From assembly GCA_965277625.1 (NCBI GenBank), contig OZ255827.1, positions 1,608,550-1,672,549 of the forward strand: DNA of 64,000 bases. Direction: 5' to 3'. How positions within the stretch are numbered: position 1 is the first letter of the stretch; every line of letters starts with the position of its first letter. The translations under genes and the position numbers were made by a program. The notes beneath the pieces were generated by a model. That model was not told the DNA's origin. It searched no databases and saw nothing but the letters and a program-made list of their open reading frames with translations. Source of the DNA: Gammaproteobacteria bacterium. Its GTDB lineage: Bacteria; Pseudomonadota; Gammaproteobacteria; CAKMZV01. Of the stretch, positions 1-64,000 are shown piece after piece.

Positions 1-114
1 GATACCATTTCTGTCAAAGAAGTTGCCCGATGCGCCCAAACCATCCCCTATGAATTATTCACTGGCATCAATGAACGTGTTTCACGATGCCACCTTGATT
101 AGCCTGAGCATGCA

Positions 115-711
115 ATGACGACGCACAAAATTCATTCAATAAAAACCTTGTATCAAGGTTTTTTTAAGACCCTTTGCTATACCTTCCAATATAAACGTTA
201 TGACCAGCAATGGAGCAATATCGTTCATCATGAAGTATTTAACCGATCTGATGCGGTTGCAATATTGCCTTTTGATCCCATCAAAAAACAAGTGATCTTG
301 GTTGAGCAATTCCGCACTGGTGCAATTTTGCATGATAATCCGCATTTAATTGAAACCATTGCGGGCATGATCAACGATGATGAAACCCCATTACAAGCCG
401 CGCATCGTGAATTATTCGAAGAAAGCGGCTTAACGAGCCAACAATGGTCAAAAATAGGCCTTTTTTATACGTCTCCAGGCGCTTGCACCGAACGGCTCCA
501 TATCTATTGTGCTTATGTTGACGCCGAACAGGCATTAGAGTACGCTGGTTTGCAAACAGAAAATGAAAGCATCAAAGTGCTCAAATATGACTTAAAGCGT
601 ATTGCACAAGGATTAGAACAAAACAGCTTCACCGTTGCACCGACCGTGGTTGCTTTACAATGGCTGCTGATGAATCACCCGCCTGCTGCACAAACACCCA
701 AATCATCATGA
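115..711 (+). CDS. nudF: ADP-ribose pyrophosphatase (Nudix hydrolase)
   Basis: 198-aa ORF with a Nudix box (GMINDDETPLQAAHRELFEESGL). Collinear with E. coli NudF, including the C-terminal ALQWL motif. Stop TGA overlaps the rarA ATG (ATGA). Confidence 0.8.
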   Translation: MTTHKIHSIKTLYQGFFKTLCYTFQYKRYDQQWSNIVHHEVFNRSDAVAILPFDPIKKQVILVEQFRTGAILHDNPHLIETIAGMINDDETPLQAAHRELFEESGLTSQQWSKIGLFYTSPGACTERLHIYCAYVDAEQALEYAGLQTENESIKVLKYDLKRIAQGLEQNSFTVAPTVVALQWLLMNHPPAAQTPKSS

Positions 712-1997
712 TTTCCCTCCCTGAACGCGCTCGCCCACAAAACATTCATGAATTGGTTGGGCAAAGTCATCTGCTCTCTGAAGGCAAGCCCTTGCACATC
801 ATGCTGAGCAAACAACAAGCCCACTCAATGATTCTGTGGGGACCGCCAGGTTGTGGCAAAACCACTTTTGCCCGTCTATTGGCACAGCATGCACAATGGG
901 GATTCATCGCCCTTTCTGCCGTATTAGATGGCGTTACCCAAGTTCGGCAAGCCATTGAACAAGCCCAAAAGAATAAAAATGATTTACTCATCAAAGAAAC
1001 CATTCTATTTGTCGATGAGGTTCATCGTTTTAACAAAGCCCAACAGGATGCATTTTTGCCACACATTGAAGACGGCACAATCATCTTTGTTGGTGCAACC
1101 ACAGAAAATCCCGCATTTGAACTGAACCGCGCATTGCTTTCACGGTGCCGCGTTTACCAACTAAACACCATCAGCGATGAGGACTTGATCCAATTACTTG
1201 AGCGCAGTAAAACTTGGTTAAAAGAGCAATTTCAAGGTGCCATTGATTTTAGCCATGTCGAAAAACCCTTGATCCAGAATGCAGCGGGCGATGCTCGAAG
1301 ATTATTACTCAGCGTTGAATTGCTCATGGCGCAACAACAAGACGCTGTAACCATCACGCCAACATTGGAGCAGTTAAACCAACTGTTTGAATCACGCTAT
1401 CATGCTTTTGACAAACGTGGGGACGATTGGTACGACATGATTTCTGCGCTGCACAAATCCATTCGAGGTTCTGATCCCGATGCAGGTCTTTACTGGTACG
1501 TGCGCATGGTTGAGGCCGGTTGTGATCCTCTGTACATTGCTCGACGATTACTGTGCATTGCTTCTGAAGATGTTGGCAATGCTGATCCGAGGGGGTTGTC
1601 CGTTGCCCTTGCTGCTTGGCAAACCTATGAACGACTGGGCAAGGCCGAAGGGGAAAGAGCCATTGCTCATGCCATCATTTATCTCGCTTGTGCCCCGAAA
1701 AGCAATGCCATCAATGAAGCATTAAACAAAGCTCGGTTAGTCGTGCAAAACAACCCAGATTATCCTGTTCCTTTACACTTGCGCAATGCGCCCACCCAAT
1801 TGGCAAAAGATTTGAATCATGGTAAGGGCTACCGCTACTCACACAACGAAGAACATGCATTCTCAGCTGGACAAGATTACCTCCCTGAAGCACTCAAGGA
1901 GGTAAGGTTTTATCATCCCACTGATCGCGGATTAGAAAAGAAAATCAGCGAAAAACTGGCTTGGTTAAAAAATCTCAACTCGACTCGTTCGCCTTAA
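708..1997 (+). CDS. rarA: Replication-associated recombination protein A (AAA+ ATPase RarA/MgsA)
   Basis: Walker A motif WGPPGCGKTT. Collinear with E. coli RarA along its whole length (FVDEVHRFNK, LHKSIRGSDPDAGLYW, HLRNAPT). Start moved to the internal Met at 708, which overlaps the nudF stop. Confidence 0.9.
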   Translation: MISLPERARPQNIHELVGQSHLLSEGKPLHIMLSKQQAHSMILWGPPGCGKTTFARLLAQHAQWGFIALSAVLDGVTQVRQAIEQAQKNKNDLLIKETILFVDEVHRFNKAQQDAFLPHIEDGTIIFVGATTENPAFELNRALLSRCRVYQLNTISDEDLIQLLERSKTWLKEQFQGAIDFSHVEKPLIQNAAGDARRLLLSVELLMAQQQDAVTITPTLEQLNQLFESRYHAFDKRGDDWYDMISALHKSIRGSDPDAGLYWYVRMVEAGCDPLYIARRLLCIASEDVGNADPRGLSVALAAWQTYERLGKAEGERAIAHAIIYLACAPKSNAINEALNKARLVVQNNPDYPVPLHLRNAPTQLAKDLNHGKGYRYSHNEEHAFSAGQDYLPEALKEVRFYHPTDRGLEKKISEKLAWLKNLNSTRSP

Positions 1998-2343
1998 TCA
2001 AACGAACAAAAGAAGGATACCTGGGTTTACCGCCTTTGCTAAGGCCGTAATAGCGGTATTCAATGGTGCTACCCACTGGTGGTGGATTGGTGCGAGTGGA
2101 CTTATCGAATCCCACGGATAATTTAAACGCCCCGTTCAATTCACTACTCACACTCATGGACCCAAGAATGCCTTCATACCGACCCTTGCCTGCATTGTGC
2201 TGCACAACTGTGGCTTGATCAAATTGGGCCACTTTTTCTGCAGACGCCTTGTCCATGGTCTCTTCAGCAAAGCTTAAAGACGCCAGAGTTAGCAAGCCAA
2301 TAAAGGTGAGGGGTTTTAATAAACAATTGAATGATTTCAACAT
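1975..2343 (-). CDS. Small secreted protein of unknown function
   Basis: 122-aa ORF with an N-terminal signal peptide (MLKSFNCLLKPLTFIGLLTLASLSFA). No recognisable catalytic motifs. Its 3' end overlaps convergent rarA by 23 nt. Confidence 0.45.
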   Translation of the reverse strand: MLKSFNCLLKPLTFIGLLTLASLSFAEETMDKASAEKVAQFDQATVVQHNAGKGRYEGILGSMSVSSELNGAFKLSVGFDKSTRTNPPPVGSTIEYRYYGLSKGGKPRYPSFVRLIKANESS

Positions 2344-2487
2344 AAATATACTCCATATGTTAATGATTAACTAAAACAAGCCTCATTGTATGGAGCACAA
2401 ATTGGACATGATGACACTAAAAAAAAGAACAAGACGGCTATGCCAGTCTTTGTCGCTTATTAACGAATGAGCTTAGAAACCGTGTCT

Positions 2488-3075
2488 TTAACGATTATGC
2501 TGATAGCAGTGGCAATCGATCAAGTGGTCATTGACCATGCCCGTTGCTTGCATAAAAGCGTACATGATGGTGGAGCCGACAAAGCTCATCCCTCTGCGTT
2601 TTAAATCTTTGGATAATAGATCACTTTGTTCGGTCTTAACAGGCACTTGGTCGAACTCATGCCAATGATTGATGATGGGTTTATCATCGACAAATTGCCA
2701 TAAGTAATGATCAAAACTGTTGAAGCTTTGTTGCAGTTGCAAAACGACTTGAGCATTTTTTCTGGTACTGGCAATTTTCAATCGATTTCTTATGATATTA
2801 GGATTGACCTGCAAGTCAGCCAATTCGGCATCGCTCATCTGCGCCACTTTCTCAATATTGAATTGATGAAAAGCTTGCCTGTAACCGTCCCGTTTTTTCA
2901 ATACTGTCTCCCACGAGAGCCCCGCTTGAGCGCCTTCTAAAATCAGCATTTCAAATAATCTCTGATCATCATGAAGCGGAATGCCCCATTCATTGTCATG
3001 ATAATCAGCATAAAATTTTTGTCCCACTTTATTGCCAAAACAGCGTTTTTTACCATCTGGTCCTGCCGTCAACAT
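2488..3075 (-). CDS. tag: DNA-3-methyladenine glycosylase I
   Basis: 195-aa ORF. YHDNEWG and EGAQAGLSWETVLKKR motifs are collinear with E. coli Tag. C-terminal Cys/His zinc-site residues are present. Confidence 0.85.
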   Translation of the reverse strand: MLTAGPDGKKRCFGNKVGQKFYADYHDNEWGIPLHDDQRLFEMLILEGAQAGLSWETVLKKRDGYRQAFHQFNIEKVAQMSDAELADLQVNPNIIRNRLKIASTRKNAQVVLQLQQSFNSFDHYLWQFVDDKPIINHWHEFDQVPVKTEQSDLLSKDLKRRGMSFVGSTIMYAFMQATGMVNDHLIDCHCYQHNR

Positions 3076-3256
3076 TATTTCTCCTGATATATGGTCAATT
3101 TATTGTAAAAAACACCATAAATTAAGGTTTTTTTTTACATTTCCTTATAAAATCAGCGCCATTCCAATTGCGCGATCAGACTGACTTTTTGCGCGCCTTT
3201 TAAGTCCCCGTTAAAAGTTTATTCTAATCCAAATACATAGGTGTAAACCAATAAAA

Positions 3257-5065
3257 ATGAATACATTCCGAAACATAGCGATAATTGCGCATGTTGACCA
3301 TGGCAAAACCACTTTGGTTGATGCTTTGCTCAAACAAAGTGGTACTTTTGATGCACACCAAGTGGTTGAGACTCGCGTCATGGATTCCTTTGACCAAGAG
3401 AAGGAACGCGGCATCACCATCTATGCTAAAAATACCGCGCTGCAGTTTGAAGATTGCAAAATTAATATTGTTGACACCCCTGGGCACGCCGATTTCGGTT
3501 CTGAAGTTGAACGGGTATTGCGGATGGTCGATTCTGTTCTTTTGGTCGTGGATGCCTATGAAGGCCCCATGCCACAAACCAAATTTGTGCTGAGTAAATC
3601 TTTGGCCATGGGTCATAATCCCATTGTGATCATCAATAAAATTGACAAACCTTCTGCTCGCCCTGATTGGGTCATCGATCAATTGTTCGATTTATTTGTT
3701 ACATTGGAAGCCACCGATGCCCAGTTGGATTTCCCCATTTGCTACACCGTTGCCAAACAAGGCATTGCAGGTTTAGAAACCAATGAAATGGCAGACAACA
3801 TTACTCCACTTTTTAGAGTCATCATGGATAAAGTCCCACCGGCTCAATCTAATATCAGCAAACCGTTCAAGATGCAAGTCACCAACTTGGCCTATGATAA
3901 CTTTTTAGGTCGGATGGCCGTTGGTCGGGTGTACGAAGGATTGGTCAAGCGCAATCAAGAAGTGACCGTTCTCACCCAAGATGGCAAAATCAAGACCGCC
4001 AAAATCAGCGAAGTGTTGACTACGGTTGGCTTACAACGCATCAAGGTTGAACAAGCCGTCAGTGGCGATATCGTCACCTTAGCAGGGATCAGTGATATTT
4101 ATGTGGGAGATACCATCAGCGCTGATAAAAAAACGCATCCCATGCCCGTCATCGCCATCGATGAACCCACTTTAAAAATGACTTTTATGGTCAATTCATC
4201 TCCCTTTGCTGGACAAGACGGCAAGCTATTGACCTCAAGACAAATCCGCGAACGCCTTGAACGAGAATTGGAAGTCAATGTCGGTATGAGTATGGACTTA
4301 TCCAATCCCGATGCATACGTGGTTTGTGGCCGAGGAGAACTGCATTTATCGGTTTTGATTGAAAGCATGCGCAGAGAAGGTTTCGAGCTACAAGTCGGTG
4401 CACCCGAGGTGATATTCAAAGTGATTGACGGCAAAAAAATGGAACCGTGCGAGCGCGTAAATATCTTTGTTCCTTCCGAATTCTCTGGCTCAATCATTGC
4501 AGAGCTCAGTAAACGCAAAGGCGAATTATTAAATCTACAAGACAATAATGACACCACGCACATTGAATACTTGATTCCCAGCAGAGGATTATTGGGTTTT
4601 AAATCACAATTTACTTCCATGACCAAAGGCGAAGGTATTTTATCCTCGGTTTTTGACAGCTATGCCCCCCATAAGGGTGAAATTGAAAGACGCGATGTTG
4701 GTAGCATGATTTCTGGAGAATCAGGCACTGCCATGGCTTATAGTTTGTGGAATTTGCAAGAACGAGGCCCCTTATTCATTCGGGCAGCCACCCCCATTTA
4801 CGAAGGCATGATCATTGGCGAACACCTCAAAGGCGGTGACCTTAATGTTAATGCCACCAAGAATAAAAAATTAACCAATGTGCGCGCTTCTGGTAAGGAT
4901 GATGCGCTTAATTTGGTCCCCATCCGCGAAATATCATTGGAACAGGCCATCGATTATATTGGCGAAGATGAATTGGTCGAAGTGACACCTAAAAATATAC
5001 GGCTCAGGAAAAAATACTTGCGCGAATCTGATCGACGCAGAGCCAAGCGTGGCTTGACCAAATAG
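3257..5065 (+). CDS. bipA: Translational GTPase BipA/TypA
   Basis: 602-aa ORF. N-terminal G domain ([32 protein letters not shown]) followed by EF-G-like domains. Length typical of BipA. Confidence 0.95.
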
Positions 5066-5692
5066 GTTTGGCCTAACTCACTCAAAAAAAGCGTCTTTAA
5101 TCATTAACAAACGCATTTTGAATGATGACATCAAAGCGGGGGTCTGTAAAGCTTGATAAAAGATTTATAAAAACTCATCAAGTGTTTATAAACGCTTAGT
5201 TTTTATCAACAGCTGTGACCTTGATGAAATCTCTCAATGTCATAAAATGACCCCTCTACTCTTCCAAGAGACTGTAAAAAAAGTTACTGTCTAGCTTGCT
5301 AAGAGCGATTATTTCCTCTACCACCACCTGAAGGATTACCTGTGGTTGATGGCCCATTAGGCGGTCTGTCGTTTGAGTGAATGATCATGATTAATCTCCT
5401 TTATATGATTTAAAAAAATAAGTTTAACACATTAAAGCGCTTAAAAGCATAGAAAAGCCATCTTATTTTCTATAAACCTTTAAAGTAAAGGATTGTCAGT
5501 CCCTTCAATGGTTCAATGAACGCTCTGTATAAACAAGACCAAAATCTGCAACCGCAGTTTGGTCTACATCCCTGTACATATTTAGCCGACTTGATTAGCG
5601 AACAATTATCCTTTCTATAAAAAAGGTGAGGCTTTCCAAACAAACTGCTTAGCAGTTTATGTCGTTTTGAACTGAGGGCTGAAACCAAAAAA

Positions 5693-5726
5693 AAGCCACA
5701 ACTGAATTCAGCTGTGGCTTTTGAAT
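5693..5726 (-). terminator. Rho-independent terminator of the 23S-5S rRNA transcript
   Basis: On the minus strand, GCCACAGCTGAA/TTCAGTTGTGGC forms a 12-bp stem around a central GAATTC, followed by eight T residues. It lies immediately 3' of the 5S rRNA. Confidence 0.75.
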
Positions 5727-5732
5727 TTAAAA

Positions 5733-5849
5733 GCCTGGCAATGACCTACTCTCACATGGGAACTCCCACACTACCATCGGCGCTAAGACGTTTCACTTCT
5801 GAGTTCGGTATGGAGTCAGGTGTTTCAATCTTGCTATGGTCACCAGGCA
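5733..5849 (-). rRNA. rrf: 5S ribosomal RNA
   Basis: Reverse complement matches bacterial 5S rRNA end to end (TGCCTGGTGACCATAGC...GAACTCAGAAGTGAAACG...CCCATGTGAGAGTAGGTCATTGCCAGGC). Confidence 0.9.
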
Positions 5850-5951
5850 AACTGGTAGAGACATTTAGTCTCATTATTTGGAACCAAGAACACGCTTGTC
5901 AATTCTTTGAATTTGATCGTCACCCTAATAATTCAGGTTATATTACCTAAA

Positions 5952-8838
<2,887 letters not shown>

Positions 8839-9028
8839 CCCCAAATAACCTTTTACAGTCATCTAAAAGTCATAACGTCTCAAACTCGTTTTGAATTTAC
8901 ATTCAATTTTGATTTATTAAAATCGCTTGATGCGTGTTCTTGGTTCCAAATTTTTAAAGATCAGTCTTACAGCTACTTACGAGTCGTGGATAACACAACT
9001 GAATTCGTTTTCCTGTAAGAGAGCGCGC

Positions 9029-9057
9029 ATTGTATCTACTGGCCCCCTATGTTGCAA
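9029..9057 (-). promoter_or_regulatory. Sigma70 rRNA promoter with GC-rich discriminator
   Basis: On the minus strand: TTGCAA, a 17-nt spacer CATAGGGGGCCAGTAGA, TACAAT, then GCGCGC. An AT-rich tract lies upstream (9060-9120) and a second TTGCAA sits at 9131-9136. It is about 185 nt upstream of the 23S 5' end. Confidence 0.55.
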
Positions 9058-9233
9058 GCACTTTTTACGATTTTTTATCGGTTTTTTGATCAATAAAAAA
9101 ATAGGTTTTTTTTTACCCTAACAATCCATGTTGCAAGGGGCGGTTAAAAGTGCCAATCAGGGCAGATTATGATACTGAATATCAAGCCATTTAAGGCCAA
9201 AAAAGGCGCAGTAAGCCTGTTTATTCAGTGGTA

Positions 9234-10391
9234 TTACTGAACATTGCTTACAGCAATTTTTTTATTGGGGTCATAAAAAGGTTTGGGCACCACTTCAATG
9301 GGGTAGCTATTGCCCTCAGCCTCGACCACGGCAGTGGTCCCCAATTCGCTGTGCGCCAAATCCATCATGGCCAAAGCAATGGTTTGTTTTAATCTGGGGG
9401 AATAAATGGCAGAAGTCACATAGCCAATTTGTTTATCGGCCTTAATGATTTTCCAGAAGGTGTTATTACTTGGAACACTGCTGGGGCAATCGATTCTGAT
9501 TCCAACCTGGCTGCGCGTAATGCCTTTTTGCTTGATTGCTTTAAGTGCGGCTTTACCGACAAAATCTGCAGGCATCTCTAAATCAACCAAACGACCCAAG
9601 CCCAATTCATAGGGATTGGTGTGAATGTTCATGTCGGCGTGGTAAGACAGCATGCCCCCTTCAATTCGCCGAATCGACGAAGTATGACCTGGATGTAATC
9701 CCATTGGCCCACCAACGGCCATCAGATGTTCCCAGAGCCGATCGCCATGCGCAGAGTCATTAATAAAGATCTCATAGCCAAACTCACTGGACCAACCAGT
9801 ACGCGATATGATGAGCGGCATGCCCTCTAAGGTTGCGGCAGTCCAATGGAAATAGCGCAAATCGGCAATGCTTTCGCCAAATACAGCCAGCATAATATCC
9901 TGCGATTTTGGTCCTTGTACTTGCACTGGCGAAACATCTGGCTCACAGATATTGACCTCCATGCCTGAATGAACCGCAACGCCTTGAGCCCATAGCAAAA
10001 TATCACTGTCTGCGAGTGAGATCCAGTAGCGATCCTCTGACATCCGCAATAGCACGGGATCATTTAATATACCACCTTGTTCATTGGTTATTAAGATGTA
10101 CTTACACTGTCCAACGGCCAATTTACTCAAATTGCGAGGAGTCAAATACTGCATAAATTGAGTGGCATCCTTGCCAGAGATTTCAACTTGGCGTTCTACG
10201 CCCACATCACAGAGTATGGCTTCGTTGATCAGGTTGTTAAAATTTTGCACAGGGTCACCAAAATCTCTTGGAATATACATATGGTTATAGACGGAAAAAC
10301 CCTTTGCGCCCCAACGCAAAGTTGCTTCATAAAATGGCGACCGTCTGATTTGAGTCCCGTAACCTAGTTGTCCAAATGTATTTTCTGTCAT
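9234..10391 (-). CDS. Aminomethyltransferase (GcvT) family protein, DmdA-like (putative DMSP demethylase)
   Basis: 385-aa ORF with the GcvT fold (EPDVSP-VQGPK, GYE/FEI, IRRIEGG-LSY). N-terminal region SPFYEATLRWGAKGFSVYNHM and ERQVEISGKDA resemble DmdA more than canonical glycine-cleavage T protein. Confidence 0.6.
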   Translation of the reverse strand: MTENTFGQLGYGTQIRRSPFYEATLRWGAKGFSVYNHMYIPRDFGDPVQNFNNLINEAILCDVGVERQVEISGKDATQFMQYLTPRNLSKLAVGQCKYILITNEQGGILNDPVLLRMSEDRYWISLADSDILLWAQGVAVHSGMEVNICEPDVSPVQVQGPKSQDIMLAVFGESIADLRYFHWTAATLEGMPLIISRTGWSSEFGYEIFINDSAHGDRLWEHLMAVGGPMGLHPGHTSSIRRIEGGMLSYHADMNIHTNPYELGLGRLVDLEMPADFVGKAALKAIKQKGITRSQVGIRIDCPSSVPSNNTFWKIIKADKQIGYVTSAIYSPRLKQTIALAMMDLAHSELGTTAVVEAEGNSYPIEVVPKPFYDPNKKIAVSNVQ

Positions 10392-10582
10392 GAGTCTGAT
10401 TCCTTGAGTGTTGGTGAAAAGTTATGATAAATACGATTAAAATCAATCATAATGCTTAATATAACTATTATCATCTAATGGATTATATTTTTTGTTGTTA
10501 ATTTAATCGCTCTAAACGTTCATGATGAATCACTAATGACATTTAAGACCTCAGTGCCACGCCCCAAGAGACCACCATTATT

Positions 10583-11761
10583 ATGAAAAATCGCTTTCAA
10601 ACTAGCCTAAGTCAATCGATGGATGCCCTGTCCATGCGCGTTTATACTTCTAGATTGCTGGGGCAAGATGCTGATTTGGTTTTGCATGGTGGTGGCAACA
10701 CCTCGGTAAAAATTGAAGACACCATTTATGTCAAAGCCAGTGGCTGGGACTTGGCGACCATTGAACCGCAAGGATTTGCACCGGTTGAAACAACCAAGCT
10801 CCAAGCGCTTTTGCAACATACCACACTCAGCGATGCCCAAATGGTCGCGCTTCAGCGCCAATCCATGACCGACCAAAGTTTTCCCAATCCCTCAGTAGAA
10901 GCCATTCTGCACGCCACCATTCCTTTTGATTTTGTCGATCACACCCACGCCGATGCCATCGTCACTATTTCTAATTCAATCCATGGTGAACAAATATTGC
11001 GCCAGTTATACCCACCCTCTGTACTCATATTACCGTACATCATGCCTGGCTTTCAATTGGCAAAACAAGTCTCTGACGCCACCCAGAATATTGATTGGAA
11101 TGCTATTGAAGGCATCATTTTGTTGAATCACGGTATCTTTACTTTTAGTGATGATGCCAAATGGGCTTATGACAAAATGATTGAGTGGGTGAATGTGGCT
11201 GAAAGGTATTTAATGGCTCATACGGATAAGCACATTCACATAGAACAACAACCAACAACGCCCAAATCTTACAACATAGACGCCATTGTTTCAGCCCTGT
11301 CTGCGGCTAAAAAGTGTCCACTATCTCATAAAATCAACCACACACCTTTGGCACGTACCTTTGCTCAGCCCCAATATTTTGCCCTTGCCCAAAAAGGGGT
11401 CCTAACCCCAGAACACATTATTCGAACCAAGCGCGCTCCGGTCATTTTTACCGGCGACTCAAGCGCCGAAATCCAAGCCACATTAGAAGCGTATGCTGAG
11501 AACTACAGCCGCTATTTTCAAACATTTGCCTCAACTGAAACCATGTTAGACCCTTACCCAAATTGGGGGATATTGCCAAATGCGGGCACCATTTGTTTCG
11601 GCAAATCTCAAAAAGACGTCGATGTGATTGAAGACATCAACAACCACACCATGTTGGCCATGCTTCGCGCTGAGCAATTAGGTGGCTATCAAAGCCTCTC
11701 TGAGCAAGACAGTTTTGCCATGGAGTATTGGGAATTAGAACAAATGAAGTTGAAAAAATAA
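10583..11761 (+). CDS. Class II aldolase/adducin-domain protein (RhaD N-terminal-domain-like)
   Basis: 392-aa ORF. LHGGGNTSVK...YVKASGWDLATI is typical of the class II aldolase/adducin fold. Its length and pattern match the aldolase half of bifunctional rhamnulose-1-phosphate aldolase/SDR proteins, but no SDR half is present. Confidence 0.65.
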   Translation: MKNRFQTSLSQSMDALSMRVYTSRLLGQDADLVLHGGGNTSVKIEDTIYVKASGWDLATIEPQGFAPVETTKLQALLQHTTLSDAQMVALQRQSMTDQSFPNPSVEAILHATIPFDFVDHTHADAIVTISNSIHGEQILRQLYPPSVLILPYIMPGFQLAKQVSDATQNIDWNAIEGIILLNHGIFTFSDDAKWAYDKMIEWVNVAERYLMAHTDKHIHIEQQPTTPKSYNIDAIVSALSAAKKCPLSHKINHTPLARTFAQPQYFALAQKGVLTPEHIIRTKRAPVIFTGDSSAEIQATLEAYAENYSRYFQTFASTETMLDPYPNWGILPNAGTICFGKSQKDVDVIEDINNHTMLAMLRAEQLGGYQSLSEQDSFAMEYWELEQMKLKK

Positions 11762-11794
11762 CCATCGCTATGAGGCAACGATTGTGAGATCAAG

Positions 11795-13348
11795 ATGTAT
11801 TTAATGACCATTGATGCTGGCACTGGCAGTGTCCGTGCGGTGCTTTTTAATCTCCAAGGTGAACAGATTGCCATGGCGCAACAAGAATGGATTCATTTAG
11901 CAGAACCTAATGTCCCGCACTCAATGAATTTTGATTTCCACACCAATTGGTCTTTGTGCTGCCAGTGCATAAAAAAAGCCATCCAGCAGGCCAACATTCA
12001 GCCCAAGGACATTCGTGCGATAACGGCTTCCAGTATGCGTGAAGGCATTGTGCTTTATGACAAAGACGGTCAACCGATCTGGGCCGTTGCCAATGTTGAT
12101 GCGCGTGCTTCACAAGAAGTCAAACAACTCAAGACTGAATTTCCTGATTTAGAAGCGGATCTTTATCAACGCACAGGGCAAACTTTTGCCTTAGGCGCCC
12201 TACCCCGGCTGTTGTGGCTGAAAAACAACCGCCCCAAGCTGTATGAGAAATGTCACACCTTTTCCATGATCAGCGACTGGGTGATACACAAACTTTCAGG
12301 CATTATTGGCGTGGACCCATCTAATGGTGGCACCAGTGGTCTGTTAGATTTACACAGTCGCCAGTGGTTAAGCACAGGGACTGAACTCATAAATACCTTG
12401 TCTTTGCCAAGGGTTTATGAATCAGGCACAGTCATTGGCAATGTGATTAAATCCGCTGCCGAAGAAACCGCGCTTTCAACCAACACTTTGGTCGTTATGG
12501 GGGGGGGTGATGTTCAACTTGGCGCGGCTGGACTTGATCTGGTTCGTCCCGGTGAAGCGGCTATTTTAGGGGGCAGTTTTTGGCAACAAATTGTCAATGT
12601 CGATGCCGCGCTAAAACCACCCAAAAACAGGCAACTTCGAGTCAATCCCCATGTCATAACCCACCTTTCACAAGTAGAAGCCATTACTTTTTTTAGCGGA
12701 TTGGTCATGCGTTGGTTCCGCGATGCTTTTTGCCAAGCGGAAAAATTGCAAGCCCAACAAGCGGGCAAAGATGTCTATGATCTGCTCCAAGCCAAAGCCG
12801 CATCGGTTCCAGTAGGGTCGTATGGGGTTATGCCCATATTTTCAGACACGATGAAATATGACAAATGGTACCACGCCAGCCCTTCGTTCATTAATTTGAA
12901 TATACAGCCTGAGAAATGCAATAACATCACTCTATTTCGCAGTTTATTAGAGAATGCGGCCATCGTCAGCGCCTTAAACTTACAGAAAATTGATGCAATG
13001 AGCCCCATTAAAACCGAAGCCATTGTGTTCGCCGCAGGCGCCAGCAAGGGACAATTATGGTCTCAAATCGTCGCCGATGTCCTGAACAGACCGCTTAAAA
13101 TTCCAAAAGTAAAAGAAGCCACAGCGCTGGGTGGGGCATTTGCTGCTGGCGTTGGTGCTGGTGTTTACACCACAATGGCTGAAGCTGCCGACCATGGAGT
13201 TCAATGGGAACGCACCGTCGAACCCATTGCAAGCAATCATCAACAGTACCTACAATTGATGGACCAATGGCAAGCCATTTATAATAAGCAGTTAGCCTTG
13301 GTTGATCAAGGTCTCACAGAAGCCATGTGGCAAGCCCCTGGTTTTTAA
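11795..13348 (+). CDS. lsrK: FGGY-family carbohydrate kinase, LsrK-like (autoinducer-2 kinase homolog)
   Basis: 517-aa ORF collinear with E. coli LsrK as recalled from memory: MTIDAGTGSVRAVLFNLQG, ANVDARA, MISDW, DPSNGGTSGLLDL, GGGDVQLG, RVNPHVI, MRWFRDAFC, MPIFSD, KEATALGGAFAAGVGAG. No lsrACDB, lsrR, lsrF or lsrG genes are nearby. Confidence 0.65.
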   Translation: MYLMTIDAGTGSVRAVLFNLQGEQIAMAQQEWIHLAEPNVPHSMNFDFHTNWSLCCQCIKKAIQQANIQPKDIRAITASSMREGIVLYDKDGQPIWAVANVDARASQEVKQLKTEFPDLEADLYQRTGQTFALGALPRLLWLKNNRPKLYEKCHTFSMISDWVIHKLSGIIGVDPSNGGTSGLLDLHSRQWLSTGTELINTLSLPRVYESGTVIGNVIKSAAEETALSTNTLVVMGGGDVQLGAAGLDLVRPGEAAILGGSFWQQIVNVDAALKPPKNRQLRVNPHVITHLSQVEAITFFSGLVMRWFRDAFCQAEKLQAQQAGKDVYDLLQAKAASVPVGSYGVMPIFSDTMKYDKWYHASPSFINLNIQPEKCNNITLFRSLLENAAIVSALNLQKIDAMSPIKTEAIVFAAGASKGQLWSQIVADVLNRPLKIPKVKEATALGGAFAAGVGAGVYTTMAEAADHGVQWERTVEPIASNHQQYLQLMDQWQAIYNKQLALVDQGLTEAMWQAPGF

Positions 13349-13372
13349 ACACAGACGTTTATAAGGATTATT

Positions 13373-13741
13373 ATGTACCGTACCAATGAACAACAACACA
13401 AATATCGTTTTAACACCCACGGTCCTAAATATTTAACAGTCGGTCCCAATGTGGATACGGGCATTGTGGTTATTACGCCAAACGAGCACCATCCTTGCCA
13501 TAAACACATGCATCAAGAAGAGGCTTTTTTGGTTTTAGAAGGTCAATGCGATGTTTGGGTCGATGGTGAATTGGTGGTGTTGAGTCAAGGCGATTATTTG
13601 CGCTGTGAACCAGGCGAAGCCCATTTTTTTGAAAACACCAGCGATAAAGACTTTAAAGCCGTGTTCACCAAAGCACCGCACTTAGAGCAAAAAGACAGCG
13701 TTTACATAGACTGGAAACCTGGGCAACCTTTCCCCAAATAA
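13373..13741 (+). CDS. Cupin-domain protein
   Basis: 122-aa ORF with cupin metal-binding motifs (HPCHKHMHQEEAFLVLEG ... GEAHFFEN). Confidence 0.65.
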   Translation: MYRTNEQQHKYRFNTHGPKYLTVGPNVDTGIVVITPNEHHPCHKHMHQEEAFLVLEGQCDVWVDGELVVLSQGDYLRCEPGEAHFFENTSDKDFKAVFTKAPHLEQKDSVYIDWKPGQPFPK

Positions 13742-13772
13742 GTCGTCGAATACTTAAACAGAACGAAGCAAT

Positions 13773-16079
13773 TTATTGCGCGTTCTCTTTATTGAGACTC
13801 GCATAAACTTGTTCAAAGGTGGCTGGTGCTGAAAGTTGTACCGCTTGTTTATCTGTGGCGTTATGGATGGCATTTTTTATCGCCAGCCAGACAGAAATGG
13901 CCAACATAAATGGTGGCTCACCCACAGCTTTGGATTTAAAAATCGTTGCCTCGTGATTGGAGGTATCGGGTTTGATTTTGACGTTAAAGCGTTTGGGTAG
14001 ATCGCCGATTGATGGAATTTTATAGGTGGAGGGCCCTCGTGTCAGCAGTGCCCCCGCATCGTTCCACTTCAACTCCTCCATGCACAACCAACCCATGCCT
14101 TGAATGAATCCGCCAACAATCTGGCCCAAATCAATGGCTGGATTGATTGATGCGCCAACATCGTGCAAAATATCGGCGGCAATCACTTTGTACTCACCCG
14201 TCAGCGTATCCAACACAACTTCACTGACACAGGCACCATAGGCGTAATAATAAAAAGGACGCCCTTTCGCAGTTTTGGGGTCATAATGAATTTTGGGTGT
14301 TTTATAAAAACCATTGCTAAACAACTCAACCCGATTTAAATAAGCCAAGTTAATGAAGTCGCTAAATGGCATGGTTTGATCACCAATGGTCACCACATCA
14401 TCTGCAAAATCAATCGCCGATTCTGGCACAGTAAAATGTTGACTGGCAAACGTCGTTAAACTGGCTTTGATTCTAAAACTGGCCACTTGGGCCGCCATAC
14501 CATTAATATCCGAACCCGATGAGGCCGCTGTTGCCGAGGTATTAGGCACTTTTTGGGTACTCGTCGCTGAAGACTTGACCCGTTCTACGTCCACGCCTAA
14601 ACTTTCAGCCACCACTTGGGCCACCTTAATGAATAAGCCCTGCCCCATTTCAGTGCCACCATGATTTAGATAAATGCTTCCATCTTTATAGACGTGAACC
14701 AAAGCACCCGCTTGGTTTAAAAAGGTGGTGGTGAAAGAGATCCCAAATTTTACTGGTGAGAAAGCCAAGCCTTTTTGTACAAAAGTATTTTGCTTGTTGA
14801 ACACCTCAACCTGTTCACGACGCTGACGATATTGACTGCTGTCGATCAAGTCGTCGCAAATGGCTTGCAAGATGTTATCTTCTATTTCCTGCCCATAATG
14901 GGTTACATTGGCGGGGGCTTGCGCATAAAAGTTCAATTGACGAACATCCAATGCATCTTTGTGTAAATATTGCGCAATGTCTTCGATGATGCTTTCTATG
15001 GCCAACATCCCTTGTGGTCCGCCAAAACCTCTGAATGCAGTATTTGACACTGTATTGGTTTTGCATAAATGTCCGGTAAAACTGGCATTGGGCAGGTAAT
15101 AGCCATTATCTGAATGAAACAATGTGCGCGAAACAATGGCATAGGATAGATCCAGCGAATAACCGCAACGCGCGCTCGCTTCAATCTTAACCCCTTGTAA
15201 TTTTCCAGCATCATCAAATCCAACTTGATATTGCATCAAAAAGTCATGCCTTTTGCCCGTCATTTGGAAATCTTCACTTCTTGGCAAGCGCACTTTGACT
15301 GCACGTCCTGTTTGCTTTGCCAGTAAAGCCGCTAAGCAAGCCATTTGAGCCCCATCGGTTTCCTTTCCGCCAAAACCACCCCCCATTCGACGGGTGATGA
15401 CTTCTACCGAATGCTGAGGCACAGCCAATACGTGCGCAACAAGGTGTTGCACTTCCGATGGATTTTGCGTTGAACAATGCACCACGACTTCATTTTTTTC
15501 ACTCGGTATGGCGAGGGTTGCTTGGGATTCCAAATAAAAATGTTCTTGTCCACCCACATAAAATTGGCCAGATAATTGATGGGTTGCGCCTTTGATTGCT
15601 TGCTCAGCATCGCCGACCTTCATGGTGATCGGATCCATTAAAAAACTCTGTTTTTCTAAAGCCTGTTCAACTGTAATGATTGGCTCCTGCGCACTAATAT
15701 CAGCTTGCACGAGCGCGGCTGCCCGCCTGGCATGGATTAAACTGTCGGCTAATACAGCACAAATCGCCTGCCCTTGAAAAAGGACTTCATCTTGAGCTAA
15801 CAGGGGTTCATCATGCTCTACAGGACCGATGAGAAGATGCTCAATGTCCTTGGCCAAAAGAATTTTGACCACACCCGGCGCAGACATTGCCGCCGTAATA
15901 TCAATGGCGTTTATCTTGCCGCAAGCCTGAGGGCTGAGCGCAAAAGCCAAGTGCAAACAGCCTTCGGGTGGCTGAATGTCATCTATATAATTTGCTGAAC
16001 CACAAACGTGCCCGACGGCACTATCGTGCGCTAAAGATTGACCAACAGTTTTGGTGGGTGGGCGTAATGCGTTCATCAT
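13773..16079 (-). CDS. xdhB: Xanthine dehydrogenase molybdopterin-binding subunit
   Basis: 768-aa ORF in the aldehyde oxidase/xanthine dehydrogenase a/b-hammerhead and Mo-pterin-binding family (GGGFGGKE, GQGL--K--Q). It sits immediately downstream of xdhA. Confidence 0.9.
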   Translation of the reverse strand: MMNALRPPTKTVGQSLAHDSAVGHVCGSANYIDDIQPPEGCLHLAFALSPQACGKINAIDITAAMSAPGVVKILLAKDIEHLLIGPVEHDEPLLAQDEVLFQGQAICAVLADSLIHARRAAALVQADISAQEPIITVEQALEKQSFLMDPITMKVGDAEQAIKGATHQLSGQFYVGGQEHFYLESQATLAIPSEKNEVVVHCSTQNPSEVQHLVAHVLAVPQHSVEVITRRMGGGFGGKETDGAQMACLAALLAKQTGRAVKVRLPRSEDFQMTGKRHDFLMQYQVGFDDAGKLQGVKIEASARCGYSLDLSYAIVSRTLFHSDNGYYLPNASFTGHLCKTNTVSNTAFRGFGGPQGMLAIESIIEDIAQYLHKDALDVRQLNFYAQAPANVTHYGQEIEDNILQAICDDLIDSSQYRQRREQVEVFNKQNTFVQKGLAFSPVKFGISFTTTFLNQAGALVHVYKDGSIYLNHGGTEMGQGLFIKVAQVVAESLGVDVERVKSSATSTQKVPNTSATAASSGSDINGMAAQVASFRIKASLTTFASQHFTVPESAIDFADDVVTIGDQTMPFSDFINLAYLNRVELFSNGFYKTPKIHYDPKTAKGRPFYYYAYGACVSEVVLDTLTGEYKVIAADILHDVGASINPAIDLGQIVGGFIQGMGWLCMEELKWNDAGALLTRGPSTYKIPSIGDLPKRFNVKIKPDTSNHEATIFKSKAVGEPPFMLAISVWLAIKNAIHNATDKQAVQLSAPATFEQVYASLNKENAQ

Positions 16080-16085
16080 ATCCTC

Positions 16086-17528
16086 TTAAAAATCACTAAT
16101 GGTTGGAACGGCCGTACCTTGCATTTCTAAGCGGTACTTTTGCAGCGCTTTGCAAACCATGGCTAATCGATATTGCGCTGAGGCACGCACATCGCTAAGC
16201 GGTTGAAAAGTCTCGCTCAAACTACGCGCTATGGCTGTTTCAAAATCAGAGTGTTGCCAAGTATCTATCAGTGCTTGTTCAACGGCTTCAGCGCGTTTAG
16301 GAATGCCTGCCATACCGCCTAAAGCCACAACAGCTTGCTTCAAGTCTCCGTCCTGCATTGTCAATTTGGCGGCAACAAATACCGTTGAAATATCATCTTC
16401 AATCCGTTTGGAAATTTTGGTCAACTTGAACTGCTCGTTGTCTTTGAGTTTTGGCAATACAACGCTTTGAATGAATTCACCCTGTTGTAGGGCTGTCTGC
16501 CTATAATCAAGAAAATACTGTTCTAAGGCTAAGCTTCTGGTCTCTTCCCCTTTGCGCAAAACCAAACTGGCACCCAAGGCAATGAATATGGGGGGGAGAT
16601 CGCCTATGGGAGAAGCATTGGCAATATTGCCACACACCGTTGCCCAATTCCTAATCTGGGTGGAGGCAAATCGGTACAGTATGGGCTCAATATTGGGATA
16701 GTGACGAACCAGAATCGACCACGCGTCCCTGAGACGTACGCCCGCATTTATTTCAATGCTTTGATCGTGCTCAACAATTTCTTGCAATTCAGTCACCGCG
16801 CTCAAAGAAATGATCGGACTGAATGTTTTTAAGGCTTGGGTTATTTCAAGATTTAAATCTGTGCCACCTGCCACCAATTTCCCTTGTGGATGCATTTGAA
16901 CGACTTTCGCCAAACTTTGTAAATCATTTGGCGCCATAAAATCAGCCATCTGGTCTGAATTTTGCCCACTCGTGTTCGATGTTTGCAGCAATTCAATGGT
17001 TTGTTGAATGTGCGTCTGGTAATAATCGGGCGTTTTCTGTTCAAAAGCAGAAACAACGGCGTTAATGATGGGCTGATAACCAGTACAACGACAGAGATTG
17101 CCTGCCAAACAAACCTCAATGTCGTGCGCTTCGACTTCAGATTGATTTTGATATAAGGCAAACATGGACATAACAAATCCAGGTGTACAAAACCCACACT
17201 GCGAACCATGGTGTTCAACCATCGCCTTTTGCACGGGATGTAATTGCGCCCCATCTGCCAAACCTTCAACGGTGACAAGGTGTTTGCCTGCCAATGACCC
17301 CATCAAAGCAATACAAGTATTGATACTCTTATAAACAAGAGTGGTCTTACCTTTGGCTTGCGTTTCCAGCTCACCGACCACGGCGGTGCAAGCGCCACAA
17401 TCACCTGAAGCACAAGCTTCTTTGGTGCCTGTTAAACCACGACCTCTTAAGTATTCCAGTACGGTTGTGCCCGCAAAATCATTGGTGATTTGGGTCGTTG
17501 ATTGCTCTCTGTTTAATAAATAATACAT
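16086..17528 (-). CDS. xdhA: Xanthine dehydrogenase small subunit (2Fe-2S and FAD-binding)
   Basis: 480-aa ORF with N-terminal ferredoxin-like Cys clusters (CASGDCGACT, CGFCTPG, CRCTGY) and an FAD-binding domain in the CO-dehydrogenase flavoprotein family. Confidence 0.9.
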   Translation of the reverse strand: MYYLLNREQSTTQITNDFAGTTVLEYLRGRGLTGTKEACASGDCGACTAVVGELETQAKGKTTLVYKSINTCIALMGSLAGKHLVTVEGLADGAQLHPVQKAMVEHHGSQCGFCTPGFVMSMFALYQNQSEVEAHDIEVCLAGNLCRCTGYQPIINAVVSAFEQKTPDYYQTHIQQTIELLQTSNTSGQNSDQMADFMAPNDLQSLAKVVQMHPQGKLVAGGTDLNLEITQALKTFSPIISLSAVTELQEIVEHDQSIEINAGVRLRDAWSILVRHYPNIEPILYRFASTQIRNWATVCGNIANASPIGDLPPIFIALGASLVLRKGEETRSLALEQYFLDYRQTALQQGEFIQSVVLPKLKDNEQFKLTKISKRIEDDISTVFVAAKLTMQDGDLKQAVVALGGMAGIPKRAEAVEQALIDTWQHSDFETAIARSLSETFQPLSDVRASAQYRLAMVCKALQKYRLEMQGTAVPTISDF

Positions 17529-17592
17529 AAGCTTTTATGCGCGTCCTTTCTGCTATTATACCCCTGATTGCAAAACAGACAAATCGATGCGT

Positions 17593-18885
17593 TCACACGG
17601 CTTCCATGGTCGCTAATTCGCCCATGATATAGACCGATTGGATGGCACGATCATCTCCTAACACCATCAGTGAAAACAATATCTCGTCGATGGTTTGAGT
17701 TGTTGCCATTTTTTCACGCACCAATTCGGTAGCTGCTAAATCAAACACAATAAAATCGGCTTCCTTATTAGGTTCAAAATTGCCAATCCTATCCTCTAAT
17801 CCAATGACCTTGGCGCCAGCTAAGGTTGATAAATAATAGGCTTTGACTGGTGGCAGGTCAACATTGTTCAATTTGCTGATTTTATAGGCTTCGTGCATGG
17901 TTTGCAGCATTGAAAAATCAGTGCCGCCACCCACATCACTCGCCAAAGCGCAATCAATATGGTATGACTCTAAGGTGTCCAAATTAAACAACCCACTGCC
18001 TAAAAATAAATTGGAGGTTGGGCACAAAGCGATCTTTGACCCACTGTCGCCCATACGTTGAAGTTCAGCGGGCGTGTTATGAATACAGTGGCCAAATACG
18101 CTTTGCGCGCCGCTCAAACCGTAATGGTCATAAACGTCAAAGTAACTGCTTCGCTGAGGATAAAGTTCTTTCACCCAGGCAATCTCATCAATATTTTCAT
18201 TCATGTGCGTTTGACAACGCACACCTGCCGCTTTATATTCGTTCAAGAGTTGTGCAGATTTTTGCAATTGTTGTGCCGTTGAAGTCGGCGCAAAACGGGG
18301 CGTGACGGCATAACTTAAGCGATCTTTACCGTGCCATTTCTCTAACAGGTTTTTAGAGTCTTCATAACCCAATTCAGGGTTGTCACAAAGGGCTTCAGGG
18401 GCATTTCTATCCATCATAACCTTGCCCCCGATCATGCGTAAATTTCGGCGTTGTGCCTCTTCGAAATAGGCGTCCACCGAGTTAGGATGTGAGGTGCAAA
18501 ACGACATGGCGGTCGTGGTGCCATTGCGTACCAATTCATTAAAAAACAATTTGGCAATACGCTCTGCATAAGCTTTTTCAGCAAATTTTTGTTCTTCAAC
18601 AAAGGTGTAGATGTTGAGCCAATCTAATAATTTTTTGCCGTAAGAACCAATGATTTTATACTGTGGATAGTGCAAATGAACATCGACAAAACCAGGTGCG
18701 ATAAGATTATTATCAAAATGTTTGACGGGCAAATCCTTAGGCAGTTGATCCTTCAATTGATCAAAGCGACCCGCCTTGACGACCTTTCCTTGTGATACAA
18801 GCAATAGCCCATCATCGTAATATTCAGGATAAACGGTACCGGCTTTTTCTATACAGTGAAATATTGCTGATCGAAATGCTTGCAT
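17593..18885 (-). CDS. guaD: Guanine deaminase
   Basis: 430-aa amidohydrolase with metal-binding HxH (VDVHLHY) and the overall guanine-deaminase pattern. It is co-oriented with xdhA-xdhB and lies upstream of them. Confidence 0.8.
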   Translation of the reverse strand: MQAFRSAIFHCIEKAGTVYPEYYDDGLLLVSQGKVVKAGRFDQLKDQLPKDLPVKHFDNNLIAPGFVDVHLHYPQYKIIGSYGKKLLDWLNIYTFVEEQKFAEKAYAERIAKLFFNELVRNGTTTAMSFCTSHPNSVDAYFEEAQRRNLRMIGGKVMMDRNAPEALCDNPELGYEDSKNLLEKWHGKDRLSYAVTPRFAPTSTAQQLQKSAQLLNEYKAAGVRCQTHMNENIDEIAWVKELYPQRSSYFDVYDHYGLSGAQSVFGHCIHNTPAELQRMGDSGSKIALCPTSNLFLGSGLFNLDTLESYHIDCALASDVGGGTDFSMLQTMHEAYKISKLNNVDLPPVKAYYLSTLAGAKVIGLEDRIGNFEPNKEADFIVFDLAATELVREKMATTQTIDEILFSLMVLGDDRAIQSVYIMGELATMEAV

Positions 18886-19162
18886 TGAGAAATTGAACCT
18901 TTTATGTATAAATCTTACATTTGATTTTATTATAAAAGACGGGTGATGGGTTACACTTTTAAATACACCACAAACTTGTCAATGATTGTTTTATTTCATG
19001 TTCATCGCAGCTCTCAAGCGCAATACATCAATGCCTGTAAACTCAATGAGCAAGTTCGGTCGTGTATCTTATATATCAGATCATTCGTTGATTCATTGAA
19101 ATAGTGATCACGACATAGCCACTGACCAAGCATTGTTGCATTATGACTGTGACAGCTTAGCC

Positions 19163-19696
19163 TCAGTGCAAAGAGGTGGATGCCATATCAGTCTGCCTAT
19201 TCTCGTAGTTATAAACCACATTCATCCGAACATACTCTAATAGCTCCATAAAATCACGCTCGTTCATTTCAGCCTCTTGTTCCAAAGCATTGGGGTCGAT
19301 GTTTTGACTGGCGAGGTTGATATCCCCCAAGATTTCTAAAAAGGCTTCGGTTTCTGGATCTTGAACCTGAACGGTTGCCACGCCTGAAGCACAGAATGCC
19401 ATTAGAAAACCTTCTGTCCAATTGCTGAAATTTTGCACGCGTTCTGCCAAAGCCTCCTCATCATCTTGTTGCGGCAATTGAAAATCAACCTCGCCAATTT
19501 CACTTTTGATTTCTTGTAACCAGTCCGCCAAACCGTCGATCTCCTTCTTAGAACAACGACAATCTTTGCCAACCAATTCATTGACCCAATCAGCGATCTT
19601 ACGCTCATCATTAAAAATAATTTTTCCACACAATGCGCCGTGAAGCCAGCACAAATTGGTTATTATGTCGATGCGTTGTATGAGTTGATGTATCAT
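19163..19696 (-). CDS. UPF0149 (YgfB-like) family protein
   Basis: 177-aa acidic protein. Size and pattern resemble the YgfB/UPF0149 family. No catalytic motifs. Confidence 0.5.
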   Translation of the reverse strand: MIHQLIQRIDIITNLCWLHGALCGKIIFNDERKIADWVNELVGKDCRCSKKEIDGLADWLQEIKSEIGEVDFQLPQQDDEEALAERVQNFSNWTEGFLMAFCASGVATVQVQDPETEAFLEILGDINLASQNIDPNALEQEAEMNERDFMELLEYVRMNVVYNYENRQTDMASTSLH

Positions 19697-19937
19697 GGTT
19701 TTTGAATGATTTGAATATTGTTAATATGGGAAAATAGCGACGCTATTAAGCCTCTGTATCGGCTTAAATCGCACATTTGCATGGCTATTTTATATTGTTT
19801 ATTGCGCGATGATGGGTCTTTTATTTTCAACGCGCCGATCGCATATATTGTTGGTCAGGCGTGTCGTCATTACTGAATTTATACCGCCAAAAGGTTATAA
19901 TACTCGTTCACTTTGACCACCACACAACCGAACAATC

Positions 19938-20225
19938 ATGACAATAACCCCTGAAGAATTAAGCACTGTTGCCGCATTAGCAAAATTGGACATTTCAGCC
20001 GAAGAATTGCCCAATTATATGGATCAAATCAATGGCGTACTAAGGCTGATCCAAAACATGCAAGCAGTCAATACCGATGATATTGAACCCCTATCGCACC
20101 CTTTAGAGTTACAACAACGATTGCGTGAAGATGTGGTGAGCGAGACCAATCAGAGAGATGCTTTGCAAGCGATTGCGCCTGAAACTGCCGCTGGACTCTA
20201 TTTGGTCCCTAAGGTGATAGAGTAA
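19938..20225 (+). CDS. gatC: Asp-tRNA(Asn)/Glu-tRNA(Gln) amidotransferase subunit C
   Basis: 95-aa ORF that matches GatC and is followed directly by gatA and gatB. Confidence 0.9.
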   Translation: MTITPEELSTVAALAKLDISAEELPNYMDQINGVLRLIQNMQAVNTDDIEPLSHPLELQQRLREDVVSETNQRDALQAIAPETAAGLYLVPKVIE

Positions 20226-20286
20226 TTCGCTGAATCGATTCAAACAATTCTTAATAAACTTAAAAACGTAATCAAACGCGACATTT

Positions 20287-21744
20287 ATGCTCCAAAATCA
20301 TTCTTTATCTGAGCTTTCTCAGGCGCTTAAAACCAAAAAAATCAGCAGCACAGAGTTGACTCAGTTTTTCCTTGATCGTTGCACGAGCCACCAATCGCTC
20401 AATGCATTTATTCGGCTCACGCCCGAGCACGCACTGGCTCAAGCTGCTGAGGCAGATAAAGCTATTGCGGCTGGCAATGCCTCTGATTTATGCGGCATCC
20501 CAATTGCCCACAAAGACATATTTTGCACCAAGGACATCACAACGACCTGTGGCTCCAACATCCTGAACAATTTTAAACCGCCCTATGATGCCACCGTTGT
20601 TGCGCAAACCAACGCCCATCATATGCCCTTACTGGGCAAGGCCAACTGCGATGAATTTGCCATGGGCTCTTCCAATGAAAACTCCTATTACGGTTGTGCG
20701 CACAACCCTTGGCACACCGACTACGTGCCGGGTGGCTCTTCAGGTGGTTCGGCCGTGGCCGTGGCCGCGCGCATCGCGCCCATTGCAACAGGTACCGACA
20801 CGGGCGGTTCCATACGTCAGCCCGCTGCCTTTTGTGGCATCACAGGACTGAAACCGACTTACGGCTCAGTTTCACGCTACGGTATGGTCGCCTATGCGTC
20901 GAGTTTTGACCAAGGTGGACCCATGGGTCGAAGTGCCGAAGACTGCGCCATGCTCTATGACGCCATTCAAGGATTTGATGCAAAAGATTCGACTTCGGTT
21001 GACCGGGACTACAAACCGACCATAACGCAATTAAATGCGGCTATTAAAGGCAAGAAAATCGGCATTCCACGGGCATTAATGTCTGAAGGATTGCAACCTT
21101 GCATTGCTGAGGCCATTGAAAAAAATCTCGCTGATCTCACTGACATGGGGCTGGAATTGGTCGATATTGACCTGCCCAACATCAAATTGTCTTTGCCCGC
21201 ATACTACGTCTTAGCACCAGCAGAAGCCTCGTCCAATTTGTCTCGTTACGATGGCGTACGCTACGGTCAGCGTTGTCAGGACCCCAAGGATCTGGATGAT
21301 TTATATAAGCGCTCACGCTCAGAAGGTTTTGGAGACGAAGTGAAGCGCCGAATCATTGTCGGCACCTATGCCTTATCAGCCGGTTATTACGATGCCTATT
21401 ACATCAAAGCACAAAAATTGCGACGCATGATTGCCGATGATTTCCGCCAAGCTTTTGAATCCGTTGATGTGATTTACTTGCCGACAACGCCCAATACAGC
21501 GTTTAAAATCGGCAGCATCAATAACGACCCTGTGACCATGTATTTACAAGATATATTCACCATCCCCGTCAATCTTTGCGGCCTGCCTGCACTCAATTTC
21601 CCCATAGGATTTGATCAAGGTTTACCCATAGGGGCTCAGCTGATTGGCAATTATTTCTCTGAAGCCAATCTGCTCAACATTGCCCACCAATATCAGCAAA
21701 CCAGCGATTGGCATCAACAAGCACCAGAAGAGATTCAATCATGA
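20287..21744 (+). CDS. gatA: Glu-tRNA(Gln) amidotransferase subunit A
   Basis: 485-aa ORF with the amidase signature ([13 protein letters not shown], Ser-cisSer-Lys triad context). Confidence 0.95.
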
Positions 21745-23180
21745 ATTGGGAAATCGTTATTGGATTAGAAGTCCATGCACAGCTGCGCACCAAAACCAAA
21801 ATATTTTCGGGTGCATCAATTGCATTTGGCGCATTGCCAAACACCCAAGCCTGTGCCATTGATTTGGGCATGCCTGGCATGTTGCCTGTGTTAAATAAAG
21901 AAGCGCTGAGCATGGCGGTGAAATTTGGCTTGGCCGTTGGCGCCGACATTTCACCCATTTCGGTTTTTGCTCGAAAAAATTATTTCTACCCCGATTTACC
22001 CAAAGGTTATCAAATATCACAATTTGAACTGCCCATCGTAGGCAAAGGATCGATCGATGTTGAAGTTGCCGATGGGGTTACCAAGACCATCGGTATTACG
22101 CGAGCGCATCTCGAAGAGGACGCGGGCAAATCATTGCATGAAGACTTTCACAATCAATCGGGCATCGATTTAAATCGAGCTGGCACCCCTTTGTTAGAGA
22201 TTGTGTCTGAGCCTGACATGCGTTCCCCTGAAGAAGCCATTGCTTATGCCAAAAAAATACATACCGTTGTGCAATATCTGGGCATTTGTGATGGCAATAT
22301 GCAGGAAGGTTCTTTTCGCATTGATGCAAACATATCTCTGCATCAACCCAATACGCCCCTCGGTACGCGCGCTGAGTTAAAAAACATCAATTCATTCCGC
22401 TTTTTAGAAAAGGCCCTCTGGTATGAAATTGATCGGCAGCGCGATTTATTAGAAAACAATCAAGTGGTTGTTCAAGAAACCCGCCTATACGATGCAGAGA
22501 AAGATGAAACTCGATCGATGCGGACCAAGGAGGAAGCCAATGACTATCGTTACTTCCCTGATCCAGATTTATTGCCCGTGCAAATGACGTCCGAGCAAAT
22601 CAAATCCATTCTATCAACCATGCCTGAACTGCCTGATGCACGAAAAGCGCGTTTTCAAGAAGAATATGGCTTGTCCTTCTACGATGCCGATGTGTTAACA
22701 GCAAACAAAGACATGGCCGATTTCTATGAAGCCACCCTCAAACAATCTGGTGTGAAAGCCAAATTGTGCGCCAACTGGATTATGGGGGATTTTTCAGGCA
22801 ATCTCAATAAAGCGCATTTAACATTGGCCGAAAGCCCCATCTCTGCCACACAGATGGCCTTGCTACTCAAGCGTATTGAGGACGCAACCATTTCTGGCAA
22901 ACTTGCCAAAGAGGTGTTTGAGGCCATGTGGGCGGGTGAAGGCAGTGCCGATGAGGTCATCAACAGCAAAGGACTCAAACAAATCACCGACGACTCTGCC
23001 ATAGAGCAAGTCATCTTAGAGATTATGGCCAACAATCCAAATCAACTGGCTGAATATCGATCTGGAAAGGATAAATTATTTGGTTTCTTTGTGGGTCAGG
23101 TGATGAAAGCCACCCAAGGCAAAGCCAATCCTGCACAAGTCAATCAGCTACTGAAATCTAAATTGTCAGCAGATCAGTAA
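21741..23180 (+). CDS. gatB: Asp-tRNA(Asn)/Glu-tRNA(Gln) amidotransferase subunit B
   Basis: Start [15 protein letters not shown] overlaps the gatA stop (ATGA). GatB/GatE catalytic domain plus a C-terminal YqeY-like domain. Confidence 0.95.
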
Positions 23181-23204
23181 AAATGTTTTTGAATTGATAG
23201 GCAA

Positions 23205-24911
23205 TCACTTTGGCCTATTGATTTCTTTTACGCCATCATGAAAACGAATGGACAGCGGTTGTGATGGTTGCAAATCTGCCGATCTAACGACGAACGATCC
23301 TTGTTGTGAAACCAAGGCAAATCCGCGTTTTAATATGTTTTGTGGATCAGCTTGACGCACCAATGCTCGATGGTGACTCAGACGAATTTTTTCCTCTTTC
23401 AATCTTTTTTTGGCTTGGGTGTTAATGGCCTCAGATATGCTTAAAAGCAGCCGCTGCTTTTGATTGACCAGATTCTTAGTCTGCAACTGTAATCGCCTTT
23501 GCAACTCAGACAACTGCCTCTTTTGTTGCTTCATTAGCGGCGCGACGCTTTGTATCACAGGTAAGTGCCCTTGTATTTGAGACCGTTTAGAGAATACCGC
23601 CTGCTTTGCTTGTATCTGAATCTGATGTTGTTGTTTCAATAAGGTTGTATGCTGTTGTTGTAAGGTGTTTCGTGCAAGGCTCAGCTGGTGTAATTGACTG
23701 TGCAGTTTTTGTCTTTGATGATATAAGATTTGCTGCACCCATAAAGGTACTTTGGTAAAGCTGAGCAATTGCTGTTGTGTGGTTTGAATGCTTGTTTTGG
23801 CATATGTTTGGATATATTGCCAATTGTTAAGCGCGTTTAACCCCGAATCCATAATGTGTCGATGGATGAATCCAGCCACCTTTGTCGGTGTTGAAAAATT
23901 TAACTTGGCCACTTCGTCTAAAATGGTTGAATCGGCATCATGGCCAATACCCACCAATACGGGTATGGGAAAGCGGCAAACGCTTTGTGCCAGTTCATAT
24001 TCATTCAAATAATGTAAGTCGCCTTTGGCGCCACCACCGCGAATAATGACCAATGCATCAAACGGCGCTTGCTCATGCCTAGATAAAATTTGTTGCAGTC
24101 CTTGGACGATCGTTTGGCTGGCTTCTCGACCTTGAAACTGTGCTGTGAAATACTCAAATGCGCAAAGCGCTTGTAAGGGATCGGCAATGCGACGAAAATC
24201 ACCCAAGGCATGCGCCTGCTGCGGGCTGATCACGGCAATTCGGAAAAAATCCATTGGCAATCTGTGCGCCGATTGCAATTTATACAATTGGGATTCGATC
24301 AGTCTTGACCTAATTTCTTTGAGTTTAATGGCCATTGCACCCAATGTATAAGTCGGGTCCACATCTTCAACCACTGCTGAAAATCCATAAACACTGTGCA
24401 TGCTGGCCTTGAGTTTAAAGAGTACTTGTAAGCTTTCTGCTAAGGGTTGATTGGCCTGCTGTTGAAATTTGCTGTGTATGGTTTTGGCGTTGGATGCCCA
24501 TATAACCGTTCGCACCGAAGCAATTTTCTGTTTACGCTCGCTTTGTTCATATTCACTCAGAACAAGGTAGTAATGCCCCGATGCGCTTTTGGTAATGCTT
24601 TCAATCTCTGCTTTGACCCACTGACCATGGCTGTACAATTTTTTCACCATGGTATTTAAGGGTTCGAGAAAATCTGTGAGTTTGATGCCTTCATCTATCT
24701 GCCCTAAGGGCAAGGCGATATTTTCAGATACAACCGTCTTATTAATAGGCTGAAAACCCCTGTAATCATCATTTGGCAACCACTGCTTGAACATTGATAA
24801 ATCTGCGCTTTGGTTGATATACCAAAGCTGTTTGGCGGCATCCCAGCGTGCGCCCAGACTCTTAGCCTTATCTTTGTCTATATAAGGCACTTTTAAATAT
24901 TGTTTTTCCAT
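23205..24911 (-). CDS. xseA: Exodeoxyribonuclease VII large subunit with an N-terminal DUF5710-like extension
   Basis: 568-aa ORF. Residues from about 70 onward are collinear with E. coli XseA (OB fold, catalytic core IIRGGG, Q-rich coiled-coil tail). The first 60 or so residues (KVPYIDKDKAKSLGARWDAAKQLWY) resemble the small domain found at primase and topoisomerase C-termini. Confidence 0.8.
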   Translation of the reverse strand: MEKQYLKVPYIDKDKAKSLGARWDAAKQLWYINQSADLSMFKQWLPNDDYRGFQPINKTVVSENIALPLGQIDEGIKLTDFLEPLNTMVKKLYSHGQWVKAEIESITKSASGHYYLVLSEYEQSERKQKIASVRTVIWASNAKTIHSKFQQQANQPLAESLQVLFKLKASMHSVYGFSAVVEDVDPTYTLGAMAIKLKEIRSRLIESQLYKLQSAHRLPMDFFRIAVISPQQAHALGDFRRIADPLQALCAFEYFTAQFQGREASQTIVQGLQQILSRHEQAPFDALVIIRGGGAKGDLHYLNEYELAQSVCRFPIPVLVGIGHDADSTILDEVAKLNFSTPTKVAGFIHRHIMDSGLNALNNWQYIQTYAKTSIQTTQQQLLSFTKVPLWVQQILYHQRQKLHSQLHQLSLARNTLQQQHTTLLKQQHQIQIQAKQAVFSKRSQIQGHLPVIQSVAPLMKQQKRQLSELQRRLQLQTKNLVNQKQRLLLSISEAINTQAKKRLKEEKIRLSHHRALVRQADPQNILKRGFALVSQQGSFVVRSADLQPSQPLSIRFHDGVKEINRPK

Positions 24912-25918
24912 TAAACCACCTCTGCATGGGTGTTTTGCAAAGCGTCAGCGGTCTGCCAAATTGTGTCTATATCGTGCTTATGCCGTGATTGCGCCATCAA
25001 TTGACGCCAATGTTTCGCCCCTCGCATGCCAGCGAAAAATCCATTCAAGGGTCGAATGAACGGTATAACATTATGATCAGTTGCTGTGCTTGTTACGTAC
25101 TTTAAATACTGCTTCAGCACTTCTAAACGCAAACTGAGCGACGGTTGTTTTTGGTTTTCTATGACATAAAGCAACCATGGATTGACCCATGCTGCGCGAC
25201 CAATCATCACCCCATCAACGGCGGGTAATCCATCCCAGCCAGTCAAGTATTTTTGGGTTTTTTCTAATGAATCGATTTCGCCATTAGTGCACACATTAAG
25301 ATGGCTAAAGTCTCGCTTAAGTTGATGGGCATAAAAAGGTTTTAAAGGCGGCACCTTGCGATTCATTCTGGGGCTGATGCCGTTTAAATACGCGCATCTA
25401 TTATGGACGATGATGCCATCGCATCCAGCATCCACAAGCTGTCGCACAAATTGCACCAATTGCGCATAATCATCGTCACCATTTAAACCAATGCGATGTT
25501 TGACCGTAATCGGGAGGGCGGTTTTTTGCTTCAGGGCTTCTACCAAAGCGGCCACTGTCTGCGGTTCCTGCATCAGGCACGCCCCAAAACGCCCTTTGCG
25601 CACACGATTGCTTGGACAGCCTACATTGAGATTGATTTCGCTAAAACCCGCCATTTCTGCTGAACGGGCCACTTTGCGAATGGCGTCCGCTTCACAACCA
25701 CCTAATTGCAGGGCTGTAGGACCCTCCCCTTCGGCCATGGTGAAATAGTGCGGTTGTGGGTTATATAAGATGGCATTAACCGTAATCATCTCGGTGTAAT
25801 TCAAAACATTGGGACAGATCAAACGCATGAGTTTACGCATTTGCGGCGTGGTGTAGCCCATCATTGGCGCCAAACGGATCCGACCATATTGTTGAAAATA
25901 CGACTGATGCTCTGTCAT
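24911..25918 (-). CDS. dusA: tRNA-dihydrouridine synthase A
   Basis: 335-aa ORF with the Dus TIM-barrel (LAPMMGYT, NLNVGCP, KHRIG) and DusA-type length. Confidence 0.8.
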   Translation of the reverse strand: MTEHQSYFQQYGRIRLAPMMGYTTPQMRKLMRLICPNVLNYTEMITVNAILYNPQPHYFTMAEGEGPTALQLGGCEADAIRKVARSAEMAGFSEINLNVGCPSNRVRKGRFGACLMQEPQTVAALVEALKQKTALPITVKHRIGLNGDDDYAQLVQFVRQLVDAGCDGIIVHNRCAYLNGISPRMNRKVPPLKPFYAHQLKRDFSHLNVCTNGEIDSLEKTQKYLTGWDGLPAVDGVMIGRAAWVNPWLLYVIENQKQPSLSLRLEVLKQYLKYVTSTATDHNVIPFIRPLNGFFAGMRGAKHWRQLMAQSRHKHDIDTIWQTADALQNTHAEVV

Positions 25919-26362
25919 TGATTGACTTGCTCCTTACTTTATGACCTTTGTATTGGTGGGCTTTCTTAGCCGTTCATTGGGTTTCGTTTGAATAATCTTG
26001 TTTTTAAGTAACCCAATCCACTTAGCCTTTGACAAAGGGCGACTTAGATCACATACCTTTAGCGACTGTGTAACTGTACATTCATGCTCATTCAAAACCA
26101 CATCTATATTTTAATCCATTGGCATAATTTACACAGTTGAACTCACAACATCGAGACACAACATCAAGGGATAGAAATGCTTTGGATAAAATGATACAAT
26201 GCGCGCACTGATCGGTCATTTTATATTTTTAGCCGATGATGCATTCAATGATTTTCTGGGGCAGTCTTTCTCTTTAAATTCTAATTTTGGAGTGACGAAC
26301 TTTTAAAGGTTGCAGAAATGCGTGAATGCCCAAAACACTCTTTACTATAAGGAAATAATCCG

Positions 26363-27016
26363 ATGAGCATGCCTAATAATGCCCTTTTGACTTTATATTC
26401 AAATCCAACGTGCCCCGATAGCCATCGTGTTAGATTCTTAGCGTCTGAAAAAGAAAATTTAGTTGAAATCATCAACATATTCCCGCACGATTTACCCGAA
26501 GAACTCATCAATGCAAACCCTTACGGTACACTTCCAACGCTGATTGACAAAGACGTGGTGTTACGAGACGCTCAAGTCATGATGGAATATCTTGATGAAC
26601 GTTTTCCCAGCCCAACATTCATGCCGGTTGACCCCATTTCCAGAGCAAAAGTACGTATGATGTTGGTCAATATTCGCGAATCTTGGCTACCGCACTTTAT
26701 GGTTTTAAATGACATGAAATCCAGCGAAAAGAAACAGCAAACCGCCATTAAAGAAATCGGTAAAAATTTATTGGAACTGAAACCAACTTTTGGGCATTAT
26801 AAATTCTGTATGAGTAACAGCTTTACCTTGATTGATATTTCCCTTTCAGTCATTCTCTGGCGCCTTGACCATTACGGCATTGACTACAGTCATATGGGCA
26901 TACATTTTAATAAATACATGCACGAAATCTTTTCCAGAAAAGCTTTTGCTGCCAGCCTGTCTTTGTTTGAAGAAAACATGCGAATAATTCCAGAAACCGT
27001 CACCAACGATTCATAA
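26363..27016 (+). CDS. sspA: Stringent starvation protein A (GST-like)
   Basis: 217-aa ORF collinear with E. coli SspA (LPTLIDKDVVL, MEYLDERFP-P-MPV). A TACAAT-GCGCGC promoter-like element lies upstream at 26195-26206. Confidence 0.8.
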   Translation: MSMPNNALLTLYSNPTCPDSHRVRFLASEKENLVEIINIFPHDLPEELINANPYGTLPTLIDKDVVLRDAQVMMEYLDERFPSPTFMPVDPISRAKVRMMLVNIRESWLPHFMVLNDMKSSEKKQQTAIKEIGKNLLELKPTFGHYKFCMSNSFTLIDISLSVILWRLDHYGIDYSHMGIHFNKYMHEIFSRKAFAASLSLFEENMRIIPETVTNDS

Positions 27017-27045
27017 ATTAGCAACAACCTACTGGGTTATAGCCC

Positions 27046-28203
27046 ATGATTAAAAAGAATCCAGTCAGCCTCATCGTTGGCTGTGGCCGAATAGGCAACC
27101 TCATTGCCATACAGCTTGAAAACAAGCGCCATCAAGTCATTGGATTACGTAGAAACATTCAAAATCTCATTTCGGGCGTTGAGGGCTTCGGTGCTGACAT
27201 CACAGAACCCTTGCCTGATTTACCCGAAGTCGATCATTTCATCTATTGCCCAGCACCACAACGAAAATCCGAAGCCGACTACCAACGTCTCTACTACGAA
27301 GGTCTGCAAAACTGCATCAATGCCTTCACCATAAAACCTAAAAAATCTTGGGTCATATCCTCAACTCGGGTTTACAGTGAAAACCAAGGCGCCTGGGTCG
27401 ATGAGCAAACGCAATTAAACCCCAGCGATCAAAAACAGCGCATCTTAATTCAAATGGAGCAACTCGCTCAAACAGAATTATCCGCGTGTATTCTAAGATT
27501 GAGTGGCATCTACGATCAAAGCTCTGAACGCTTAATAAAATGGGCACAACAATCAGCCTATCCTTTTGCTGAACAGCATTGGAGCAACAGTATTCATGCG
27601 CAGGATGCAGCAAATGCTGTGGTACATCTGATGCACGTCGCTGACTCAAAACTTTATTTGATTTCAGATCAACAGCCCATAACCATGCAAGAAAAAATGG
27701 CAGCCATCTGCCAACAACTTGATTTACCTGCCGCACAAGCCATGCAGCCTGCTCAGACGACGGGCAAAAGAATCGCCACAACAAAATTAGCAGCCAGTGG
27801 CTTTGAGTGGCTCTACCCCAATGCCGGCCTTGGCTATCAATCAATCACCGAACAGCACCTTCAATTAGCCAAACTGACCGCTTTTCAAAGAAAGGTCCTA
27901 CAAATGACACAAGGTATTCCCTATGGCAAAGTCGTCAGTTATAAAATGCTTGCCGAATTAGCTGGCTCACCACGTTCTGCGCGGGCGGTGGGACAAACTT
28001 TGGCTATTAACCCTTGTGCGCCAGGCATTCCCTGCCATAGAGTCATCAGTAGCAATCGAACATTGCATGGGTTTTCTCAAGGTACTTCAGATGATAAACT
28101 TTTGGACAAGGTTAATCGCTTAAAAGCAGAGGGCATTCAATTGAAAAAAAGCCATGCGTTGATGAAGTATAAAGTGCCGAGAGACTATTTTTGGCAAATA
28201 TAA
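27046..28203 (+). CDS. Fusion protein: N-terminal NAD(P)-binding Rossmann (atypical SDR-like) domain + C-terminal O6-alkylguanine-DNA alkyltransferase (MGMT_C) domain
   Basis: Residues 1-260: GxGxxG-like LIVGCGRIGNLIA and an RLSGIYD motif. Residues 270-385: TAFQRKVLQ...IPYGKVVSY..LAE.AGSPRSARAVG...NP....IPCHRVISSN, which is collinear with Ogt/Ada-C and retains the PCHR active-site Cys. Confidence 0.7.
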   Translation: MIKKNPVSLIVGCGRIGNLIAIQLENKRHQVIGLRRNIQNLISGVEGFGADITEPLPDLPEVDHFIYCPAPQRKSEADYQRLYYEGLQNCINAFTIKPKKSWVISSTRVYSENQGAWVDEQTQLNPSDQKQRILIQMEQLAQTELSACILRLSGIYDQSSERLIKWAQQSAYPFAEQHWSNSIHAQDAANAVVHLMHVADSKLYLISDQQPITMQEKMAAICQQLDLPAAQAMQPAQTTGKRIATTKLAASGFEWLYPNAGLGYQSITEQHLQLAKLTAFQRKVLQMTQGIPYGKVVSYKMLAELAGSPRSARAVGQTLAINPCAPGIPCHRVISSNRTLHGFSQGTSDDKLLDKVNRLKAEGIQLKKSHALMKYKVPRDYFWQI

Positions 28204-28217
28204 TCGAGCTAAAACGA

Positions 28218-29099
28218 CTAATCCCAAAGATTTTTTCTTCCTAACATTTCCTGCAAATGATGATAATTTTCATAGCGGGATTGGTGGATTTGACCTTGTT
28301 CCATCGCTGTCCGAATGGCGCATTGAGGTTCATGTAAATGGCGACAATTGCGAAATTGACAGGTGCCTAAAAACGGCGCGAACTCTGGCCATGCCGGCGA
28401 AATGTCCTCAGGTATTTCAATGTCTAAACTTTTAATGCCTGGAGAATCAATGATACCCCCTTGCATTGTGTCGTCAAAATAATGTAGTAAGGTGTTGGTG
28501 GTGGTGTGCTTGCCTAAGCCCGAAAAATTCGATAAGGTTTGGGTTTTAAGCGTTAAGTCTGGGATGAGGGCATTGGTTATAGACGATTTACCAACCCCCG
28601 ATAAACCAACCAGTAAGTTGACTTTGTTGTTTAAAAGTGCTTTGAGTTGCTCAACCTGCGCCGAGGTTTGAACACTGCCAATCCAATAGCTGATATTCGT
28701 CGCCTCATACCTTTGCCTAAATCGTTTGACCCAAGCATCAAAGCTGGGTAAATCCGATTTATTCAACAGTAAAATGGGCTCAATTTTATGAATCCACGCG
28801 GCCAGCAACCACGTATCAATGTAATACCAATCCGCAAAAGGTTCGGAACTGAGCACTATGCCAAGTTGTTCAATATTGGTCGCAATAGACGACGATTTAT
28901 GCTTGTCACGCAGTCGCTTGAGTTCGTTATGACGTGGCTTAATACGGCTGACCACATCTTGTGCAATTTCAACCCAATCGCCAACGACGGGGCGTTGTTT
29001 CGATTTTAGATATTTATGCGTGGTCATCGCCCCAGTTTTCGGACATTTGCACAGCACATCAAAACCAAAATTGGCGATAACCCGTTTAAAATCGCTCAT
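28218..29099 (-). CDS. rsgA: Ribosome small-subunit-dependent GTPase A
   Basis: 293-aa ORF with circularly permuted GTPase motifs (NKSDL before GLSGVGKSS) and a C-terminal zinc knuckle (CQFRNCRHLHEPQC). Confidence 0.9.
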   Translation of the reverse strand: MSDFKRVIANFGFDVLCKCPKTGAMTTHKYLKSKQRPVVGDWVEIAQDVVSRIKPRHNELKRLRDKHKSSSIATNIEQLGIVLSSEPFADWYYIDTWLLAAWIHKIEPILLLNKSDLPSFDAWVKRFRQRYEATNISYWIGSVQTSAQVEQLKALLNNKVNLLVGLSGVGKSSITNALIPDLTLKTQTLSNFSGLGKHTTTNTLLHYFDDTMQGGIIDSPGIKSLDIEIPEDISPAWPEFAPFLGTCQFRNCRHLHEPQCAIRTAMEQGQIHQSRYENYHHLQEMLGRKNLWD

Positions 29100-29430
29100 A
29101 TAAATGATCCGTTTTTGCCGCGCAAATAAAATCGTTTTTAGTCAATCCATCACAAACCGCAGTAAACCATACGACACTGATTTGGCGGTATTTAAGCTCA
29201 ATAATTGGATGATGATCCTGTTCAATGGCCAATTCGCCAACCTGATACCCAAAAGATAAGAGTTTTGGATAACTTAATGGGCCATAATGTTTGATAATGC
29301 GATTACCTGAAGGCGCCAAAGACCACCCCGTTAAAACAGTCAACAAGGCTTCAATGGCAGCTGAATCTAAGGCACTATCGTCCTTGCGCACGGGATGGCA
29401 ATGACTTTCTCGTAATTCTTTTATGTTCAT
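29086..29430 (-). CDS. phhB: Pterin-4a-carbinolamine dehydratase
   Basis: 114-aa ORF with the PCD signature (EQDHHP, LSYPK). Overlaps the rsgA start. Confidence 0.75.
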   Translation of the reverse strand: MNIKELRESHCHPVRKDDSALDSAAIEALLTVLTGWSLAPSGNRIIKHYGPLSYPKLLSFGYQVGELAIEQDHHPIIELKYRQISVVWFTAVCDGLTKNDFICAAKTDHLYERF

Positions 29431-29558
29431 ATTGTTGTACTCTAAGGTATCAAGGCTAAATACACATGAGCATTATAAGGATATTTCTACTTCCAATAGC
29501 GAGTTTGAAACGTCTCATTTGAGCAAAAACGGGTAGAATACGCCTTCACTTTCTTAAT

Positions 29559-30314
29559 ATGGACACAATGAATTATTCTACTGATTTTAAGGTTTTCTCT
29601 GTCACTGGTGAGGATGCTGAATCCTTTTTGCAAGGACAGCTCAGCAATGATGTGAACATTGATGGCCCGACTGCTTTCTGTAACCCAAAAGGGGCGGTGT
29701 TGGCTCTGTTCATTCTAAAGAAAACCGAACAAGGTTTTCTATTAGCCAGTCAAGATGAGTGCATAGACGCCGTCATTCAAAGATTGCGCATGTTCGTCCT
29801 GCGTTCAAAAGTGGTCATTGAAAAAATAGATTCGGTGTTGATAGTCAATGCAGACAGCAATGAACATTCATTCTATGAAGCCCAATTGTCCCTACAACTG
29901 AGGGCGCAACCACTGACAGACGCCGTCTCTGCCACGCCCCAATTAATGCAGGCAGGCTTATTCAAACTGACCACTGAAACAAGTGGCCAATACACAGCGC
30001 AATTTCTTAATTTGGATCTAATCAACGCTCTGTCTTGGCAGAAAGGCTGCTATGTTGGACAAGAAGTCATTGCCCGTTTACACTACAGAGGCAAGGTGAC
30101 AAAACGCTGTTATCTACTCCAATCAGACAGTGCTTTTCCTGAAAAACCTGGCGACAATGTCACCTTGATGAACCAGCAAAATCAGCCGGTTCGCGGTGTG
30201 ATTTTACAAACCTTTGAAAATCAAGCCTTGGGCATTTTCAGTAGCAGGAGTATCAGTGACAAACTTACTTTAGATGCGAGAAATTTTTCAATCATCCCTT
30301 TTAGCTACGAATAA
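29559..30314 (+). CDS. ygfZ: Folate-binding YgfZ-like protein (GcvT-related)
   Basis: 251-aa ORF with N-terminal FSVTGEDAESFLQGQLSNDV typical of the YgfZ/aminomethyltransferase-like family. Confidence 0.65.
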   Translation: MDTMNYSTDFKVFSVTGEDAESFLQGQLSNDVNIDGPTAFCNPKGAVLALFILKKTEQGFLLASQDECIDAVIQRLRMFVLRSKVVIEKIDSVLIVNADSNEHSFYEAQLSLQLRAQPLTDAVSATPQLMQAGLFKLTTETSGQYTAQFLNLDLINALSWQKGCYVGQEVIARLHYRGKVTKRCYLLQSDSAFPEKPGDNVTLMNQQNQPVRGVILQTFENQALGIFSSRSISDKLTLDARNFSIIPFSYE

Positions 30315-30514
30315 AGTCAGGCGCTATTAGGCATCTTTAAAATCGTTTTGAATTTGGTTGCCTCTGCCAATGTTGCTAAAATGCTCGCCTCTACCAAAGC
30401 CTTTATCCATTGCGCATTTTCTCTTAATAATGTCACATATTTTGTACCCACATGATTGTGTGCTACTGGTATAATCCTCCCCCTTTAAATCAACAGCACT
30501 AGAGAATAAATATT

Positions 30515-30727
30515 ATGCCAAGCATTAAACTTCGTGACAATGATGCTTTCGAATCCGCATTACACTTTTTTAAACGATCTTGTGATAAGGCCGGCATCGT
30601 TTCTGAAGCGCGTGCCCGTGAATTTTACGAGAAACCAACCTGGGCAAAAAAGCGCTCAAAAATGATGGCTCGTAAACGCCTACACATCCGCCTTAGTCGA
30701 GAAAGAGCCATTTTAAGAGCTCGTTAA
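30515..30727 (+). CDS. rpsU: 30S ribosomal protein S21
   Basis: 70-aa ORF: [28 protein letters not shown]...EFYEKPT..KRSK. An extended -10 element (TGgTATAAT) lies upstream at 30467-30475. Confidence 0.95.
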
Positions 30728-30746
30728 TCCGTTTTCCGTTCTATTT

Positions 30747-31196
30747 ATGTCCCTCAAGGATGTCTTAAAAGAGTCTTTGCTAAAAAGCATGCGCTCAGGC
30801 GATAAGCTAGCGGTTGGTACCATTCGGCTTGTTAATTCTGAAATCAAAAAACAAGAAATTGATAAGCAGGTTGTTTTAGACGATCACGGTATTCTGGCCA
30901 TACTCAGTAAAATGAGCAATCAGCACTTGGAATCCATTGCACAGTTTGATAAGGCGGGGCGTCAGGATTTGGTTGAAAAAGAACAAGCCGAGCTTGAAAT
31001 CATCAAATTGTTTCTACCCAAACCTTTGACTCAAGAAGAAACTGAAACCATTATTTTAGAAGCCATGGCTGAGCTCAAACCAACAAGCATAAAAGATTTG
31101 GGTGCGGTCATTAGCCATCTAAAACCCAAGCTGGCTGGAAGAGCGAATATGAAATTTGTCAGTGAATTTGTCAAATCAAACTTGATGCAGTCATAA
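30747..31196 (+). CDS. yqeY: GatB/YqeY-domain protein
   Basis: 149-aa ORF in the YqeY family, in the conserved position after rpsU. Confidence 0.85.
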   Translation: MSLKDVLKESLLKSMRSGDKLAVGTIRLVNSEIKKQEIDKQVVLDDHGILAILSKMSNQHLESIAQFDKAGRQDLVEKEQAELEIIKLFLPKPLTQEETETIILEAMAELKPTSIKDLGAVISHLKPKLAGRANMKFVSEFVKSNLMQS

Positions 31197-31533
31197 CGCA
31201 GATTCTCTAAACGACCATTGGACATCAAAAATCTAATAACCGTTTTAAAATCCAGACACAATTAAAAGCCGAACACCCAGTGCTATCTGAGCCAGAATTG
31301 GTTATAAAGGCAACATAAAATACGGCTGAACGCTCACTGAAATCCCGCCTTATGAGCAGCACATTACTTGTAACAAACCGTGCAGTGATGGCTCTTTTAA
31401 ATGCCACTTAAAATCACTAAGGAACGCCGTTTCTTTTTTTGAGCAGATTTAAACTTCAGCCAGACACCCACCACTCATAATTTATAAAATAACCAATTGA
31501 CACCTAATATACACACTTTAGCGACGGCGATTC

Positions 31534-32718
31534 ATGGCTCAAAAACATAAAACGGATTGGTATCGATTTACAGTCGTTTTTGCTACCAGTACTTTTGTCG
31601 CTTTTTTGATCGGAAAGATGGCGCCTGCTTTGCCCACTCTAACAAGATCACTCGACATCAGTTTGTTTCAAGCAGGCATGTTGGTTGCAACAGTCAGTCT
31701 CATCTCGGCAACCTTAGCCATTCCCATTGGGATCTTTATGCAACGTGTTGGCATCCTACGGTGTTGTGTCTTTGCACTCATCTTAAGCGGCTTGGCTGGC
31801 ATACTTGGCGCATTGGCTGATGGCTTCATGCTGTTGTTGCTTAGTCGCATCATTGAAGGGTGTAGCTTGGTCGTTTGTTTCATTGGTATGCCATTATTGG
31901 CCATTTTCACCTCATTAGAAAACGATCAACCCTTAACCATGGGCATCTGGTCTGGATTCCTGCCCTTAGGGATGGCGATTATCATTTTGATTTCACCACA
32001 AGTGATTGACTGGGTCGATTGGCAAGGTCTTTGGTTGCTCATCGCTCTATCCCATGTCCTATTTTCCGGTATTCTATGGCTCAGTTTCTATTCTGATTCA
32101 CCTGCAAAAGCCATCATTAAGTTTAGCTTTTCTGTGCTGAATAGACCGCTTTGGAAGCGCGGTCTCATTTTTATGCTCTATTCAATTCCGTTCATAACCT
32201 TTATGACATTTTTTGTGACTTACTTGGTCAATGATTTGAATATGAGCATACTCCAAGCCTCGAAATACAATGCCATGGTGGTTGTGATGAATTGGTTTGG
32301 CTCTATCTTGGCTGGCATCTTATATAAAAGAAAAATACTGTCTGAACGGATGTTGTACATCATCGGATTCAGTACCATTATGCTCACCATGCCTCTATTC
32401 TTTTGGCCAGAATCGACCTTTATGCTGAAAATTAGCGTGGCCACGCTCCTTGGTTTGATATCAGGGTTCGTCCCAGGCGGGATTTACATTGTCTTATCTC
32501 AGCTGACACCCAACAAATCAAATCAACCCATTGCTTCAGCCTTTATTGTTCAAGGTGCTGGATTGGGGCAGTTATTGGGTCCATTAATTTTCACCGCCGC
32601 TGCCCAAGCTGTTGGTGGTTGGTATAATGCGTCGTACTTTGCACTATTGTTCATAGTACCTGGCATGATTATTGCCTGGACGGTGACCAGACCTCAATCC
32701 CAGACAAACACTCAATAA
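31534..32718 (+). CDS. MFS transporter (12-TMS)
   Basis: 394-aa ORF with a hydrophobic periodicity of about 12 helices. Confidence 0.7.
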   Translation: MAQKHKTDWYRFTVVFATSTFVAFLIGKMAPALPTLTRSLDISLFQAGMLVATVSLISATLAIPIGIFMQRVGILRCCVFALILSGLAGILGALADGFMLLLLSRIIEGCSLVVCFIGMPLLAIFTSLENDQPLTMGIWSGFLPLGMAIIILISPQVIDWVDWQGLWLLIALSHVLFSGILWLSFYSDSPAKAIIKFSFSVLNRPLWKRGLIFMLYSIPFITFMTFFVTYLVNDLNMSILQASKYNAMVVVMNWFGSILAGILYKRKILSERMLYIIGFSTIMLTMPLFFWPESTFMLKISVATLLGLISGFVPGGIYIVLSQLTPNKSNQPIASAFIVQGAGLGQLLGPLIFTAAAQAVGGWYNASYFALLFIVPGMIIAWTVTRPQSQTNTQ

Positions 32719-32728
32719 GGGAAACGCC

Positions 32729-33355
32729 TTGGAATATTCAGCACTTTTTTTATTCAGCATCGCATTCTTCTTTACGCCAGGCATGAACAACACCATGATC
32801 ATGGTCTCTGGCGTTAATTACGGTTATAGAAGAAGCATTCCTCATCTCCTTGGCATTGTTTTGGGTTATCCAATATTGATTATTGCTGTTGGATTTGGTC
32901 TGGGCGCCGTTTTTATAAAGTTCCCACAACTTCACCTGATTCTGAAAATATTGGGCGTCATTTACTTGAGCTATCTCGCCTATAAAATTGCCACAACACC
33001 CCTTAATCAAACGGACAGTACCATTGGTGAACCATTCAGTTTCGTAAAAATTGCAATGCTACAATGGGTCAATCCCAAAGGTTGGGTTGGAGCGACGGTT
33101 ATGACCACGACCTATGCAGTTGCCGGCACAGATTACTTTATCCACGTATTAATCATTGCCCTGACTGCAATAACAGTCGGAATATTCAGTGCCAATACCT
33201 GGCTCATTATGGGGAATGTCATCCGTATTTGGCTCACCAATCCCTTCTGGTTAAGGCTGTTTAACTACTTAATGTCCAGCATTTTGGTGATTTCAATCTT
33301 GCCAGCGATACTTGAGCTTTATAAGCAATTAACCTCAGAAGCCCCTATTTTCTAA
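32729..33355 (+). CDS. LysE/RhtB-family translocator (exporter)
   Basis: 208-aa ORF with six predicted TMS and LysE-type N-terminal FTPGMNN. Confidence 0.75.
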   Translation: MEYSALFLFSIAFFFTPGMNNTMIMVSGVNYGYRRSIPHLLGIVLGYPILIIAVGFGLGAVFIKFPQLHLILKILGVIYLSYLAYKIATTPLNQTDSTIGEPFSFVKIAMLQWVNPKGWVGATVMTTTYAVAGTDYFIHVLIIALTAITVGIFSANTWLIMGNVIRIWLTNPFWLRLFNYLMSSILVISILPAILELYKQLTSEAPIF

Positions 33356-34368
33356 CGCAATTGTTTGATTTTTTGGTACAAGGCCTGACTGACTTGTAAT
33401 CCTTGCTGTTGTGCTCGTTGGTGTTGTGATGCTTTACGACTGCCAGGTATATAACTGCCGTGCGTCTTTAAATATTTTTTGAGTTGCTGAATCCTTTGGT
33501 CATAGCCCCCTTGACTCATGGCATTGACGTCTATGGCAATGATTGTTTGTCCCAGGTTCGGCGGAGGACCTTCATCATTGAGCAATGACGAAGCTTGACT
33601 ACTCAGATTTGAATCGGTCAGTCCACTGCTTAATATTTCAACCATCAATGCCAATAAGGCCCCTTTTTGACCACCCAAAGGCTGAAGCATCCCTTTTATT
33701 GCTTCTGCAGGGTCTTGGGTGGGTTGCCCCTTAGCGTCTAATGCCCAGGTGTCGGGTATGGTTGTGCCTTCAAAATGTGCCGCAGCTATTTTCCCCCTCG
33801 CAACGGTTGATAAAGCCATGTCAATGACAATGGGGGCTTGGTCTTTGACGGGCGCGGCAAATGCAATGGGGTTGGTCCCCAACATGGGTATTTTGGCGGG
33901 TGGAATTGGCATGGCCGTGGGTGAATTGCCAAAAATCAAAGCGAGAAATCCGCTTTTAGCCAGCTTTTCACAAGGGGCAGACGCTTGTCCAAAGTGGTGC
34001 GATTTATGTATAGAGATGGCAGCAATCCCCAACTTTTCAGCCTTTTCGGTGAGTAGGTCCACAGCCAAGTCAAGGGCAGGGAAAGCAAATCCATACTGTG
34101 CGTCGATACGGTCTATGGCGGGGAGGATATTTTGAGCAAGGGGTTGGGCATGGCCATTGATTTTGCCATTGCGCACCTGAGGCACATAGGTCATCAGGCG
34201 ACTCAATCCGTGACCGTATTGGCCTTCAATTTCTGCTTTGAGCAAAGCATTCGCAACGCTCACTGCATTGGAATCGGATGTTTTGTTCGCAATCAACGTT
34301 GAATGAATCAGAGAATAAACGTCGTCAATCTTTAAACTAATGTGGGAGGAGTGTGATTTTTGCTGCAT
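33352..34368 (-). CDS. Ldh_2 (malate/L-lactate dehydrogenase 2) family oxidoreductase, ComC-like sulfolactate dehydrogenase candidate
   Basis: 338-aa ORF with Ldh_2 motifs (EGQYGHGLSRL, HHFG). It lies at the end of the hpsN-suyAB operon. Confidence 0.65.
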   Translation of the reverse strand: MQQKSHSSHISLKIDDVYSLIHSTLIANKTSDSNAVSVANALLKAEIEGQYGHGLSRLMTYVPQVRNGKINGHAQPLAQNILPAIDRIDAQYGFAFPALDLAVDLLTEKAEKLGIAAISIHKSHHFGQASAPCEKLAKSGFLALIFGNSPTAMPIPPAKIPMLGTNPIAFAAPVKDQAPIVIDMALSTVARGKIAAAHFEGTTIPDTWALDAKGQPTQDPAEAIKGMLQPLGGQKGALLALMVEILSSGLTDSNLSSQASSLLNDEGPPPNLGQTIIAIDVNAMSQGGYDQRIQQLKKYLKTHGSYIPGSRKASQHQRAQQQGLQVSQALYQKIKQLR

Positions 34369-35332
34369 CGATTTGCCCTGAATGAATGTCTTTGAACCCT
34401 TGCTGACCTTCAGCCAAGGGTCGTTCTTGTATCCATTGATAGTCGCTTATAGCATGATGGGTCAGTAAATCAAGCGCTTCTCTCATTTCCAACATGGTAT
34501 AGGTGTAAACGCCAGCAAAAGTAATTTCTGCTAAGGTTAGCCGACGGGCATCAAATGTCCCCTCACCTTGTTGCAAACCAATATGGATCACACACCCCCC
34601 AGCATGAACACATTGCATGGCACTGGTTCGTGTAGCATGGCTTCCAACAGCATCGAAGACCTGATGGTAGGTATTGGCTTCTAATGTATCCTTCAGAGGG
34701 TTTAACGCTGTGCAATTGACTGAAGCTTGAGCCATCTTTAACCGTTGTTCACTGGTTTCGGAAATGGTGATGTCCTTGACCCCAAAATGTTGTAGGATTA
34801 AAGCGGTGATCAACCCAATGGCGCCCGCTCCAATGACCAAACATTTTTGATCTTCCAAAGCGCACAAATTCGGTAATTTTTTGGCCAATTTAACTGCATG
34901 TAAACAGACAGCTGTTGGCTCGCACAAAGAAGCGATGGTATAAGAGACCGCTTCTGCAAAAGGAATCACACACTTAGCTGGAATGGTTAGATATTGAGCA
35001 AAGCTCCCAGGTCGAGTCATGCCAATCATGGTTCGATTGCAACAAAGGTTATCGCGCCCACTCGTACAAAAAACACAGTGCCCACAAGTAATGAGCGGAT
35101 TAACCGTCACTTTTTTCCCTTTATGGGCACCTTCAATCACCCGCCCTGCCATTTCGTGACCCAATATTAATGGCGGATTTCGGCGCGAGTCATGACCGTG
35201 CCAAGCGTGCATGTCTGAACCACAAATGCCTGCTGCTTTGACTTCAATCAAAGATTCCCCTGCTTGCAAAGTGGGGGTTGGAACGTCTTGAAAAGTGGTT
35301 TGGTGCGGGGCTGTATAGACCAACGCTTTCAT
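34337..35332 (-). CDS. Zn-dependent medium-chain alcohol dehydrogenase (HpsP-like DHPS 2-dehydrogenase candidate)
   Basis: 331-aa ORF with a GHE catalytic zinc site, structural zinc cysteines (CGHCVFCTSG) and a GAGAIG NAD fold. Confidence 0.7.
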   Translation of the reverse strand: MKALVYTAPHQTTFQDVPTPTLQAGESLIEVKAAGICGSDMHAWHGHDSRRNPPLILGHEMAGRVIEGAHKGKKVTVNPLITCGHCVFCTSGRDNLCCNRTMIGMTRPGSFAQYLTIPAKCVIPFAEAVSYTIASLCEPTAVCLHAVKLAKKLPNLCALEDQKCLVIGAGAIGLITALILQHFGVKDITISETSEQRLKMAQASVNCTALNPLKDTLEANTYHQVFDAVGSHATRTSAMQCVHAGGCVIHIGLQQGEGTFDARRLTLAEITFAGVYTYTMLEMREALDLLTHHAISDYQWIQERPLAEGQQGFKDIHSGQIDAAKITLLPH

Positions 35333-36102
35333 AATGCTGAGAACCCACCATCGATAAAAATGGTTTGTCCAGTAATATAATCACTGGCATGTGAGGCTAA
35401 GAACAGACTAATACCTTCTAAGTCTGCCATCTCACCATTGCGTTTCATTGCAGTTTTATCTGAATTTTGGGACGCCCATTTTGGGTCATTAAAAACTGGT
35501 GCAGTCAGCTCTGTTGGAAAAAATCCTGGCGCAATGGCATTTGCACAAATGCCTGAAGCTGACCACGCTTGAGCCATGGCCCGAGTCAGTTGAACCACGC
35601 CACCTTTAGACGTACCATAAGGAATGCTGTTGGCAAATGCCCGCTGAGATTGCAAAGATGCAATGTTGATGATTTTTCCCCAGCCTTTTTTTTGCATGGC
35701 GGGCACGATCGATTGCGCTAAAAAGAAAGGGATTTTCAAATTTATATTTAGGGTTTGATCCCACGATTTTGGACTGATTTCAGCTGAGGATTCACGCAAA
35801 TTTATACCAGCCACATTGGCCAATATATCAACTTGTGTTAATTGATGTGTTTGAACAAAATCAGCCCATGACTGAACTTGGCACAAGTCAGCAACTATTT
35901 TACGCGGTGCGGGTGCCGATTCAAATTGGGCAATATCGTCAATGGTTTGCTGTAAGGATTCGTCCCGACGTCCTAATAAAATGACGTGGGAACCCGCTTT
36001 TGCCAATGTCATCGACATTTGCCGCCCTATGCCTGAACCCGCACCTGTGACTAAACTGGTGGTGCCTTTTAGAGAGAATAAAGCACTGATCCCACTATCC
36101 AT
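35329..36102 (-). CDS. SDR-family oxidoreductase (HpsO-like DHPS 2-dehydrogenase candidate)
   Basis: 257-aa ORF with TGAGSGIG, NVAG and YGTSK motifs. Its stop overlaps the Zn-ADH start (ATGA). Confidence 0.7.
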   Translation of the reverse strand: MDSGISALFSLKGTTSLVTGAGSGIGRQMSMTLAKAGSHVILLGRRDESLQQTIDDIAQFESAPAPRKIVADLCQVQSWADFVQTHQLTQVDILANVAGINLRESSAEISPKSWDQTLNINLKIPFFLAQSIVPAMQKKGWGKIINIASLQSQRAFANSIPYGTSKGGVVQLTRAMAQAWSASGICANAIAPGFFPTELTAPVFNDPKWASQNSDKTAMKRNGEMADLEGISLFLASHASDYITGQTIFIDGGFSAL

Positions 36103-36106
36103 AGGC

Positions 36107-37408
36107 TTAATATTGTAATCTATAGGTTTGGTCGGGGAAATATTTGGCTAAACGAACATCAGCCGTCCGAGCATGAGCTTCCATACCTTCTAAGCGTGAA
36201 ATTCTGGCACAGCTCGTTGCAATTTCTGGCACGGCTTTTTTGTCCAATTTTTGATAGGTTAAAACTTTGACAAATTTTGCCACCGAAAGCCCGCCAGTAT
36301 ATCGCGCAGCGCCTTTGGTTGGCAATACGTGATTGGGTCCAGAACATTTATCACCAAAAGCAACCGTCGTTTCTTCGCCTAAAAACAAAGAACCATAGTT
36401 ATTCAGATTTTCTAACCACCAATCCAGGTTTTCAGTTTGTACTTGCAAGTGTTCTGCGGCATACTGATCACTGACTTGAACCATTTCATCAGCCGTTGAA
36501 CATAGAACCACTTCACCGTAATTTTCCCAAGACACCGAAGCTGTTTTGGCCGTATCTTCGGGCAATTTTTGGATGATTTCTGGAACCAACTCAATGACTT
36601 TTTTAGCCAGAGCTTCATCATCAGTGATGAGCCATGCAGGAGAATCTAAACCATGCTCGGCTTGTCCAACCAAATCTGTTGCAACGATGTTTGCATCGGC
36701 AGATTTGTCTGCAATGATGGCAATTTCAGTCGGTCCAGCAAAAATATCAATCCCAGTTTTACCAAATAACAAGCGTTTGGCTTCAGCCACAAATCGATTG
36801 CCAGGACCAACTAGAATGTTCACCGGTTTAACATCAAACAAACCATAGGCCATAGCCGCAATGCCTTGAACCCCACCAAGTGCCAGAATTTTATCAGCGC
36901 CACAATAGCTCATGGTATATAAAATATAAGGATTGATGCCTTGCTCGGGTCTGGGCGGTGAGACAGCCACAACCTGTTCAACGCCAGCGACCTTAGCCGT
37001 CGCAATGCTCATAATGGCCGAAGCAATATGCGCATAACGCCCGCCTGGCACATAACAACCTGCACTCTGCATAGGACGTACAATTTGTCCAGCAATCACG
37101 CCAGGTTTGATGACTTCCTCAAAGGTGTGGATGCTGTTCAATTGCGCTTGGGCAAAAGTTGTGACATTATCAAATGCATAAGCTATGTCGTCTTTGATCG
37201 CCTGCGGAATATTCTTGTTGTTCTCAGCAATTTCTTCCTCTGTCACAACAATATTGCCCGTCCAGTTATCCAAAGTTTTTGCATATTGAATGGCCGCTGG
37301 TTCGCGATTGGTCTCAATATCGCTGAGCATTTGTTTGACGATGTCCTGGACTTCATTTTCACCCGAAGTCGGTTGTTTAATGGATTTTTTCAAATAGCTT
37401 ATAGACAC
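36107..37408 (-). CDS. hpsN: Histidinol-dehydrogenase-family DHPS 3-dehydrogenase (sulfopropanediol 3-dehydrogenase)
   Basis: 433-aa HisD-fold protein (GPGN-FV-EAK, QAEH). It lies between suyB and the DHPS 2-dehydrogenase candidates, away from any his operon. Confidence 0.7.
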   Translation of the reverse strand: MSISYLKKSIKQPTSGENEVQDIVKQMLSDIETNREPAAIQYAKTLDNWTGNIVVTEEEIAENNKNIPQAIKDDIAYAFDNVTTFAQAQLNSIHTFEEVIKPGVIAGQIVRPMQSAGCYVPGGRYAHIASAIMSIATAKVAGVEQVVAVSPPRPEQGINPYILYTMSYCGADKILALGGVQGIAAMAYGLFDVKPVNILVGPGNRFVAEAKRLLFGKTGIDIFAGPTEIAIIADKSADANIVATDLVGQAEHGLDSPAWLITDDEALAKKVIELVPEIIQKLPEDTAKTASVSWENYGEVVLCSTADEMVQVSDQYAAEHLQVQTENLDWWLENLNNYGSLFLGEETTVAFGDKCSGPNHVLPTKGAARYTGGLSVAKFVKVLTYQKLDKKAVPEIATSCARISRLEGMEAHARTADVRLAKYFPDQTYRLQY

Positions 37409-38574
37409 TACGCGCTCCTATAGAGTTTGGTCATAACGAATTCTTTATGTCCTAAGGCTTCTGCCGCAGTATATCGACCATTGGCCGTTTGAACCATATT
37501 TTCAATTAGCGCATCACCCGCTTCTGAAATGGTCATTTCCCGACGCAGCACACCCGAAACATCGACGTCAACGTGTTCTGACATGGTGCGAACGGTTCGT
37601 GGATTTCCAGTGATTTTAATCACTGGAACAATGGGATTGCCAATAACATTGCCTTGACCCGTTGGGAAAGTATGAATGACGTAACCCGCGGCAGCCATCA
37701 ATGTCACACACTCAGCCGCCGCTGAAGAGGTGTCCATAAAGTATAAACCTTGACCTTTGCTTGGGGCTTCGGCGGGTTCTAATACATCGATGTATTTAAC
37801 ATTTCGTCCTATTTTTTCTAAATTGCCCAGCGCTTTTTCCTCAATGGTGGTCAATCCCCCTTCAATATTGCCTTTGGTGGGTTGAGAATCGGAAAGATCA
37901 GAGGTTTTAAAAGGTTCAATCACATCATCCTGGTACGCCTGCCAAGTCTTCATGAACTTTTCACCCGTTGCTGTGTCATGTGCCCGTTTCACACACAAAT
38001 GTTCAGCCCCAGTCAATTCTGAGGTCTCACCAAAGACGCCGTAAAGCCCCTGAGGAATGAGTTTGTCATACATGTTGCCAACGGCTGGACAAGAAGCCAG
38101 ACCCGTTGTGGTATCAGATTCTCCACACTTAGTCGATACCCACAATTCAGATATATCACACGGCTCACGCAACAAAGCTGTTGCATGATGAACGTACTCT
38201 TTTGCCACCTTAGAAGCCGCTGCAACTGTCGCTATGTCGCCGTTCTGTTCAATGTGAAAACCAGTAACGGGTTTACCCGTTTTAGCGATGCCATCCACAA
38301 TGATTTTAGTCCAATGTGGTTCAATGCCAATCACCACCACCGCAGCAATATTGGGATTGGATCCAGTCCCAATGAGGGTGCGAAAATGCAATTCTAAATC
38401 TTCACCAAACTGCAATCGCCCATAAGCGTGTGGTAATGCAACGGTGCCCTTAATATTATTTGCAACCGCTTCACAGGCGGCGTTTGAAATATCATCCACG
38501 GGCAATATAGCGACGTAATTACGTACGCCAACCCGATTATTCTCTCTACGATAACCCCAAATACTTTGTGTCAT
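37408..38574 (-). CDS. suyB: (2R)-sulfolactate sulfo-lyase large subunit (UxaA/GarD C-terminal-domain family)
   Basis: 388-aa ORF in the altronate-dehydratase C-terminal family, immediately after a SAF-domain small subunit. This arrangement is typical of SuyAB. Confidence 0.75.
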
Positions 38575-38583
38575 GATTGTCTC

Positions 38584-38871
38584 CTACCAACGTTTGGTTT
38601 TTAAATTGTGTGTGTGAACGTGATCGCCTTTTTTAATCTTGGCAATCACCTTACCGATGTCTTCACCGTATTTTATAACTGTATCGCCCACTTCAAAATC
38701 AGTCAAAGCAATTTTGTGACCGATTGGAACATCGTGATTAGATAACATATTCAAGTCTGAGTTGTCCTCAGTAATCACACACAAGAGCTGGGATTGGGCT
38801 TTTAGTCCCTCCACCACAACAACGCCGACGTTGTCTCCTTTATCATGGATTAATAATTGTGGAATTTTCAT
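38584..38871 (-). CDS. suyA: (2R)-sulfolactate sulfo-lyase small subunit (SAF domain)
   Basis: SAF-domain ORF. Start placed at MKIPQLLIHDKGDNVGV (38871), which is preceded by AAGGAT, rather than at the upstream Met at 38901. Confidence 0.7.
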   Translation of the reverse strand: MKIPQLLIHDKGDNVGVVVVEGLKAQSQLLCVITEDNSDLNMLSNHDVPIGHKIALTDFEVGDTVIKYGEDIGKVIAKIKKGDHVHTHNLKTKRW

Positions 38872-39046
38872 GATTAATATCCTTATCGTTAAGTTAATCA
38901 ATGATGCATTTTGTGCATCAACCTATATAAACAGTTGTTGAATTGTCATCAACCCACTGTTGTTGAAAATGGCTCATACTTAATCATCATCAAGCATGAG
39001 CGTAAAACAGCAATCCGAGGAGGACTGCCGCCTCAACCTTTGACGG

Positions 39047-40363
39047 TTAAGAGTTTAAATAATTTGGTAGCCAGAGGGCAATTTGAGGGAAGGTAATGAT
39101 CAGTGCCAATCCTATCACTTGGATAACCATGAACTGCATCATGCCTTTGTAAATATCTTTTAGATCCCACTCGGGTACAACGCCCTTCAAAAAGTAGGCG
39201 GACAGCGCCACCGGCGGTGACAGCCAAGCTGTTTGCAAATTAACGGCGACCAATATGCCAAACCACGTTAAATTAAATCCAAGTTGTTCAACCAAAGGCA
39301 ACAATATTGGTACGATGATGAGTACGATTGGTACCCATTCTAAGGGCCAACCCAATAAGAATATGACCGCCATAATCATCACTAAGACCAGTATGGGTGG
39401 CATGTCAAGATGCAGCAACATCTCTGTCAACATGGTGGGTGTGCCTAAACGTGAAAATACTGCACCAAAAAAGTTTGAAGCCGCAACAAGCACCAAAATC
39501 AGAGCTGAAATCTCTAAGGTTTTAACCAAGGCTTCGTGAAAATTGGACCAAGAAAATTTTCTGTAGGCAAAGGTCAATAAAACCGCACCGAATGCGCCCA
39601 TCGCCGCACCTTCTGTGGGTGTGGCCAAACCAAATAAAATACTGCCTAAGGCAAAGCCGACCAACGCACTTGGTGGAACCAATCCGAGAATAAAATCTTT
39701 AAAGACTTCCATATTCGATTGGGCTCTAAACTCTTCGCTCAACTTAGGTCCTAATGCGGGATTTAGATAACAACGAATCAAGGCGTATGCCGTATATAGA
39801 AAAGCCAGCATGGCGCCAGGAATGATCGCCGCGGCAAATAAATCTGTGACAGGCACTTCTAAAATGGGACCCATAACGACTAACATAATGCTGGGTGGAA
39901 TGAGTATGCCTAAGGTGCCCCCTGCGGTAATCGTCCCAGCAGATAACTGAACATCATAATTTGATTTATTCATTGTGCGAGCGGCCATAATACCCAAAAT
40001 GGTGACCGATGCGCCAACAATACCCGTTGCTGCCGCAAATATTGTAGAAACGAATAGCACAGCAACGAACAAGGCGCCATTGACTCGAGATAACATGCGC
40101 TGGATGGAGTCAAACAATTGTTCCATCAGCCCCGCTTTTTCCATCAGAATGCCCATGAAAATGAACAAGGGCACCGCAGACAAGGTCTGCTCTAACATGA
40201 CATTATTAAATTGGAATGTCATCAAATAGAATACAAGATCACCAAAACCTAAATAGCCAAATACCAGTCCCAAAAAGATCAGTGTAAAAGATATGGGAAA
40301 ACCAATAAAGATGGCAAACAACATGATGCCAATGAGAATAACACCGAGAATTTCAGGAGACAT
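39047..40363 (-). CDS. TRAP transporter large permease (DctM family)
   Basis: 438-aa protein with a typical DctM 12-TMS layout. Confidence 0.9.
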   Translation of the reverse strand: MSPEILGVILIGIMLFAIFIGFPISFTLIFLGLVFGYLGFGDLVFYLMTFQFNNVMLEQTLSAVPLFIFMGILMEKAGLMEQLFDSIQRMLSRVNGALFVAVLFVSTIFAAATGIVGASVTILGIMAARTMNKSNYDVQLSAGTITAGGTLGILIPPSIMLVVMGPILEVPVTDLFAAAIIPGAMLAFLYTAYALIRCYLNPALGPKLSEEFRAQSNMEVFKDFILGLVPPSALVGFALGSILFGLATPTEGAAMGAFGAVLLTFAYRKFSWSNFHEALVKTLEISALILVLVAASNFFGAVFSRLGTPTMLTEMLLHLDMPPILVLVMIMAVIFLLGWPLEWVPIVLIIVPILLPLVEQLGFNLTWFGILVAVNLQTAWLSPPVALSAYFLKGVVPEWDLKDIYKGMMQFMVIQVIGLALIITFPQIALWLPNYLNS

Positions 40364-40418
40364 TTTTTAAATTCCTAATAGGTTGGGTTCATAAAGTGTA
40401 TTCATACGATGCGTTGAC

Positions 40419-41024
40419 TTAAGGCCAACGATTGTGCTTGATCGTGTAAAAACATTGAAGCAATTCGGACACGCCTTGTATCAATAAAAATGCCGTACCA
40501 ATGGGTATGGCTGATTTAATGGGTCCCATGTGCGGCATCCAAGCGGTGTCCATGCCTAATTCACCTCTGTCCCAAGCGTCGTAGGAAAAATCATATCCCA
40601 CTAATAAAAAGATAAACAACCCAGGGAAATAAAAGAGCAGATACAACAATGTATCAATGCTGGCTTGGACTTTGGGTTGCCAATTACGGTAAATAAAATC
40701 GGCCCTAATGTGCACCCCTCGCATCAGTGCATAACCGGCACCAAGCATAAACAGCGCCCCATAAAACATTCGACTGATGTCATAGGCCCAAGCAGTGGGT
40801 GCCAAGAAAAACTTACGGGCAATAATTTCGTAAGTCATGGCAAGCATAATCGGGATGGTTAACCAACAAACGATGTTGCCAACCCAATAACTAAACCGGT
40901 TAATGCCAACGATGGTTTTACTCATCCACGTCAGCATATCTTCCGGCATTTCAAAAGCAGATTTCCGTTCGGCAATCAGCTCGTCGGTTATATCTAACTT
41001 TTCAATATCTACTTGATCTGGCAT
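40419..41024 (-). CDS. TRAP transporter small permease (DctQ family)
   Basis: 201-aa protein with four TMS, located between the DctP and DctM genes. Confidence 0.85.
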   Translation of the reverse strand: MPDQVDIEKLDITDELIAERKSAFEMPEDMLTWMSKTIVGINRFSYWVGNIVCWLTIPIMLAMTYEIIARKFFLAPTAWAYDISRMFYGALFMLGAGYALMRGVHIRADFIYRNWQPKVQASIDTLLYLLFYFPGLFIFLLVGYDFSYDAWDRGELGMDTAWMPHMGPIKSAIPIGTAFLLIQGVSELLQCFYTIKHNRWP

Positions 41025-41093
41025 TTGATTATCTAAAAATTGGTTAACTAAAAAACAAAGCCCTGCTTGAAAATCAAGCAGGGCTTTAAAAGG

Positions 41094-42197
41094 TTACTTA
41101 TTGCGTGCTTTAATTTCGTCAGCGTACGCTTGTCCGAGTTTCGCATTTGACGTTTGTGAACCTGCCCAATAAGGTACAGCGATGTCAGCAAACGCTTTTT
41201 GAGAATCCCATACTTTCTTAAAGAAAGCATTTTCTTTAGCATTCTTGGCTAAAGAAGCTTTGGCGGCTGCCATGTACTCAGGGAAGTAATCGGATGGTGT
41301 ATCATGTAGTTGAACGCCATGATTCTCAACCAAATCTTTTAGAGCTTTACCATTTTCAAAAATGCGATAAGCCAATGCACGCATCAAAGAAGCATCCGCA
41401 GCAACTTCCATTGCGCGTTGTTGATGCTTGGTTAGGCTACGCCATACTTTACCATTGATGTACATATCAGCATTGACGACCACTTGGTGTAAACCTTGAA
41501 GATAGTAGTGTTTCAAAACTTTTTGGAAACCAAACACACTGTCAGGTTTTGGACAACACCATTCAGCAGCGTCGATCGTACCTTTTTGTAGTGCGGGAAG
41601 AATGTCACCACCACCCATAGCAACAGAAGCAATGCCAATGTCTTTATAAGTTTGACCTGGAATGCCTGGAGGTGTACGGAAGCGATATTTACGGAAATCT
41701 TCCATGCTGTTAATTGGCTCTTTAAACCAACCAAGTGCTTCAGGACCAACAGGTTGAAGCATCAGACCTTTGATGTCCATCTTCATTTCTTTCCAAAGAT
41801 CAACATAAAGCTCTTTACCGCCACCAAACATGTACCAAGAGATGAAGGCAATGTTATCAATCCCAACACCTGCACCAGCTACTGGTGAACCAAATAAGGC
41901 CGCTGCAGGATGGTAACCTGACCAGTAATGCGTCCAAGCAAAACCACCATCTACCAAACCTTTATTAACAGCTTCCAGGGTTTCTTTCACGCCAACGACA
42001 GCGCCAGCAGGCAAGATTTCAATCTTTACACTGCCATTAGTGAGTGCTGAGACATTATCCGCAAAATCTTTTAACATGACGACTTCGTCAGCTTTTGTGG
42101 GTAATACCGATTGCACCTTAATAGTGACGTTCTTTGCTTGTGCGGTAATGGCAATAGCAGAGAAACAAATGAGCATCATTCGAACAATAATTTTCAT
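41094..42197 (-). CDS. TRAP transporter substrate-binding protein (DctP family; HpsK-like)
   Basis: 367-aa protein with a signal peptide and the DctP-family fold. First gene of the TRAP operon, divergent from the IclR regulator. Confidence 0.9.
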   Translation of the reverse strand: MKIIVRMMLICFSAIAITAQAKNVTIKVQSVLPTKADEVVMLKDFADNVSALTNGSVKIEILPAGAVVGVKETLEAVNKGLVDGGFAWTHYWSGYHPAAALFGSPVAGAGVGIDNIAFISWYMFGGGKELYVDLWKEMKMDIKGLMLQPVGPEALGWFKEPINSMEDFRKYRFRTPPGIPGQTYKDIGIASVAMGGGDILPALQKGTIDAAEWCCPKPDSVFGFQKVLKHYYLQGLHQVVVNADMYINGKVWRSLTKHQQRAMEVAADASLMRALAYRIFENGKALKDLVENHGVQLHDTPSDYFPEYMAAAKASLAKNAKENAFFKKVWDSQKAFADIAVPYWAGSQTSNAKLGQAYADEIKARNK

Positions 42198-42384
42198 AAT
42201 ATATCCTTTTTCGATCAGTTCTTGAAAACATAGTGAACACCTAATTGTATTGCCTCCAAAGAGCCATCAATTATGTAGTCACTGTTAAATCTGAAATACT
42301 GGCGTGACAAAATATCACTCAGCAAACATTTTTCAACTCTATCACAGCAATAATTCATGTGTCAATAAAAACCAATGCAATTTA

Positions 42385-42416
42385 TAAAAAATGAGACTTG
42401 GCGTCTCATTTTTTGC
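42385..42416. promoter_or_regulatory. Perfect 12-bp inverted repeat (AAAAAATGAGAC-N5-GTCTCATTTTTT) in the hpsK/hpsR divergent region
   Basis: Directly visible in the sequence. It is either the operator for the adjacent IclR regulator or a bidirectional terminator-like hairpin. Confidence 0.45.
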
Positions 42417-42474
42417 ATTTTTTAATAAAATAATTGATAATAAAAGGTCTGAACTGTTCGATAAAGAGGCCAAG

Positions 42475-43254
42475 ATGAATGATAAAACCCCCGTTATCCT
42501 GCGCGGATTAGTCGTGCTTGAAACCATGGCGCATTTTAAAAGACCAGCATCGGCGGCTGAAATTATTGAGAAAACGCAACTCCCCAAACCAACCATCCAT
42601 CGAATTTTGATTCAATTAGAATCAGCTGGCTATATTTACCGGCACGCATTAACGCGTACATACGCCCTCAGCCACAAACTCGTGCATTTCGCTTACGATA
42701 TATCAAACCATGAAGTTTATAAAGGCGCGGGGCATAATATATTAAAACAATTGTCCATAGAAACCAACGAAACTTGTAACTGTACAATATTTAATGGCAG
42801 GAGCATTACTTACTATGACCGTGTCGAAGCAAATTGGCCATTACGATTACAGCTACCCATTGGCTCGGAATTGCCCATTCATTGCACAGCAAGTGGCAAA
42901 TTATTTCTGGCATACCTTCCCAAAAAAGCACGCCTTCATTTACTCAACTCTTTGGATTTAAAACCACGAACGGCCGCCTCATACACAGATGCCACAAGGC
43001 TGTACAATCACTTGCGAACCGTTCGTTCACAAGGATACAGCCTAGACAATGAAGAATTTTATGAAGGCACCGTTGCCATTGCTGTACCCGTATTTCGCAT
43101 GCATAACAACGTCAGAACCATGCTTTTTACGGTCGCCATTCAAGCGCCAAATTCGCGTAAAACCATTCAAGAATTGATGGATTATTTGGAGCCCCTCAAA
43201 GCGGCTGCTAAAAAAATTGAGCACATCTATGAAGACTTAGACAATGACAATTAA
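42475..43254 (+). CDS. IclR-family transcriptional regulator (HpsR-like)
   Basis: N-terminal wHTH (LRGLVVLETMAHF) and a C-terminal IclR effector domain. Start moved to the Met preceded by AAAGAGG. Confidence 0.85.
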   Translation: MNDKTPVILRGLVVLETMAHFKRPASAAEIIEKTQLPKPTIHRILIQLESAGYIYRHALTRTYALSHKLVHFAYDISNHEVYKGAGHNILKQLSIETNETCNCTIFNGRSITYYDRVEANWPLRLQLPIGSELPIHCTASGKLFLAYLPKKARLHLLNSLDLKPRTAASYTDATRLYNHLRTVRSQGYSLDNEEFYEGTVAIAVPVFRMHNNVRTMLFTVAIQAPNSRKTIQELMDYLEPLKAAAKKIEHIYEDLDNDN

Positions 43255-43343
43255 GGCATATTTGAAACAGTTTTGATGATGCATTCTCATACGCTGTGCT
43301 GAGCGGCAACAAGACTGCTATAACCCCTTAATCAGACATTCTA

Positions 43344-44204
43344 TTAACTTTTGCTCTTTCGCTCAAACAGTGGTACTAAAGCATAGAGAAATAAGGTCAG
43401 CAATACGATTAAGCCACCGACAATAACCAAGACACTGGGTTGTTCACGAATAACAATCCACGAAATCAAAATCCCTAAAACCGTTTCTAACGGCATAACC
43501 ATGCCCACCTCTGCCGCCGATATGAAACGCGGTGCGATGCTCAGGAGTAGTAAAGATATGGATACAATACCACTCATCAGTATGACATAAATTGTATCCT
43601 GAGCGGACAAGAAGAAAGTCGGCGCAATAATCGCAGCGATTATCGCCGTTATAAATGCACTCAACGACATGGCAGGCACCATATTGAACGATTTACATTT
43701 GCGCATGATGGTAAAACTAATACCTAATGCCAGTGCGGTATTCAGGGCTAAAAGATCCCCAATTAAATGAACATCGCCAATATTATCAGACACGATTGTT
43801 ACAACGCCAACCACCACCGACAACATGGCAATCCAGGTAATGGGCTTGGTTTTTTCCCTGAGGGCAAAATGGGCAATCACAGCCGTCATCAAAGGGGAAG
43901 TGCTGAGGATGATCAAGGTATTGGTAACGGTCGTGTGCTCAATGGCAAATATAAAAGAAAACGTACCGACACTGAAAAAAAATGCCAAATAAATGCCTAA
44001 ACGACCAATTTTTTTATATTCGCTAATGGTCTTTCGACCATACATCATGGTAAGGATTAATGATATGCCTACACCAACGGCCACTCCTCGCCAAAAAAGA
44101 ATGGTTAAACTGTCGGACGCCATTAATTTAATCAGCACCGCATCGGGACTGAGAATAACAACGCTTAATACAGCTAACAAGTAGCCTTTTAAATTTGTTG
44201 TCAC
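43344..44204 (-). CDS. DMT-superfamily (EamA-like) transporter
   Basis: 286-aa protein with 10 TMS and a two-EamA-repeat architecture. Confidence 0.75.
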   Translation of the reverse strand: MTTNLKGYLLAVLSVVILSPDAVLIKLMASDSLTILFWRGVAVGVGISLILTMMYGRKTISEYKKIGRLGIYLAFFFSVGTFSFIFAIEHTTVTNTLIILSTSPLMTAVIAHFALREKTKPITWIAMLSVVVGVVTIVSDNIGDVHLIGDLLALNTALALGISFTIMRKCKSFNMVPAMSLSAFITAIIAAIIAPTFFLSAQDTIYVILMSGIVSISLLLLSIAPRFISAAEVGMVMPLETVLGILISWIVIREQPSVLVIVGGLIVLLTLFLYALVPLFERKSKS

Positions 44205-44410
44205 GCTGGGGTAGATATTGTAATTAGGGGTTGAATGTTTGTAAACTGCTCAGCATTCTAACAGTGAATACTTTAATTTATCTATGTCTTTATCAGACTG
44301 TTTAATTGGCTTTTCATTATTCAAAAGAATGTAGAATGGATGCGTCTTTTGCGACAACCGCGTTACCATTTCTTTCACCCCTATAATGCAAATATTACGA
44401 GTAAAATTTA

Positions 44411-45835
44411 ATGCCGACCTCTCATAATCGCAACACCTTATTCATTACCCTCTCTGTTTGTTTTGGTTTTCTGACCACACCCGTCACCATCTCTGGAATT
44501 AACGTTGTCATTCCATCAATCAGCGCCGAATTTGGCTTGAATGCCATTTTGACAAATTGGGTTTTAGCGCTCTTTATATTGAGCAATTGTGCATTCATCT
44601 TGCCTGCCGGTCGTCTGGCCGATAACTATGGGCGCAAAAGAATTTATATGCTGGGCGGCTGGCTCCTCGTCGTAGGGGCGCTTGTCAGTATCCTTGCTCC
44701 TTCAGAGTTCATTTTCTTTGTCGGTCGCTTTGTTCAAGGGATGGCGGTTGCCATGATATTTTCCTCAGGCTTAGCTTTGATCGTCAGCGCCGTGCCCAAG
44801 AAAGATCGAGGACTCTATCTGGGGCTCACCTCAGCTTGTGTTTATGTAGGACTGTCGATTGGCCCACTGATTGGTGGTTGGTTAGAAAGTGCCTATGGTT
44901 GGCGCAGTTGTTTTATGGCCATCATTGTTGCCATTATTGGCGTAAATGGTATTTTGCTCGCCACTTATGGACAGGACTGGAAAGCCGCAGAAAAAAAAGC
45001 CCTTGATATATCGGGCAGTTTATTCTTAGCATTGGCCATCGGTGGTTTAGTCATTGGAACGACTTTGATCAATCAATCCTACGCCATCTGGATCTTTTGT
45101 TCCAGTGTCATATTTTTCTTGATCTTTATACGCTTACAAAAACGCCGAACCCATCCTTTGATACGCTTGGATTTACTCCGTAAAAACACGGCCTTATTAC
45201 ATGGGTCTTTGGCGAGTTTTTTGATGTACACGGGGAATTATACCGTGCCCTTTTTAATGGCACTTTGCATGCAGTATGTTTATATGATGAGCGCTTTCGA
45301 GGCAGGCACCATCATTATTTGGCAGGCCATTGCCATGACGATTGCTGCGCTATTGGTGAGCAAGTTATCACAAATTTATGAACCCCGAACCTTGGCTTTT
45401 TCAGGGGTGACGCTCTATAGTATCGGGCTGTTAACCTTGGCTTACAAATTACAACAAAACGACATTGTAGGGATGCAATACGCGCTTTTTGTGATAGGAT
45501 TCGGCTTTGGCTTTTTCAGCGCACCCAACAACACCATGGGATTAAGCAAGGTCAGCGATGATCGAATGGGCATAGGGGCAGGATTAATAAATTTTGCCCG
45601 TGTTTTTGGCAATATCGCTGGCAGTCTTATTGTGCTGTTATTAACCGCCATTTTTGTCGGTCAAGTCGCTTTTTCGGTAGAAACCACCGTAGAGTTACTG
45701 CTCATTGCCAAAATCAGCTTTGTCACTGGTGCGATTTTAGCTGTAGTGGCGATTGTGATTATTCTAAAACAAGCCGACATCAATCCAAAACGCATCGATG
45801 CTTTGAAAGATAAAACTTCTGATTTGGGACATTAA
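44411..45835 (+). CDS. MFS transporter, DHA2-like (14-TMS)
   Basis: 474-aa protein with MFS motifs (GRLADNYGRKR). Confidence 0.75.
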   Translation: MPTSHNRNTLFITLSVCFGFLTTPVTISGINVVIPSISAEFGLNAILTNWVLALFILSNCAFILPAGRLADNYGRKRIYMLGGWLLVVGALVSILAPSEFIFFVGRFVQGMAVAMIFSSGLALIVSAVPKKDRGLYLGLTSACVYVGLSIGPLIGGWLESAYGWRSCFMAIIVAIIGVNGILLATYGQDWKAAEKKALDISGSLFLALAIGGLVIGTTLINQSYAIWIFCSSVIFFLIFIRLQKRRTHPLIRLDLLRKNTALLHGSLASFLMYTGNYTVPFLMALCMQYVYMMSAFEAGTIIIWQAIAMTIAALLVSKLSQIYEPRTLAFSGVTLYSIGLLTLAYKLQQNDIVGMQYALFVIGFGFGFFSAPNNTMGLSKVSDDRMGIGAGLINFARVFGNIAGSLIVLLLTAIFVGQVAFSVETTVELLLIAKISFVTGAILAVVAIVIILKQADINPKRIDALKDKTSDLGH

Positions 45836-45851
45836 ACCCATTTGAAAAGTG

Positions 45852-46562
45852 CTATACAAAAAGCGCTAAAAGGCCAATTAAAATCGGTTGATGAATCAAA
45901 TAAATCCACAGCGAATATTTTGACATAAAGGCAATGATACGCTGGCTGTATTGTTCATTTTGAGTAAAGACATACAGCCGATAATGGCCCACATAAATAC
46001 CGATTAAAACAGCGCTTATCCAAGGAATAAGAGGCACTGAATCTTCGGACCTATACGGCAAGCCCAGCCACGGTTGCACCCATTCAAACAACCCATGAAC
46101 CCCAATCCAATCAGCATTGTAAAGCAAGAGAATGATGAGGGCCACACTCAGGGCCACATTGGGGTTATTTCTAAACAACAATGCCACCACAGAGCCGATC
46201 AAAATAAAATGCAAAATACCAAAATATATCCAAGAATTTGGAAATTGTGTATAGCTGCCAATGCTCACCACAATGCTCGCCAGACCGAGAATGATTAAGC
46301 GTCTGATCAGTTTTTTAACGCGGATGTGCGGCGTATGCGACAGCACAATACTGATTCCCACACAAACTAAGAACAACGTCATAATTAAATAGCGAAATGC
46401 GCGCCATTCAACGTGATTATTGGGGTTGATGTCGTGCACCCCAAAAACAAACAAATCAAAATTAAAGTGATACACCACCATCAGTACAATGGCCAAAGCC
46501 CGAATAAAATCAAGGCTGTATGACCGACCAGATTCGTGCTTTAATTGATTTGTCGCTGACAT
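45852..46562 (-). CDS. DUF1624-family membrane protein (heparan-alpha-glucosaminide N-acetyltransferase-like)
   Basis: 236-aa polytopic membrane protein. N-terminal LDFIRALAIVLMVVYHF is typical of DUF1624 and acyltransferase-3-like proteins. Confidence 0.55.
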   Translation of the reverse strand: MSATNQLKHESGRSYSLDFIRALAIVLMVVYHFNFDLFVFGVHDINPNNHVEWRAFRYLIMTLFLVCVGISIVLSHTPHIRVKKLIRRLIILGLASIVVSIGSYTQFPNSWIYFGILHFILIGSVVALLFRNNPNVALSVALIILLLYNADWIGVHGLFEWVQPWLGLPYRSEDSVPLIPWISAVLIGIYVGHYRLYVFTQNEQYSQRIIAFMSKYSLWIYLIHQPILIGLLALFV

Positions 46563-46628
46563 AAATGAATTAGCTGACTAAGCAAGTTTTCTAATCTGTG
46601 ACGCTGAGTCAGCGCAGACTTGGCATTG

Positions 46629-49412
46629 TCAGGCTTTGCCATGACATTTTTTGTATTTTTTACCCGAGCCACAAGGGCAAGGTTCGTTCCGCCCAACCTT
46701 CCGCCCTTCACGCTGATAAGGGCTTTGGACAGGTACTGGGGCTTGATTTGAAGCCGCAGGTGATTGAAAGCTGCTACTTGGCGCAGGTTTTGGCCGACTC
46801 ATTTCTTCAGGTGCGGTGAAATTCTTAATCTTAGAATGGCCCAAGTTTACATCGTCTGCTTGACGACGTTTCTCGTCTATGGCCTCAACATCGGCCTCAT
46901 CTTGTAGCTGCACAAAGCATAATACTTTGGTCACATCATGGCGAACATTGTCAAGCAGCTCTTCAAACATTTCAAAAGCTTCTTTTTTATATTCTTGCAG
47001 CGGATTCCTTTGGGCATAGCCGCGTAAATGAATGCCTTGACGCAAGTAATCTAAGCCTGCCAAATGTTCTTTCCAAAGACTGTCCAATACCTGCAATAGC
47101 ACGGCTTTTTCAAAATGACGAATGACGTTTTCGCCCACCTTGTCAGATTTTTGTTTATATACTTGCTCTATGGCCGATAGAATATTTTCCTTAAGACCTG
47201 CTTCAGCCAGAAGATCATCTTCATCTAACCAAGTTTGTAGGGGTAAGCGAATATTGTATTCTTCTTTGAGCGCCTCCTCCAATGATGAAATGTCCCAAAG
47301 TTCAGAAATACTGCCAGGCGGGATGTAGGTGGCAACAGTGGCATGTACATCCTCTTCACGTAATCGCGCAACATAATCTCCCCAATCATCAAATTCCATG
47401 ATGTCATTGCGCTGTTGGTAAATCACTTTTCTTTGATCATTCACCACATTGTCATACTCTAACAGCTGCTTTCTAATCTCAAAGTTTCGACCTTCTACTT
47501 TCTTTTGAGCGTTGGCAATGGCTTTGGTCACCCAATTGTGTTCAATGGCTTCTCCTTGATCCAATCCCAATTTTTGCATCATCCCGCGCATTTTGTCCGA
47601 GGCAAATATGCGCATCAGATCGTCTTCCAATGAAAGATAAAAAATACTGCTGCCTGGATCACCTTGACGACCGGCACGACCTCTTAATTGGTTATCCACC
47701 CGTCTGGACTCATGGCGTTCGGTGCCGATGACGTGCAGACCGCCTAAAGCAATAACCTTATCGTGATTGACCTGCCATTCTTGCCGCATCCGCTCCATTT
47801 CTTGTTCAGATATGCCCTCAATCTGGCTGATTTCAAATTCAACATTGCCACCCAATACAATGTCTGTTCCGCGACCGGCCATATTTGTTGCAATGGTCAC
47901 CGCCCCCAATTGACCCGCTTGGGCTATGATGGTGGCTTCACGTTCGTTTTGTTTGGCATTCAACACAGCGTGTTTTAACTTGGCTTTGTTCAACGCTTCC
48001 GACAGGCGTTCAGAGCTGTCAATGGAGGCTGTACCAACCAAAATGGGCTGTTCTGTTTCGTGGATTTTTTTAATGTCATTGACCAAGGCATCAAATTTTT
48101 CTGCCTCACTCAGATAGACCACATCAATGAAATCTTTTCTCTTAACAGGTACATTCGGTGGGATAACCACAACATTAAGGCTGTAGATTTGCTGAAGCTC
48201 AATGGCTTCTGTATCCGCCGTACCAGTCATTCCTGATAATTTACCGTAGAGCCTAAAATAGTTTTGAAATGTAATCGATGCCAAGGTTTGGTTTTCATTC
48301 TGAATGGGCACCTTTTCCTTTGCTTCGATCGCCTGATGCAAACCATCTGACCAACGTCTGCCCTGCATCTTACGACCAGTAAATTCATCAATAATCACAA
48401 TTTCAGAGTTTTCAATAATGTAATCGGTGTTCTTTTCGTACAAGGTATGCGCCCTGATCGAGGCGGTGATGTTTTGCATCAAATTGATGTTACGCGCATC
48501 ATACAAATTGGCATCTTTGGCTAATATGCCTTTGTTATAGAGAAACTTCTCAACCCGCTCATGACCAGCATCGGTCAATGTCACTGAACGATTTTTCTCA
48601 TCTAAAATATAATCGCCTGGCTTATAGTCTTCACTCGGAATGCCCTCTTTATTGATTTCACCAATTTGTTTGACCAAACTTTTGGGGATGCCGTTCAATT
48701 TACCATAAATTTCTACATCGTCTTCAGATTGCCCTGAAATGATTAACGGCGTTCTCGCTTCATCGATCAAAATGGAATCCACTTCATCGACTATGGCAAA
48801 TGCGTGCCCTCTTTGCATCCGATCATCCGCCGAAAATGCCATGTTATCGCGCAAATAATCGAAACCGAATTCATTGTTGGTGCCGTAGGTGATATCCGCA
48901 TTGTATTGACGGTACTTGTTTTTCCACAATTGTCCGCTCAGAATGACTCCGACGGTTAATCCCAAAAACAAATAGACCTGACCCATCCATTCCGAGTCTC
49001 TTTTGGCCAAATAATCATTGACTGTGACCACATGAACGCCATCACCCTTTAAGGCATTCAGATAGGCCGCTAAGGTGGCAACCAATGTTTTACCTTCACC
49101 TGTTCCCATTTCAGCTATCCTGCCATCGTGCAAGACCATACCCCCAATCAACTGCACATCAAAATGACGCATGCCAAGCACCCTTCGGCTCGCTTCACGA
49201 CAAACGGCAAAGGCTTCTGGTAGCAAACTGTCTAAGGATTCTCCTGATTCTAATCGTTCCTTAAAATGCGGCGTTTTGTCTTGTAATTGTGTATCACTCA
49301 AATCCTTCAGCCCATCCTCTAACGAGTTGATTGCTTGGATACGTTTTTGATATTTTTTTATGGTGCGGCTATTGCTTGTTCCAAAAATGGATTGAAGGGC
49401 GCTGTTTATCAT
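46629..49412 (-). CDS. secA: Preprotein translocase ATPase SecA
   Basis: 927-aa protein with DEAD motor motifs, a preprotein cross-linking domain and a C-terminal zinc finger ([14 protein letters not shown]). Confidence 0.97.
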
Positions 49413-49524
49413 GTAACTAAAAATTTAGGGGACGAGTTATAAAAATGAATTCAAATATTGAATTGAGGTAGTAAAATGGTATATGGATGTCTATTTTAAC
49501 ATTTTACAAAGTGAGAGTACTATC

Positions 49525-50535
49525 ATGCGTTTTATAAATATTTTAATTTGCTTATTTGCATTAGCATTATCAATCAACATCAGCTCAGCTAACGCTAAGC
49601 CCAAGCCAGGCAGTTATATTTTGGCAACAGCCAGTGCTGGCGGAACCTACTACCCTGTGGGTGTTGCTTTGGCAACCTTAACCAAAGTAAAAATACAACC
49701 CAAGTTTAAGGTGAGCATTTCGGCCATCAATTCAGCTGGTTCGGGCGAAAACGTTAAATTATTACGCGAAGATGAAGCCCAATTTGCCATTTTACAGGGG
49801 TTATACGGATCCTATGCATGGTCTGGAACAGGTCCCATTAAGCAAAAGCAATCACAATTGCGCTCGGTTTCCATGTTGTGGCAGAACGTAGAGCAGATCA
49901 TCATCAGCTCTGAATACGCCAAATCGGGTACGGTATCTGACCTCAATAGCATTCCCAATAGTGCCCACTTGGCATTGGGGAAAAAGAATTCAGGCACTAT
50001 CGGTTCCAATCGCGAAATATTTGCCAATCTGGGTATCAACATTGACCAATACAAATTGGTTCATGCAGGTTATGGGCCTTCGGCAACAGCACTTCAAGAT
50101 GGTCGTGTGGTGGGCATCAACACCCCTGCAGGTGTTCCCACAGGTGCGATAACAAAATTGCTTGCATCAGTTTCGGATAAAGTCACTTTACTCGACATGT
50201 CCGATGCTCAAGCTAAGAAAGCAGACGGTGGTCGCAACCTATGGACACGCTATGTCATTCCAGCAAACACCTATCCCAATCAGCCAAAGGCATGGAATAC
50301 CATCGCTCAACCGAACTTTCTTGCCACAAACCAAGACGTTGATGAAGAATTTGTTTATCTTTTGACTAAAACCATGTATGAAAATCTGCCCTTCCTCAAT
50401 GCCATCCACAAAGCCACAAAAGCCATGCATTTGGAAAAAGCCATTGCCGGTTTACCTGTGCCTTTGCATAAAGGGGCTGCGCGATTCTATAAAGAAAAAG
50501 GTATAAAAATACCAGCGCATTTATTGGTTGATTAA
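49525..50535 (+). CDS. TAXI-family TRAP transporter solute receptor
   Basis: Signal peptide followed by ATASAGGTYYPVGVALA, typical of the TAXI/immunogenic-protein family. Start moved to the internal Met (MRFINIL). Confidence 0.85.
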   Translation: MRFINILICLFALALSINISSANAKPKPGSYILATASAGGTYYPVGVALATLTKVKIQPKFKVSISAINSAGSGENVKLLREDEAQFAILQGLYGSYAWSGTGPIKQKQSQLRSVSMLWQNVEQIIISSEYAKSGTVSDLNSIPNSAHLALGKKNSGTIGSNREIFANLGINIDQYKLVHAGYGPSATALQDGRVVGINTPAGVPTGAITKLLASVSDKVTLLDMSDAQAKKADGGRNLWTRYVIPANTYPNQPKAWNTIAQPNFLATNQDVDEEFVYLLTKTMYENLPFLNAIHKATKAMHLEKAIAGLPVPLHKGAARFYKEKGIKIPAHLLVD

Positions 50536-50586
50536 GGATTTCAGTCAGTTTTAACAGATACTACTCTATGATTAAGAAAACCGATC

Positions 50587-50926
50587 ATGACCCAATCGTC
50601 TCATTGGGATCGCATGCCCAACAGCATTGCTGAAGAGATCGATAAAAATCGTCAAGATCGGTTTTTCTTTATCTACCTAAACAGCCTTACCTTCATACCT
50701 TCGTCGATCGATGGTCTGATTAACATTATCATTTTCTGTCCTGCAGAAAACCGATCATGACTCAAATATCTCCTTGGGATCGTATTCCCAACAGCATTGC
50801 TAAAGAGATCGATAAAAATCGTCAAGATCGGTTTTTCTTTATCTATCTAAACAGCCTTACCGTCATACCTTCGTCGATCGATGGCCTGATTAACATTATC
50901 ATTTCCTGTCCTGCAGAAAACCGATC
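50587..50926 (+). repeat. Two extra tandem 170-bp copies of the 5' end of the downstream TRAP permease gene, each a 56-codon ORF ending in ATGA
   Basis: Direct comparison of units 50587-50756 and 50757-50926 with the gene start at 50927. The first 85 nt or so are near-identical across all three. The two upstream copies match each other in the rest of the unit, where the real gene is more diverged. Confidence 0.85.
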
Positions 50927-53020
50927 ATGACCCAAATATCTCCTTGGGATCGTATTCCCAACAGCATTGCTGAAGAGATCGATAAAAATCGTCAAGATCG
51001 GTTTTTCTATTTCTATGCCGCCAGCGTTGCCCTCATACATTTGTTGATCAATGGTCTGATTAATATCGATGCCTCACAGCTGAGCATACTCCATCTGGCC
51101 AGTTTTATGATCGTCTGCGTCTGGCTGAACCCAATTAGCACACATAAAAGTTGGCAAACCATTGATCGCCTTATATTCTTTGTGGTTGCCTTGGCCTGCC
51201 TCTACATTTCTTACGCTGAAGATCAAATCTATGAACGGGGGGTACACTTAGACATTTATGATTGGATCGCCGGTGCCGTGACCATTCTCGGCGTCATAGA
51301 ATTAACACGCCGAACAACTGGTTGGATTATTCCGATTTTGATCATAACTGGCTTAAGTTATGTGGTTTGGTGGGGCGATTTATTGTCAGGTGTATTTCGG
51401 TTCTCGTCTCTGAGTCCTGAGACCTTGATGTTTCGTAGCCTTTATGGGGATGATGCGCTTTTTGGCACCATTTCTCGTATCTCGGCGACTTTTGTTTTTA
51501 TCTTCATTATTTTCGGTGCTTTTTTGTTACGCTCGGGTGCGGGGGATTTTGTCATCCATCTTTCCAACGCCATCGCCCAGAAAATCACCGGAGGCCCTGG
51601 GATCATTGCTGTGATTTCGTCTGGATTGACGGGCACCATTTCTGGATCAGCCATTGCCAATACGGCATCGACAGGGGTGATCACCATACCCATGATGATA
51701 AAAGCTGGCTTCCCGCCACGCTTCGCCGCTGCTGTCGAAGCTGCCGCTTCCACAGGAGGTCAACTGATGCCACCCATTATGGGAGCAGGGGCTTTTGTCA
51801 TGGCAAGTTATACCCAAATTCCCTATGGCACTATTGTTTTAGTGAGCATTCTCCCTGCCATTTTATACTTCATGTCATTGATCTTCTATATTCAAATCGA
51901 AGCCAAAAAATATGGCATAAAAGCCGTTCAAATTGAATCGGTGAGCATCTGGACCTTATTATTCAAAGAAGGCTTATCATTCATTCTGCCAATCATTACG
52001 CTGATCACCTTATTTATTATTGGCTATACGCCCGTCTATGCTGGGGTGGCTGCCATTACCGTCATTATTATTTCCTCGTGGTTCACACCAACCAAATTGG
52101 GATTCAAGGGCATCATCGACGCACTGGCATTAGCCACTAAGAATATGGCAACAACTGCCATACTACTGTGCACTGTCGGGCTCATTATTAATGTAATTGT
52201 CACAGCAGGCATTGGCAATACTTTTTCTTTGATGATCGCTGATTGGTCTGGCGGGTCGTTGTTGCTCGCCATTACTTTGGTCGCGCTCGCTTCTTTGATA
52301 CTCGGCATGGGATTGCCCGTGACGGCATCTTATATCGTGCTTGCCACCCTATCAGCACCCGCCTTATTTAACTTGATCGCCCAGTCCAATATCGTAGAAG
52401 CACTCGTTGCGACACCCGAATTGCCTGAATTGAGTGCCATCATAGCCATCATCTCACCGGAACTCTTGCCACTGCCGCAATCGTTTACTGTGGCAGAAGC
52501 ACAAGCTTTTGTGCAACAACTGCCAACCGAAGCACAATTATTACTCCACCCTATCCTCATCGATGAACAAAGCCTAACGATGATTCTTTTGGCGGCCCAT
52601 TTAATCATTTTCTGGCTGTCACAAGACTCCAATATCACGCCGCCTGTCTGTCTGTGTACGTTCACCGCCGCCGCCATTGCAAAAACGCACCCCATGCTTA
52701 CCGGTCTAACTTCATGGAAGGTGGCCAAAGCTTTGTACATCATTCCTTGTTTATTCGCCTTTACGCCCTTTATTACTGGCAACTTCTCAGACGTTATTCA
52801 GGTGTTCGTCGTTGCTTCATTTGGTCTCTTTGCTTTTACTTTGGCCATGCAAGGATTTTATACACGACCGCTCAATATCGCCTTACGGGTCATCATGCTT
52901 AGCACCGCAATTATCTTGATTTATCCATTTAACCTCTTCATTCATATGGGCACCATCGCATTATTATTGTTGCTGTTGTTCTGGCTAAAAAGACAAACCG
53001 TACAACCACACTGTCCATAA
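50927..53020 (+). CDS. TAXI-associated TRAP transporter fused permease (DctQ-DctM fusion)
   Basis: 697-aa polytopic protein immediately downstream of the TAXI receptor. Its size and hydrophobicity are typical of fused TRAP permeases. Confidence 0.85.
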   Translation: MTQISPWDRIPNSIAEEIDKNRQDRFFYFYAASVALIHLLINGLINIDASQLSILHLASFMIVCVWLNPISTHKSWQTIDRLIFFVVALACLYISYAEDQIYERGVHLDIYDWIAGAVTILGVIELTRRTTGWIIPILIITGLSYVVWWGDLLSGVFRFSSLSPETLMFRSLYGDDALFGTISRISATFVFIFIIFGAFLLRSGAGDFVIHLSNAIAQKITGGPGIIAVISSGLTGTISGSAIANTASTGVITIPMMIKAGFPPRFAAAVEAAASTGGQLMPPIMGAGAFVMASYTQIPYGTIVLVSILPAILYFMSLIFYIQIEAKKYGIKAVQIESVSIWTLLFKEGLSFILPIITLITLFIIGYTPVYAGVAAITVIIISSWFTPTKLGFKGIIDALALATKNMATTAILLCTVGLIINVIVTAGIGNTFSLMIADWSGGSLLLAITLVALASLILGMGLPVTASYIVLATLSAPALFNLIAQSNIVEALVATPELPELSAIIAIISPELLPLPQSFTVAEAQAFVQQLPTEAQLLLHPILIDEQSLTMILLAAHLIIFWLSQDSNITPPVCLCTFTAAAIAKTHPMLTGLTSWKVAKALYIIPCLFAFTPFITGNFSDVIQVFVVASFGLFAFTLAMQGFYTRPLNIALRVIMLSTAIILIYPFNLFIHMGTIALLLLLLFWLKRQTVQPHCP

Positions 53021-53022
53021 TA

Positions 53023-53949
53023 ATGGTCAAAGTTGCATTGGGTGTTATCTCAATTGATCAAGGTTATTTATTGTCTCTAAGACCATCCAATACCCATTTG
53101 GCTGACCATTGGGAGTTTCCGGGAGGGAAGATAGAACAATCTGAAACGTCTATAGAAGCCCTTAAACGCGAGCTCCATGAAGAGATTGGCATCCAGGTCA
53201 TTGAGGCACAGTGTTTTTTGGTATTCAGTTGGCAGTACGCCGACCTAAATATCGAATTTCATTGCTTTCTAATCGATCAGTTTCGCGGAACGCCCACCTC
53301 AAAAGAAGGGCAACGATTAGAGGGTTATTCTTTTTTGGCAATGAAAAAACTGCGCATTCCTGCAGCCAATCAATATCTGATTAACGCCTTGATGTTGCCC
53401 CAAACCTTAGCCATCAGTCCCCAATTGTCTGGAACAGCCGCGCATTTTCAACAATGTTTGAAACAGTTTGACGACCCACAACGCATGGTGCGAATCCGTG
53501 TTGGTGATCCGGCCATTTTTACAATAGAGCAGTGGCAAACATTGGCAATTGAAGCACAAAAAACCCAAACTTTTATATTGTTTGAACCCGCAGTGTATGA
53601 GCACATTCGAACCAATGATTATTGTGGCATCCATCTGAAGCAAGATGCGCTCATGACGAATAAAACCAAACCACAGGCGGCGATTGTTGGCGCATCATGT
53701 CACGATGCCGCCAGCCTCAATCGCGCCTTAGCATTAGGCATGGATTATGTTTTACTTTCGCCTATATTGAGCACCAACTCACATCCAGATATTGCTGGAA
53801 TGGGCTGGCAGAAGATGCAGAGCTTGATTCAATCAAAACCCACTGTGGTGTATGCTTTGGGAGGGATGCAACAATCTCATCTTAAAATCGCTCGAAAACA
53901 TCAAGCGCACGGGATTGCTGGCATCAGTGATTTTTGGCTTAGTAAATAA
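53023..53949 (+). CDS. mutT: Nudix (MutT-like 8-oxo-dGTP diphosphatase) fused to a ThiE/TenI-like domain
   Basis: N-terminal Nudix box (GGKIEQSETSIEALKRELHEEIG). The C-terminal 180 or so residues have a thiamine-phosphate-synthase-like fold (AIVGASCHD...YVLLSPI...ALGG). Confidence 0.7.
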   Translation: MVKVALGVISIDQGYLLSLRPSNTHLADHWEFPGGKIEQSETSIEALKRELHEEIGIQVIEAQCFLVFSWQYADLNIEFHCFLIDQFRGTPTSKEGQRLEGYSFLAMKKLRIPAANQYLINALMLPQTLAISPQLSGTAAHFQQCLKQFDDPQRMVRIRVGDPAIFTIEQWQTLAIEAQKTQTFILFEPAVYEHIRTNDYCGIHLKQDALMTNKTKPQAAIVGASCHDAASLNRALALGMDYVLLSPILSTNSHPDIAGMGWQKMQSLIQSKPTVVYALGGMQQSHLKIARKHQAHGIAGISDFWLSK

Positions 53950-54013
53950 GCCCATGTGGGTGTCGCTGACTCTAACCCCTTCGCGCCTTTCAGTCAGATT
54001 TAAACGATAAAGA

Positions 54014-54307
54014 TTAACTCAGTTCTTCAATGTTGTGGACTTCGTCCATTTTCAAATTATTTGAATGGGCGAATTTCAACACGTGATCATACAAAATTTT
54101 GTTTGAATCTTTCATGTCTTCACAAAGCACCAAACAACGTTTGCCGTTTATTATTTTGGGATAGAGGTGCGGTGAGCAGTTCAACCGTTGCGAAAAATAG
54201 CTGGCGCCCAAAGAACAGACCCGGTCTATCCAATCACTGGGTCTAAAGGCTTTCCCCTCATTTGTGACGCTTTCGATAATGTATGTCTTTGTGCTTGCCA
54301 TGATCAA
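54014..54307 (-). CDS. Hypothetical protein
   Basis: 97-aa ORF downstream of ihfB on the same strand. No motif recognised. Confidence 0.4.
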   Translation of the reverse strand: MIMASTKTYIIESVTNEGKAFRPSDWIDRVCSLGASYFSQRLNCSPHLYPKIINGKRCLVLCEDMKDSNKILYDHVLKFAHSNNLKMDEVHNIEELS

Positions 54308-54322
54308 TTACCTAAAGCATGC

Positions 54323-54607
54323 TCAATCATTTTTATTTAATCGATTATGCAAGGCTTTACCGACCTTGAAGTGTGGAATGCTCCGCACATTGAGGCTGAC
54401 CTTCTCTCGGGTCTTGGGATTGGTCGCATAGCACCGATCGTATTGGCGTAAATTGAATGTTCCAAAGCCTCTAATTTCGATGCGATCTCCATCAACCAAA
54501 GCCTCTGCCAGCGCATTGATAACCTCTTTAACCGATTTCTCAATGTCTTTTTCAAATAACTGAGGTCTCTTATCCGCTATTCTTTTAACTAAGTCGGCTC
54601 TGATCAT
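54323..54607 (-). CDS. ihfB: Integration host factor subunit beta
   Basis: 94-aa HU/IHF fold (RIEIRGFGTF, NPKT-EKV, PHFK-GK), downstream of rpsA as in many Proteobacteria. Confidence 0.9.
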   Translation of the reverse strand: MIRADLVKRIADKRPQLFEKDIEKSVKEVINALAEALVDGDRIEIRGFGTFNLRQYDRCYATNPKTREKVSLNVRSIPHFKVGKALHNRLNKND

Positions 54608-54615
54608 AATCTAGT

Positions 54616-56289
54616 TTAAGATTCTTTGGGTTGTTCACCGTCCAATTCACCAAATAATGAACCAATGGTGCTGTCCACTTTCTCATCTTTGCGGGCACTG
54701 GATTGATAATCTTTAACAGCTTGCTTTTCTTCGATTTCAGAAATGTTTTTCATAGAAACATACATTTTTCTATTTTTACGATCCACACTGGTGATTGCAA
54801 CGCGTACTGTATCGCCATCGTTTATTTCGCCAAGGACTTCTGGTTTGCGTAAAAACACAACAACGCTGGGGGCCAATTCGACTTCATAGCCTTTTTCATC
54901 AGAAGCAATAACGCGTCCTTCGACAATAGATCCTTTGTTGTTGGTGTCAGCATAAGCTGTGAACACATCCTCAGACAATTGTTTGATGCCGAGTGAAATG
55001 CGTTCTCTGTCAATGTCAATGCTCAACACAAGGGCTTCAATTTCTTGCCCTTTATGATATTCTCTGAGCAATTTTTCTGAATCTTTGCCCCAAGACAGGT
55101 CGGTTAAGTGCACCAAACCGTCGATGCCACCATTTAATCCCACGAATAAACCGAAATCTGTAATTGAACGGATGGAGCCAACGACTTTATCGCCGCGGTC
55201 ATGGGTGTGTGCAAATACTTCCCATGGGTTTTCTTGACATTGTTTGATAGACAAGGAAATTCTTCTTCTTTCCATATCAACTTCCAACACTTTGACCGGC
55301 ACTTCTTGCCCAACGTGTAAGACTTTATTTGGATGGATGTTTCTGTTGGTCCAATCTAATTCTGAGGTGTGAACCAATCCATCAATGGCATTTTCTAATG
55401 CCACAAATGCACCATAATCAGTGATGTTAGCCACTTTGGCCGTTTGAATCACAGTGCCAGGTGGATATTTTTCTTGAATGCTCTGCCATGGGTCTTCAGT
55501 CAATTGCTTCATGCCTAATGAAACACGGAAGCGTTCTCTGTCAAATTTGAGCACTTTAACTTCAATGGTATCACCAATTTGTAACATTTCTGAAGGATGG
55601 CTGACACGTTTCCATGCCATGTCGGTAATGTGCAATAGGCCATCAGTACCACCCATGTCAATAAATGCGCCATAATCGGTAAGATTTTTGACGATACCCT
55701 CTACTACATCACCTTCGTTCAAATTGCTTAATAATGCTTCGCGTTCAGCTTGCGTTTCTTCTTCAATCACCGCACGACGTGAAACGACCAAATTATTGCG
55801 ATCGATGTCTAACTTAACAATCTTAACTTGAACTTTCTCGCCTTCAAAAACACTCATGTCAGGGACTTGTCGAACATCAACCAGCGACCGTGGTAAAAAT
55901 GCTCTCACCTTGCCAATTTCCAAACTCAATCCGCCTTTGACTTTATTGGTCACAAAGCCCGTTAGAATTTCACCGTTGTTCATGGCTTGTTCTAAGCGAT
56001 TCCAAGTTTCAATTCGTTGGGCTTTTTCTCTCGATAATCGAGTTTCACCGGCTATATCAACGGTGGTTTCAACATAGACTTCAACGCTGTCGCCTATGGA
56101 AACTGATACTTCACCATTTAAATCTTGGAATTGAGACAGTTCAATGAATGCTTCCGATTTCATTGCCGCATCTACGACAACTTCATCGCCTTGAATATCT
56201 ATGACTGTGGCTGAAATGATTGCGCCTGGCTTAAACTTCTCTTTATCGTAGGAAGCCTCGAATAGTTCTGAAAAACTTGGGTTTGACAT
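54616..56289 (-). CDS. rpsA: 30S ribosomal protein S1
   Basis: 557-aa protein with six S1 repeats. N-terminal MSNPSFSELFEASYDKEKFKPG is collinear with E. coli S1. Confidence 0.97.
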   Translation of the reverse strand: MSNPSFSELFEASYDKEKFKPGAIISATVIDIQGDEVVVDAAMKSEAFIELSQFQDLNGEVSVSIGDSVEVYVETTVDIAGETRLSREKAQRIETWNRLEQAMNNGEILTGFVTNKVKGGLSLEIGKVRAFLPRSLVDVRQVPDMSVFEGEKVQVKIVKLDIDRNNLVVSRRAVIEEETQAEREALLSNLNEGDVVEGIVKNLTDYGAFIDMGGTDGLLHITDMAWKRVSHPSEMLQIGDTIEVKVLKFDRERFRVSLGMKQLTEDPWQSIQEKYPPGTVIQTAKVANITDYGAFVALENAIDGLVHTSELDWTNRNIHPNKVLHVGQEVPVKVLEVDMERRRISLSIKQCQENPWEVFAHTHDRGDKVVGSIRSITDFGLFVGLNGGIDGLVHLTDLSWGKDSEKLLREYHKGQEIEALVLSIDIDRERISLGIKQLSEDVFTAYADTNNKGSIVEGRVIASDEKGYEVELAPSVVVFLRKPEVLGEINDGDTVRVAITSVDRKNRKMYVSMKNISEIEEKQAVKDYQSSARKDEKVDSTIGSLFGELDGEQPKES

Positions 56290-56489
56290 GGGTTTAAATT
56301 CTAGTACTTTGTATCTGATCGGTCACAAGGTAAATTTTGATCAGAGCCAATAAATTATGGGTGACCTTGCTCACCCATTTACATGGTGTTAATTATACCT
56401 AACAAGGGCGGGGACTGTTCAATAAATGAATGACTTTTCTAATAACATTATGCGGTTAATTTTGCATAATGTCTAAGCCTGAAAACAGC

Positions 56490-57923
56490 TTAAGGAATGG
56501 TGATGGTGGTGAACATGGTTTGCGCATTGCGCCAGATGAGCACAGGCACACGCGTTTTTTTGGGAATGTCTTCAATGATTTTTTTCAACGTCTCAACAGA
56601 GGTGATTTTTTTACCCTGAACCCGCATGAGAACATCGCCAGGTCGAATGCCTGCATTGGCAGAACTGCCGTTGAGTTTAACGTTTTTGACATAAATGCCA
56701 TACTCTAAATTCTCGGCAAATCGGGTTGGTAAAGGAATGACCTGAATGCCAATTGAATCAATCACACCCGCAATGTCTCGCAATTTTTCAGCAGAAGCGA
56801 CATTCGTTTTGCCGCGATCTAAAGCCACAATTTTTGGCGTTAAGGTTATTTTTTTTCCTTGTCGTAATATTTCTATTTCCACAGTTTCATCGATGGGCGT
56901 CACGCCAACCATTGGCGGTAACTCATACGATTGTTCAACCCTTGTGTCTCTATATTTTAGAATAATATCGCCAATTTTTATACCAACTTTACTGGCTGGG
57001 CTGTCGGGAATAATTGCCGAAACCAGCGCACCTTGGGGCTTTGACAAATTAAAACTTTCAGACAACTCAGAAGTCACCGCTTGAATCTGAACGCCCAAGA
57101 AGCCACGGTGGACAACGCCTTTTTTCTTGAGTTGTTCTACAACATTCATAACCAAATCAATGGGTATGGCAAATGACACCCCCATAAACCCGCCATTGCG
57201 ACTGTAAATCTGTGAATTAATGCCAACCACCTCACCATCTAAATTAAATAGAGGTCCACCTGAATTGCCAGGATTTATGGCCACATCTGTTTGAATAAAA
57301 GGCACATACAAATCACGCGGTAAGCTCCGACGTTTTGCGCTGACAATGCCTGCGGTCACTGAGTAATCAAAACCAAAAGGCGAGCCGATGGCCACCACCC
57401 ATTCACCAACTTTCAACTCGGATGAATTGCCCAACTTAACCACGGGCAAATCATTTGCATCCACCTTTAATAGGGCAACATCTGTGCGCTCGTCACTGCC
57501 AATTAATGTCGCAGTCAGCTCGCGCAAATCATTAAACCGAACGATGATCTTTTCAGCGCCTTTAACAACGTGATGGTTGGTTATAAGATAGCCGTCTTCA
57601 GAAACGATAAATCCTGAACCTAAGGAATTGAGCTCAGGCTTGCCTTTTCCACGATTATCATCCTGCCAGGGCGATGTGCCGCCCTCTTCTGGTGGCTGCT
57701 GATAAAAGAACTTCAACCAATCTTCGGGAATCCCTTTTAATTGTGGGGGCAATGAACGATAGTTGTTTTTGCTGAATTTAAGTGTGCTGATGTTCACCAC
57801 TGCAGGGCTGTTTTTATCAACCAGCTCGGTAAAATCGGGAATGTGTGCAAGGGTTGGTGTGACAATCGAAAATGTAATAAATGCAAATGTAATGCTTTTA
57901 ATGAAGTGCTTTAAGGCTTTCAT
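56490..57923 (-). CDS. Periplasmic serine endoprotease DegP/DegQ (HtrA family)
   Basis: Signal peptide, trypsin-like catalytic triad context (TNHHVV, GNSGGPL) and two PDZ domains. Confidence 0.9.
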   Translation of the reverse strand: MKALKHFIKSITFAFITFSIVTPTLAHIPDFTELVDKNSPAVVNISTLKFSKNNYRSLPPQLKGIPEDWLKFFYQQPPEEGGTSPWQDDNRGKGKPELNSLGSGFIVSEDGYLITNHHVVKGAEKIIVRFNDLRELTATLIGSDERTDVALLKVDANDLPVVKLGNSSELKVGEWVVAIGSPFGFDYSVTAGIVSAKRRSLPRDLYVPFIQTDVAINPGNSGGPLFNLDGEVVGINSQIYSRNGGFMGVSFAIPIDLVMNVVEQLKKKGVVHRGFLGVQIQAVTSELSESFNLSKPQGALVSAIIPDSPASKVGIKIGDIILKYRDTRVEQSYELPPMVGVTPIDETVEIEILRQGKKITLTPKIVALDRGKTNVASAEKLRDIAGVIDSIGIQVIPLPTRFAENLEYGIYVKNVKLNGSSANAGIRPGDVLMRVQGKKITSVETLKKIIEDIPKKTRVPVLIWRNAQTMFTTITIP

Positions 57924-57938
57924 ATTTGCGCTATTCCT

Positions 57939-58376
57939 TTAGTTGGTGGATCTAATTTTAAAATGATGTTGTCTCAGCATCAACTTTATTAAACGAGATG
58001 AGACGAGCATTCCCGCAAAGAACAAGACCATTCCCACCACAAATACAAATAATTCTGAGGCATATAAAAGCTGTCCCAATAATAGTCCCATGATCAGAAA
58101 TGCCAGGGGTGTGCCGTAAAGAACGAACAGACATTGTAAAAAATGTGTGCTTTTAAAAGCCACTTCGACCACATCATCAATGTCATAGTGCTGATCGGTT
58201 GAAAACCATACCGGTTTTCTGGGCGTTATTTTTTTCCAAATCATTGCCCCACAGCGACCATTACAATTTGAGCAGGGTTCAACCGCATTTTGCGCAAATA
58301 AAATCTGACCTGGTTTCACCGCAACAACACGACCAATAACATTCATTTCATCAGTTGTATTGCGCATGACGGCCAC
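57939..58376 (-). CDS. rseC: RseC/MucC-family protein
   Basis: 145-aa protein with an N-terminal Cys cluster (CSNCNGRC) and two C-terminal TMS, typical of RseC. No rpoE, rseA or rseB genes are adjacent. Confidence 0.65.
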   Translation of the reverse strand: MAVMRNTTDEMNVIGRVVAVKPGQILFAQNAVEPCSNCNGRCGAMIWKKITPRKPVWFSTDQHYDIDDVVEVAFKSTHFLQCLFVLYGTPLAFLIMGLLLGQLLYASELFVFVVGMVLFFAGMLVSSRLIKLMLRQHHFKIRSTN

Positions 58377-59471
58377 TTACACACCTTGCTTGAGGCTGGC
58401 CTCTATAAATTGGTTTAAATCCCCATCCAAAACGGCTTGAGTATTGCCGACCTCAACCCCAGTTCGTAAATCCTTTATGCGACCGGAATCCAATACATAG
58501 GAACGAATTTGACTGCCCCAACCAATATCGGCTTTGTTATTTTCTAATTGCTGTTTTTCGGTGTTGCGCTTGCGCATCTCAATTTCATACAACTTCGCCC
58601 TTAATTGCTTCATTGCTTCAGCCTTATTGGCATGTTGCGAACGCGAGCTTTGGCATTGAGTCACGGTATTGGTTGGCAAATGCGTCAACCTGACAGCAGA
58701 TTCGGTTTTATTAACGTGTTGCCCACCCGCACCTGAAGCCCGATAAACGTCCACGCGCACATCAGCGGGGTTGATGTCCACCTCAAAACTGTCATCGATT
58801 TCAGGCGACACAAATATTGAAGCAAATGATGTATGTCGTCGGTTGCCTGAGTCAAATGGTGATTTGCGCACCAATCGATGCACCCCCGTTTCTGTCCTCA
58901 ACCAACCGTAGGCGTAAGCCCCTTTTATGTGTAAAGAAGCCCCTTTTATGCCAGCAACCTCACCCTCTGAGATTTCATTTATTTCAGCGGCAAAATTTTG
59001 GCGCTCAGCCCAACGCAAATACTGCCGTAACAGCATTGAGGCCCAGTCCTGAGCTTCGGTGCCACCAGAGCCAGATTGAATTTCAAGATAACAATTATTG
59101 CCATCCAATTCACCTGAAAACATCCGTCTAAACTCTGCCGCATCCACTTGTTGGGCAAGCGTCTCAACTTCGGCGATCAAACTCTCGGCGCTTTCGGCAT
59201 CTTCTTCTTCTTTTAAGAATTGCCAGATTTCTTTGGCATCATTGACATCTTGCACCAGTTTTTTAAAACCAAGCACCTCTTCTTCTAACATCGATTTTTT
59301 GCGCCCCAATTCAGCACTTTTATCCCGATCCTGCCAAACCTCTGGCGACTCTAAATCGATGGTTATAGCGGCCAATTCTTGCTCTTTCTTAGGCAGTTCA
59401 ATCAAACAAGCCAATTGCCGCATTCGATTAGCAAGATCACTCAATCGTTCTATGTGTATGTTATATTCCAT
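58377..59471 (-). CDS. prfB: Peptide chain release factor 2
   Basis: 364-aa protein collinear with E. coli RF2 (SPF, GGQHVN). It is encoded as one uninterrupted frame with no programmed +1 frameshift site. Confidence 0.95.
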
Positions 59472-59485
59472 GGTTGCTCAAGCAA

Positions 59486-60580
59486 CTAACAGCCATTTAA
59501 TATGGCCGATTCGACCGAGGATTTATTCGACTCAACGCTTAGAATTGATTGTTCTACATCGCATTGTTTGATGGCGATGTCTGGGTCTTTCATACCATTG
59601 CCCGTTAGGGTACAAACAATAGTAGAACCCTTGGCTATTTTTTGATTTTTGATGTCGTGCAGCAAACCAGCCACAGAAGCTGCAGAAGCGGGTTCACAAA
59701 AAATGCCTTCGTGATCGGCCAATAATTTTTGGGTTTTAAGAATGGTTGCATCATCTAATTCATCGAACCAGCCATTGGACGATTTTTGGGCGTCCCAAGC
59801 CAAATCCCAACTTTGGGGATGGCCGATACGAATGGCCGTTGCAAGCGTTTCGGGGGTATCAATAAAAGCCCCTCTTAAAAATGGCGCCGAACCACTGGCT
59901 TGAAAACCCACCATCGTCGGCGTATGCTTGGCATTGCCTGCCGCGTGATATTCTTTATAGCCCATCCAGTAGGCGCTGATGTTCCCTGCATTGCCAACGG
60001 GTAAATAATGATAATCAGGTGCCTCTCCCAATGCATCTATGATTTCAAAAGCGGCTGTTTTTTGCCCTTGTAATCGATAGGGATTGATGGAGTTAACGAT
60101 CGTAACCTTTGCTGACTCAGCCACTAATTTGACCAATTGCATGCCCACATCAAAATTGCCTTTAATCTGAATGATTTTTGCGCCATACATCAATGCTTGT
60201 GCCATTTTACCCATGGCAATTTTTCCTTCAGGGATAAGCACATAGGCTGTTATGCCAGCCCGAGCTGCATAAGCGGCGGCTGAGGCAGAGGTATTGCCCG
60301 TTGATGCACAAATTATGCCTTTAGCCCCCAAGCTGACGGCATTGGTTACAGCCATGGTCATGCCACGGTCTTTAAAAGAACCCGTTGGATTCAAACCTTC
60401 ATATTTGACATAAATGTCAACGTCTGATCCAGCCAGTTTAGCCAGTCGGTCTAACTTAATTAAGGGTGTGTTACCCTCGTGAAGACTGATGATTTTATCG
60501 CCTTCATTGATTGGCAAAGTTGCTCTGTAGCGATTGATTAACCCAGTATAATGAGATTGTGTTGACTTCTGATTGGACAT
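59486..60580 (-). CDS. thrC: Threonine synthase
   Basis: 364-aa PLP enzyme with the lysine motif (PTGSFKDRG). Confidence 0.9.
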   Translation of the reverse strand: MSNQKSTQSHYTGLINRYRATLPINEGDKIISLHEGNTPLIKLDRLAKLAGSDVDIYVKYEGLNPTGSFKDRGMTMAVTNAVSLGAKGIICASTGNTSASAAAYAARAGITAYVLIPEGKIAMGKMAQALMYGAKIIQIKGNFDVGMQLVKLVAESAKVTIVNSINPYRLQGQKTAAFEIIDALGEAPDYHYLPVGNAGNISAYWMGYKEYHAAGNAKHTPTMVGFQASGSAPFLRGAFIDTPETLATAIRIGHPQSWDLAWDAQKSSNGWFDELDDATILKTQKLLADHEGIFCEPASAASVAGLLHDIKNQKIAKGSTIVCTLTGNGMKDPDIAIKQCDVEQSILSVESNKSSVESAILNGC

Positions 60581-60708
60581 AGTTTTATGACGTGGATTGG
60601 TGGTATAAAGGTTGATAAAATTTTGTCAGAACGCACAATTTAGGCGCTTGGACCCATATGATTAAAACAGGCTTCATTATACGACTTCAACGTAAATTCT
60701 GCTGATTA

Positions 60709-60735
60709 GCCTATTGCTTGAAATAGGCGTTTTTA
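60709..60735 (+). terminator. Intrinsic-terminator-like hairpin (GCCTATT-GCTTGA-AATAGGC followed by GTTTTT) in the thrC/soxX intergenic region
   Basis: Seen directly in the sequence. No plus-strand CDS lies upstream of it, so it is either a small-RNA terminator or an attenuator in front of soxX. Confidence 0.45.
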
Positions 60736-60866
60736 TGATGCACTTTCGTCTAACATTGGAGCAAATCTTATATTAGAATAGCACTCATTAATTTAGAGAT
60801 TTTGAGAATGATTGCCCAACTTTTGGCGTAAATATAAATACTCTGAATTTAAAAACATTAAATACG

Positions 60867-61241
60867 ATGAAGACATTAATTCAATACGGTGTTTCTATAC
60901 TCATAATTTCTGGGTGTGTTGCGCTGACGCCTTTGGCTTTTGCAGACGCCAACCTCATCAAAGAAGGTGAGCGCTTGGCCTTTGACCGTGCAAAAGGCGG
61001 AAACTGTATTGCTTGTCACGCCATGCCGAATGCCGACCCTAAAAAGAACACCTTACCTGGCACCATTGGTCCACCGCTTGTGGCAATGAAAATACGATTC
61101 CCTGATCGTAAAAAGCTGTTCTCTCAAATTTGGGACGCCACCTTGCTTAATCCAAATTCTATCATGCCACCTTTTGGCAAACATCATATCCTAACCAAAG
61201 AAGAAGTTGAAGCAATTACTGCATATATTCACACTTTGTAA
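60867..61241 (+). CDS. soxX: Sulfur-oxidation cytochrome c SoxX
   Basis: 124-aa monoheme cytochrome (CIACH) with a signal peptide, located directly upstream of soxYZA. Confidence 0.75.
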   Translation: MKTLIQYGVSILIISGCVALTPLAFADANLIKEGERLAFDRAKGGNCIACHAMPNADPKKNTLPGTIGPPLVAMKIRFPDRKKLFSQIWDATLLNPNSIMPPFGKHHILTKEEVEAITAYIHTL

Positions 61242-61262
61242 TCATTAAATGGGAGTCATTGA

Positions 61263-61718
61263 ATGAACCGAAGACACTTTATGAAAGGCGCAATGGCCAC
61301 AGTTGCCGTCGCCCAAACTGGACTGCTCACGGCAACCCCGTCACTGGCTAAATGGGAGCAACAAGCGTATGAATCAAAAACAGCGGAAGATGCCATTCAA
61401 AATTTGTTCGGCAAACAAGCCGTCAAAATAACTTCGGGCGTCAAATTCAAAGCCCCAGGTATCGCCGAAAATGGCTTGGTCGTCCCCATAGAAATTGATG
61501 CTTCCGCTCGACCAGACATCAAACGTATTGCCGTTATTATCGAGGAAAACCCTCGACCCTTGGCTTTCAGTTATTCATTTGACCAACTCGCTTTTATTAA
61601 AACACGGGTCAAAATGAGCAAAACATCCAATGTGATTGCTGTTTTAGAAACAAAAAGCGGTGAACTCGAAAAAATGGAAAGAGAAGTCAAAGTCACCATT
61701 GGTGGCTGCGGCGGTTAA
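61263..61718 (+). CDS. soxY: Sulfur-oxidation carrier protein SoxY
   Basis: Tat signal (RRHFMKGAMATVAVA) and the diagnostic C-terminal GGCGG. Confidence 0.9.
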   Translation: MNRRHFMKGAMATVAVAQTGLLTATPSLAKWEQQAYESKTAEDAIQNLFGKQAVKITSGVKFKAPGIAENGLVVPIEIDASARPDIKRIAVIIEENPRPLAFSYSFDQLAFIKTRVKMSKTSNVIAVLETKSGELEKMEREVKVTIGGCGG

Positions 61719-61736
61719 TTCGATCAAAACTAATTA

Positions 61737-62057
61737 TTGGAGTTACGAACAATGAGTATCAAAATGCGAACCAAATTGTCTGATGGCGTGATCACGCTTA
61801 AAGCGCTCATCAAACACCCAATGGAAACGGGCACCCGCAAAGATAAAAAAACAGGCAACCTTATTCCAGCCCATCACATAACCGACTTAACCATTATGAA
61901 TAATGACACTGTTATTTCACGGGGCGAGATGAGCACCGCGGTTTCAAAAAATCCATTCATTGGGTTAAAGCTCAAAGGTGAAAAGGGCGATGTGATTACT
62001 TTGAGTTATGAAGATAACATGGGTAAGAAAGAATCAGCAAAAACCACTGTTAAATAA
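61737..62057 (+). CDS. soxZ: Sulfur-oxidation protein SoxZ
   Basis: 106-aa protein with SoxZ family pattern, adjacent to soxY. Confidence 0.85.
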   Translation: MELRTMSIKMRTKLSDGVITLKALIKHPMETGTRKDKKTGNLIPAHHITDLTIMNNDTVISRGEMSTAVSKNPFIGLKLKGEKGDVITLSYEDNMGKKESAKTTVK

Positions 62058-62088
62058 TTGCTTACATGCGCCCACACCTGAGAAACCA

Positions 62089-62937
62089 ATGAAATATTCA
62101 TTCATTAAAATCTTATTTTTTCTGCTCTGTTTGAGTTTACTTCCAACGATCAGCAAGGCTGAAGTTGATCCAGAAAAAGATAAAGAGGTGCTCTGGAAAT
62201 ACTTTAGCGAGCGTTTTAAAGACATCGCTGTTACTGATTATGTCAATGGGAATTATGTGTTCAGCAAAGACCTCTATGAACAATGGCAAGAAGCAGAAGC
62301 CGATTTTCCACCCTATGAAGACGCGATAGAAGCTGGTAGAAAAGAATGGAACACACCCTTAAGAAATGGCAAATCTTACGCAGGTTGCTTTGCTGGAATG
62401 GATGTTTCCCAAATCCGATCAAGCTACCCATTTTTTGATCAAGTCCGCAATCAAGTCATTACAATTGAATTGGCGCTCAATGAGTGTCGCCTGGCAAATA
62501 GCACCAAGCCTTTTAAATGGCAAAAAGGCCCATTGGCAAAATTATCGGCTTATCTGGCCTACGAAGCTCGTGGCAACGAAATAAACCCTGTCGCCCAAAG
62601 TCCTGAAGCCAAATCGGCTTATGAAAGAGGCAAGCATTTATTCTATGGCAAAAGAGGTCAGTTGAATATGGCTTGTGCGGATTGTCACGTTTATTATGCA
62701 GGCCATAAAGCGCGAGCCCAAGTGTTATCCAGCGTCATTGGACAAGTTTCTCATTTCCCCGTTCATCGGAAAAAATGGGGCAATTTGGGTACACTGCATC
62801 GCCGTTATGTGGGTTGCCAAAAAAATATTCGTGCCAAACCCTTTAAGCCACAAAGCGTTGAATACAGAAACATCGAGTTTTTCCAAACCTTTATGTCCAA
62901 AGGTTTGAAGTGGAATGGTCCGCAGTCGCGCGGATAA
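62089..62937 (+). CDS. soxA: Sulfur-oxidation cytochrome c SoxA
   Basis: Signal peptide (MKYSFIKILFFLLCLSLLPTISKA) and heme motif CADCH. Follows soxZ. Start chosen at 62089 so as not to overlap soxZ. Confidence 0.8.
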   Translation: MKYSFIKILFFLLCLSLLPTISKAEVDPEKDKEVLWKYFSERFKDIAVTDYVNGNYVFSKDLYEQWQEAEADFPPYEDAIEAGRKEWNTPLRNGKSYAGCFAGMDVSQIRSSYPFFDQVRNQVITIELALNECRLANSTKPFKWQKGPLAKLSAYLAYEARGNEINPVAQSPEAKSAYERGKHLFYGKRGQLNMACADCHVYYAGHKARAQVLSSVIGQVSHFPVHRKKWGNLGTLHRRYVGCQKNIRAKPFKPQSVEYRNIEFFQTFMSKGLKWNGPQSRG

Positions 62938-62993
62938 CCGATCTCACAACAATCAAGACCTTCTCTGCTTAGAAGTCTTTGATATATGCCCTT

Positions 62994-63404
62994 TTAAGGT
63001 TTCTTAGAATCGTCTAATTTTTTATCGTCGCTTTGATCGTCCTCGGGCTGAACGATGGTCGGCTCATTATTTTGAAAAGACACAGGCAATATCTGCCAGG
63101 GCACCAGCTTGGCAACAATGGGCAGCAAAATCATACCCCCCGGTAATAGGAAAATGCCAAATGCTGGTATGGATTTGGCCAAATTTTTAGCTTGCTCTAA
63201 GGCTTTTTGACGTGCCTCATCGGTCACTGACTGACCCGTAGAAAGGCGCCAGAACACATCCAACATATCTTTAGATTCCAGCACTTCAAGCCAGGCTTTC
63301 TGGCTGACATTCTGAAATAATTTCTGCACTTTTTCGGGTCTTTTAACCCAATCCATTGCATCACGCATTTCTTTAAATAAGGATATCATAGCCTTTAGAT
63401 CCAT
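62994..63404 (-). CDS. Hypothetical protein with hydrophobic core segment and acidic/basic C-terminal tail
   Basis: 136-aa ORF containing a predicted TMS (FGIFLLPGGMILLPIVAKLV). No recognised motif. Confidence 0.4.
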   Translation of the reverse strand: MDLKAMISLFKEMRDAMDWVKRPEKVQKLFQNVSQKAWLEVLESKDMLDVFWRLSTGQSVTDEARQKALEQAKNLAKSIPAFGIFLLPGGMILLPIVAKLVPWQILPVSFQNNEPTIVQPEDDQSDDKKLDDSKKP

Positions 63405-63530
63405 TTGATTTTGTCGTCATTATCTCGCCTACGATGTAATGCATGATTGTTATACCCTATTGAAACGTGTAAAATGCCATCAAAAATTCGACACTTAAGT
63501 GTAACCCATACGACCCTTAATCACTAAAAT

Positions 63531-64000
63531 ATTTTGCACCTAAATAACACCTTCAACCTACCTCACACAGCCTCGGCCTTGACCGTCATCACTGATGCGG
63601 CACAGTTGCAAGGTACCAATGAGCACGCAGGCAGTATGATATTAGGTGCTGGCAGTAACATCTTATTCACCAAGAATATTGAAACACCCGTTTTGCAAAA
63701 TGCGATCAAAGGCATCAACCTCATTGATGAAACACCAACTTCTGTCACGCTACAAATTGGCAGCGGTGAAAACTGGCATGAATTTGTGGTGCATTGTGCC
63801 AATAATCAATGGTCTGGAATTGAGAATTTAGCCCTTATTCCTGGCACGGTTGGCGCAGCAATCATTCAAAACATCGGAGCCTATGGCGAAGAGATAAAAA
63901 ACACCATCCTCAAGGTTGAGTACGTTGATTTAACAACGGGCACAAGCCATTCCTTGAATCAGACTGACTGCCAATTCGGCTATAGAGACTCTATTTTCAA
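63531..64000 (+). CDS. murB: UDP-N-acetylenolpyruvoylglucosamine reductase (partial, 3' end beyond window)
   Basis: Frame-0 translation NNTFNLPHTASALTVITDAAQLQ...ILGAGSNILF...LALIPGTVGAAIIQNIGAYG...QFGYRDSIF is collinear with the E. coli MurB N-terminal half. The exact start is uncertain because there is no in-frame ATG, GTG or TTG between the stop at 63525 and the conserved NTF motif. Confidence 0.75.
   Translation, partial: MLHLNNTFNLPHTASALTVITDAAQLQGTNEHAGSMILGAGSNILFTKNIETPVLQNAIKGINLIDETPTSVTLQIGSGENWHEFVVHCANNQWSGIENLALIPGTVGAAIIQNIGAYGEEIKNTILKVEYVDLTTGTSHSLNQTDCQFGYRDSIF

What the first reader, a model, noticed from the sequence alone, without database searches (positions are those of the whole stretch)
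10583..13741. Orphan LsrK-like kinase in a three-gene module with a stand-alone RhaD-N-terminal-type class II aldolase-like protein and a cupin
The 517-aa FGGY kinase is collinear with autoinducer-2 kinase LsrK over its whole length, but none of lsrACDB, lsrR, lsrF or lsrG is present. It is instead preceded by a 392-aa protein of the class II aldolase/adducin fold. That protein matches the aldolase-like half of bifunctional RhaD-type enzymes but has no SDR half. A cupin that could act as an isomerase follows the kinase. Together they could form an alternative route for processing phospho-DPD (AI-2) or another 1-deoxy or keto-pentose: kinase, then cupin isomerase, then class II retro-aldol cleavage. 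No such route has been described. The module is divergent from the DmdA-like gene.
Basis: partly seen in the sequence, partly recalled or inferred. Interest (0 to 1): 0.55.

Follow-up and report, generated by a model that had tools for sequence, protein, structure and literature searches.

The report
Stripped-down AI-2 breakdown gene trio
Three adjacent genes most likely form a compact pathway, lacking its usual importer and repressor, that turns the bacterial signal and by-product AI-2 (DPD) into central metabolites, with two uncharacterised enzymes replacing the known LsrG and LsrF.

Summary
The ORFs are 10583-11761 (392-aa class II aldolase-like), 11795-13348 (517-aa FGGY kinase) and 13373-13741 (122-aa cupin). 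They form a tight same-strand trio, and the window holds no lsrACDB, lsrR, lsrF or lsrG.

The kinase is a true LsrK-clade member: NCBIfam LsrK 815 bits against a cutoff of 528, and 56% identity to E. coli LsrK.
- Of 67 informative loci carrying the stand-alone aldolase, 63 have this kinase beside it. They come from Campylobacterota and from Thiomicrospira- and Hydrogenovibrio-like Gammaproteobacteria.
- The third gene is either this cupin (13 loci) or an LsrG-like ABM protein (45 loci), never both.

Both partners also occur in lsr loci that carry lsrACDB and an lsrR-like regulator.
- The long class II aldolase sits in the lsrF position in Sinorhizobium, Ensifer, Rhodobacterales and Thalassospira.
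- The cupin is the orthologue of the lsrK-adjacent Salmonella STM4071. It accompanies lsrK and lsrF, without lsrG, in Bacillus and Lacticaseibacillus.

Best reading: a minimal phospho-DPD processing module of LsrK, then a cupin isomerase, then a metal-dependent "class II LsrF" that releases DHAP plus a C2 unit. The evidence is comparative genomics only. I found no published characterisation of the aldolase in this role. It is a new variant of a known system.

The parts
10392..10582 (.). Divergent intergenic region between the GcvT/DmdA-like gene and the trio. It presumably holds the promoter of the three-gene operon.
   Evidence: The region is 191 nt and AT-rich. Only weak sigma-70-like matches were found (9 of 12), not clearly above the shuffled control. 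There is no Rfam element. The operon promoter role is inferred from gene layout only.
10583..11761 (+). Stand-alone long class II aldolase-like protein of the RhaE type, with an N-terminal aldolase domain and a conserved C-terminal extension of about 175 aa. It is the proposed metal-dependent replacement of LsrF, cleaving isomerised phospho-DPD to DHAP plus a C2 unit.
   Evidence: - Pfam PF00596 at 72.9 bits.
- It matches the N-terminal 400 positions of bifunctional aldolase/SDR models and has no SDR half.
- The equivalents of FucA N29, S71, E73, H92, H94 and H155 are conserved as N39, S104, E106, H120, H122 and H183.
- The AF2 model has pLDDT 89. Its N-half matches 3m4r, FucA and DrdA folds.
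- The LsrK-type kinase is adjacent in 63 of 67 informative loci.
- An in-frame fusion to the kinase occurs in L034.
- Homologues at 38-39% identity sit after lsrB, in place of lsrF, in alpha-proteobacterial lsr loci.
11795..13348 (+). LsrK-clade FGGY kinase, the predicted DPD/AI-2 5-kinase.
   Evidence: - NF008187 at 814.8 bits against a cutoff of 528, full length.
- PDB 5ya0 at E = 5e-191.
- 56% identity to E. coli LsrK.
- In the NJ tree it falls among kinases from complete lsr loci.
- Closest relatives, at 58-63% identity, are Campylobacterota proteins that NCBI names autoinducer-2 kinase.
13373..13741 (+). Small metal-binding cupin, the orthologue of the lsrK-adjacent Salmonella STM4071 family. 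It is the proposed phospho-DPD isomerase, a non-homologous stand-in for LsrG.
   Evidence: - Cupin_2 at 64.8 bits.
- Identity to lsrK-adjacent cupins: 46% to Salmonella, 43% to Deinococcus, 31% to L. paracasei.
- H43, H45, E50 and H84 are invariant in 13 orthologues.
- All 8 plasmid-collection records with a homologue come from the taxa that carry lsrK.
- It never co-occurs with the LsrG-like ABM gene in the 58 aldolase loci that carry one or the other.

Best explanation
The three genes form one operon that encodes a minimal Lsr-type pathway. It disposes of DPD, the uncyclised form of autoinducer-2 and the by-product of LuxS.

Step 1 (well supported by homology). The LsrK orthologue phosphorylates DPD at C5 with ATP. 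This traps it as linear phospho-DPD.

Step 2 (inferred). The 3-His/1-Glu metal cupin isomerises phospho-DPD (2,3-diketo-4-hydroxy) to 3-hydroxy-2,4-pentanedione-5-phosphate. That is the reaction LsrG performs in E. coli, and its product is an acetylated DHAP.

Step 3 (inferred). The class II aldolase-like protein holds the DHAP moiety as a metal-bound enediolate. This is the metal-dependent counterpart of the lysine Schiff base used by LsrF. It cleaves the C2-C3 bond, releasing DHAP plus acetate if water is the nucleophile, or an activated acetyl group if not. Because the leaving fragment is already at the acid oxidation level, the dehydrogenase half found in its bifunctional relatives is not needed.

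Role. The module has no LsrB importer and no LsrR repressor here or in any of the Campylobacterota and Gammaproteobacteria loci. I therefore think it acts as a constitutive salvage and clearance route for DPD that arises in or leaks into the cell, not as a regulated quorum-sensing uptake circuit.
For: Kinase identity:
- NF008187 at 815 bits against a cutoff of 528.
- 5ya0 at E = 5e-191.
- 56% identity to E. coli LsrK against 18-24% to other E. coli FGGY kinases, and placement among kinases of complete lsr loci.

Conserved unit:
- The same trio occurs in L001 and L007 (same species) and, in different surroundings, in L002 and L003.
- Among 82 non-duplicate aldolase loci, 63 have the kinase. Only 4 loci with enough flanking sequence lack it.
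- The median aldolase-kinase gap is 13 nt.
- L034 carries an in-frame aldolase-kinase fusion.

Third gene:
- 45 loci carry an ABM protein whose only NCBIfam hit is LsrG.
- 13 loci carry the cupin, and none carries both.
- Both types occur within Sulfurovum, Arcobacter and Sulfurospirillaceae.

Links to complete lsr loci (lsrACDB plus an lsrR-like regulator):
- lsrR-lsrK-ABM with lsrACDB followed by a class II aldolase, and no lsrF, in S. meliloti, Ensifer, Thalassospira, Alloyangia, Paracoccus and Tritonibacter.
- lsrK-cupin with lsrF and no ABM gene in Bacillus and L. paracasei.
- lsrK-cupin in Salmonella, where STM4071 rises together with all lsr genes (PMC4804515), and in Deinococcus.

Catalytic competence:
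- Class II aldolase metal and acid-base residues are conserved.
- The cupin metal ligands are invariant.
- The related RhaE domain is an experimentally shown DHAP-releasing aldolase (PMC3870299).
Against: - No enzyme of this module has been assayed. All step assignments are inference.
- The window aldolase is no closer to the alpha-proteobacterial lsr-linked aldolases (38-39%) than to bifunctional aldolase/SDR proteins of unknown role (40-50%). The two lsr-linked groups best match different NCBIfam subfamilies: NF006196/NF006197 against NF006192. Orthology between them is therefore not established. The link rests on recurrent context, possibly from independent recruitment.
- In Salmonella the cupin coexists with LsrG, so it need not be an LsrG equivalent.
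- About 8 loci with room on both sides have the aldolase and kinase but neither third gene.
- The class II aldolase fold also hosts epimerases, decarboxylases and oxygenases.
- The closest solved sequence relatives of the cupin are dioxygenases.
- No importer was found, and the luxS status of this genome is unknown.
Confidence: 0.6

Rival explanations
1. The module handles the same substrate with a different division of labour. It does process DPD or phospho-DPD, but the cupin is not the isomerase. It could be a ring-opening or anomer-converting helper that supplies linear DPD to the kinase, or a metal-dependent dioxygenase acting on the enediol. The aldolase-like protein could then act as an epimerase, isomerase or decarboxylase and not as a DHAP-forming lyase.
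For: - The cupin coexists with LsrG in Salmonella.
- In L. paracasei it is followed by an RbsD pyranase.
- Its best solved sequence relatives are quercetin and gentisate dioxygenases.
- The class II aldolase fold includes AraD epimerase, the YgbL decarboxylase and the POD and NovR oxygenases.
- Some loci have the aldolase and kinase only.
Against: - The cupin and the LsrG-like ABM gene are strictly alternative in 58 loci. Both types occur within three lineages, which implies repeated switching.
- In Bacillus and L. paracasei no lsrG lies within about 9-11 kb of the lsr locus, which instead carries the cupin next to lsrK and lsrF.
- The aldolase takes exactly the lsrF slot where lsrF is missing.
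- It retains the full FucA-type catalytic set, including the Glu acid/base.
- Many hosts are microaerophiles or anaerobes, which argues against an O2-dependent step (established knowledge, not tested here).
Confidence: 0.18
2. This is an ordinary pentulose or deoxy-pentulose catabolic operon unrelated to AI-2. The LsrK-like kinase has drifted to another substrate, such as D-/L-ribulose, xylulose or 1- or 5-deoxy-pentuloses. The cupin is a sugar isomerase, and the aldolase cleaves a ketose-1-phosphate-like product.
For: - There is no LsrB transporter, LsrR or LsrF.
- The aldolase family's only characterised member acts on rhamnulose-1-phosphate (PMC3870299).
- LsrK specificity has been measured only in enteric bacteria (my knowledge).
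- FGGY kinases shift specificity readily (established knowledge).
Against: - The kinase scores far above the curated LsrK cutoff. It is as close to E. coli LsrK as the kinases of complete lsr loci are.
- An FGGY kinase phosphorylates the terminal C5-OH, which gives a 5-phosphate. That is not a ketose-1-phosphate unless the keto group is moved, as it is in the Lsr route.
- No sugar transporter or regulator is linked in any of about 80 loci.
- Most hosts are vent chemolithoautotrophs with little sugar catabolism (record titles; established knowledge).
- Both partner genes recur specifically in LsrB-containing lsr loci.
Confidence: 0.12
3. The chemistry is the same but the role is signal interception. 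The module is the cytoplasmic half of an AI-2 uptake and quenching system. Its importer is unlinked or non-specific (for example a ribose-type ABC, MFS or PTS-like route), and it is used to remove the AI-2 of neighbours from dense vent biofilms.
For: - In luxS-negative alpha-proteobacteria the homologous enzymes are linked to an LsrB importer and so act on exogenous AI-2 (PMC2561040).
- Deinococcus has an MFS gene next to lsrK-cupin.
- PAS-GGDEF-EAL signalling genes often flank the module or are inserted in it in Campylobacterota.
Against: - No transporter gene recurs beside the module in about 80 loci.
- There is no LsrR-type regulator, so there is no signal-responsive circuit.
- The Campylobacterota hosts belong to a group in which luxS is nearly universal, so they have an internal DPD source (PMC2628731; PMC8056087).
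- This reading overlaps with the best explanation and differs only in where the DPD comes from.
Confidence: 0.2

Closest known systems
Canonical Lsr AI-2 processing pathway of E. coli and Salmonella (LsrK kinase, LsrG isomerase, LsrF CoA-dependent thiolase)
   Same: The kinase is orthologous (56% identity, above the curated LsrK cutoff). The proposed sequence is the same: phosphorylate, isomerise, then cleave to DHAP plus a C2 unit.
   Different: The window has no lsrACDB importer, no LsrR repressor, no LsrG and no LsrF. The isomerase slot holds a cupin instead of an ABM-fold protein. The cleavage slot holds a metal-dependent class II aldolase-fold protein instead of the class I (Schiff-base, TIM-barrel) LsrF. 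Whether CoA is used is unknown.
Alpha-proteobacterial lsr loci (S. meliloti pSymB, Ensifer, Thalassospira, Alloyangia, Paracoccus, Tritonibacter)
   Same: They carry the same long stand-alone class II aldolase type (413-418 aa, 38-39% identity, same two-part architecture) together with LsrK and no lsrF.
   Different: Those loci keep the LsrB ABC importer, an LsrR-like regulator and a true LsrG. Their aldolases best match a different NCBIfam subfamily (NF006192) from the window protein (NF006196/NF006197). An earlier survey described these loci as 'lsrBDCARKG', without an F (PMC2561040). I found no assigned function for the aldolase.
STM4071-type lsrK-adjacent cupin (Salmonella, B. cereus group and Bacillus, Lacticaseibacillus, Deinococcus)
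   Same: The window cupin is a full-length orthologue (31-46% identity). It has the same invariant His/His/Glu/His site and the same position directly after lsrK.
   Different: In Salmonella it coexists with LsrG and LsrF, and in Firmicutes it pairs with LsrF. Only in the window type does it pair with the class II aldolase. Its function is unknown. The literature calls it a hypothetical protein or a 'mannose-6-phosphate isomerase' with a possible AI-2-P processing role (PMC3420918; PMC4804515).
RhaEW bifunctional L-rhamnulose-1-phosphate aldolase / L-lactaldehyde dehydrogenase and other PRK08324 aldolase-SDR fusions
   Same: The N-terminal module of about 400 residues is homologous (class II aldolase domain plus a conserved middle region). 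RhaE releases DHAP (PMC3870299).
   Different: The window protein has no SDR half. It scores far below every curated cutoff and only 214 bits on the RhaD_aldol-ADH model. It has no rha gene context. The proposed substrate carries a ketone where rhamnulose-1-P carries a hydroxyl, so the product would be an acid and no dehydrogenase would be needed (inference).
DHAP shunt for SAM by-products (MtnK/DrdK kinase, MtnA/DrdI isomerase, Ald2/DrdA class II aldolase)
   Same: The logic is the same: a kinase, an isomerase and a class II aldolase convert a ribose-derived SAM by-product to DHAP plus a C2 fragment. The DrdA structures (6btd, 6btg) are among the fold matches of the window aldolase. The shunt is described in PMC10986504 (listed); its enzyme details are from my own knowledge.
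   Different: All three enzymes belong to different families or subfamilies: the kinase is FGGY, not MtnK-type, and the isomerase is a cupin, not MtnA-type. The substrate would be DPD from S-adenosylhomocysteine via LuxS, not 5-deoxyribose or methylthioribose. The C2 product would be acetate, not acetaldehyde.

Membership tests
LsrK (autoinducer-2 kinase, NCBIfam NF008187) | Full-length match above the curated equivalog cutoff, with FGGY_N and FGGY_C domains | tested here: met
   814.8 bits against a cutoff of 528, covering residues 2-516 of 517. The next best model, XylB, scores 178 bits. Pfam FGGY_N and FGGY_C are both present. PDB LsrK 5ya0 matches at E = 5e-191.
LsrK (autoinducer-2 kinase, NCBIfam NF008187) | Phylogenetic placement among kinases encoded in lsr loci that carry LsrB importers | tested here: met
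   In the NJ tree and identity table the window kinase is 56% identical to E. coli LsrK. The kinases of the L. paracasei and Rhodobacterales lsr loci are 44-52% identical to E. coli LsrK. XylB, AraB, FucK and RhaB are 18-26% identical to either LsrK. Internal bootstrap values were low, so only clade membership is claimed, not the branching order.
LsrK (autoinducer-2 kinase, NCBIfam NF008187) | ATP-dependent phosphorylation of DPD at C5 | not testable with these tools
   This needs an enzyme assay.
Canonical lsr operon (lsrRK / lsrACDBFG) | LsrB-type periplasmic receptor with LsrACD ABC importer | tested here: not met
   tblastn with E. coli LsrA, C, D and B gives no hit in the window. The roughly 80 related loci give only generic ABC ATPase hits, in 2 of them. 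The whole genome was not available.
Canonical lsr operon (lsrRK / lsrACDBFG) | LsrR repressor adjacent to lsrK | tested here: not met
   There is no LsrR homologue in the window or in the related loci.
Canonical lsr operon (lsrRK / lsrACDBFG) | LsrF (class I aldolase-fold thiolase) and LsrG (ABM isomerase) | tested here: not met
   Neither is present in the window. An LsrG-like ABM gene is present in 45 sister loci but not in cupin-type loci such as this one.
Class II aldolase/adducin superfamily (PF00596) | Domain match, fold, three His metal ligands and the catalytic Glu | tested here: met
   PF00596 scores 72.9 bits against a cutoff of 22.2. The AF2 model (pLDDT 89) matches 3m4r (TM 0.89 on the target) and FucA structures. 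H120, H122, H183 and E106 align with FucA H92, H94, H155 and E73 and are invariant in 22 homologues.
Bifunctional aldolase/short-chain dehydrogenase (RhaEW, TIGR02632; PRK08324 subfamilies) | C-terminal SDR domain fused to the aldolase module, and a score above the curated cutoff | tested here: not met
   The protein ends at residue 392, which corresponds to about profile position 400 of 657-705. The best score is 417 bits against a cutoff of 831, and TIGR02632 scores 214 against 568. The next ORF is the kinase.
STM4071-type lsrK-associated cupin | Small single-domain cupin directly next to lsrK, with full-length similarity to the Salmonella protein and a conserved His-x-His...Glu...His site | tested here: met
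   It is 46% identical to the Salmonella lsrK-adjacent cupin over residues 1-106. It starts 24 nt after the kinase stop. H43, H45, E50 and H84 are invariant in 13 orthologues.
Cupin DMSP lyases (Pfam PF16867) | Family-level match plus the catalytic Tyr two residues after the motif-1 Glu (as I recall from DddK and DddQ), in a DMSP-related context | tested here: not met
   The partial match (31.6 bits against a cutoff of 27, profile positions 84-154 of 162) is much weaker than Cupin_2 at 64.8 bits. The residue two positions after the invariant motif-1 Glu (E50) is an invariant Phe (F52), not Tyr; the Tyr requirement is from memory. Orthologues sit beside lsrK in Salmonella, Bacillus and Deinococcus. 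The DmdA-like neighbour is not conserved with the trio.

The most novel reading that the evidence does not exclude
The long stand-alone class II aldolase is a metal-dependent, possibly CoA-independent, "class II LsrF", and the STM4071-type cupin is a non-homologous LsrG. Lsr processing would then be a 2x2 combinatorial pathway: ABM or cupin for the isomerase, and class I or class II for the lyase.

Together with LsrK these enzymes would form a third "DHAP shunt". It would salvage the ribose-derived by-product of S-adenosylhomocysteine (DPD) in luxS-positive vent Campylobacterota, a group in which an earlier survey found no LsrB-type AI-2 receptor. This would give them an internal AI-2 sink.

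In Calvin-cycle Gammaproteobacteria the module might also clear phospho-DPD formed by decay of ribulose phosphates or by RuBisCO beta-elimination. This last point rests on my memory of the RuBisCO side-product literature and was not verified here (retrieved nothing useful).
Probability: 0.35. Interest if true: 0.8.

Novelty: new variant of a known kind. Interest (0 to 1): 0.65.

Why it matters
AI-2 is produced by a very wide range of bacteria. The only characterised route that degrades it is the enteric LsrK-LsrG-LsrF pathway, and whether AI-2 is a signal or merely a waste product in most luxS-positive bacteria is a long-standing dispute.

If this module works as proposed, three things follow.

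1. Non-orthologous displacement has occurred at both processing steps. This includes the S. meliloti locus, in which an earlier genomic survey listed no lsrF (PMC2561040).
2. Environmental Campylobacterota and sulfur-oxidising Gammaproteobacteria, which lack known AI-2 receptors, would have a defined and testable AI-2/DPD sink. Cultured strains carry it, for example Sulfurimonas indica NW8N, Sulfurovum sp. CS9, Arcobacter sp. 15-2 and Hydrogenovibrio sp. JE_KL2.
3. It would add a new reaction type, cleavage of an acyl-DHAP, to the class II aldolase superfamily, and a function to a widespread hypothetical cupin.

It also flags an annotation hazard. The aldolase is variously named oxidoreductase, short-chain dehydrogenase or RhaD, and the cupin passes the Pfam DMSP-lyase threshold.

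Tried and rejected
- **Cupin structure.** The single-sequence model had pLDDT 50 and was not used.
- **Papers not held.** Pereira 2008 on S. meliloti, Pereira 2009 on LsrB-like receptors, and Perez-Rodriguez 2015 on luxS in Epsilonproteobacteria. I could not check whether the first two comment on the alpha-proteobacterial aldolase.
- **Literature searches.** Searches for LsrK with class II aldolase, LsrF alternatives, LsrK in Sulfurimonas, Sulfurovum, Arcobacter or Thiomicrospira, and AI-2 kinase in Campylobacterota found no description of this module.
- **luxS and pfs.** There is no LuxS signature or homologue in the window or in 1.27 Mb of fetched loci. luxS is therefore not linked to the module, and its presence in this genome stays unknown. 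The Thiomicrospira crunogena genome paper does not mention it.
- **Regulatory elements.** The promoter and terminator scan was not informative. There is no riboswitch or other Rfam element near the trio.
- **Extra module members, considered and rejected.**
  - A SerB-like HAD phosphatase lies upstream in 5 Sulfurovaceae-type loci. This is lineage-specific synteny.
  - MqnE-like radical SAM, GlmS and GlnD genes are synteny neighbours in Sulfurimonas.
  - The DmdA-like gene is adjacent only in this species.
- **Family assignments rejected.** The cupin as a DMSP lyase and the aldolase as RhaEW were both rejected (see the membership tests).
- **RuBisCO by-product idea.** The literature search retrieved nothing relevant, so it is kept only as speculation.

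Full report
**1. The observation**

All are on the + strand, separated by 33 and 24 nt. Upstream is a divergent GcvT-family gene (9234-10391, -). Downstream, converging on the trio, are xdhB, xdhA and guanine deaminase genes.
- The 392-aa protein has a single Pfam domain, Aldolase_II, at residues 21-210. It aligns end to end with the first ~400 positions of NCBIfam bifunctional aldolase/short-chain dehydrogenase models. It stops where their SDR half begins and scores far below their cutoffs (417 bits against 831).
- The 517-aa protein matches the curated LsrK model NF008187 over its full length at 814.8 bits (cutoff 528). The next best kinase model, XylB, reaches 178 bits. The solved LsrK structure 5ya0 matches at E = 5e-191, against 1.6e-26 for the best glycerol kinase.
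- The 122-aa protein is a Cupin_2 protein.
- tblastn with the eight E. coli Lsr proteins, taken from the K-12 record, finds only the kinase in the 64-kb window.

One caveat applies: absence of the other lsr genes is shown for the window only.

**2. Is the kinase in the LsrK clade?**

Yes. It is 56% identical to E. coli LsrK and 52% identical to the Ensifer and Thalassospira LsrK. It is 18-24% identical to E. coli XylB, AraB, FucK and RhaB. In an NJ tree it falls among kinases encoded in complete lsr loci, and the Lacticaseibacillus lsr kinase branches outside the group that holds both the window kinase and E. coli LsrK. Internal bootstrap values were low, so I claim clade membership only. Its nearest relatives (58-63% identity) are Campylobacterota proteins that NCBI already names autoinducer-2 kinase.

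**3. Is the trio conserved?**

Yes. A near-identical trio lies on a 500-kb ENA contig and in a 2.06-Mb chromosome titled "MAG: Gammaproteobacteria bacterium" (L001, L007). A 61%-identical aldolase sits in the same aldolase-kinase-cupin order in quite different surroundings, with peptide ABC permeases upstream and NagZ downstream.

A scan of 185,579 species-representative genomes with an alignment of the stand-alone aldolase returned 80 loci. Most are Campylobacterota: Sulfurimonas, Sulfurovum, Arcobacteraceae, Sulfurospirillum and Nitratifractor. The rest include Thiomicrospira, Hydrogenovibrio and Piscirickettsiaceae.

I called ORFs on these loci and labelled them with phmmer. The 82 non-duplicate loci break down as follows.

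| Category | Loci |
|---|---|
| LsrK-type kinase beside the aldolase | 63 |
| Contig too short to tell | 13 |
| Bifunctional Bacteroidetes proteins | 2 |
| Enough flank but no kinase | 4 |

- The median aldolase-kinase gap is 13 nt.
- One Sulfurospirillaceae MAG encodes an in-frame aldolase-kinase fusion of 916 aa.
- No transporter or regulator family recurs beside the module.

**4. The third gene alternates**

Forty-five loci carry a 95-aa ABM-fold protein, thirteen carry the cupin, and none carries both.
- The ABM protein's only NCBIfam hit is the LsrG model (E about 1e-6 to 1e-7, below cutoff).
- A profile built from the 45 ABM proteins matches E. coli and Salmonella LsrG and the alpha-proteobacterial lsr ABM proteins at E = 1e-10 to 1e-14.
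- Both the ABM type and the cupin type occur within Sulfurovum, Arcobacter and Sulfurospirillaceae. The alternation therefore reflects repeated switching and not one ancient split.

This is the main argument that the cupin does the job of LsrG in this module. About eight loci with room on both sides have neither gene.

**5. Both partners turn up in complete lsr loci**

This was the decisive result. It came from the annotated plasmid collection.

| Organism | Arrangement |
|---|---|
| S. meliloti pSymB, Ensifer canadensis, Thalassospira marina, Alloyangia pacifica, Paracoccus aminophilus, Tritonibacter mobilis | lsrR-like, lsrK, ABM(LsrG); divergent lsrA-C-D-B followed by a 413-418-aa class II aldolase/adducin protein. 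No lsrF. |
| Salmonella | lsrK followed by a 116-aa cupin; LsrF and LsrG also present |
| Bacillus sp. N5-665 | lsrR, lsrK, cupin, lsrF; divergent lsrACDB; no ABM gene |
| L. paracasei plasmid | lsrR-like, lsrK, cupin, rbsD; divergent ABC genes and lsrF; no ABM gene |
| Deinococcus psychrotolerans | MFS, lsrK, cupin |

- Rezzonico and Duffy described the Rhodobacter sphaeroides and S. meliloti region as "lsrBDCARKG", that is, without F (PMC2561040).
- The window cupin is 46%, 43% and 31% identical to the Salmonella, Deinococcus and L. paracasei cupins over essentially its whole length.
- In 72,556 plasmid records, homologues of the window cupin occur in only 8. These come from the same taxa, in the same numbers, as in the LsrK hit list.
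- The Salmonella gene is STM4071. It rises together with all lsr genes in a fabR mutant (PMC4804515). Quan and Bentley noted it as "consistently adjacent to lsrK" in Salmonella, the B. cereus group and Spirochaeta, with a "possible AI-2-P processing role" (PMC3420918).

All four combinations of isomerase type (ABM or cupin) and lyase type (LsrF or class II aldolase) therefore exist in nature. The window carries the cupin plus class II combination, stripped of importer and repressor.

**6. Are the two partner proteins plausible enzymes?**

The aldolase-like protein:
- It keeps the FucA-type catalytic set. N39, S104, E106, H120, H122 and H183 align with FucA N29, S71, E73, H92, H94 and H155, and all are invariant in 22 homologues.
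- The AF2 model is confident (pLDDT 89).
[quoted passage not shown] The C-terminal ~175 residues match nothing in the PDB.
- The same fold hosts epimerases, a decarboxylase and oxygenases, so the fold alone does not fix the chemistry.
- The one characterised relative of the long N-terminal module is RhaE of RhaEW. RhaEW converts rhamnulose-1-phosphate to DHAP and lactate (PMC3870299).

The cupin:
- H43, H45, E50 and H84 are invariant in 13 orthologues.
- It has no close solved relative. The best sequence hits are dioxygenases and small cupins of unknown function.

**7. Mechanism (inference)**

- LsrK phosphorylation at C5 gives linear phospho-DPD: CH3-CO-CO-CHOH-CH2OP.
- Read from the phosphate end, this is not a DHAP-type ketose.
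- After the LsrG-type 1,2-carbonyl shift it becomes CH3-CO-CHOH-CO-CH2OP, which is DHAP acetylated at C3.
- LsrF stabilises the DHAP carbanion through a lysine Schiff base while CoA attacks the acetyl carbonyl (my knowledge of Marques et al. 2014).
- A class II aldolase would do the same through a metal-bound enediolate. This is the classic class I / class II duality.
- If water, or the gem-diol hydrate, is the nucleophile, the products are DHAP and acetate.
- This also rationalises why the LsrK-linked forms lack the SDR half. In RhaEW the dehydrogenase oxidises the released aldehyde. Here the released fragment is already an acid.

**8. Weak points**

- The window aldolase is no closer to the alpha-proteobacterial lsr-linked aldolases (38-39%) than to bifunctional proteins (40% to R. 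leguminosarum, 50% to a Flavobacteriales MAG).
- The two lsr-linked groups best match different NCBIfam subfamilies.
- At 50% clustering, most relatives are of bifunctional length.
- The LsrK-linked stand-alone form may therefore have arisen more than once. That would be convergent recruitment, which supports the functional link but weakens simple orthology transfer.
- The cupin coexists with LsrG in Salmonella.
- Nothing has been assayed.

**9. Physiological role**

There is no importer and no LsrR. luxS is reported in 22 of 26 sequenced Epsilonproteobacteria and described as conserved across the group (PMC2628731; PMC8056087). An earlier survey found no lsrB homologue in Epsilonproteobacteria (PMC2561040).

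I therefore favour a constitutive salvage and clearance route for DPD over a quorum-sensing circuit. Its logic parallels the DHAP shunt for other SAM by-products.

I could not establish whether the window organism has luxS. None is present in the window or in any fetched locus.

The window organism also has heterotroph-type features, so it should not be assumed to be a strict autotroph. These include TRAP transporters, an acid-sugar-like catabolic cluster, xanthine dehydrogenase and a DmdA-like gene.

**10. Novelty**

Searches of the held literature found no description of the following:
- a class II aldolase acting in AI-2 processing;
- the minimal K-aldolase-(G or cupin) module;
- LsrK in Campylobacterota.

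Two key older papers could not be read. The cupin association was already known as an observation. I rate the finding a new variant of a known system, with interest 0.65.

Noticed in passing
window 5733-8832 (-): A complete 23S rRNA (5968-8832) and a 5S rRNA (5733-5847) are present, but there is no 16S rRNA and no tRNA gene anywhere in the 64-kb window. The rRNA genes therefore appear unlinked. The GcvT/DmdA-like gene sits directly upstream of the 23S on the same strand.
   Followed up: partly
window 9234-10391 (-): This GcvT-family gene scores 370 bits on the DMSP demethylase model, just under its cutoff of 410, so it is DmdA-like but unconfirmed. It neighbours the trio only in this species and not in other trio-bearing lineages.
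   Followed up: partly
window 13373-13741 (+): The cupin formally passes the Pfam DMSP_lyase gathering score (31.6 bits against 27) on a partial match. Next to a DmdA-like gene this invites a wrong DMSP-lyase annotation. The family is lsrK-linked in Salmonella, Bacillus and Deinococcus.
   Followed up: yes
L034 8001-10751 (+): A Sulfurospirillaceae MAG encodes an in-frame fusion of the aldolase-like protein (residues 1-392) and the LsrK-type kinase (402-915), followed by the cupin. It could be a true fusion or an assembly artefact.
   Followed up: partly
L005 11496-12005; L012 9314-9874: An IS200/Y1-type transposase-like ORF (Pfam Y1_Tnp) is inserted between the aldolase and kinase genes at the same relative position in two different Campylobacterota loci.
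   Followed up: no
L041 11395-13011; L067 6584-8200; also L031, L049: PAS-GGDEF-EAL (c-di-GMP) genes recur next to the module in Campylobacterota. In two loci they lie between the kinase and the LsrG-like gene. This could be chance, since such genes are abundant in these genomes.
   Followed up: no
plasmid record NC_003078.1 (S. meliloti 1021 pSymB) 645139-646458: The LsrK match in strain 1021 covers only residues 2-441 of the query. The near-identical strain 2011 record is full length at the same start coordinate (H39 against H24). This suggests a frameshift or sequencing error in the 1021 record.
   Followed up: no
window 33352-42197 (-) and 42391-43254 (+): This is a catabolic cluster of unknown substrate. 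It encodes Ldh_2-family dehydrogenase, Zn-ADH, SDR, a histidinol-dehydrogenase-like protein, an altronate/galactarate dehydratase-like protein and TRAP DctPQM, with a divergent IclR regulator.
   Followed up: no
window 23205-24911 (-): The exonuclease VII large subunit carries an extra N-terminal region. The homologous gene beside the trio in L002 is annotated with DUF5710 as well as the usual XseA domains.
   Followed up: no
L010, L011, L012, L013, L018 (upstream of the aldolase): A SerB-like HAD phosphatase gene lies immediately upstream of the aldolase in five related Sulfurovaceae-type loci. I judged it lineage-specific synteny, but a phosphatase beside a sugar-phosphate module may deserve a second look.
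   Followed up: partly

Follow-up and report, generated by a model that had tools for sequence, protein, structure and literature searches.

The window, the 64,000-nt stretch of DNA that was analysed, carries a gene whose product joins an SDR domain to an alkyltransferase (MGMT/AGT) domain, 30 nt downstream of a gene for a stringent starvation protein:

26363..27016, plus strand: sspA (stringent starvation protein A)
27046..28203, plus strand: SDR-AGT fusion gene, a single open reading frame of 1158 nt with an ATG start, stop codon included, encoding 385 aa

The same single ORF, with this start, strand and length, had been described by a first reading of the sequence (the original prediction), and all the motifs it quoted were found in the translation: GCGRIG at aa 12–17, TAFQRKVLQ at 278–286, IPYGKVVSY at 291–299, ARAVG at 312–316 and IPCHRVIS at 328–335.

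An odd architecture in a metagenome-assembled genome raises the prior worry of a sequencing or assembly artefact, in which a frameshift or a chimera has wrongly merged two neighbouring genes. No support for this was found. The 1158-nt frame was present, with zero indels, in all five sequence variants, which come from independent assemblies of at least four samples and include circular contigs of about 2.06–2.1 Mb, one of them labelled 101x. Neither a stop nor a frameshift separates the halves in any of the five, as the claim of one gene implies. Synonymous differences between the variants build up across the fusion junction, and both halves are under purifying selection: relative to variant L001, at a dS of ~0.16–0.17, dN/dS was about 0.18–0.19 in the SDR half, against ~0.04 in the MGMT half. 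GC content was even along the whole gene, and the architecture recurs in three more distant clusters. An artefact is ruled out by the five indel-free variants together with the selection on both halves, and we hold its probability to be negligible; judged on these sequence comparisons, the gene is a genuine, selected fusion.

The best NCBIfam match of the upstream gene was SspA (175 bits, full-length, below the equivalog cut-off). The order sspA(-sspB)-fusion was observed in three of the four fusion lineages (the window, L007 and L008), among which GatB is only 71–74% identical; in the fourth, L009, the fusion gene does not adjoin sspAB. A recent horizontal insertion of the fusion gene was rejected on the grounds of conserved synteny and uniform GC content. 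No terminator-like site was found on the plus strand between sspA and the fusion gene, and the result of a promoter scan was at chance level. Given the short spacing and the missing terminator-like motif, the fusion gene is probably co-transcribed with sspA(-sspB), which would place its expression within the starvation/stationary-phase programme. None of alkA, alkB and aidB lies beside the fusion gene in any fusion locus examined. A role in anti-phage defence was also considered and rejected, as there was no PADLOC match and the neighbourhood is a housekeeping one. The nearest named relatives of the GatB protein of the window genome are those of sulfur-oxidising gammaproteobacteria (~70–72% identity), so that GatB gives no support, for this genome, to the Legionellales affiliation suspected from an HMG-CoA synthase in L009.

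The two domains and their junction

The N-terminal half contains the following features:

27046..27846, plus strand: atypical extended-SDR domain of the 3GPI family, aa 1–267, delimited by the PDB 3GPI match, the Foldseek match and the family alignment
27079..27096, plus strand: glycine-rich dinucleotide-binding motif GCGRIG (GxGxxG), aa 12–17; G12, G14 and G17 are invariant in 18 of 18 aligned family members
27358..27366, plus strand: SST motif, aa 105–107, the upstream Ser/Thr of SDR active sites; S105, S106 and T107 are invariant

It had been predicted to be a Rossmann domain and not a diverged MGMT N-domain, and this was upheld. Residues 9–267 align with PDB 3GPI, a 'NAD-dependent epimerase/dehydratase' (E=2.9e-35); the predicted model has beta-alpha-beta secondary structure, and a Foldseek search of the predicted fold returned 3GPI as the best match (TM 0.83, normalised to the target), followed by NDP-sugar epimerases, with MAT2B also among the matches. 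This homology and fold, together with the lack of any Pfam match in the fusion protein to PF02870 (Methyltransf_1N, the canonical AGT N-domain), rule out a diverged MGMT N-domain. The N-terminal half of the window protein had no above-cut-off match in Pfam, PF01370 (Epimerase) included; that model is passed by the fusion homologues P0126 and P0136 (26.2 and 28.3 bits versus 20.9), and also by stand-alone SDR relatives.

The label 'atypical SDR' was well chosen, because the catalytic YxxxK is absent from the family. It would be expected about 25 aa past SST (aa ~128–133), where the window protein reads 'SDQKQRI' and stand-alone members read 'FxG'. The fusions keep the cofactor-side residues (GxGxxG, R35, D51, SST, Y156, N181, H184, D187 and K241-R242) and have lost the substrate-side 'FxG' and 'GPGR' motifs common in stand-alone members, the invariant residues being taken from a diverse 18-member alignment and a second comparison being biased, with most stand-alone rows from one clade. 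The window protein also has R182S. Judging from its motif and fold, the SDR half would bind NAD(P)(H), and the conserved R35-R36 pair after beta-2 hints at a preference for NADP(H).

The junction and the C-terminal half are made up as follows:

27823..27870, plus strand: junction helix, aa 260–275, connecting the SDR end with the first helix of the MGMT domain (AF2 helix H260-275, block pLDDT 86–90)
27847..28131, plus strand: MGMT/AGT C-terminal (DNA_binding_1) domain, aa 268–362, from PF01035, TIGR00589 and alignments to Ada-C 1SFE and M. tuberculosis Ogt 4WXC
27940..27942, plus strand: Tyr299, equivalent to human Y114 (base flipping), an invariant alignment column
27982..27984, plus strand: Arg313, equivalent to human R128, the arginine finger of the HTH recognition helix, an invariant alignment column
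28030..28041, plus strand: PCHR active-site motif, aa 329–332, with Cys330 as the predicted alkyl acceptor, read from the sequence and invariant in the fusions and in reference AGTs
28132..28200, plus strand: C-terminal tail, aa 363–385 (...KYKVPRDYFWQI), missing from ordinary Ogt and present in three of the four fusion clusters

A catalytically intact MGMT C-domain had been proposed, and it was recovered well above the cut-offs of both PF01035 (aa 279–362, E=7e-26, 90.3 bits versus 27 in Pfam) and TIGR00589 'ogt' (83.5 versus 46.4 bits), with every catalytic residue kept. Sequence matches of the domain to 1SFE, 4WXC and 1EH6 had E-values of ~1e-11 to 1e-12. Residues Y299, R313, N322, H331 and E362 align with human Y114, R128, N137, H146 and E172, respectively, and each of the four fusion clusters, even at 30% identity, retains equivalents of human Y114, R128, N137, C145-H146-R147, K165 and E172. 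The four clusters also have a loop insertion of 3–5 aa after the GF/GY-S motif. In the tail, the window protein, P0001, P0125 and P0126 all have the invariant residues L372 and W383. The nearest relatives of the C-domain include single-domain PCHR proteins of 93–103 aa.

Two other identities were discarded. The Ada model NF011964 matched only the C-terminal 76 residues (59 bits versus a cut-off of 345), and neither Ada_Zn_binding nor HTH_AraC was matched in the fusion protein in a domain profile search; without Ada-N or AraC domains, the protein is not an Ada-like regulator. It is not an ATL either, because the acceptor cysteine, Cys330 of PCHR, is present.

Inspection of the junction revealed the same spacing, [YH]P-19 aa-[ST]xF, in every one of the four clusters, PCHR being located 71–72 aa past the YP motif in each of them. 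The AF2 model of the fusion (pLDDT 89, pTM 0.83) suggests that the two domains are packed against each other in a defined way.

Rarity and origin of the fusion

The same domain architecture was sought in other genomes by searching exhaustively through 1.84 billion protein representatives. Only four fusion clusters were detected (95, 44, 43 and 30% identity), all of them with PCHR intact. The fusion gene is evolutionarily conserved but very rare, and belongs to uncultured gammaproteobacteria. Because junction spacing is identical and PCHR is intact in the four clusters, and because the loop insertion after GF/GY-S is common to them, their sequences point to descent from one old fusion event.

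Stand-alone members of the SDR family were inspected for traces of the partner. Within ±5 kb of their genes, an MGMT domain or sspA/B was found in none of 80 loci, and a link to DNA-repair genes likewise in none of the 80; the nearest single-domain MGMT genes had no adjoining SDR gene. Matches that seemed to reach into the MGMT region in L012, L013, L016 and L034 were spurious, as no MGMT domain was seen there by tblastn. As the partners are not neighbours elsewhere, the possibility that the fusion is a collapsed SDR and MGMT gene pair was ruled out. Two observations were made on the wider SDR family. One member, P0258, is fused to DUF4269, which appears from its sequence to carry a nucleotidyltransferase-like GS..DxD motif. 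In one clade, the stand-alone SDR shares its operon with a NudE-like NUDIX hydrolase (ADP compounds), and this partner hints at a nucleotide-type ligand for the SDR.

Such rarity, and the fact that stand-alone SDRs and mini-MGMTs each work alone, would fit an accident in which an SDR gene lost its stop codon and ran on into a downstream mini-MGMT gene, leaving two independent halves with unrelated activities that are merely co-translated. However, one would expect a neutral fusion to come apart again, or its linker to vary, whereas this one persists at 30–44% protein identity with an exact junction spacing, a common C-terminal tail and a confident, compact model. We therefore regard mere co-translation as quite improbable. 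Were the halves uncoupled, the gene would be a curiosity of a small clade of uncultured gammaproteobacteria.

Proposed function and known systems

AGTs are a single-turnover repair family, on which the SNAP-tag is based, and their N-domain is thought to stabilise the protein, to cap the active site and to mediate cooperative DNA binding. The reading that we favour, with confidence somewhat above even, is that of an O6-alkylguanine-DNA alkyltransferase in which an SDR stands in place of the dispensable N-terminal stabilising domain. The C-terminal domain would bind DNA via its helix-turn-helix, Arg313 and Tyr299 would flip the alkylated base out, and the alkyl group would be moved irreversibly to Cys330, activated by the His331/Glu362 network; overall, this would be the ordinary one-shot AGT reaction. 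The SDR would occupy the position of the canonical N-domain, most likely as a scaffold, since what the N-domain contributes is stability and a cap over the active site, and not the chemistry. It would retain its dinucleotide-binding core without classical SDR catalysis, which YxxxK serves. According to a 2023 review of the family (PMC10779285), AGT activity does not strictly depend on the N-domain, and fusions with the C-domain alone are known. The SDR half is nevertheless under clear purifying selection and keeps every family-invariant residue, which suggests that it is more than an inert scaffold. Against the favoured reading, a potentially multi-turnover enzyme carried on a single-use protein would be a waste, except if the SDR is catalytically inactive or its activity is tied to that of its partner.

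The first reading had put forward two speculative roles, a link to redox or nucleotide-binding activity and the use of the MGMT domain for targeting or regulation, on which the present evidence is neutral. Alkylation of Cys330 might mainly be a signal instead of bulk repair, the resulting conformational change toggling the SDR or an interaction with a partner, so that the protein would act as a damage sensor of the Ada/Cada2 kind. There are precedents: Caulobacter Cada2 is activated by methylation of the conserved Cys of its PF01035 domain (PMC10957082), AGT alkylation disrupts contacts between the N- and C-domains (PMC10779285), and atypical SDRs such as NmrA/HSCARG and MAT2B, the latter being among the fold matches, serve as regulators. 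Selection on the SDR half and the rigidly conserved junction would also fit. Yet the fusion has no sequence-specific DNA-binding domain and no AraC/Ada-N domain, the absence of alkA, alkB and aidB leaves no obvious regulated alkylation-repair gene adjoining it in any locus, and its SDR has no known output activity. We consider such a switch fairly unlikely.

The chemistry of the two halves could also be coupled, either because the SDR, by using or sensing NAD(P)(H), gates both DNA binding and repair according to redox state, or because the SDR is guided by the MGMT domain to damaged bases or nucleotides that have been flipped out, and modifies them. The intact and conserved dinucleotide-binding core would be consistent with this, as would the apparent nucleotidyltransferase-like partner in P0258, the nucleotide-type ligand hinted at by the NudE-like operon partner, and the NDP-linked substrates that are usual for extended SDRs. 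But the missing YxxxK, together with the degradation of 'FxG' and 'GPGR' specifically in the fusions, argues against robust SDR catalysis, the 80 stand-alone loci are devoid of any link to DNA-repair genes, and we know of no SDR that acts on DNA. Coupling of this kind is, in our view, improbable. A functionally coupled two-module machine, as opposed to an AGT on a borrowed scaffold, is unlikely as well. In it, repair of alkylated DNA would be gated by the NAD(P)(H) state of the SDR, or the SDR would be switched once Cys330 is alkylated, as in Cada2 but with a metabolic instead of a transcriptional output. If true, this would give a first clue to the function of the orphan 3GPI/3IUS family of SDRs, and would link redox or nucleotide metabolism to the direct reversal of DNA damage.

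Whatever its role, a protein in which a Rossmann domain of 267 aa, unrelated to the AGT N-domain, has long stood in for it is a natural test of the need for the N-domain. The few natural AGT fusions described (Ada, EndoV, histone-like) would be joined, as far as the sequence tells, by one with a partner of the cofactor-binding type, and the fusion gives a "Rosetta-stone" hint about an SDR family that is widespread and has two crystal structures.

The architecture had been thought new among characterised alkyltransferases, and the 2023 review (PMC10779285) indeed names only Ada, EndoV and histone-like fusions; a search of the published literature gave no relevant report on an SDR-alkyltransferase fusion or on the function of 3GPI. 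In the described fusions, namely Ferroplasma AGTendoV, C. elegans AGT-2 (histone-like), Ada (N-Ada and AraC) and ATL-EndoV (PMC10779285), a lone C-terminal alkyltransferase domain is joined to another functional module, as it is here. The partner in the prokaryotic ones is a DNA-repair or DNA-binding module, whereas here it is an N-terminal SDR of the dinucleotide-binding type, without a known link to nucleic acids. Similarly, Caulobacter Cada2 carries a PF01035 domain with its Cys on a non-AGT N-terminal module, but that module is a DNA-binding, Ada-type box-binding domain that runs an adaptive regulon, and none such is found in the fusion.

Like the fusion, the ATL proteins (Atl1, E. coli YbaZ/eATL) have one MGMT-type domain, no AGT N-domain, and a C-terminal extension past the AGT core; the fusion aligns to Atl1 3GVA over aa 277–384. 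They differ in having Trp or Ala in place of the acceptor cysteine. With Ogt, Ada-C and human MGMT, the fusion has in common the whole C-domain set of HTH, Arg finger, Tyr, Asn hinge, PCHR cysteine and charge-relay Glu. In contrast to them, it has an SDR of ~267 aa where the PF02870 N-domain sits, a loop past the GF/GY-S pocket wall that is 3–5 aa longer, and a C-terminal tail of ~23 extra aa.

Finally, 3GPI (Methylobacillus flagellatus) and 3IUS (Silicibacter pomeroyi) are structural-genomics orphans, annotated as 'NAD-dependent epimerase/dehydratase' proteins. They are homologous to the SDR half over its full length, with the same GxGxxG, SST, SGIY, N-x-I-H-x-x-D and GKR motifs and the same lack of YxxxK, but the stand-alone members of this family are only ~280 aa long and end where the junction helix of the fusion starts.

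Reading frame and domain architecture

A single ORF fusing a Rossmann-type domain to an Ogt-like MGMT domain had been proposed from the sequence. The ORF was recovered as such, and all the motifs quoted for it were found where expected (coordinates of the motifs are those of the protein).

27046..28203, + strand: fusion ORF, ATG start, 385 aa
aa 12-17, + strand: GCGRIG motif
aa 278-286, + strand: TAFQRKVLQ motif
aa 291-299, + strand: IPYGKVVSY motif
aa 312-316, + strand: ARAVG motif
aa 328-335, + strand: IPCHRVIS motif

A Pfam search placed the MGMT domain (PF01035, 'DNA_binding_1', E=7e-26, 90 bits, cut-off 27) at the C-terminus, and NCBIfam TIGR00589 'ogt' matched there as well (83.5 bits versus a cut-off of 46.4). 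For the N-terminal part, Pfam returned just sub-threshold Rossmann-type matches (ApbA, TrkA_N, F420_oxidored). Residues 9-267 aligned full-length with PDB 3GPI (E=2.9e-35), a structural-genomics 'NAD-dependent epimerase/dehydratase' of unassigned function, and more weakly with 3IUS. An AlphaFold2 prediction from 53 aligned sequences was confident (mean pLDDT 89.1, pTM 0.83). Foldseek ranked 3GPI first in the PDB (target-normalised TM 0.83), followed by 3IUS, NDP-sugar epimerases and dehydratases, SDR39U1 and MAT2B, and no solved chain in the PDB spanned both domains. Homology and fold therefore support a Rossmann N-terminal half.

The 90%-identity cluster of the protein contains five distinct sequence variants, each 385 aa long, from independent assemblies of at least four samples, including chromosomes of ~2.06-2.1 Mb, among them a circular one labelled 101x. 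Every gene copy measures 1158 nt with zero indels, and the reading frame was continuous in all five variants when checked for frameshifts and stops. Compared with the most divergent variant (95% aa identity), the window gene showed a dS of ~0.16-0.17 in both halves alike, with dN/dS at 0.19 for the SDR half and 0.04 for the MGMT half (0.02-0.05 across the most divergent variants). Purifying selection thus acts on both halves within a single reading frame. Over the fusion gene and its neighbours, GC content is even. Given the five variants of equal length, the independent assemblies, this selection and the uniform GC, an assembly or frameshift artefact can practically be dismissed.

Conservation of the two halves

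The MGMT half was aligned with those of the other three fusions, single-domain relatives, two-domain Ogt and human MGMT (key positions of the human row match HMMER alignments to 1EH6, 1SFE and 4WXC). Invariant in this alignment were Y299 (human Y114, the base-flipping Tyr), R313 (R128, Arg finger), N322 (N137, Asn hinge), PCHR with C330 (C145), K355 (K165) and L359, as well as the F of TxFQ, G294, A314, G316, P323 and P329; E362 (E172) was retained in 90% or more of the rows. The domain is thus catalytically intact in its motifs, as the original prediction had it. Alkyltransferase-like proteins (ATLs) lack the acceptor Cys, and the presence of C330 rules out that identity. Since the catalytic columns are invariant and dN/dS in this half is so low, the fusion very likely carries a reactive acceptor cysteine. 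Right after Phe343 (human Y158) starts a lengthened loop, the lowest-confidence part of the C-domain model (residues 341-350, mean pLDDT 64). In known AGTs the equivalent stretch is one of the walls of the alkyl-binding pocket, so that the substrate range of the fusion may differ from theirs.

The SDR half was compared over 18 diverse sequences, the four fusions and 14 stand-alone members. Invariant were L9, G12/G14/G17 (GxGxxG), S105-S106-T107, L134, E138, G154, N181, H184, D187, Y204, D208, K241 and P258, all kept in the fusions. The canonical catalytic YxxxK is missing throughout the family, which justifies the earlier designation 'atypical SDR'. The fused copies retain the cofactor-side core. 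Two features common in stand-alone members are degraded in them, the aromatic-x-Gly near position 129 and the 'GPGR' after SGIY (a comparison used qualitatively only, residue counts from the underlying alignment being skewed by clade sampling), and the window protein additionally carries R182S.

In 80 metagenomic loci of stand-alone SDRs, the ±5 kb around the gene contained neither an MGMT domain nor sspA/B. Two operon partners recur upstream, each tightly coupled and specific to one clade. Among 35 same-strand upstream neighbours, 10 were NudE-like NUDIX hydrolases, in one SDR clade of 48-92% identity (for example L022, L039, L068, L073, L088), and 10 were Methyltransf_32 proteins with 4-nt overlaps, in another clade (for example L012, L013, L016, L027). 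GreA/GreB was often convergent downstream (L012-L091). A 452-aa member from outside the window, P0258, carries a C-terminal DUF4269 (PF14091, E=4e-46) where the fusions have MGMT, so that this family has gained a C-terminal partner on more than one occasion. Such partners are a hint of a nucleotide-type ligand, and give no link to DNA repair.

Distribution, origin and gene neighbourhood

When 5.8 billion proteins were searched by word index, the window cluster was the sole full-length match, the remaining ones all being stand-alone SDRs of ~280 aa. A phmmer scan run exhaustively over 1.84 billion representatives (clustered at 50% identity) gave exactly four fusion clusters, with 2-5 member sequences each, about a dozen in total among ~15 billion sequences.

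Fusion clusters (identity to the window protein, length)
P0001: 95% identity, 385 aa
P0126: 44% identity, 381 aa
P0125: 43% identity, 379 aa
P0136: 30% identity, 376 aa

Pfam confirmed PF01035 in P0125, P0126 and P0136, and PF01370 (Epimerase) above cut-off in the last two. Junction geometry is identical in all four clusters ([Y/H]P, 19 residues, [S/T]xF), with PCHR 71-72 residues past YP. All four have a loop after the GF/GY-S motif that is 3-5 residues longer than in ordinary AGTs, and three share a C-terminal tail, KYKVPxxYFW. As shared derived characters, the junction spacing, loop and tail argue for one ancestral fusion event rather than repeated accidents. In neighbour-joining trees, which use ~100 columns and are merely indicative, the fusion MGMT domains grouped with 93-103-aa single-domain Cys-containing PF01035 proteins and not with two-domain Ogt, which suggests that an upstream SDR captured a mini-MGMT gene.

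At L094 2773-4282 (GCA_041643315.1) and in L095, the gene for P0281, a 93-aa single-domain, Cys-containing MGMT protein, shares 23 nt with the 3' end of a UvrC-like gene (416 aa). The arrangement is reminiscent of the connection of ATLs with nucleotide excision repair but, unlike an ATL, P0281 has an intact PCHR.

GatB of the window is ~70-72% identical to that of the nearest named genera (Sulfurivirga, Ectothiorhodosinus, Sulfurivermis, Sulfuriflexus) and 71-74% identical to GatB of contigs taken as carriers of the other fusion clusters. On these identities, the fusion seems to extend over a clade of family or order rank, made up of uncultured gammaproteobacteria with small genomes.

window 26363-27045: sspA-to-fusion stretch, fusion gene directly after sspA
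L007 (P0125 locus) 5463-5987: lineage with the order sspA-sspB-fusion
L008 (P0126 locus) 5500-5997: lineage with the order sspA-sspB-fusion
window 5968-8832, - strand: 23S rRNA gene, complete
window 5733-5847, - strand: 5S rRNA gene, complete

In the window, the fusion gene follows sspA after a gap of 30 nt (SspA is the best NCBIfam match, full-length, 175 bits, under the strict equivalog cut-off) and is convergent with rsgA. The gap from sspB to the fusion is 13 nt in L007 and 3 nt in L008. No sspB was found between sspA and the fusion or elsewhere in the 64 kb, and it may have been lost or relocated in this lineage. Between sspA and the fusion gene there is no terminator-like site, promoter and terminator scans being at chance level. 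Co-expression with this starvation operon is a reasonable inference and would fit the control that E. coli exerts over its alkylation-repair genes in stationary phase (PMC4437013). The context of P0136 (L009, 1-299 and 4370-5716) differs, with an HslU-like AAA+ ATPase, not sspAB, directly upstream and T2SS genes downstream; an HMG-CoA synthase gene lies nearby.

Two further features of the window were noted. XseA (exonuclease VII large subunit, 568 aa, 23205-24911, - strand) has an N-terminal DUF5710 besides tRNA_anti_2 and Exonuc_VII_L, kept in related MAGs. No 16S rRNA gene was found in the 64 kb, so that the rRNA operon appears unlinked; 16S lies apart from 23S-5S in some small-genome bacteria.

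Possible modes of action

A recent review of the family describes the AGT N-terminal domain as poorly conserved and not strictly needed; its roles there are to stabilise the fold and the contacts with DNA, to mediate cooperative binding and possibly to cap the active site (PMC10779285). The simplest reading of the sequences, which we consider fairly probable, is a single-use O6-alkylguanine alkyltransferase, possibly acting on O4-alkylthymine too, in which the atypical SDR would take over the scaffold or cap role and probably still bind dinucleotide. With its high pTM, fixed junction and conserved tail, the protein looks like a rigid unit of two domains. Methylation of the Cys might instead serve as a signal, by analogy with the Caulobacter regulator Cada2, which is activated by methylation of its PF01035 Cys (PMC10957082), but such a switch is unlikely. 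Cofactor-gated or SDR-coupled chemistry is improbable, and we give an equally low chance to two independent activities merely joined. Any functional coupling of the halves is as yet hypothetical.

Both domains are from known families, and fusion of the AGT C-domain is a known phenomenon. The SDR-AGT architecture was not found in the literature searched, the family review mentions no dehydrogenase or SDR partner (PMC10779285), and no public source carrying the protein names the fusion; this agrees with the original prediction that it is absent among characterised alkyltransferases. It is extremely rare and confined to a small uncultured clade. For the role of the AGT N-domain it amounts to a clean natural experiment, and for the orphan SDR family it may provide a functional clue. 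ATLs have no N-domain at all, and natural fusions of the AGT C-domain alone are known in which EndoV or a histone-like domain is the partner (PMC10779285); like the window protein, these fusions dispense with the N-domain, but their partner is not an SDR.

Follow-up and report, generated by a model that had tools for sequence, protein, structure and literature searches.

Do the genes at positions 33352-43254 of the window (the whole 64-kb stretch of DNA analysed here) make up a complete system for taking up and cleaving the algal sulfonate 2,3-dihydroxypropane-1-sulfonate (DHPS), or are they ordinary metabolic genes with similar family names? The core reading holds, in that sequence comparison points to an intact DHPS uptake and cleavage cluster of an uncultured marine gammaproteobacterium, with pyruvate and sulfite as products, and the region is quite probably a catabolic locus for this C3 sulfonate consisting of two modules. 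The sequence shows directly to which families the proteins belong and that active-site residues and synteny are conserved; from this we infer what the transporter carries, in which direction and to what end the ComC-like enzyme works, the regulation by the IclR protein and the fate of the sulfite.

Organisation of the locus

Ten intact ORFs, each of full length, fill the region with coordinates unchanged from the preliminary description, whose claimed gene set is thus present and intact; their Pfam domains are Ldh_2, ADH_N and ADH_zinc_N, SDR, Histidinol_dh, GD_AH_second and GD_AH_C, DctM, DctQ, DctP, and IclR (Table 1). The GC content (0.44-0.46) is the same as in the remaining window. An identical gene string recurs in a MAG chromosome of 97-100% identity (L004), the gene order is kept in two more distant relatives (L002 and L015), and a Rhodobacteraceae plasmid (L023) carries the same genes in a different order; because of this recurrence, the arrangement is not a matter of chance.

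Regarding transcription, a single operon with 1-4 nt overlaps at ATGA junctions had been proposed. The enzyme genes are indeed tightly packed, with overlaps of 1 nt between suyB and hpsN (TAGTG), 4 nt between hpsO and hpsP (ATGA) and 32 nt between hpsP and the Ldh_2 gene, as well as gaps of 4 nt between hpsN and hpsO and 9 nt between suyA and suyB, but ATGA occurs at one junction only. The TRAP genes, which are separated from one another by 55-69 nt and from suyA by 175 nt, may form a transcription unit apart from the enzyme genes, and this 175-nt spacer is possibly the seat of an internal promoter or operator. It has no common motif longer than 8-mers with the dctP-iclR intergenic region, where the perfect palindrome is a candidate operator; the count of sigma-70-like sites in the region is not above shuffled expectation. 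The most likely starts are ATG 42475 for the IclR protein, which gene calling also gives as 259 aa, and ATG 38871 for SuyA, the latter agreed upon by gene callers and the alignment with Paracoccus SuyA.

Table 1. Predicted genes and sequence features of the locus, in window coordinates
Feature	Position	Strand	Basis or remark
Ldh_2-family dehydrogenase, ComC-like	33352..34368	-	Pfam Ldh_2, 305 bits; last of the enzyme string
hpsP, Zn-dependent medium-chain dehydrogenase on (S)-DHPS	34337..35332	-	PDB 8wwd match, residues
hpsO, short-chain dehydrogenase on (R)-DHPS	35329..36102	-	PDB matches, residues
hpsN, DHPS-3-dehydrogenase (sulfopropanediol 3-dehydrogenase)	36107..37408	-	GTG start overlaps suyB stop
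suyB, large subunit of (2R)-sulfolactate sulfo-lyase	37408..38574	-	Pfam GD_AH_second and GD_AH_C (UxaA-type)
suyA, sulfolactate sulfo-lyase small subunit, 95 aa	38584..38871	-	Mechanical ORF reaches 38901
dctM-suyA spacer	38872..39046	-	Palindrome with 7-bp arms at 38902-38920 (sequence and palindrome scan)
TRAP large permease (DctM type)	39047..40363	-	Pfam DctM, 253 bits; NCBIfam dctM, 279 bits, above cut-off
TRAP small permease (DctQ type)	40419..41024	-	Pfam DctQ, 76 bits
Hairpin, 15-bp stem and T-run	41056..41088	-	Terminator-like scan, strongest site of the region; directly after dctP stop
TRAP solute-binding protein (DctP), signal peptide	41094..42197	-	Pfam DctP
Best sigma-70-like promoter match upstream of dctP	42336..42365	-	TTGACA-18-TAGAGT with TG; consensus match only
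Perfect palindrome, 12-bp arms	42386..42414		Divergent dctP-iclR control region
IclR-family regulator, divergent from TRAP genes	42475..43254	+	Pfam HTH_IclR and IclR_C; mechanical ORF from 42391

Predicted oxidation of DHPS

The family names would also fit a chance adjacency of an ordinary HisD, an altronate/galactarate dehydratase, gluconate and threonine dehydrogenases, and a C4-dicarboxylate TRAP transporter. The hisD model TIGR00069 scores 451 bits, above its cut-off, the top NCBIfam names are galactarate dehydratase, gluconate 5-dehydrogenase and threonine dehydrogenase, and RefSeq labels the orthologues 'hisD' and 'UxaA family hydrolase'. Against solved structures, however, the HisD-family protein reaches 489 bits with RpHpsN (8wwe) and, with Cupriavidus HpsN (CpHpsN, PDB 8v35), 563 bits, more than twice its score to any solved histidinol dehydrogenase (at most 251 bits), and the sugar-acid and threonine dehydrogenase NCBIfam matches lie far under their cut-offs. 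Its alignment with the crystallised Cupriavidus enzyme runs without gaps at 59% identity, and by the residue assignments of structure 8v35 (PMC11382572) it keeps Leu45, Asp46, His126, Phe205, Glu318, His319, Asp352, Lys353 and His359 (numbering of that paper), which cover catalysis, Zn and sulfonate recognition, His126 being sulfonate-specific; Ser226 to Thr is the sole change among the active-site residues compared. The placement among true histidinol dehydrogenases that had been proposed as a refutation was checked, and the protein groups with characterised HpsN instead. Together with the clean separation of the SuyB clade described below and the synteny with hps and suy clusters that have been studied by experiment, these scores and residues refute the assignment to ordinary histidine-biosynthesis and sugar-acid genes, which we regard as extremely improbable.

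In alignment, both partner dehydrogenases retain the catalytic and enantiomer-selecting residues of their characterised counterparts, RpHpsO and DsHpsP. HpsO scores 246 bits with RpHpsO (8wwf), 246 bits with 9pvq and 248 bits with 6le3, compared with about 150-160 bits for ordinary gluconate 5-dehydrogenases; its Ser149, Gln151, Tyr162 and Lys166 line up with Ser145, Gln147, Tyr158 and Lys162 of RpHpsO, and its identity to the product of the gene labelled hpsO in Cupriavidus is 49%. HpsP, 42% identical to Cupriavidus HpsP, scores 280 bits with Dinoroseobacter HpsP (8wwd; runner-up PDB match 120 bits), and its His59, Glu60 and Glu138 line up with His59, Glu60 and Glu139 of DsHpsP (PMC11131964). 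The pair had been described as interconverting the S and R forms via 2-oxo-3-hydroxypropanesulfonate. Enzymes of the HpsO and HpsP types are present, but this route is one of two published models, the other being C3 oxidation to sulfolactaldehyde (Liu et al., 2024), and published work disagrees on how the racemase operates.

Predicted sulfolactate cleavage and the ComC-like dehydrogenase

SuyB is 67% identical to its counterpart in Cupriavidus pinatubonensis and 78-79% to those of Paracoccus, and proteins 82-84% identical to it are named '(2R)-sulfolactate sulfo-lyase subunit beta' by JGI. In the plasmid collection, a clean gap separates the SuyB group (59-80% identical) from every other UxaA-family protein (at most 41%). 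The small ORF upstream corresponds to the first 80 residues of galactarate dehydratase and is therefore a split-off small subunit; its identity to SuyA is 62-63% in Paracoccus, 66% in strain SC52 and 47% in Cupriavidus. The SAF/UxaA pair was likewise checked against the refuting placement with galactarate or altronate dehydratases, and it groups with SuyAB.

The Ldh_2 protein is a candidate (R)-sulfolactate/sulfopyruvate oxidoreductase by homology and gene context: over its full length it is 47% identical to the Ldh gene product encoded in the suyAB-TTT-slcC-comC-suyZ cluster of Paracoccus aestuarii, three loci (L015, L017 and L023) have, immediately behind suyAB or hps genes, an Ldh_2 gene whose product is 45-53% identical to it, and homologues sharing 47-53% identity bear the JGI name '(2R)-3-sulfolactate dehydrogenase (NADP+)'. 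With 189 against a required 500, it stays below the NCBIfam equivalog cut-off for sulfolactate dehydrogenase, and among solved structures it comes nearest to DpkA, a piperideine-2-carboxylate reductase (183 bits; M. jannaschii ComC, 112 bits). Sulfolactate racemisation had been ascribed to this enzyme, but the established racemase is the SlcC-ComC pair (PMC12421959; PMC11131964). No SlcC homologue was found in the 64-kb window, and the Ldh_2 protein cannot racemise sulfolactate alone.

A ComC-like gene without SlcC would be accounted for if the locus also, or mainly, degraded cysteinolate and cysteate, HpsN converting L-cysteinolate to L-cysteate, a housekeeping aminotransferase forming sulfopyruvate, the ComC-like enzyme reducing it to (R)-sulfolactate and SuyAB desulfonating the latter. 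Paracoccus pantotrophus NKNCYSA, in the work of Rein and colleagues of 2005, reportedly leads cysteate through sulfopyruvate and sulfolactate to SuyAB. Furthermore, a Bilophila HpsN homologue favours L-cysteinolate over (R)-DHPS, and L-cysteate sits in the sulfolactate site of CpHpsN. Such a route nevertheless leaves no role for HpsO and HpsP, both with DHPS-specific residues kept; cuyA, cuyB, cuyC and an aminotransferase are all absent from the locus, the sole PALP-family gene of the window is a threonine synthase, and the nearest HpsN matches are the DHPS-specific CpHpsN and RpHpsN. We consider it unlikely, and slightly more so than the isethionate reading discussed below; DHPS remains the more likely substrate.

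Transporter and regulator

The TRAP genes had been taken for hpsKLM, which does not stand. The binding protein shares only 22-23% identity with RpHpsK orthologues, and the seven residues by which RpHpsK holds its ligand (Tyr75, Ser125, Asn128, Arg184, Arg207, Asp272 and Gln274, all kept in plasmid orthologues) are missing from it without exception; the permeases are likewise distant from the Ruegeria-type orthologues (DctM 27% to HpsM, DctQ 24% to HpsL); this is a separate TRAP family. By sequence it belongs to the SAR11-type hydroxysulfonate (DHPS/isethionate) family: TRAP binding proteins 72-79% identical to the one in the window occur in Candidatus Pelagibacter, in Thalassospiraceae, in Hoeflea and in further Gammaproteobacteria, and DctM is 59-82% identical in loci with the same binding-protein family. 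The Pelagibacter members (72-77%) adjoin hpsN or sit inside suyBA-xsc-GMC islands; in SAR11 sulfonate islands, the family (72-78%) is usually accompanied by a choline-dehydrogenase-like flavoprotein and an IclR gene. Only one TRAP binding protein of Pelagibacter ubique, SAR11_0864, was tested in PMC11485210, and it binds isethionate as well as either enantiomer of DHPS; the window protein presumably falls in its cluster. Barber et al. (2026, PMC13335735) describe a sequence-similarity 'cluster 3' (SSN) that goes together with hpsNOP loci of Alpha-, Beta- and Gammaproteobacteria. A DHPS specificity is thus suggested by family membership and gene neighbourhood.

These neighbourhoods also bear on whether the transporter is chiefly an isethionate importer (IseKLM-like) kept with its IclR gene, DHPS entering by another route or the locus processing internal or otherwise imported sulfolactate. 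In an unbiased set of 25 metagenome loci that were centred on the binding protein and had sufficient flanking sequence, a choline-dehydrogenase-like GMC flavoprotein is encoded in 20, often with IclR, and hpsN, hpsO or hpsP in 12; since most family members adjoin the GMC gene rather than hps genes, isethionate could be the main ligand. Several loci read GMC-P-Q-M-IclR, which by gene order equals iseJ-K-L-M-R of Ruegeria pomeroyi, xsc lies about 5.7 kb from the GMC gene in Pelagibacter islands, and SAR11_0864 was first detected by isethionate binding. On the other hand, SAR11_0864 also binds both DHPS enantiomers, at least seven independent loci have the genes for the DHPS enzymes immediately behind the transporter, and a Pfam survey of the window found no GMC/IseJ homologue and no xsc, so that isethionate would have no catabolic partner here. 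A chiefly isethionate-importing role is therefore improbable, and DHPS is retained as the more likely main substrate.

The divergent IclR regulator that had been claimed is present, but it does not correspond to the established pathway, of which the canonical regulator is the LacI-type HpsR. IclR genes 31-39% identical to it stand beside the same TRAP family in 16 of the 25 loci, and others (40-47%) adjoin hpsN in L005 and L009.

Proposed pathway and fate of the sulfite

The first module, IclR and dctPQM, with the TRAP family of the SAR11 sulfonate islands, would import DHPS (most likely) and probably isethionate too; the hairpin after dctP, likely a partial terminator or stabiliser giving surplus binding protein, probably lifts its expression above that of the permeases. 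In the second module, suyA-suyB-hpsN-hpsO-hpsP-comC-like, HpsN (Zn2+, NAD+) would convert (R)-DHPS to (R)-sulfolactate by a four-electron oxidation and SuyAB would cleave the latter into pyruvate and sulfite; this succession of uptake, oxidation and cleavage, already put forward in the preliminary description, is supported by the comparisons above. The (R)-selective HpsO and (S)-selective HpsP would render the S enantiomer usable, either through racemisation via the 2-oxo intermediate or through oxidation to sulfolactaldehyde, and the ComC-like enzyme may interconvert sulfopyruvate and (R)-sulfolactate, channelling other sources of sulfopyruvate into SuyAB. Pelagibacter islands with the same binding-protein family carry suyBA and xsc.

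The window holds no known type of sulfite exporter (SuyZ included), sulfolactaldehyde dehydrogenase or sulfite dehydrogenase; because these and SlcC are absent, both the S-enantiomer branch and sulfite disposal are incomplete within it. The flanking LysE, DMT and MFS genes, once suggested to export sulfite or the sulfonate, are not kept beside the locus in relatives and are not of known sulfite exporter types. As for sulfite oxidation by soxXYZA, the genes are indeed in the window (60867-62937) but 17.6 kb away and with no sign of linkage to the locus.

Comparison with known systems

The hpsR-hpsN-hpsO-hpsU-hpsP-suyAB cluster of Cupriavidus pinatubonensis (Mayer et al., 2010) has the same five enzymes and the same overall chemistry (identities: HpsN 59%, HpsO 49%, HpsP 42%, SuyB 67%, SuyA 47%), but with an MFS importer (HpsU), a LacI-type regulator and no Ldh_2 gene where the window has TRAP, IclR and Ldh_2, and in the order hpsN-O-U-P-suyAB instead of TRAP-suyAB-hpsN-O-P-Ldh_2. 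Roseobacter-type hpsR-hpsKLM-hpsNOP loci (Ruegeria pomeroyi SPO0590-0598) combine TRAP uptake with HpsN, HpsO and HpsP as the window does; for the downstream steps, R. pomeroyi itself relies on SlcD and CuyA in place of SuyAB. Overall, the locus is matched most closely by plasmid pSC52_2 of Rhodobacteraceae bacterium SC52 (LacI-hpsKLM-hpsNOP-suyAB-Ldh-suyZ), whose enzyme content equals that of the window since SuyAB and an Ldh_2 protein are encoded there too (HpsN 57%, HpsO 47%, HpsP 40%, SuyB 78%, SuyA 66%, Ldh_2 45%). It differs by a LacI regulator, a SuyZ-type exporter and, like the other Roseobacter-type loci, a TRAP transporter of another lineage (binding protein 22-23%, DctM 27%, DctQ 24%).

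In SAR11 (Candidatus Pelagibacter), the transporter has a GMC gene next to it and the hps genes lie dispersed, whereas here the full suyAB-hpsNOP string follows the transporter without GMC. The Chromohalobacter salexigens and Paracoccus clusters have suyAB and an Ldh_2-family ComC together, as in the window (Paracoccus aestuarii: Ldh_2 47% identical to the gene in ComC position, SuyB 78%), but with SlcC beside ComC, TTT sulfolactate import and SuyZ, all three absent here. Roseobacter plasmids with the same enzyme content are already known, and published surveys report HpsN-SuyAB pathways in Gammaproteobacteria; the pathway being well known, the locus is a further example of it with another transporter and another regulator, not a new system.

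Gene Content and Organization of the Locus

Of the ten intact ORFs in the region 33352-43254, nine are encoded by the minus strand and only the divergent regulator gene by the plus strand. Their Pfam and NCBIfam assignments bear out the gene list proposed in a preliminary description of this DNA as a locus for the degradation of 2,3-dihydroxypropane-1-sulfonate (DHPS). Regarding gene boundaries, gene callers on a near-identical contig and alignments of orthologues concur in placing the start of SuyA most likely at ATG 38871 (95 aa) and that of the IclR regulator most likely at ATG 42475 (259 aa).

The six enzyme genes are translationally packed, with overlaps of 1 nt between suyB and hpsN (TAGTG), 4 nt between hpsO and hpsP (ATGA) and 32 nt between hpsP and the Ldh_2 gene, and with gaps of 9 nt between suyA and suyB and of 4 nt between hpsN and hpsO. 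A spacer of 175 nt separates dctM from suyA, and the dctP stop codon is immediately succeeded by a strong hairpin (15-bp stem) with a T-run after it; the transporter genes may form a separate unit or an attenuated portion of the enzyme-gene unit. With a GC content of 0.44-0.46, the locus resembles the remaining window.

Features of the DHPS locus and of its surroundings in the window
Feature	Position	Strand	Assignment or remark
5S rRNA	5733-5847	-	
23S rRNA	5968-8832	-	
GcvT-family protein	9234-10391	-	candidate DmdA-like
Class II aldolase and FGGY kinase	10583-13348		precede the cupin gene
Cupin (122 aa)	13373-13741	+	Pfam DMSP_lyase match
Xanthine-dehydrogenase-like subunits	13773-18885	-	molybdopterin and FAD/2Fe-2S subunits
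Ldh_2 (ComC-like)	33352-34368	-	Pfam/NCBIfam
Zn-dependent alcohol dehydrogenase (HpsP)	34337-35332	-	Pfam/NCBIfam
Short-chain dehydrogenase (HpsO)	35329-36102	-	Pfam/NCBIfam
Histidinol_dh family (HpsN)	36107-37408	-	Pfam/NCBIfam
UxaA/GarD-type large subunit (SuyB)	37408-38574	-	Pfam/NCBIfam
Small ORF (SuyA)	38584-38901	-	matches N-terminal 80 residues of galactarate dehydratase
Palindrome upstream of suyA	38902-38920		7-bp arms
DctM	39047-40363	-	Pfam/NCBIfam
DctQ	40419-41024	-	Pfam/NCBIfam
DctP-type binding protein	41094-42197	-	Pfam/NCBIfam
Perfect palindrome	42386-42414		12-bp arms
IclR regulator	42391-43254	+	Pfam/NCBIfam; mechanical ORF
SecA	46629-49412		
TAXI-type TRAP system	49483-53020	+	NMT1_3 binding protein and fused permease
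PALP-family gene	59486-60580		threonine synthase
soxX, soxY, soxZ, soxA	60867-62937	+	

HpsN and SuyAB

The Histidinol_dh-family protein scores 563 bits against HpsN of Cupriavidus pinatubonensis (CpHpsN, 8v35) and 489 bits against that of Ruegeria pomeroyi (RpHpsN, 8wwe), vs. at most 251 bits against any HisD structure. Along an ungapped alignment with CpHpsN, to which it is 59% identical, it keeps the catalytic residues Glu318, His319 and Asp352, the sulfonate-recognising His126 that sets HpsN apart from HisD and Asp46, from which the preference for NAD+ stems (PMC11382572), as well as Lys353 and His359 (CpHpsN numbering); Thr stands in place of Ser226. Both the difference in score and the retention of His126 favour HpsN over a true histidinol dehydrogenase, the alternative against which the preliminary description wanted its assignment tested, and the protein is predicted to be the NAD+-dependent enzyme converting (R)-DHPS into (R)-sulfolactate (EC 1.1.1.308).

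The same description had set the SuyAB assignment against galactarate and altronate dehydratases. SuyAB is expected to comprise a small subunit of ~95 aa and a large one of ~390 aa; here, the small ORF matches positions 7-79 of GarD and the large ORF positions 109-491, i.e. the UxaA/GarD architecture split over two subunits, with the Pfam domains GD_AH_second and GD_AH_C on the large one. The only relative with a solved structure is a galactarate dehydratase, at 119 bits. The comparison set consisted of proteins borne by experimentally studied hps and suy clusters and of the UxaA-family proteins of the plasmid collection. In the plasmid collection, a SuyB group is 59-80% identical to the SuyB of the window vs. 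at most 41% for other UxaA-family proteins, a gap that speaks for SuyAB. Identities reach 67% for SuyB and 47% for SuyA with the pair of the C. pinatubonensis hpsN-hpsO-MFS-hpsP-suyAB cluster, and 78-79% and 62-63%, respectively, with Paracoccus pairs. The two subunits would thus constitute a (2R)-sulfolactate sulfo-lyase (EC 4.4.1.24).

HpsO, HpsP and the ComC-like Reductase

The short-chain dehydrogenase scores 246 bits against R. pomeroyi HpsO (RpHpsO, 8wwf) and 9pvq vs. ~150-160 bits for ordinary gluconate 5-dehydrogenases, and PDB 6le3, labelled as a gluconate 5-dehydrogenase, scores equally to HpsO and has the Ser-x-Gln motif too. Its Ser149, Gln151, Tyr162 and Lys166 align with Ser145, Gln147, Tyr158 and Lys162 of RpHpsO, where Ser145, Tyr158 and Lys162 form the SDR triad and Gln147 touches the C2 hydroxyl of (R)-DHPS (PMC11131964). 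As for HpsP, which has the zinc-ADH fold, the score against HpsP of Dinoroseobacter (DsHpsP, 8wwd) amounts to 280 bits vs. 120 bits for the next PDB match, and His59, Glu60 and Glu138 align with His59, Glu60 and Glu139 of DsHpsP.

That these two enzymes interconvert the DHPS enantiomers through a 2-oxo compound, as initially described, is one of two published models, which conflict as to the reaction. In the C2 model, HpsO and HpsP have opposite stereospecificity and racemise DHPS via 2-oxo-3-hydroxypropanesulfonate (Mayer 2010, retained in PMC13335735); according to Liu et al. 2024, both oxidise C3 and yield sulfolactaldehyde, which calls for a sulfolactaldehyde dehydrogenase and, in the S branch, also for SlcC and then ComC. 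The C3 model gives the ComC-like gene an obvious role but needs two more enzymes that the window lacks; in the C2 racemase model, this gene is accessory. As a third option, the ComC-like enzyme may funnel sulfopyruvate that stems from cysteate or cysteinolate, L-cysteinolate being oxidised by HpsN homologues and preferred by one from Bilophila.

Two of the features expected of ComC are found with the Ldh_2 protein, namely the Pfam Ldh_2 fold and adjacency to suyAB among homologues. Homologues of 45-53% identity adjoin suyAB in four independent arrangements, i.e. in the operon of a relative (L015), as GntR-suyAB-Ldh in Rubricella (L017), as hpsKLM-hpsNOP-suyAB-Ldh-suyZ on a Rhodobacteraceae plasmid (L023) and as suyAB-TTT-slcC-Ldh-suyZ in Paracoccus aestuarii (L107). 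Many homologues carry the JGI name "(2R)-3-sulfolactate dehydrogenase (NADP+)", and further ones sit in unrelated gene contexts. The protein stays below the cut-off of NCBIfam NF040650 (189 vs. 500 bits), a weak negative as this model, the sole one available, describes L-sulfolactate dehydrogenase; the best solved relative is DpkA, a piperideine-2-carboxylate reductase (183 bits), and ComC of M. jannaschii scores 112 bits. The assignment is less certain than those of the other enzymes, and the gene context supports a putative role in sulfolactate metabolism.

The racemisation of sulfolactate ascribed earlier to this enzyme alone finds no support, because the established racemase is the pair of SlcC and ComC (PMC12421959, PMC11131964) and a tblastn search of the 64-kb window with the protein at the SlcC position of Paracoccus aestuarii (E 1e-3) returned no SlcC homologue. 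By itself, the Ldh_2 enzyme would only be able to connect sulfopyruvate and (R)-sulfolactate.

TRAP Transporter and Regulator

The chief correction to the preliminary description concerns the transporter, which it had named hpsKLM. The DHPS-binding protein of R. pomeroyi (RpHpsK) holds its ligand through Tyr75, Ser125, Asn128, Arg184, Arg207, Asp272 and Gln274, and a member of HpsKLM (SSN cluster 2) would be expected to have these seven residues and to exceed ~40% identity to the rest of the cluster. Roseobacter plasmid-borne orthologues lying beside hpsN, validated by the seven published ligand residues at their published positions, served as proxies of RpHpsK. The binding protein of the window shares 22-23% identity with these proxies and keeps none of the ligand residues, the seven positions being occupied by E, G, K, Y, T, M and A; for the permeases, identity to the Ruegeria-type orthologues amounts to 27% (DctM) and 24% (DctQ).

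When metagenome contigs were scanned without bias for relatives of this binding protein, at least 553 were found, the best 80 of these being 71-83% identical. The commonest neighbour of the family is a choline-dehydrogenase-like GMC flavoprotein, encoded at 44 of the 80 metagenome loci (L024-L103). Among the 25 binding-protein loci with sufficient flanking sequence, this flavoprotein occurs at 20, an IclR regulator at 16 and hpsN/O/P at 12; nine have both GMC and hps genes and two have neither. The GMC gene even lies within the hps/suy operon of two relatives (L002 14229-15821 and L015 7422-9014), accompanying in L015 a locus devoid of the SDR HpsO; no copy is present in the window. This TRAP lineage is abundant in marine metagenomes, with the GMC flavoprotein as its usual partner.

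The low-GC members of the family belong to Candidatus Pelagibacter/Pelagibacteraceae and are 72-77% identical to the window protein; others come from Thalassospiraceae, Hoeflea and other Gammaproteobacteria. SAR11_0864 of P. ubique, the sole TRAP binding protein named in the available text of PMC11485210, binds isethionate and both DHPS enantiomers, its binding assays having been done with added Ca2+. In Alpha-, Beta- and Gammaproteobacteria, its SSN cluster (cluster 3) goes together with hpsNOP loci, and no other cluster diverges more from that of RpHpsK (Barber et al., PMC13335735). From the identity to Pelagibacter proteins and the association with hpsNOP, we infer that the transporter of the window belongs to the SAR11_0864-type family. 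The name hpsKLM is not transferable by gene context alone, since the TRAP systems that serve hps operons come from two or more lineages without relation to each other.

Two Pelagibacter contigs (L108 1-11106 and L111) carry a SAR11 sulfonate island with the same binding-protein family, in the order suyB-suyA, xsc (934 bits), DAO-family oxidase, SDR, TerC, GMC, TRAP, NCS1 transporter and Zn-ADH, which sets the family amid three different desulfonation routes. Near GMC-TRAP modules, xsc is present in L108 and was not found in the metagenome loci L040 and L088. The order GMC-P-Q-M-IclR equals that of R. pomeroyi iseJ-K-L-M-R, a likeness of gene order alone; the idea that the high-GC GMC-TRAP-IclR loci are Roseobacter ise clusters was discarded, their binding proteins having proved to be from Rhodospirillales, Thalassospiraceae and Hoeflea. 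Plasmid matches to the window binding protein (tblastn) were all at most 36% identical, with uninformative neighbourhoods. Besides, the window encodes another TRAP system, which is of the TAXI type and unrelated to the first.

The regulator belongs to the IclR family and not to the LacI type of the canonical HpsR, LacI regulators adjoining hps genes in Cupriavidus, Paracoccus, Leisingera, the Rhodobacteraceae strain SC52 and R. pomeroyi; the IclR type fits the transporter module. Between a promoter-like site of dctP and the likely iclR start lies the perfect palindrome AAAAAATGAGAC ttggc GTCTCATTTTTT, which could be a candidate operator or a bidirectional terminator-like element. The palindrome upstream of suyA is unrelated to it, and the two intergenic regions share nothing beyond 8-mers that would make a common operator.

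Host Lineage and Other Features of the Window

The window is a strain variant of the ENA metagenome contig ERZ26858989:contig_4, and its proteins are 97-100% identical to those of a 2.06-Mb MAG chromosome (L004, OZ255843.1). SecA identity is 99% within the species and falls to 74% and 72% for two relatives, encoded on contigs of 1.92 and 1.56 Mb, and to at most 63% for the rest. The host lineage is hence sparsely sampled, and its genomes are small. The relatives of SuyB with 86-87% identity are found on contigs whose lengths (1,920,693 and 1,560,137 bp) equal those of the contigs with the two SecA relatives. No 16S gene is adjacent to the 23S and 5S rRNA genes and a GcvT-family gene starts ~400 bp upstream of the 23S gene, so that the rRNA operon is unlinked.

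With 370 bits against the NCBIfam model of DMSP demethylase (cut-off 410), far above its scores for glycine-cleavage T-protein models, the product of this GcvT-family gene is a candidate DmdA-like enzyme. The cupin scores 31.6 bits against Pfam DMSP_lyase (cut-off 27), with no NCBIfam match. Both genes fit the earlier portrayal of an organism that feeds on organosulfur compounds from phytoplankton. Elsewhere, the xanthine-dehydrogenase-like subunits adjoin an amidohydrolase, an arrangement suggestive of a cluster for purine catabolism.

Proposed Route and Fate of Sulfite

Most likely, the TRAP system binds DHPS in the periplasm and imports it, probably along with isethionate; (R)-DHPS is then oxidised by HpsN to (R)-sulfolactate, from which SuyAB releases pyruvate and sulfite. 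In a wider reading, which we regard as rather unlikely, a dual isethionate/DHPS TRAP system of the SAR11 type and its IclR regulator were combined in this lineage with suyAB-hpsNOP, and the ComC-like reductase, kept without SlcC, would act as a general funnel from sulfopyruvate to (R)-sulfolactate instead of as half a racemase. If so, one SuyAB lyase would desulfonate several algal C3 sulfonates, the inputs being (S)-DHPS via sulfolactaldehyde and (S)-sulfolactate, as well as cysteinolate and cysteate via HpsN and a transaminase.

The disposal of sulfite is not accounted for by the genes of the window. Among the modules known for sulfite export or oxidation (SuyZ/TauE, SoeABC, SorAB), SuyZ was searched for and no homologue was found in the window. 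The flanking LysE, EamA and MFS genes, to which removal of sulfite or sulfonate had been attributed, are conserved within the species only, which weakens that proposal. The soxXYZA genes lie 17.6 kb from the locus, SoxX and SoxA scoring above the NCBIfam equivalog cut-offs, and neither soxB nor soxCD occurs within the window. A CuyA assignment for the PALP-family gene beside sox was rejected, its product being a threonine synthase.

Significance and Comparison with Known Systems

Among the compounds by which carbon and sulfur pass between phytoplankton and bacteria, DHPS is a major one, and most of the organisms known to degrade it belong to the Roseobacters and SAR11. The locus represents a complete predicted HpsN-SuyAB route in a deep-branching, uncultured gammaproteobacterial lineage with a small genome (~2.1 Mb); as the host also possesses DmdA-like and Sox genes, the list of likely organosulfur consumers is extended. 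The HpsN-SuyAB pathway was already reported across Proteobacteria, Gammaproteobacteria included (Burchill et al.), and several TRAP clusters were already tied to hpsNOP (Barber et al., PMC13335735). The enzyme content of the window locus is the same as that of the SC52 plasmid locus and its chemistry the same as that of the Cupriavidus pathway; particular to the window is the combination of a SAR11-type TRAP system and IclR regulator, suyAB ahead of hpsNOP and a lone ComC-like gene in an uncultured gammaproteobacterial host with a small genome.

Follow-up and report, generated by a model that had tools for sequence, protein, structure and literature searches.

The locus described here raises the question of why a transporter gene should be preceded, within its own operon, by two truncated copies of its own beginning, and whether such copies could matter for the expression of that gene. 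In the 64,000-nucleotide stretch of DNA that was analysed (the window), an array of three in-register 170-nt units occupies positions 50575-51084, and the last of these units is the authentic 5' end of a TRAP permease gene.

The operon and its repeat units

The locus has the composition of a TAXI-TRAP operon, in which a fused DctQ/M-type permease gene comes after the gene for an NMT1_3 binding protein, and relatives share this gene order. The binding protein matches Pfam NMT1_3 over residues 47-340 (E 6e-100) and its gene has a good SD (duplex -6.9 kcal/mol); its true start is likely M15 at 49525, in keeping with the related genomes L081 and L082, where the protein is called at 336 aa. The permease matches Pfam DctM over residues 120-603 (E 1.8e-59). 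Its N-terminal motif, WDRIPNSI..EID..R, and its first helix are kept in homologs that are 55-61% identical, which identifies 50927 as the authentic start and the repeat units as copies of real coding sequence. Exact-protein look-ups of the window permease and of P0123 returned no record. The features of the locus are as follows.

49483-50535, + strand: gene for the TAXI-type TRAP solute-binding protein, first of the operon (Pfam NMT1_3; SD; gene calls in relatives)
50536-50574, + strand: spacer that separates the binding-protein stop from unit 1, containing AGTCAGTTTTAACA, with TTAACA at 50551-50556
50575-50744, + strand: repeat unit 1, with start region, N-tail codons, decayed first helix and a putatively spacer-derived tail
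50745-50914, + strand: repeat unit 2, a chimera by unit-by-unit identity; a 2-unit state is known in L081
50915-51084, + strand: repeat unit 3, the authentic permease 5' end, whose likeness to units 1 and 2 stops near 51063
50587-50760, + strand: uORF1, 57 codons plus TGA, with an ATGA overlap with the next ATG at 50757-50760
50757-50930, + strand: uORF2, 57 codons plus TGA, with an ATGA overlap with the permease ATG at 50927-50930
50927-53020, + strand: TAXI-TRAP fused (4TM/12TM) permease, 697 aa (Pfam DctM; N-termini of 55-61%-identical homologs)

The outline given by the first-pass annotation, three 170-bp units of which two form ATGA-coupled ORFs and the third continues as the 697-aa permease, is borne out by TRF, a repeat search, the ORFs and the DctM match. 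TRF reports a single array at 50575-51063, with 2.9 copies of a 170-nt period that match at 90% and without indels, and the repeat search returns in-register copies at 50575-50744, 50745-50914 and 50915-51084, with units 2 and 3 being 93% and 78% identical to unit 1. This array is far above chance level and is the sole large tandem repeat within the 64-kb window, where the motif GAAAACCGATC, allowing at most one mismatch, occurs 8 times against 1.1 expected, with 6 of the 8 occurrences inside the array. In each unit, the permease's own SD-less start region is followed by its conserved N-terminal tail and by a first helix that is decaying. Several details of the annotation required correction: the uORFs have 57 sense codons rather than 56, units 1 and 2 are distinguished by 12 of 170 positions rather than about 8, and unit 1 starts with ATGACCCAATCGTCTCA rather than with ...CAAATATCTCC. 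Its observation that the 3' halves of units 1 and 2 are alike, the gene copy having diverged, stands, as units 1 and 2 match at 51 of 54 and then 19 of 20 positions, against 39 of 54 and then just 4-5 of 20 for the gene copy compared with either. Unit 2 is composite, with columns 1-96 resembling the gene copy (3 differences) and columns 97-170 resembling unit 1 (4 differences).

The repeat does not lie within a longer upstream gene, since the binding-protein gene ends earlier and the 57-aa ORF is a gene call of its own in L081 and L082, there without a Pfam match; uORF1 and uORF2 of the window likewise have no match in Pfam. The uORF2 peptide has an exact match, a 57-aa product, in a protein collection, and a search of 5.8 billion proteins at E up to 10 returned four orthologous small ORFs only. 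Inspection of the unit junction (CAGAAAACCGATCATGA) revealed no canonical slippery heptamer by which programmed frameshifting could fuse the units. There are no promoter- or terminator-like sites in 50536-51100, and overall counts of such sites are not above those in shuffles. Rfam returned just 23S and 5S rRNA at the gathering threshold over the whole window and no relevant match at a permissive E <= 5 over 49000-52000. A trpL-type attenuation leader was rejected (no terminator-like site in 50536-51100, no amino-acid run, no Rfam match), as was a known cis-regulatory RNA of Rfam (riboswitch, leader or thermometer), for which no covariance model gave a relevant match.

Inheritance, age and recombination of the array

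The same array is present in three further, independently assembled genomes (L001, L081 and L082), apparently long-read MAG assemblies, none of which has a single copy, and the number of units is three in the window, three in L001, two in L081 and three in L082. Copy number is therefore polymorphic among close relatives, as in contingency loci; the four genomes differ from one another by about 8-18% (8.5-18%) at 4-fold sites. All counterparts of the uORFs in the three relatives are intact, which makes 7 of 7 uORFs intact and ATGA-ended across the four genomes, and the L001 counterpart of uORF1, at 53 aa, carries a 12-nt in-frame deletion. The array was found only in these four closely related genomes, from a small group of uncultured bacteria: four homologs at ~60% identity have a single copy, a 5' tandem repeat occurs at none of 78 other TAXI-permease loci, and the N-tail motif is absent from distant homologs at 80 loci of the genome collection. 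No relatives at 61%-98% identity were found in the protein collection, JGI metagenomes included. Homologs carry an intercistronic stem-loop 3' of the binding-protein gene, which has been lost from the array-bearing lineage.

The borders of the units carry a trace of how the array may have arisen. TTAACA borders every unit in all four genomes at a spacing of ~170 nt, which points to a microhomology-mediated origin. The spacer sequence AGTCAGTTTTAACA is an imperfect direct repeat of GGTCTGATTAACA within the gene, and we propose it as the upstream endpoint of the original duplication; the unit tail and the spacer are alike in L001 (p = 0.006), and their likeness is not significant in the other three genomes. 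A 170-nt segment was thus probably duplicated between two imperfect direct repeats containing TTAACA, and would have comprised ~20 nt of spacer, the SD-less start region of the permease and its first ~46-52 codons, corresponding to the cytoplasmic N-tail and first helix. Later expansion, contraction and homogenisation by unequal crossing-over and gene conversion have led to the present two or three units.

Compared with the gene copy, the uORF tails differ at ~25% of positions (14/57), which exceeds the 18% neutral divergence of the most distant genome pair, and the first duplication therefore predates the clade; the annotation's view of an old duplication holds to this extent. The chimeric unit 2 is, in sequence terms, the product expected of unequal crossing-over in a 2-unit array, and the 5' part of unit 2 in L082 likewise matches the gene copy. 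Polymorphisms at unit columns 54 and 63 are common to paralogous units, which indicates gene conversion, and gene conversion alone can explain the conservation of the 5' block. The array is real, inherited and recombinationally active. The copy-number variation that had been anticipated is thus present (3, 3, 3 and 2 units), but not as slipped-strand phase variation, since the chimeric unit reflects unequal crossing-over or gene conversion. A slipped-strand contingency locus was rejected: the unit is 170 nt long, whereas contingency loci have repeats of 1-10 nt that switch a gene via frame or promoter spacing, and both 2- and 3-unit alleles keep an intact final gene copy together with the coupling.

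The initiation region and a possible ribosome relay

All three starts of the array lack an SD (+0.2, +0.2 and -1.4 kcal/mol; the median for the window is -3), and each lies within a predicted RNA structure.

50576-50667, + strand: predicted RNA structure of unit 1, MFE -35.9 kcal/mol, z -5.1
50746-50837, + strand: predicted RNA structure of unit 2, MFE -30.3 kcal/mol, z -3.9
50916-51007, + strand: predicted RNA structure at the real permease start, MFE -32.6 kcal/mol, z -4.4

In the prediction for unit 1, a closing helix (AAAACCGAUC.AUGAC / GUCA.GAUCGGUUUU) pairs the AUG and surrounds 3-4 small hairpins. The inverted pair noticed in the first pass exists, with a corrected second arm, GATCGGTTTTTC, which has one extra T; the true arms are AAAACCGATCATGAC / GTCAAGATCGGTTTT, 15 nt with one mismatch, 59 nt apart and including the ATG. 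The suggestion that this inverted repeat occludes the start codon agrees with the folding run, in which the structure is stable and contains the start. When units were folded singly (5 of the 7 uORF units and one gene copy), 5 of the 6 had a predicted fold of -29 to -36 kcal/mol with the AUG paired and z of -3.8 to -5.2; separate scans gave -3.8 to -4.5 for the remaining three gene copies and L082 unit 1, and -3.5 for L001 unit 1, leaving L001 unit 2 (z -1.5) as the sole outlier. One consensus structure of 32 pairs accommodates all 11 units, among which no pair has a compensatory change; the one-sided changes in consensus pairs comprise 8 that keep a wobble and 7 that break the pair. The abundance of palindromic GATC could alone inflate folding z-scores. 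A structured start is absent (z 0 to +1.4) from the four ~60%-identical homologs, the comparison set that replaced 80 distant loci without the N-tail motif. A minimum-energy fold of the whole leader introduces long-range pairing between arms of different units; it was set aside, since predictions over 570 nt are unreliable and RNA that folds during transcription tends towards local helices. It is plausible, from these models, that the permease start is sequestered in a stable structure.

The geometry of the units links this structure to the upstream frames. The stop/start overlap ATGA that marks termination-reinitiation coupling is kept in all seven uORFs of the four genomes, and it is automatic, because the unit is 170 nt long (2 mod 3) and the gene begins with ATGA. 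For the same reason each upstream frame would stop at the UGA within the next AUGA. The last five codons of a uORF (GAA AAC CGA TCA TGA) coincide with the 5' arm of the closing helix of the next unit.

We slightly favour an explanation in which the array is a dynamic tandem duplication and its upstream copies pass ribosomes on to the permease, as a relay that works by translational coupling. These copies would be truncated pseudo-starts that share the initiation region of the gene and would therefore be translated if the gene is. A terminating ribosome would cover and melt the 5' arm of the helix that sequesters the next AUG, and could then re-initiate at the freed AUG; the peptide tails would be by-products that decay neutrally. 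We infer translation of the uORFs, re-initiation and any influence on permease output, and the coupled cascade is plausible in that it accords with the geometry, with starts that lack an SD and with the pairing of the AUG in the models. The start of uORF1 is as poor and as paired as that of the ancestral gene, and a relay need not increase ribosome entry.

Whether such a relay is useful is a separate matter. There is an even chance, in our judgement, that the array is tolerated and near-neutral, persisting since the coupling geometry renders it harmless, and a lesser one, which we hold only tentatively, that the relay is positively selected, for example because it raises or tunes the ratio of permease to binding protein. 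On the evidence, a by-product that is tolerated or mildly useful is more likely than a new regulatory device. We think it unlikely that tandem copying of an intrinsically closed, SD-less start has created a copy-number-tunable "ribosome relay", in which each pseudo-start would load ribosomes whose termination on the next AUG would open it, and unequal crossing-over (1, 2, 3 ... units) would give heritable, reversible tuning of permease to binding protein. We found no bacterial uORF described in the literature as a tandem copy of the start of its own gene, which does not prove that there is none.

Alternatives, known systems and meaning

The alternatives differ in what they take selection to act on. 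A selected translational rheostat, in which permease output would depend on whether 1, 2 or 3 units are present, would treat each extra unit as an added ribosome entry site and helix-melting step, with unequal crossing-over supplying heritable variation for selection; we give it appreciable credence that falls short of even. The array predates the clade (~25% between tail and gene, <=18% neutral) and is kept in 4 of 4 genomes although unequal crossing-over could equally have collapsed it to one copy, an absorbing state; all seven uORFs hold frame and overlap, even after the 12-nt deletion, and a lineage that has lost its intercistronic stem-loop may depend on the array for differential expression. 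Against this, persistence and open frames are statistically unsurprising (P of no stop 0.3-0.56), only ~2-3 copy-number events can be inferred, the lone in-frame indel is a 1-in-3 chance, the overlap follows from geometry, and there is no convergent case in the 78 other loci or the 4 closer homologs. The same stop-freedom, together with tails that change neutrally, counts against the earlier suggestion that the uORF peptides are "maintained" or serve as membrane-insertion decoys. A function of the 57-aa products as small membrane peptides, which as decoys or modulators would mimic the N-tail and first helix of the permease, is in our view very improbable, even though they combine the conserved N-tail with a hydrophobic stretch whose highest 19-residue Kyte-Doolittle mean is 1.5-2.0, compared with 1.76 in helix 1 of the gene, and pairwise pN/pS is mostly <1. 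Unique events in the tail codons number 11 synonymous to 19 nonsynonymous, so that neutrality is not rejected (p = 0.17), and are spread evenly over codon positions (10:8:12); the tails diverge in nucleotide sequence at the rate of 4-fold sites, 4 residues of the hydrophobic segment are deleted in one copy, one genome has a single uORF, and the uORFs have no protein-family match.

At the level of DNA, repeated protein-binding or Dam-methylation (GATC) sites controlling transcription or phase variation, with the ORFs incidental, would account for the strong clustering of GATC and for the 15-nt inverted repeat. There are 5 GATC sites in each unit and 14 within a single 500-bp bin, where the mean is 1.6, and over its first 355 nt the gene copy has 9 where 1.17 are expected (P = 4e-6). 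We consider this a long shot, as the array lies within the operon, 3' of the binding-protein gene, with no promoter- or terminator-like site in 50536-51100; GATC falls in D-R and I-D codons that homologs share, and is enriched 2-4-fold in these homologs also; the 59-nt arm separation is atypical of an operator; and a change in copy number would not toggle a gene whose last copy stays intact. We give almost no credence to an assembly artefact, which the first-pass annotation had also argued against, or to a MITE-like mobile miniature element with 15-nt terminal inverted repeats at the gene start. An artefact is contradicted by the unit-specific substitutions and differing copy numbers of the array in four independent assemblies, of which three are contigs of 2.06-2.11 Mb. 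The 89-nt segment between the inverted repeats does fold stably, like MITEs, but it encodes the N-tail motif of 55-61%-identical homologs and is therefore ancestral coding sequence rather than an insertion; moreover, the motif is confined to the array within the 64-kb window, and the frozen 34-mer had no match in JGI metagenome contigs.

The preferred reading, a tandem duplication acting as a ribosome relay, has counterparts among known systems, each of which it resembles in part. As in ordinary tandem duplication with concerted evolution, the array has endpoint microhomology, a chimeric middle unit, polymorphisms shared by paralogs and copy-number differences between strains. Unlike such duplications, its segment holds a start codon with its initiation region and has a length of 2 mod 3, so that coupled uORFs result rather than disruption or extension of the gene; the array has also outlived the divergence of the clade. 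In synthetic bicistronic design (BCD), a short leader cistron overlaps the start of a gene and translating ribosomes clear local mRNA structure; these cassettes embed an SD for the second cistron. The array shares the short leader cistron overlapping the following start, yet has no SD for the second cistron and is natural, arising by self-duplication. Plasmid repA leader peptides provide further cases of uORFs that unmask a sequestered initiation region.

Translational coupling at overlapping stop/start sites, and SD-less starts that are "inherently defective", are established (PMC2268962). As between genes V and VII of M13/f1, the array has a stop that overlaps the next start (AUGA) and a downstream start without SD (PMC2268962), which by analogy plausibly relies on ribosomes from the upstream frame; it differs in that the upstream cistron is a truncated tandem copy of the start of the downstream gene, present once or twice, and in that the first copy has a start as poor as that of the gene. 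That a uORF can free a sequestered transporter start is likewise established (PMC8092293). Like mgtQ of Salmonella, which lies between mgtC and mgtB, the uORFs of the array are intra-operonic and sit just 5' of a transporter gene whose start is in a predicted inhibitory stem-loop (PMC8092293), and translation through the 5' arm would, in the model, free the next start. Unlike mgtQ, they show no special codon runs or arrest motifs, are 57 codons long and homologous to the main ORF, and are arrayed with variable copy number; set beside mgtQ, the predicted structure has thermodynamic support only.

For annotation, the 57-aa ORFs are best treated as fragments of a gene start rather than as new small proteins. 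Even if the array is merely tolerated, it provides a clean natural case in which the units of a very short array evolve in concert, and illustrates how a partial duplication of a 5' end can be rendered harmless by the geometry of its reading frames. Should the relay influence expression, it would represent a simple and previously undescribed route to coupled uORFs, through tandem duplication of a gene's own start region at a length of 2 mod 3, and would allow heritable tuning of translation through copy number; it would then bear on the origins of leader peptides and on the way in which operons balance binding protein against permease. A tunable relay, if true, would be a regulatory uORF or leader peptide caught being born from the 5' end of its own gene.

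The permease array and its operon

A 170-nt unit is repeated head to tail three times at 50575-51084 (TRF: period 170, 2.9 copies, 90% matches, no indels); no other large tandem repeat occurs in the 64-kb window. A repeat search also returned three in-register copies, with copies 2 and 3 being 93% and 78% identical to copy 1. Units 1 and 2 carry short upstream ORFs (uORF1 and uORF2), and unit 3, the gene copy, is the 5' end of a TAXI-TRAP fused permease gene.

Features of the array and its operon
49483-50535, TAXI binding-protein gene, 5' of the permease (Pfam NMT1_3, E 6e-100)
50587-50760, uORF1, 57 codons (ORF list)
50757-50930, uORF2, 57 codons (ORF list)
50757-50760 and 50927-50930, ATGA overlaps (sequence)
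50927-53020, TAXI-TRAP fused permease, 697 aa (Pfam DctM, residues 120-603, E 1.8e-59)

The first-pass annotation had counted 56 codons in each uORF, one fewer than the ORF list gives, and about 8 substitutions between units 1 and 2, where alignment gives 12 positions. The inverted pair that it described is present but was misquoted, the actual sequences being AAAACCGATCATGAC and GTCAAGATCGGTTTT, a 15-nt repeat with one mismatch whose arms lie 59 nt apart and which spans the ATG. Homologs 55-61% identical to the permease share an N-terminal W(N/D)R(I/V)P(D/E)SI..E(I/V)D..R motif followed by a hydrophobic helix, which identifies 50927 as the authentic permease start and every unit as a copy of real coding sequence, comprising the cytoplasmic N-tail and first helix plus 12 nt 5' of the ATG.

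The reading frame of the binding protein extends back to 49483 (350 aa), and in relatives gene callers place its start at the position matching 49525, giving a 336-aa form that begins MRFINIL... and is signal-peptide-like. A promoter-like site (TTCAAA-16-TAAAAT, 49450-49477) lies between this gene and the divergent secA. Two nucleotides past the permease stop, 53023-53949 (+) encodes a fusion of NUDIX (MutT-like) and thiamine-phosphate-synthase-like (TMP-TENI) domains, its position kept in two array-carrying relatives, L081 and L082. Antisense ORFs at 50673-50825 (-, 50 aa) and 50843-51040 (-, 65 aa) cross the repeat units and are most simply a by-product of the repeat. The window also holds 23S (5968-8832, -) and 5S (5733-5847, -) rRNA genes, and the chromosome is about 2.1 Mb.

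Distribution and evolution of the array

The 90%-identity cluster of the permease contains four sequences only, on contigs of 2.06, 2.08, 2.11 and 0.50 Mb, and the nearest permease outside it in a 5.8-billion-protein collection is 61% identical. The uORF2 peptide has an entry from the 2.11-Mb contig, and the other three genomes each have a called 57-aa relative. Comparison of the window locus (W) with L001 (OZ255843.1, a gammaproteobacterial MAG chromosome), L081 and L082 found the array in all three relatives, with three units in L001 and L082 and two in L081; unit 1 of L082 begins AGAAAGCC. W and L001 are 94.9% identical across 10.4 kb, and divergence among the four genomes at 4-fold-degenerate permease sites is 8.5-18%; the presence of the array in four assemblies refutes an assembly artefact, which the first-pass annotation had argued against from the differences between copies. 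All seven uORFs are intact and end in ATGA. L001 uORF1 is shortened to 53 aa, 12 nt having been lost in frame between two GATC repeats (L001 4119-4135 against 4277-4305; GATC-containing direct repeats, TTGATCGATGGTCTGATCAAT to TTGATCAAT), a deletion that shows small-scale slippage within units besides whole-unit exchange.

Units 1 and 2 part from the gene in their final 20 nt, which instead seem to derive, with divergence, from the spacer 5' of unit 1; this resemblance reaches significance in L001 (p = 0.006) but in none of the other three genomes. TTAACA borders every unit in all four genomes, and an imperfect direct repeat, AGTCAGTTTTAACA in the spacer and GGTCTGATTAACA in the gene, recurs about 170 nt apart. 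We infer that the array originated by microhomology-mediated tandem duplication between these spacer and gene sites. MITE insertion is refuted: the segment corresponds to the N-terminal coding sequence that homologs share, its motif recurs nowhere else in the 64-kb window, and the frozen 34-mer had no match in JGI metagenome contigs.

For comparison, unit columns were grouped into blocks A (1-17), a patch (18-42), B (43-96), C (97-150) and D (151-170). Between W and L001 the uORF copies diverge by 20-25% in blocks C and D, approximately the 4-fold-site rate of 18%, and blocks A and B are almost frozen, with 2 differences in block B of units 1 and 2 against about 19 expected at the neutral rate. 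The few block-B variants, such as those at columns 54 (T/C) and 63 (G/A), are common to paralogous units of one genome, the pattern that gene conversion with the constrained gene copy leaves behind. W unit 2 differs from the gene copy at 3 positions and from unit 1 at 8 over columns 1-96, and from unit 1 at 4 and the gene copy at 30 over columns 97-170, so that it is exactly the middle unit expected from unequal crossing-over in a two-unit array like that of L081. Two kinds of unit tail, type A (W units 1 and 2, L081 unit 1, L082 unit 1) and type B (L001 units 1 and 2, L082 unit 2), show a distribution that requires a minimum of two or three events of copy-number change or conversion inside so shallow a clade. 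Of 57 positions compared, 14 distinguish the consensus uORF tail from the gene. No two of the genomes are this far apart at neutral sites, and the first duplication thus predates the clade. The type-B tail of L082 unit 2 (L082 3809-3988) is like that of L001 (4147-4316), and the 4-fold-site distance to L001 is 0.137 for L082 against 0.18 for W and L081; this pattern is suggestive of homologous exchange between lineages in or near the locus.

A predicted structured start and a proposed ribosome relay

Shine-Dalgarno pairing is absent at the three starts, with duplex energies of -1.4, +0.2 and +0.2 kcal/mol compared with -6.9 kcal/mol for the binding-protein gene. Pairing is weak across the window (median -3 kcal/mol over 38 long ORFs, many starts near 0, each start crudely taken as the first ATG), and SD-independent initiation may be common in the source genome. 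All units are predicted to fold alike over columns ~3-93, with the AUG paired inside a closing helix and three or four small hairpins enclosed by that helix. Five of the six individually folded units, including the gene copy of L081, reach -29 to -36 kcal/mol and z of -3.8 to -5.2 against dinucleotide shuffles; the outlier, L001 unit 2 (z -1.5), has two arm mutations. The remaining units, among them the gene copies of W, L001 and L082, gave z of -3.5 to -4.5 in independent shuffle runs. A 32-pair consensus fits all 11 units, and frozen blocks A and B coincide with the predicted structure. Across these pairs and units no compensatory change was found, single-sided changes comprising 8 with a wobble kept and 7 broken, so occlusion of the start codons, which the first-pass annotation had proposed to check by folding, is a purely thermodynamic prediction. 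A search of Rfam gave no match.

Four homologs about 60% identical (L083-L086) share the operon layout of binding-protein gene, 52-80 nt gap and permease, with a single copy, no repeated 14-mers near the start and ordinary start structure (z 0 to +1.4), and no 5'-end tandem repeat was found at 78 other TAXI-permease loci, which makes the structured start and the duplication both lineage-specific. Other tandem repeats do occur near distant TAXI-permease loci, in a Rhodospirillales MAG just past the permease on its downstream side (L002 6206-6655, period 207 x 2.2) and upstream of the locus in a Pseudomonadales MAG (L064 1299-2054, two of period 72), neither at the permease 5' end. All four homologs have, as read from sequence, a GC-rich stem-loop in the gap just past the binding-protein stop (~2430-2500); the array lineage lacks it (50536-50586) and has the structured permease start instead, which may have taken over from the stem-loop in setting differential expression.

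Of the nucleotide differences between W and L001 in the permease, over half are at its 315 4-fold sites, and such strong purifying selection means that the permease must be translated. Its AUG would be reached either by de novo initiation, at a start region virtually identical to those of uORF1 and uORF2, or by relay from the uORFs; either way, uORF1 would have to be translated. A ribosome ending a uORF would read GAA AAC CGA UCA UGA, codons that form the 5' arm of the closing helix in the unit that follows, and stop on the UGA of AUGA, thereby holding the next start open at the moment when re-initiation is possible. Overlapping stop/start pairs couple translation, and the SD-less start of M13 gene VII, likewise at such an overlap, initiates only by coupling (PMC2268962). 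In Salmonella, the start of the transporter gene mgtB is sequestered, and translation of mgtQ, a uORF in the intergenic region, releases it (PMC8092293), which resembles the opening of a transporter start predicted here. We therefore interpret the array as a ribosome relay, coupled through translation and built from the gene's own duplicated start.

Selection, tolerance and significance

The uORF peptides are probably not functional. The codons found only in the uORFs (28-53) record 30 unique substitution events, of which 11 are synonymous and 19 nonsynonymous, where neutrality predicts a synonymous share of 27% (p = 0.17), and the events fall 10:8:12 by codon position. Pairwise pN/pS is 0.1-1.55, mostly 0.3-0.9, on very small counts. 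Stops make up 2.1% of possible substitutions, giving a probability of 0.27-0.56 of no stop after 27-60 events; the sole indel had one chance in three of being a multiple of 3; and the ATGA overlap is forced by geometry, since the unit length of 170 nt is 2 mod 3 and ATGA opens the gene. The tails are still hydrophobic, weak evidence for peptide function, and neither uORF matches any Pfam family.

That the relay is merely tolerated, its geometry making the array harmless, strikes us as evenly poised. The neutral tails, a frozen block for which gene conversion is explanation enough, the lack of convergent occurrence elsewhere and persistence statistics of which none is significant all speak for tolerance and against selection. 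The opposing evidence is that the array predates the clade and is kept by all four genomes, although the two-to-three-unit exchanges could equally have collapsed it to a single copy that could not easily re-expand. Selection, for example to adjust the permease-to-binding-protein ratio after loss of the intercistronic stem-loop, is a serious but somewhat doubtful reading, and the remaining probability falls to other rivals. A transcription attenuator is not supported, as the array has no terminator-like site and the uORFs have no codon runs; promoter-like sites are likewise absent from the array. Classical slipped-strand phase variation, proposed in the first-pass annotation, is not supported either, the units being 170 nt long and the gene staying intact at any copy number. 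A DNA-level GATC or regulator array is an unlikely reading, which has in its favor the GATC excess and nothing beyond it.

GATC sites cluster strongly at 50575-51270: each unit has 5, and one 500-bp bin has 14 where the window averages 1.6; the first 355 nt of the single gene copy hold 9 against 1.17 expected (Poisson P = 4e-6). The same region is enriched 2-4-fold in the four ~60%-identical homologs, so part of the excess stems from D-R and I-D codons.

Each component has precedents: tandem duplication and concerted evolution, coupling at stop/start overlaps, and the exposure of a sequestered start by a uORF. Our literature search returned no description of a bacterial uORF cascade that tandemly copies the initiation region of the gene downstream of it and differs in copy number between strains. 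The main value of this array lies in offering a possible snapshot of uORF birth.
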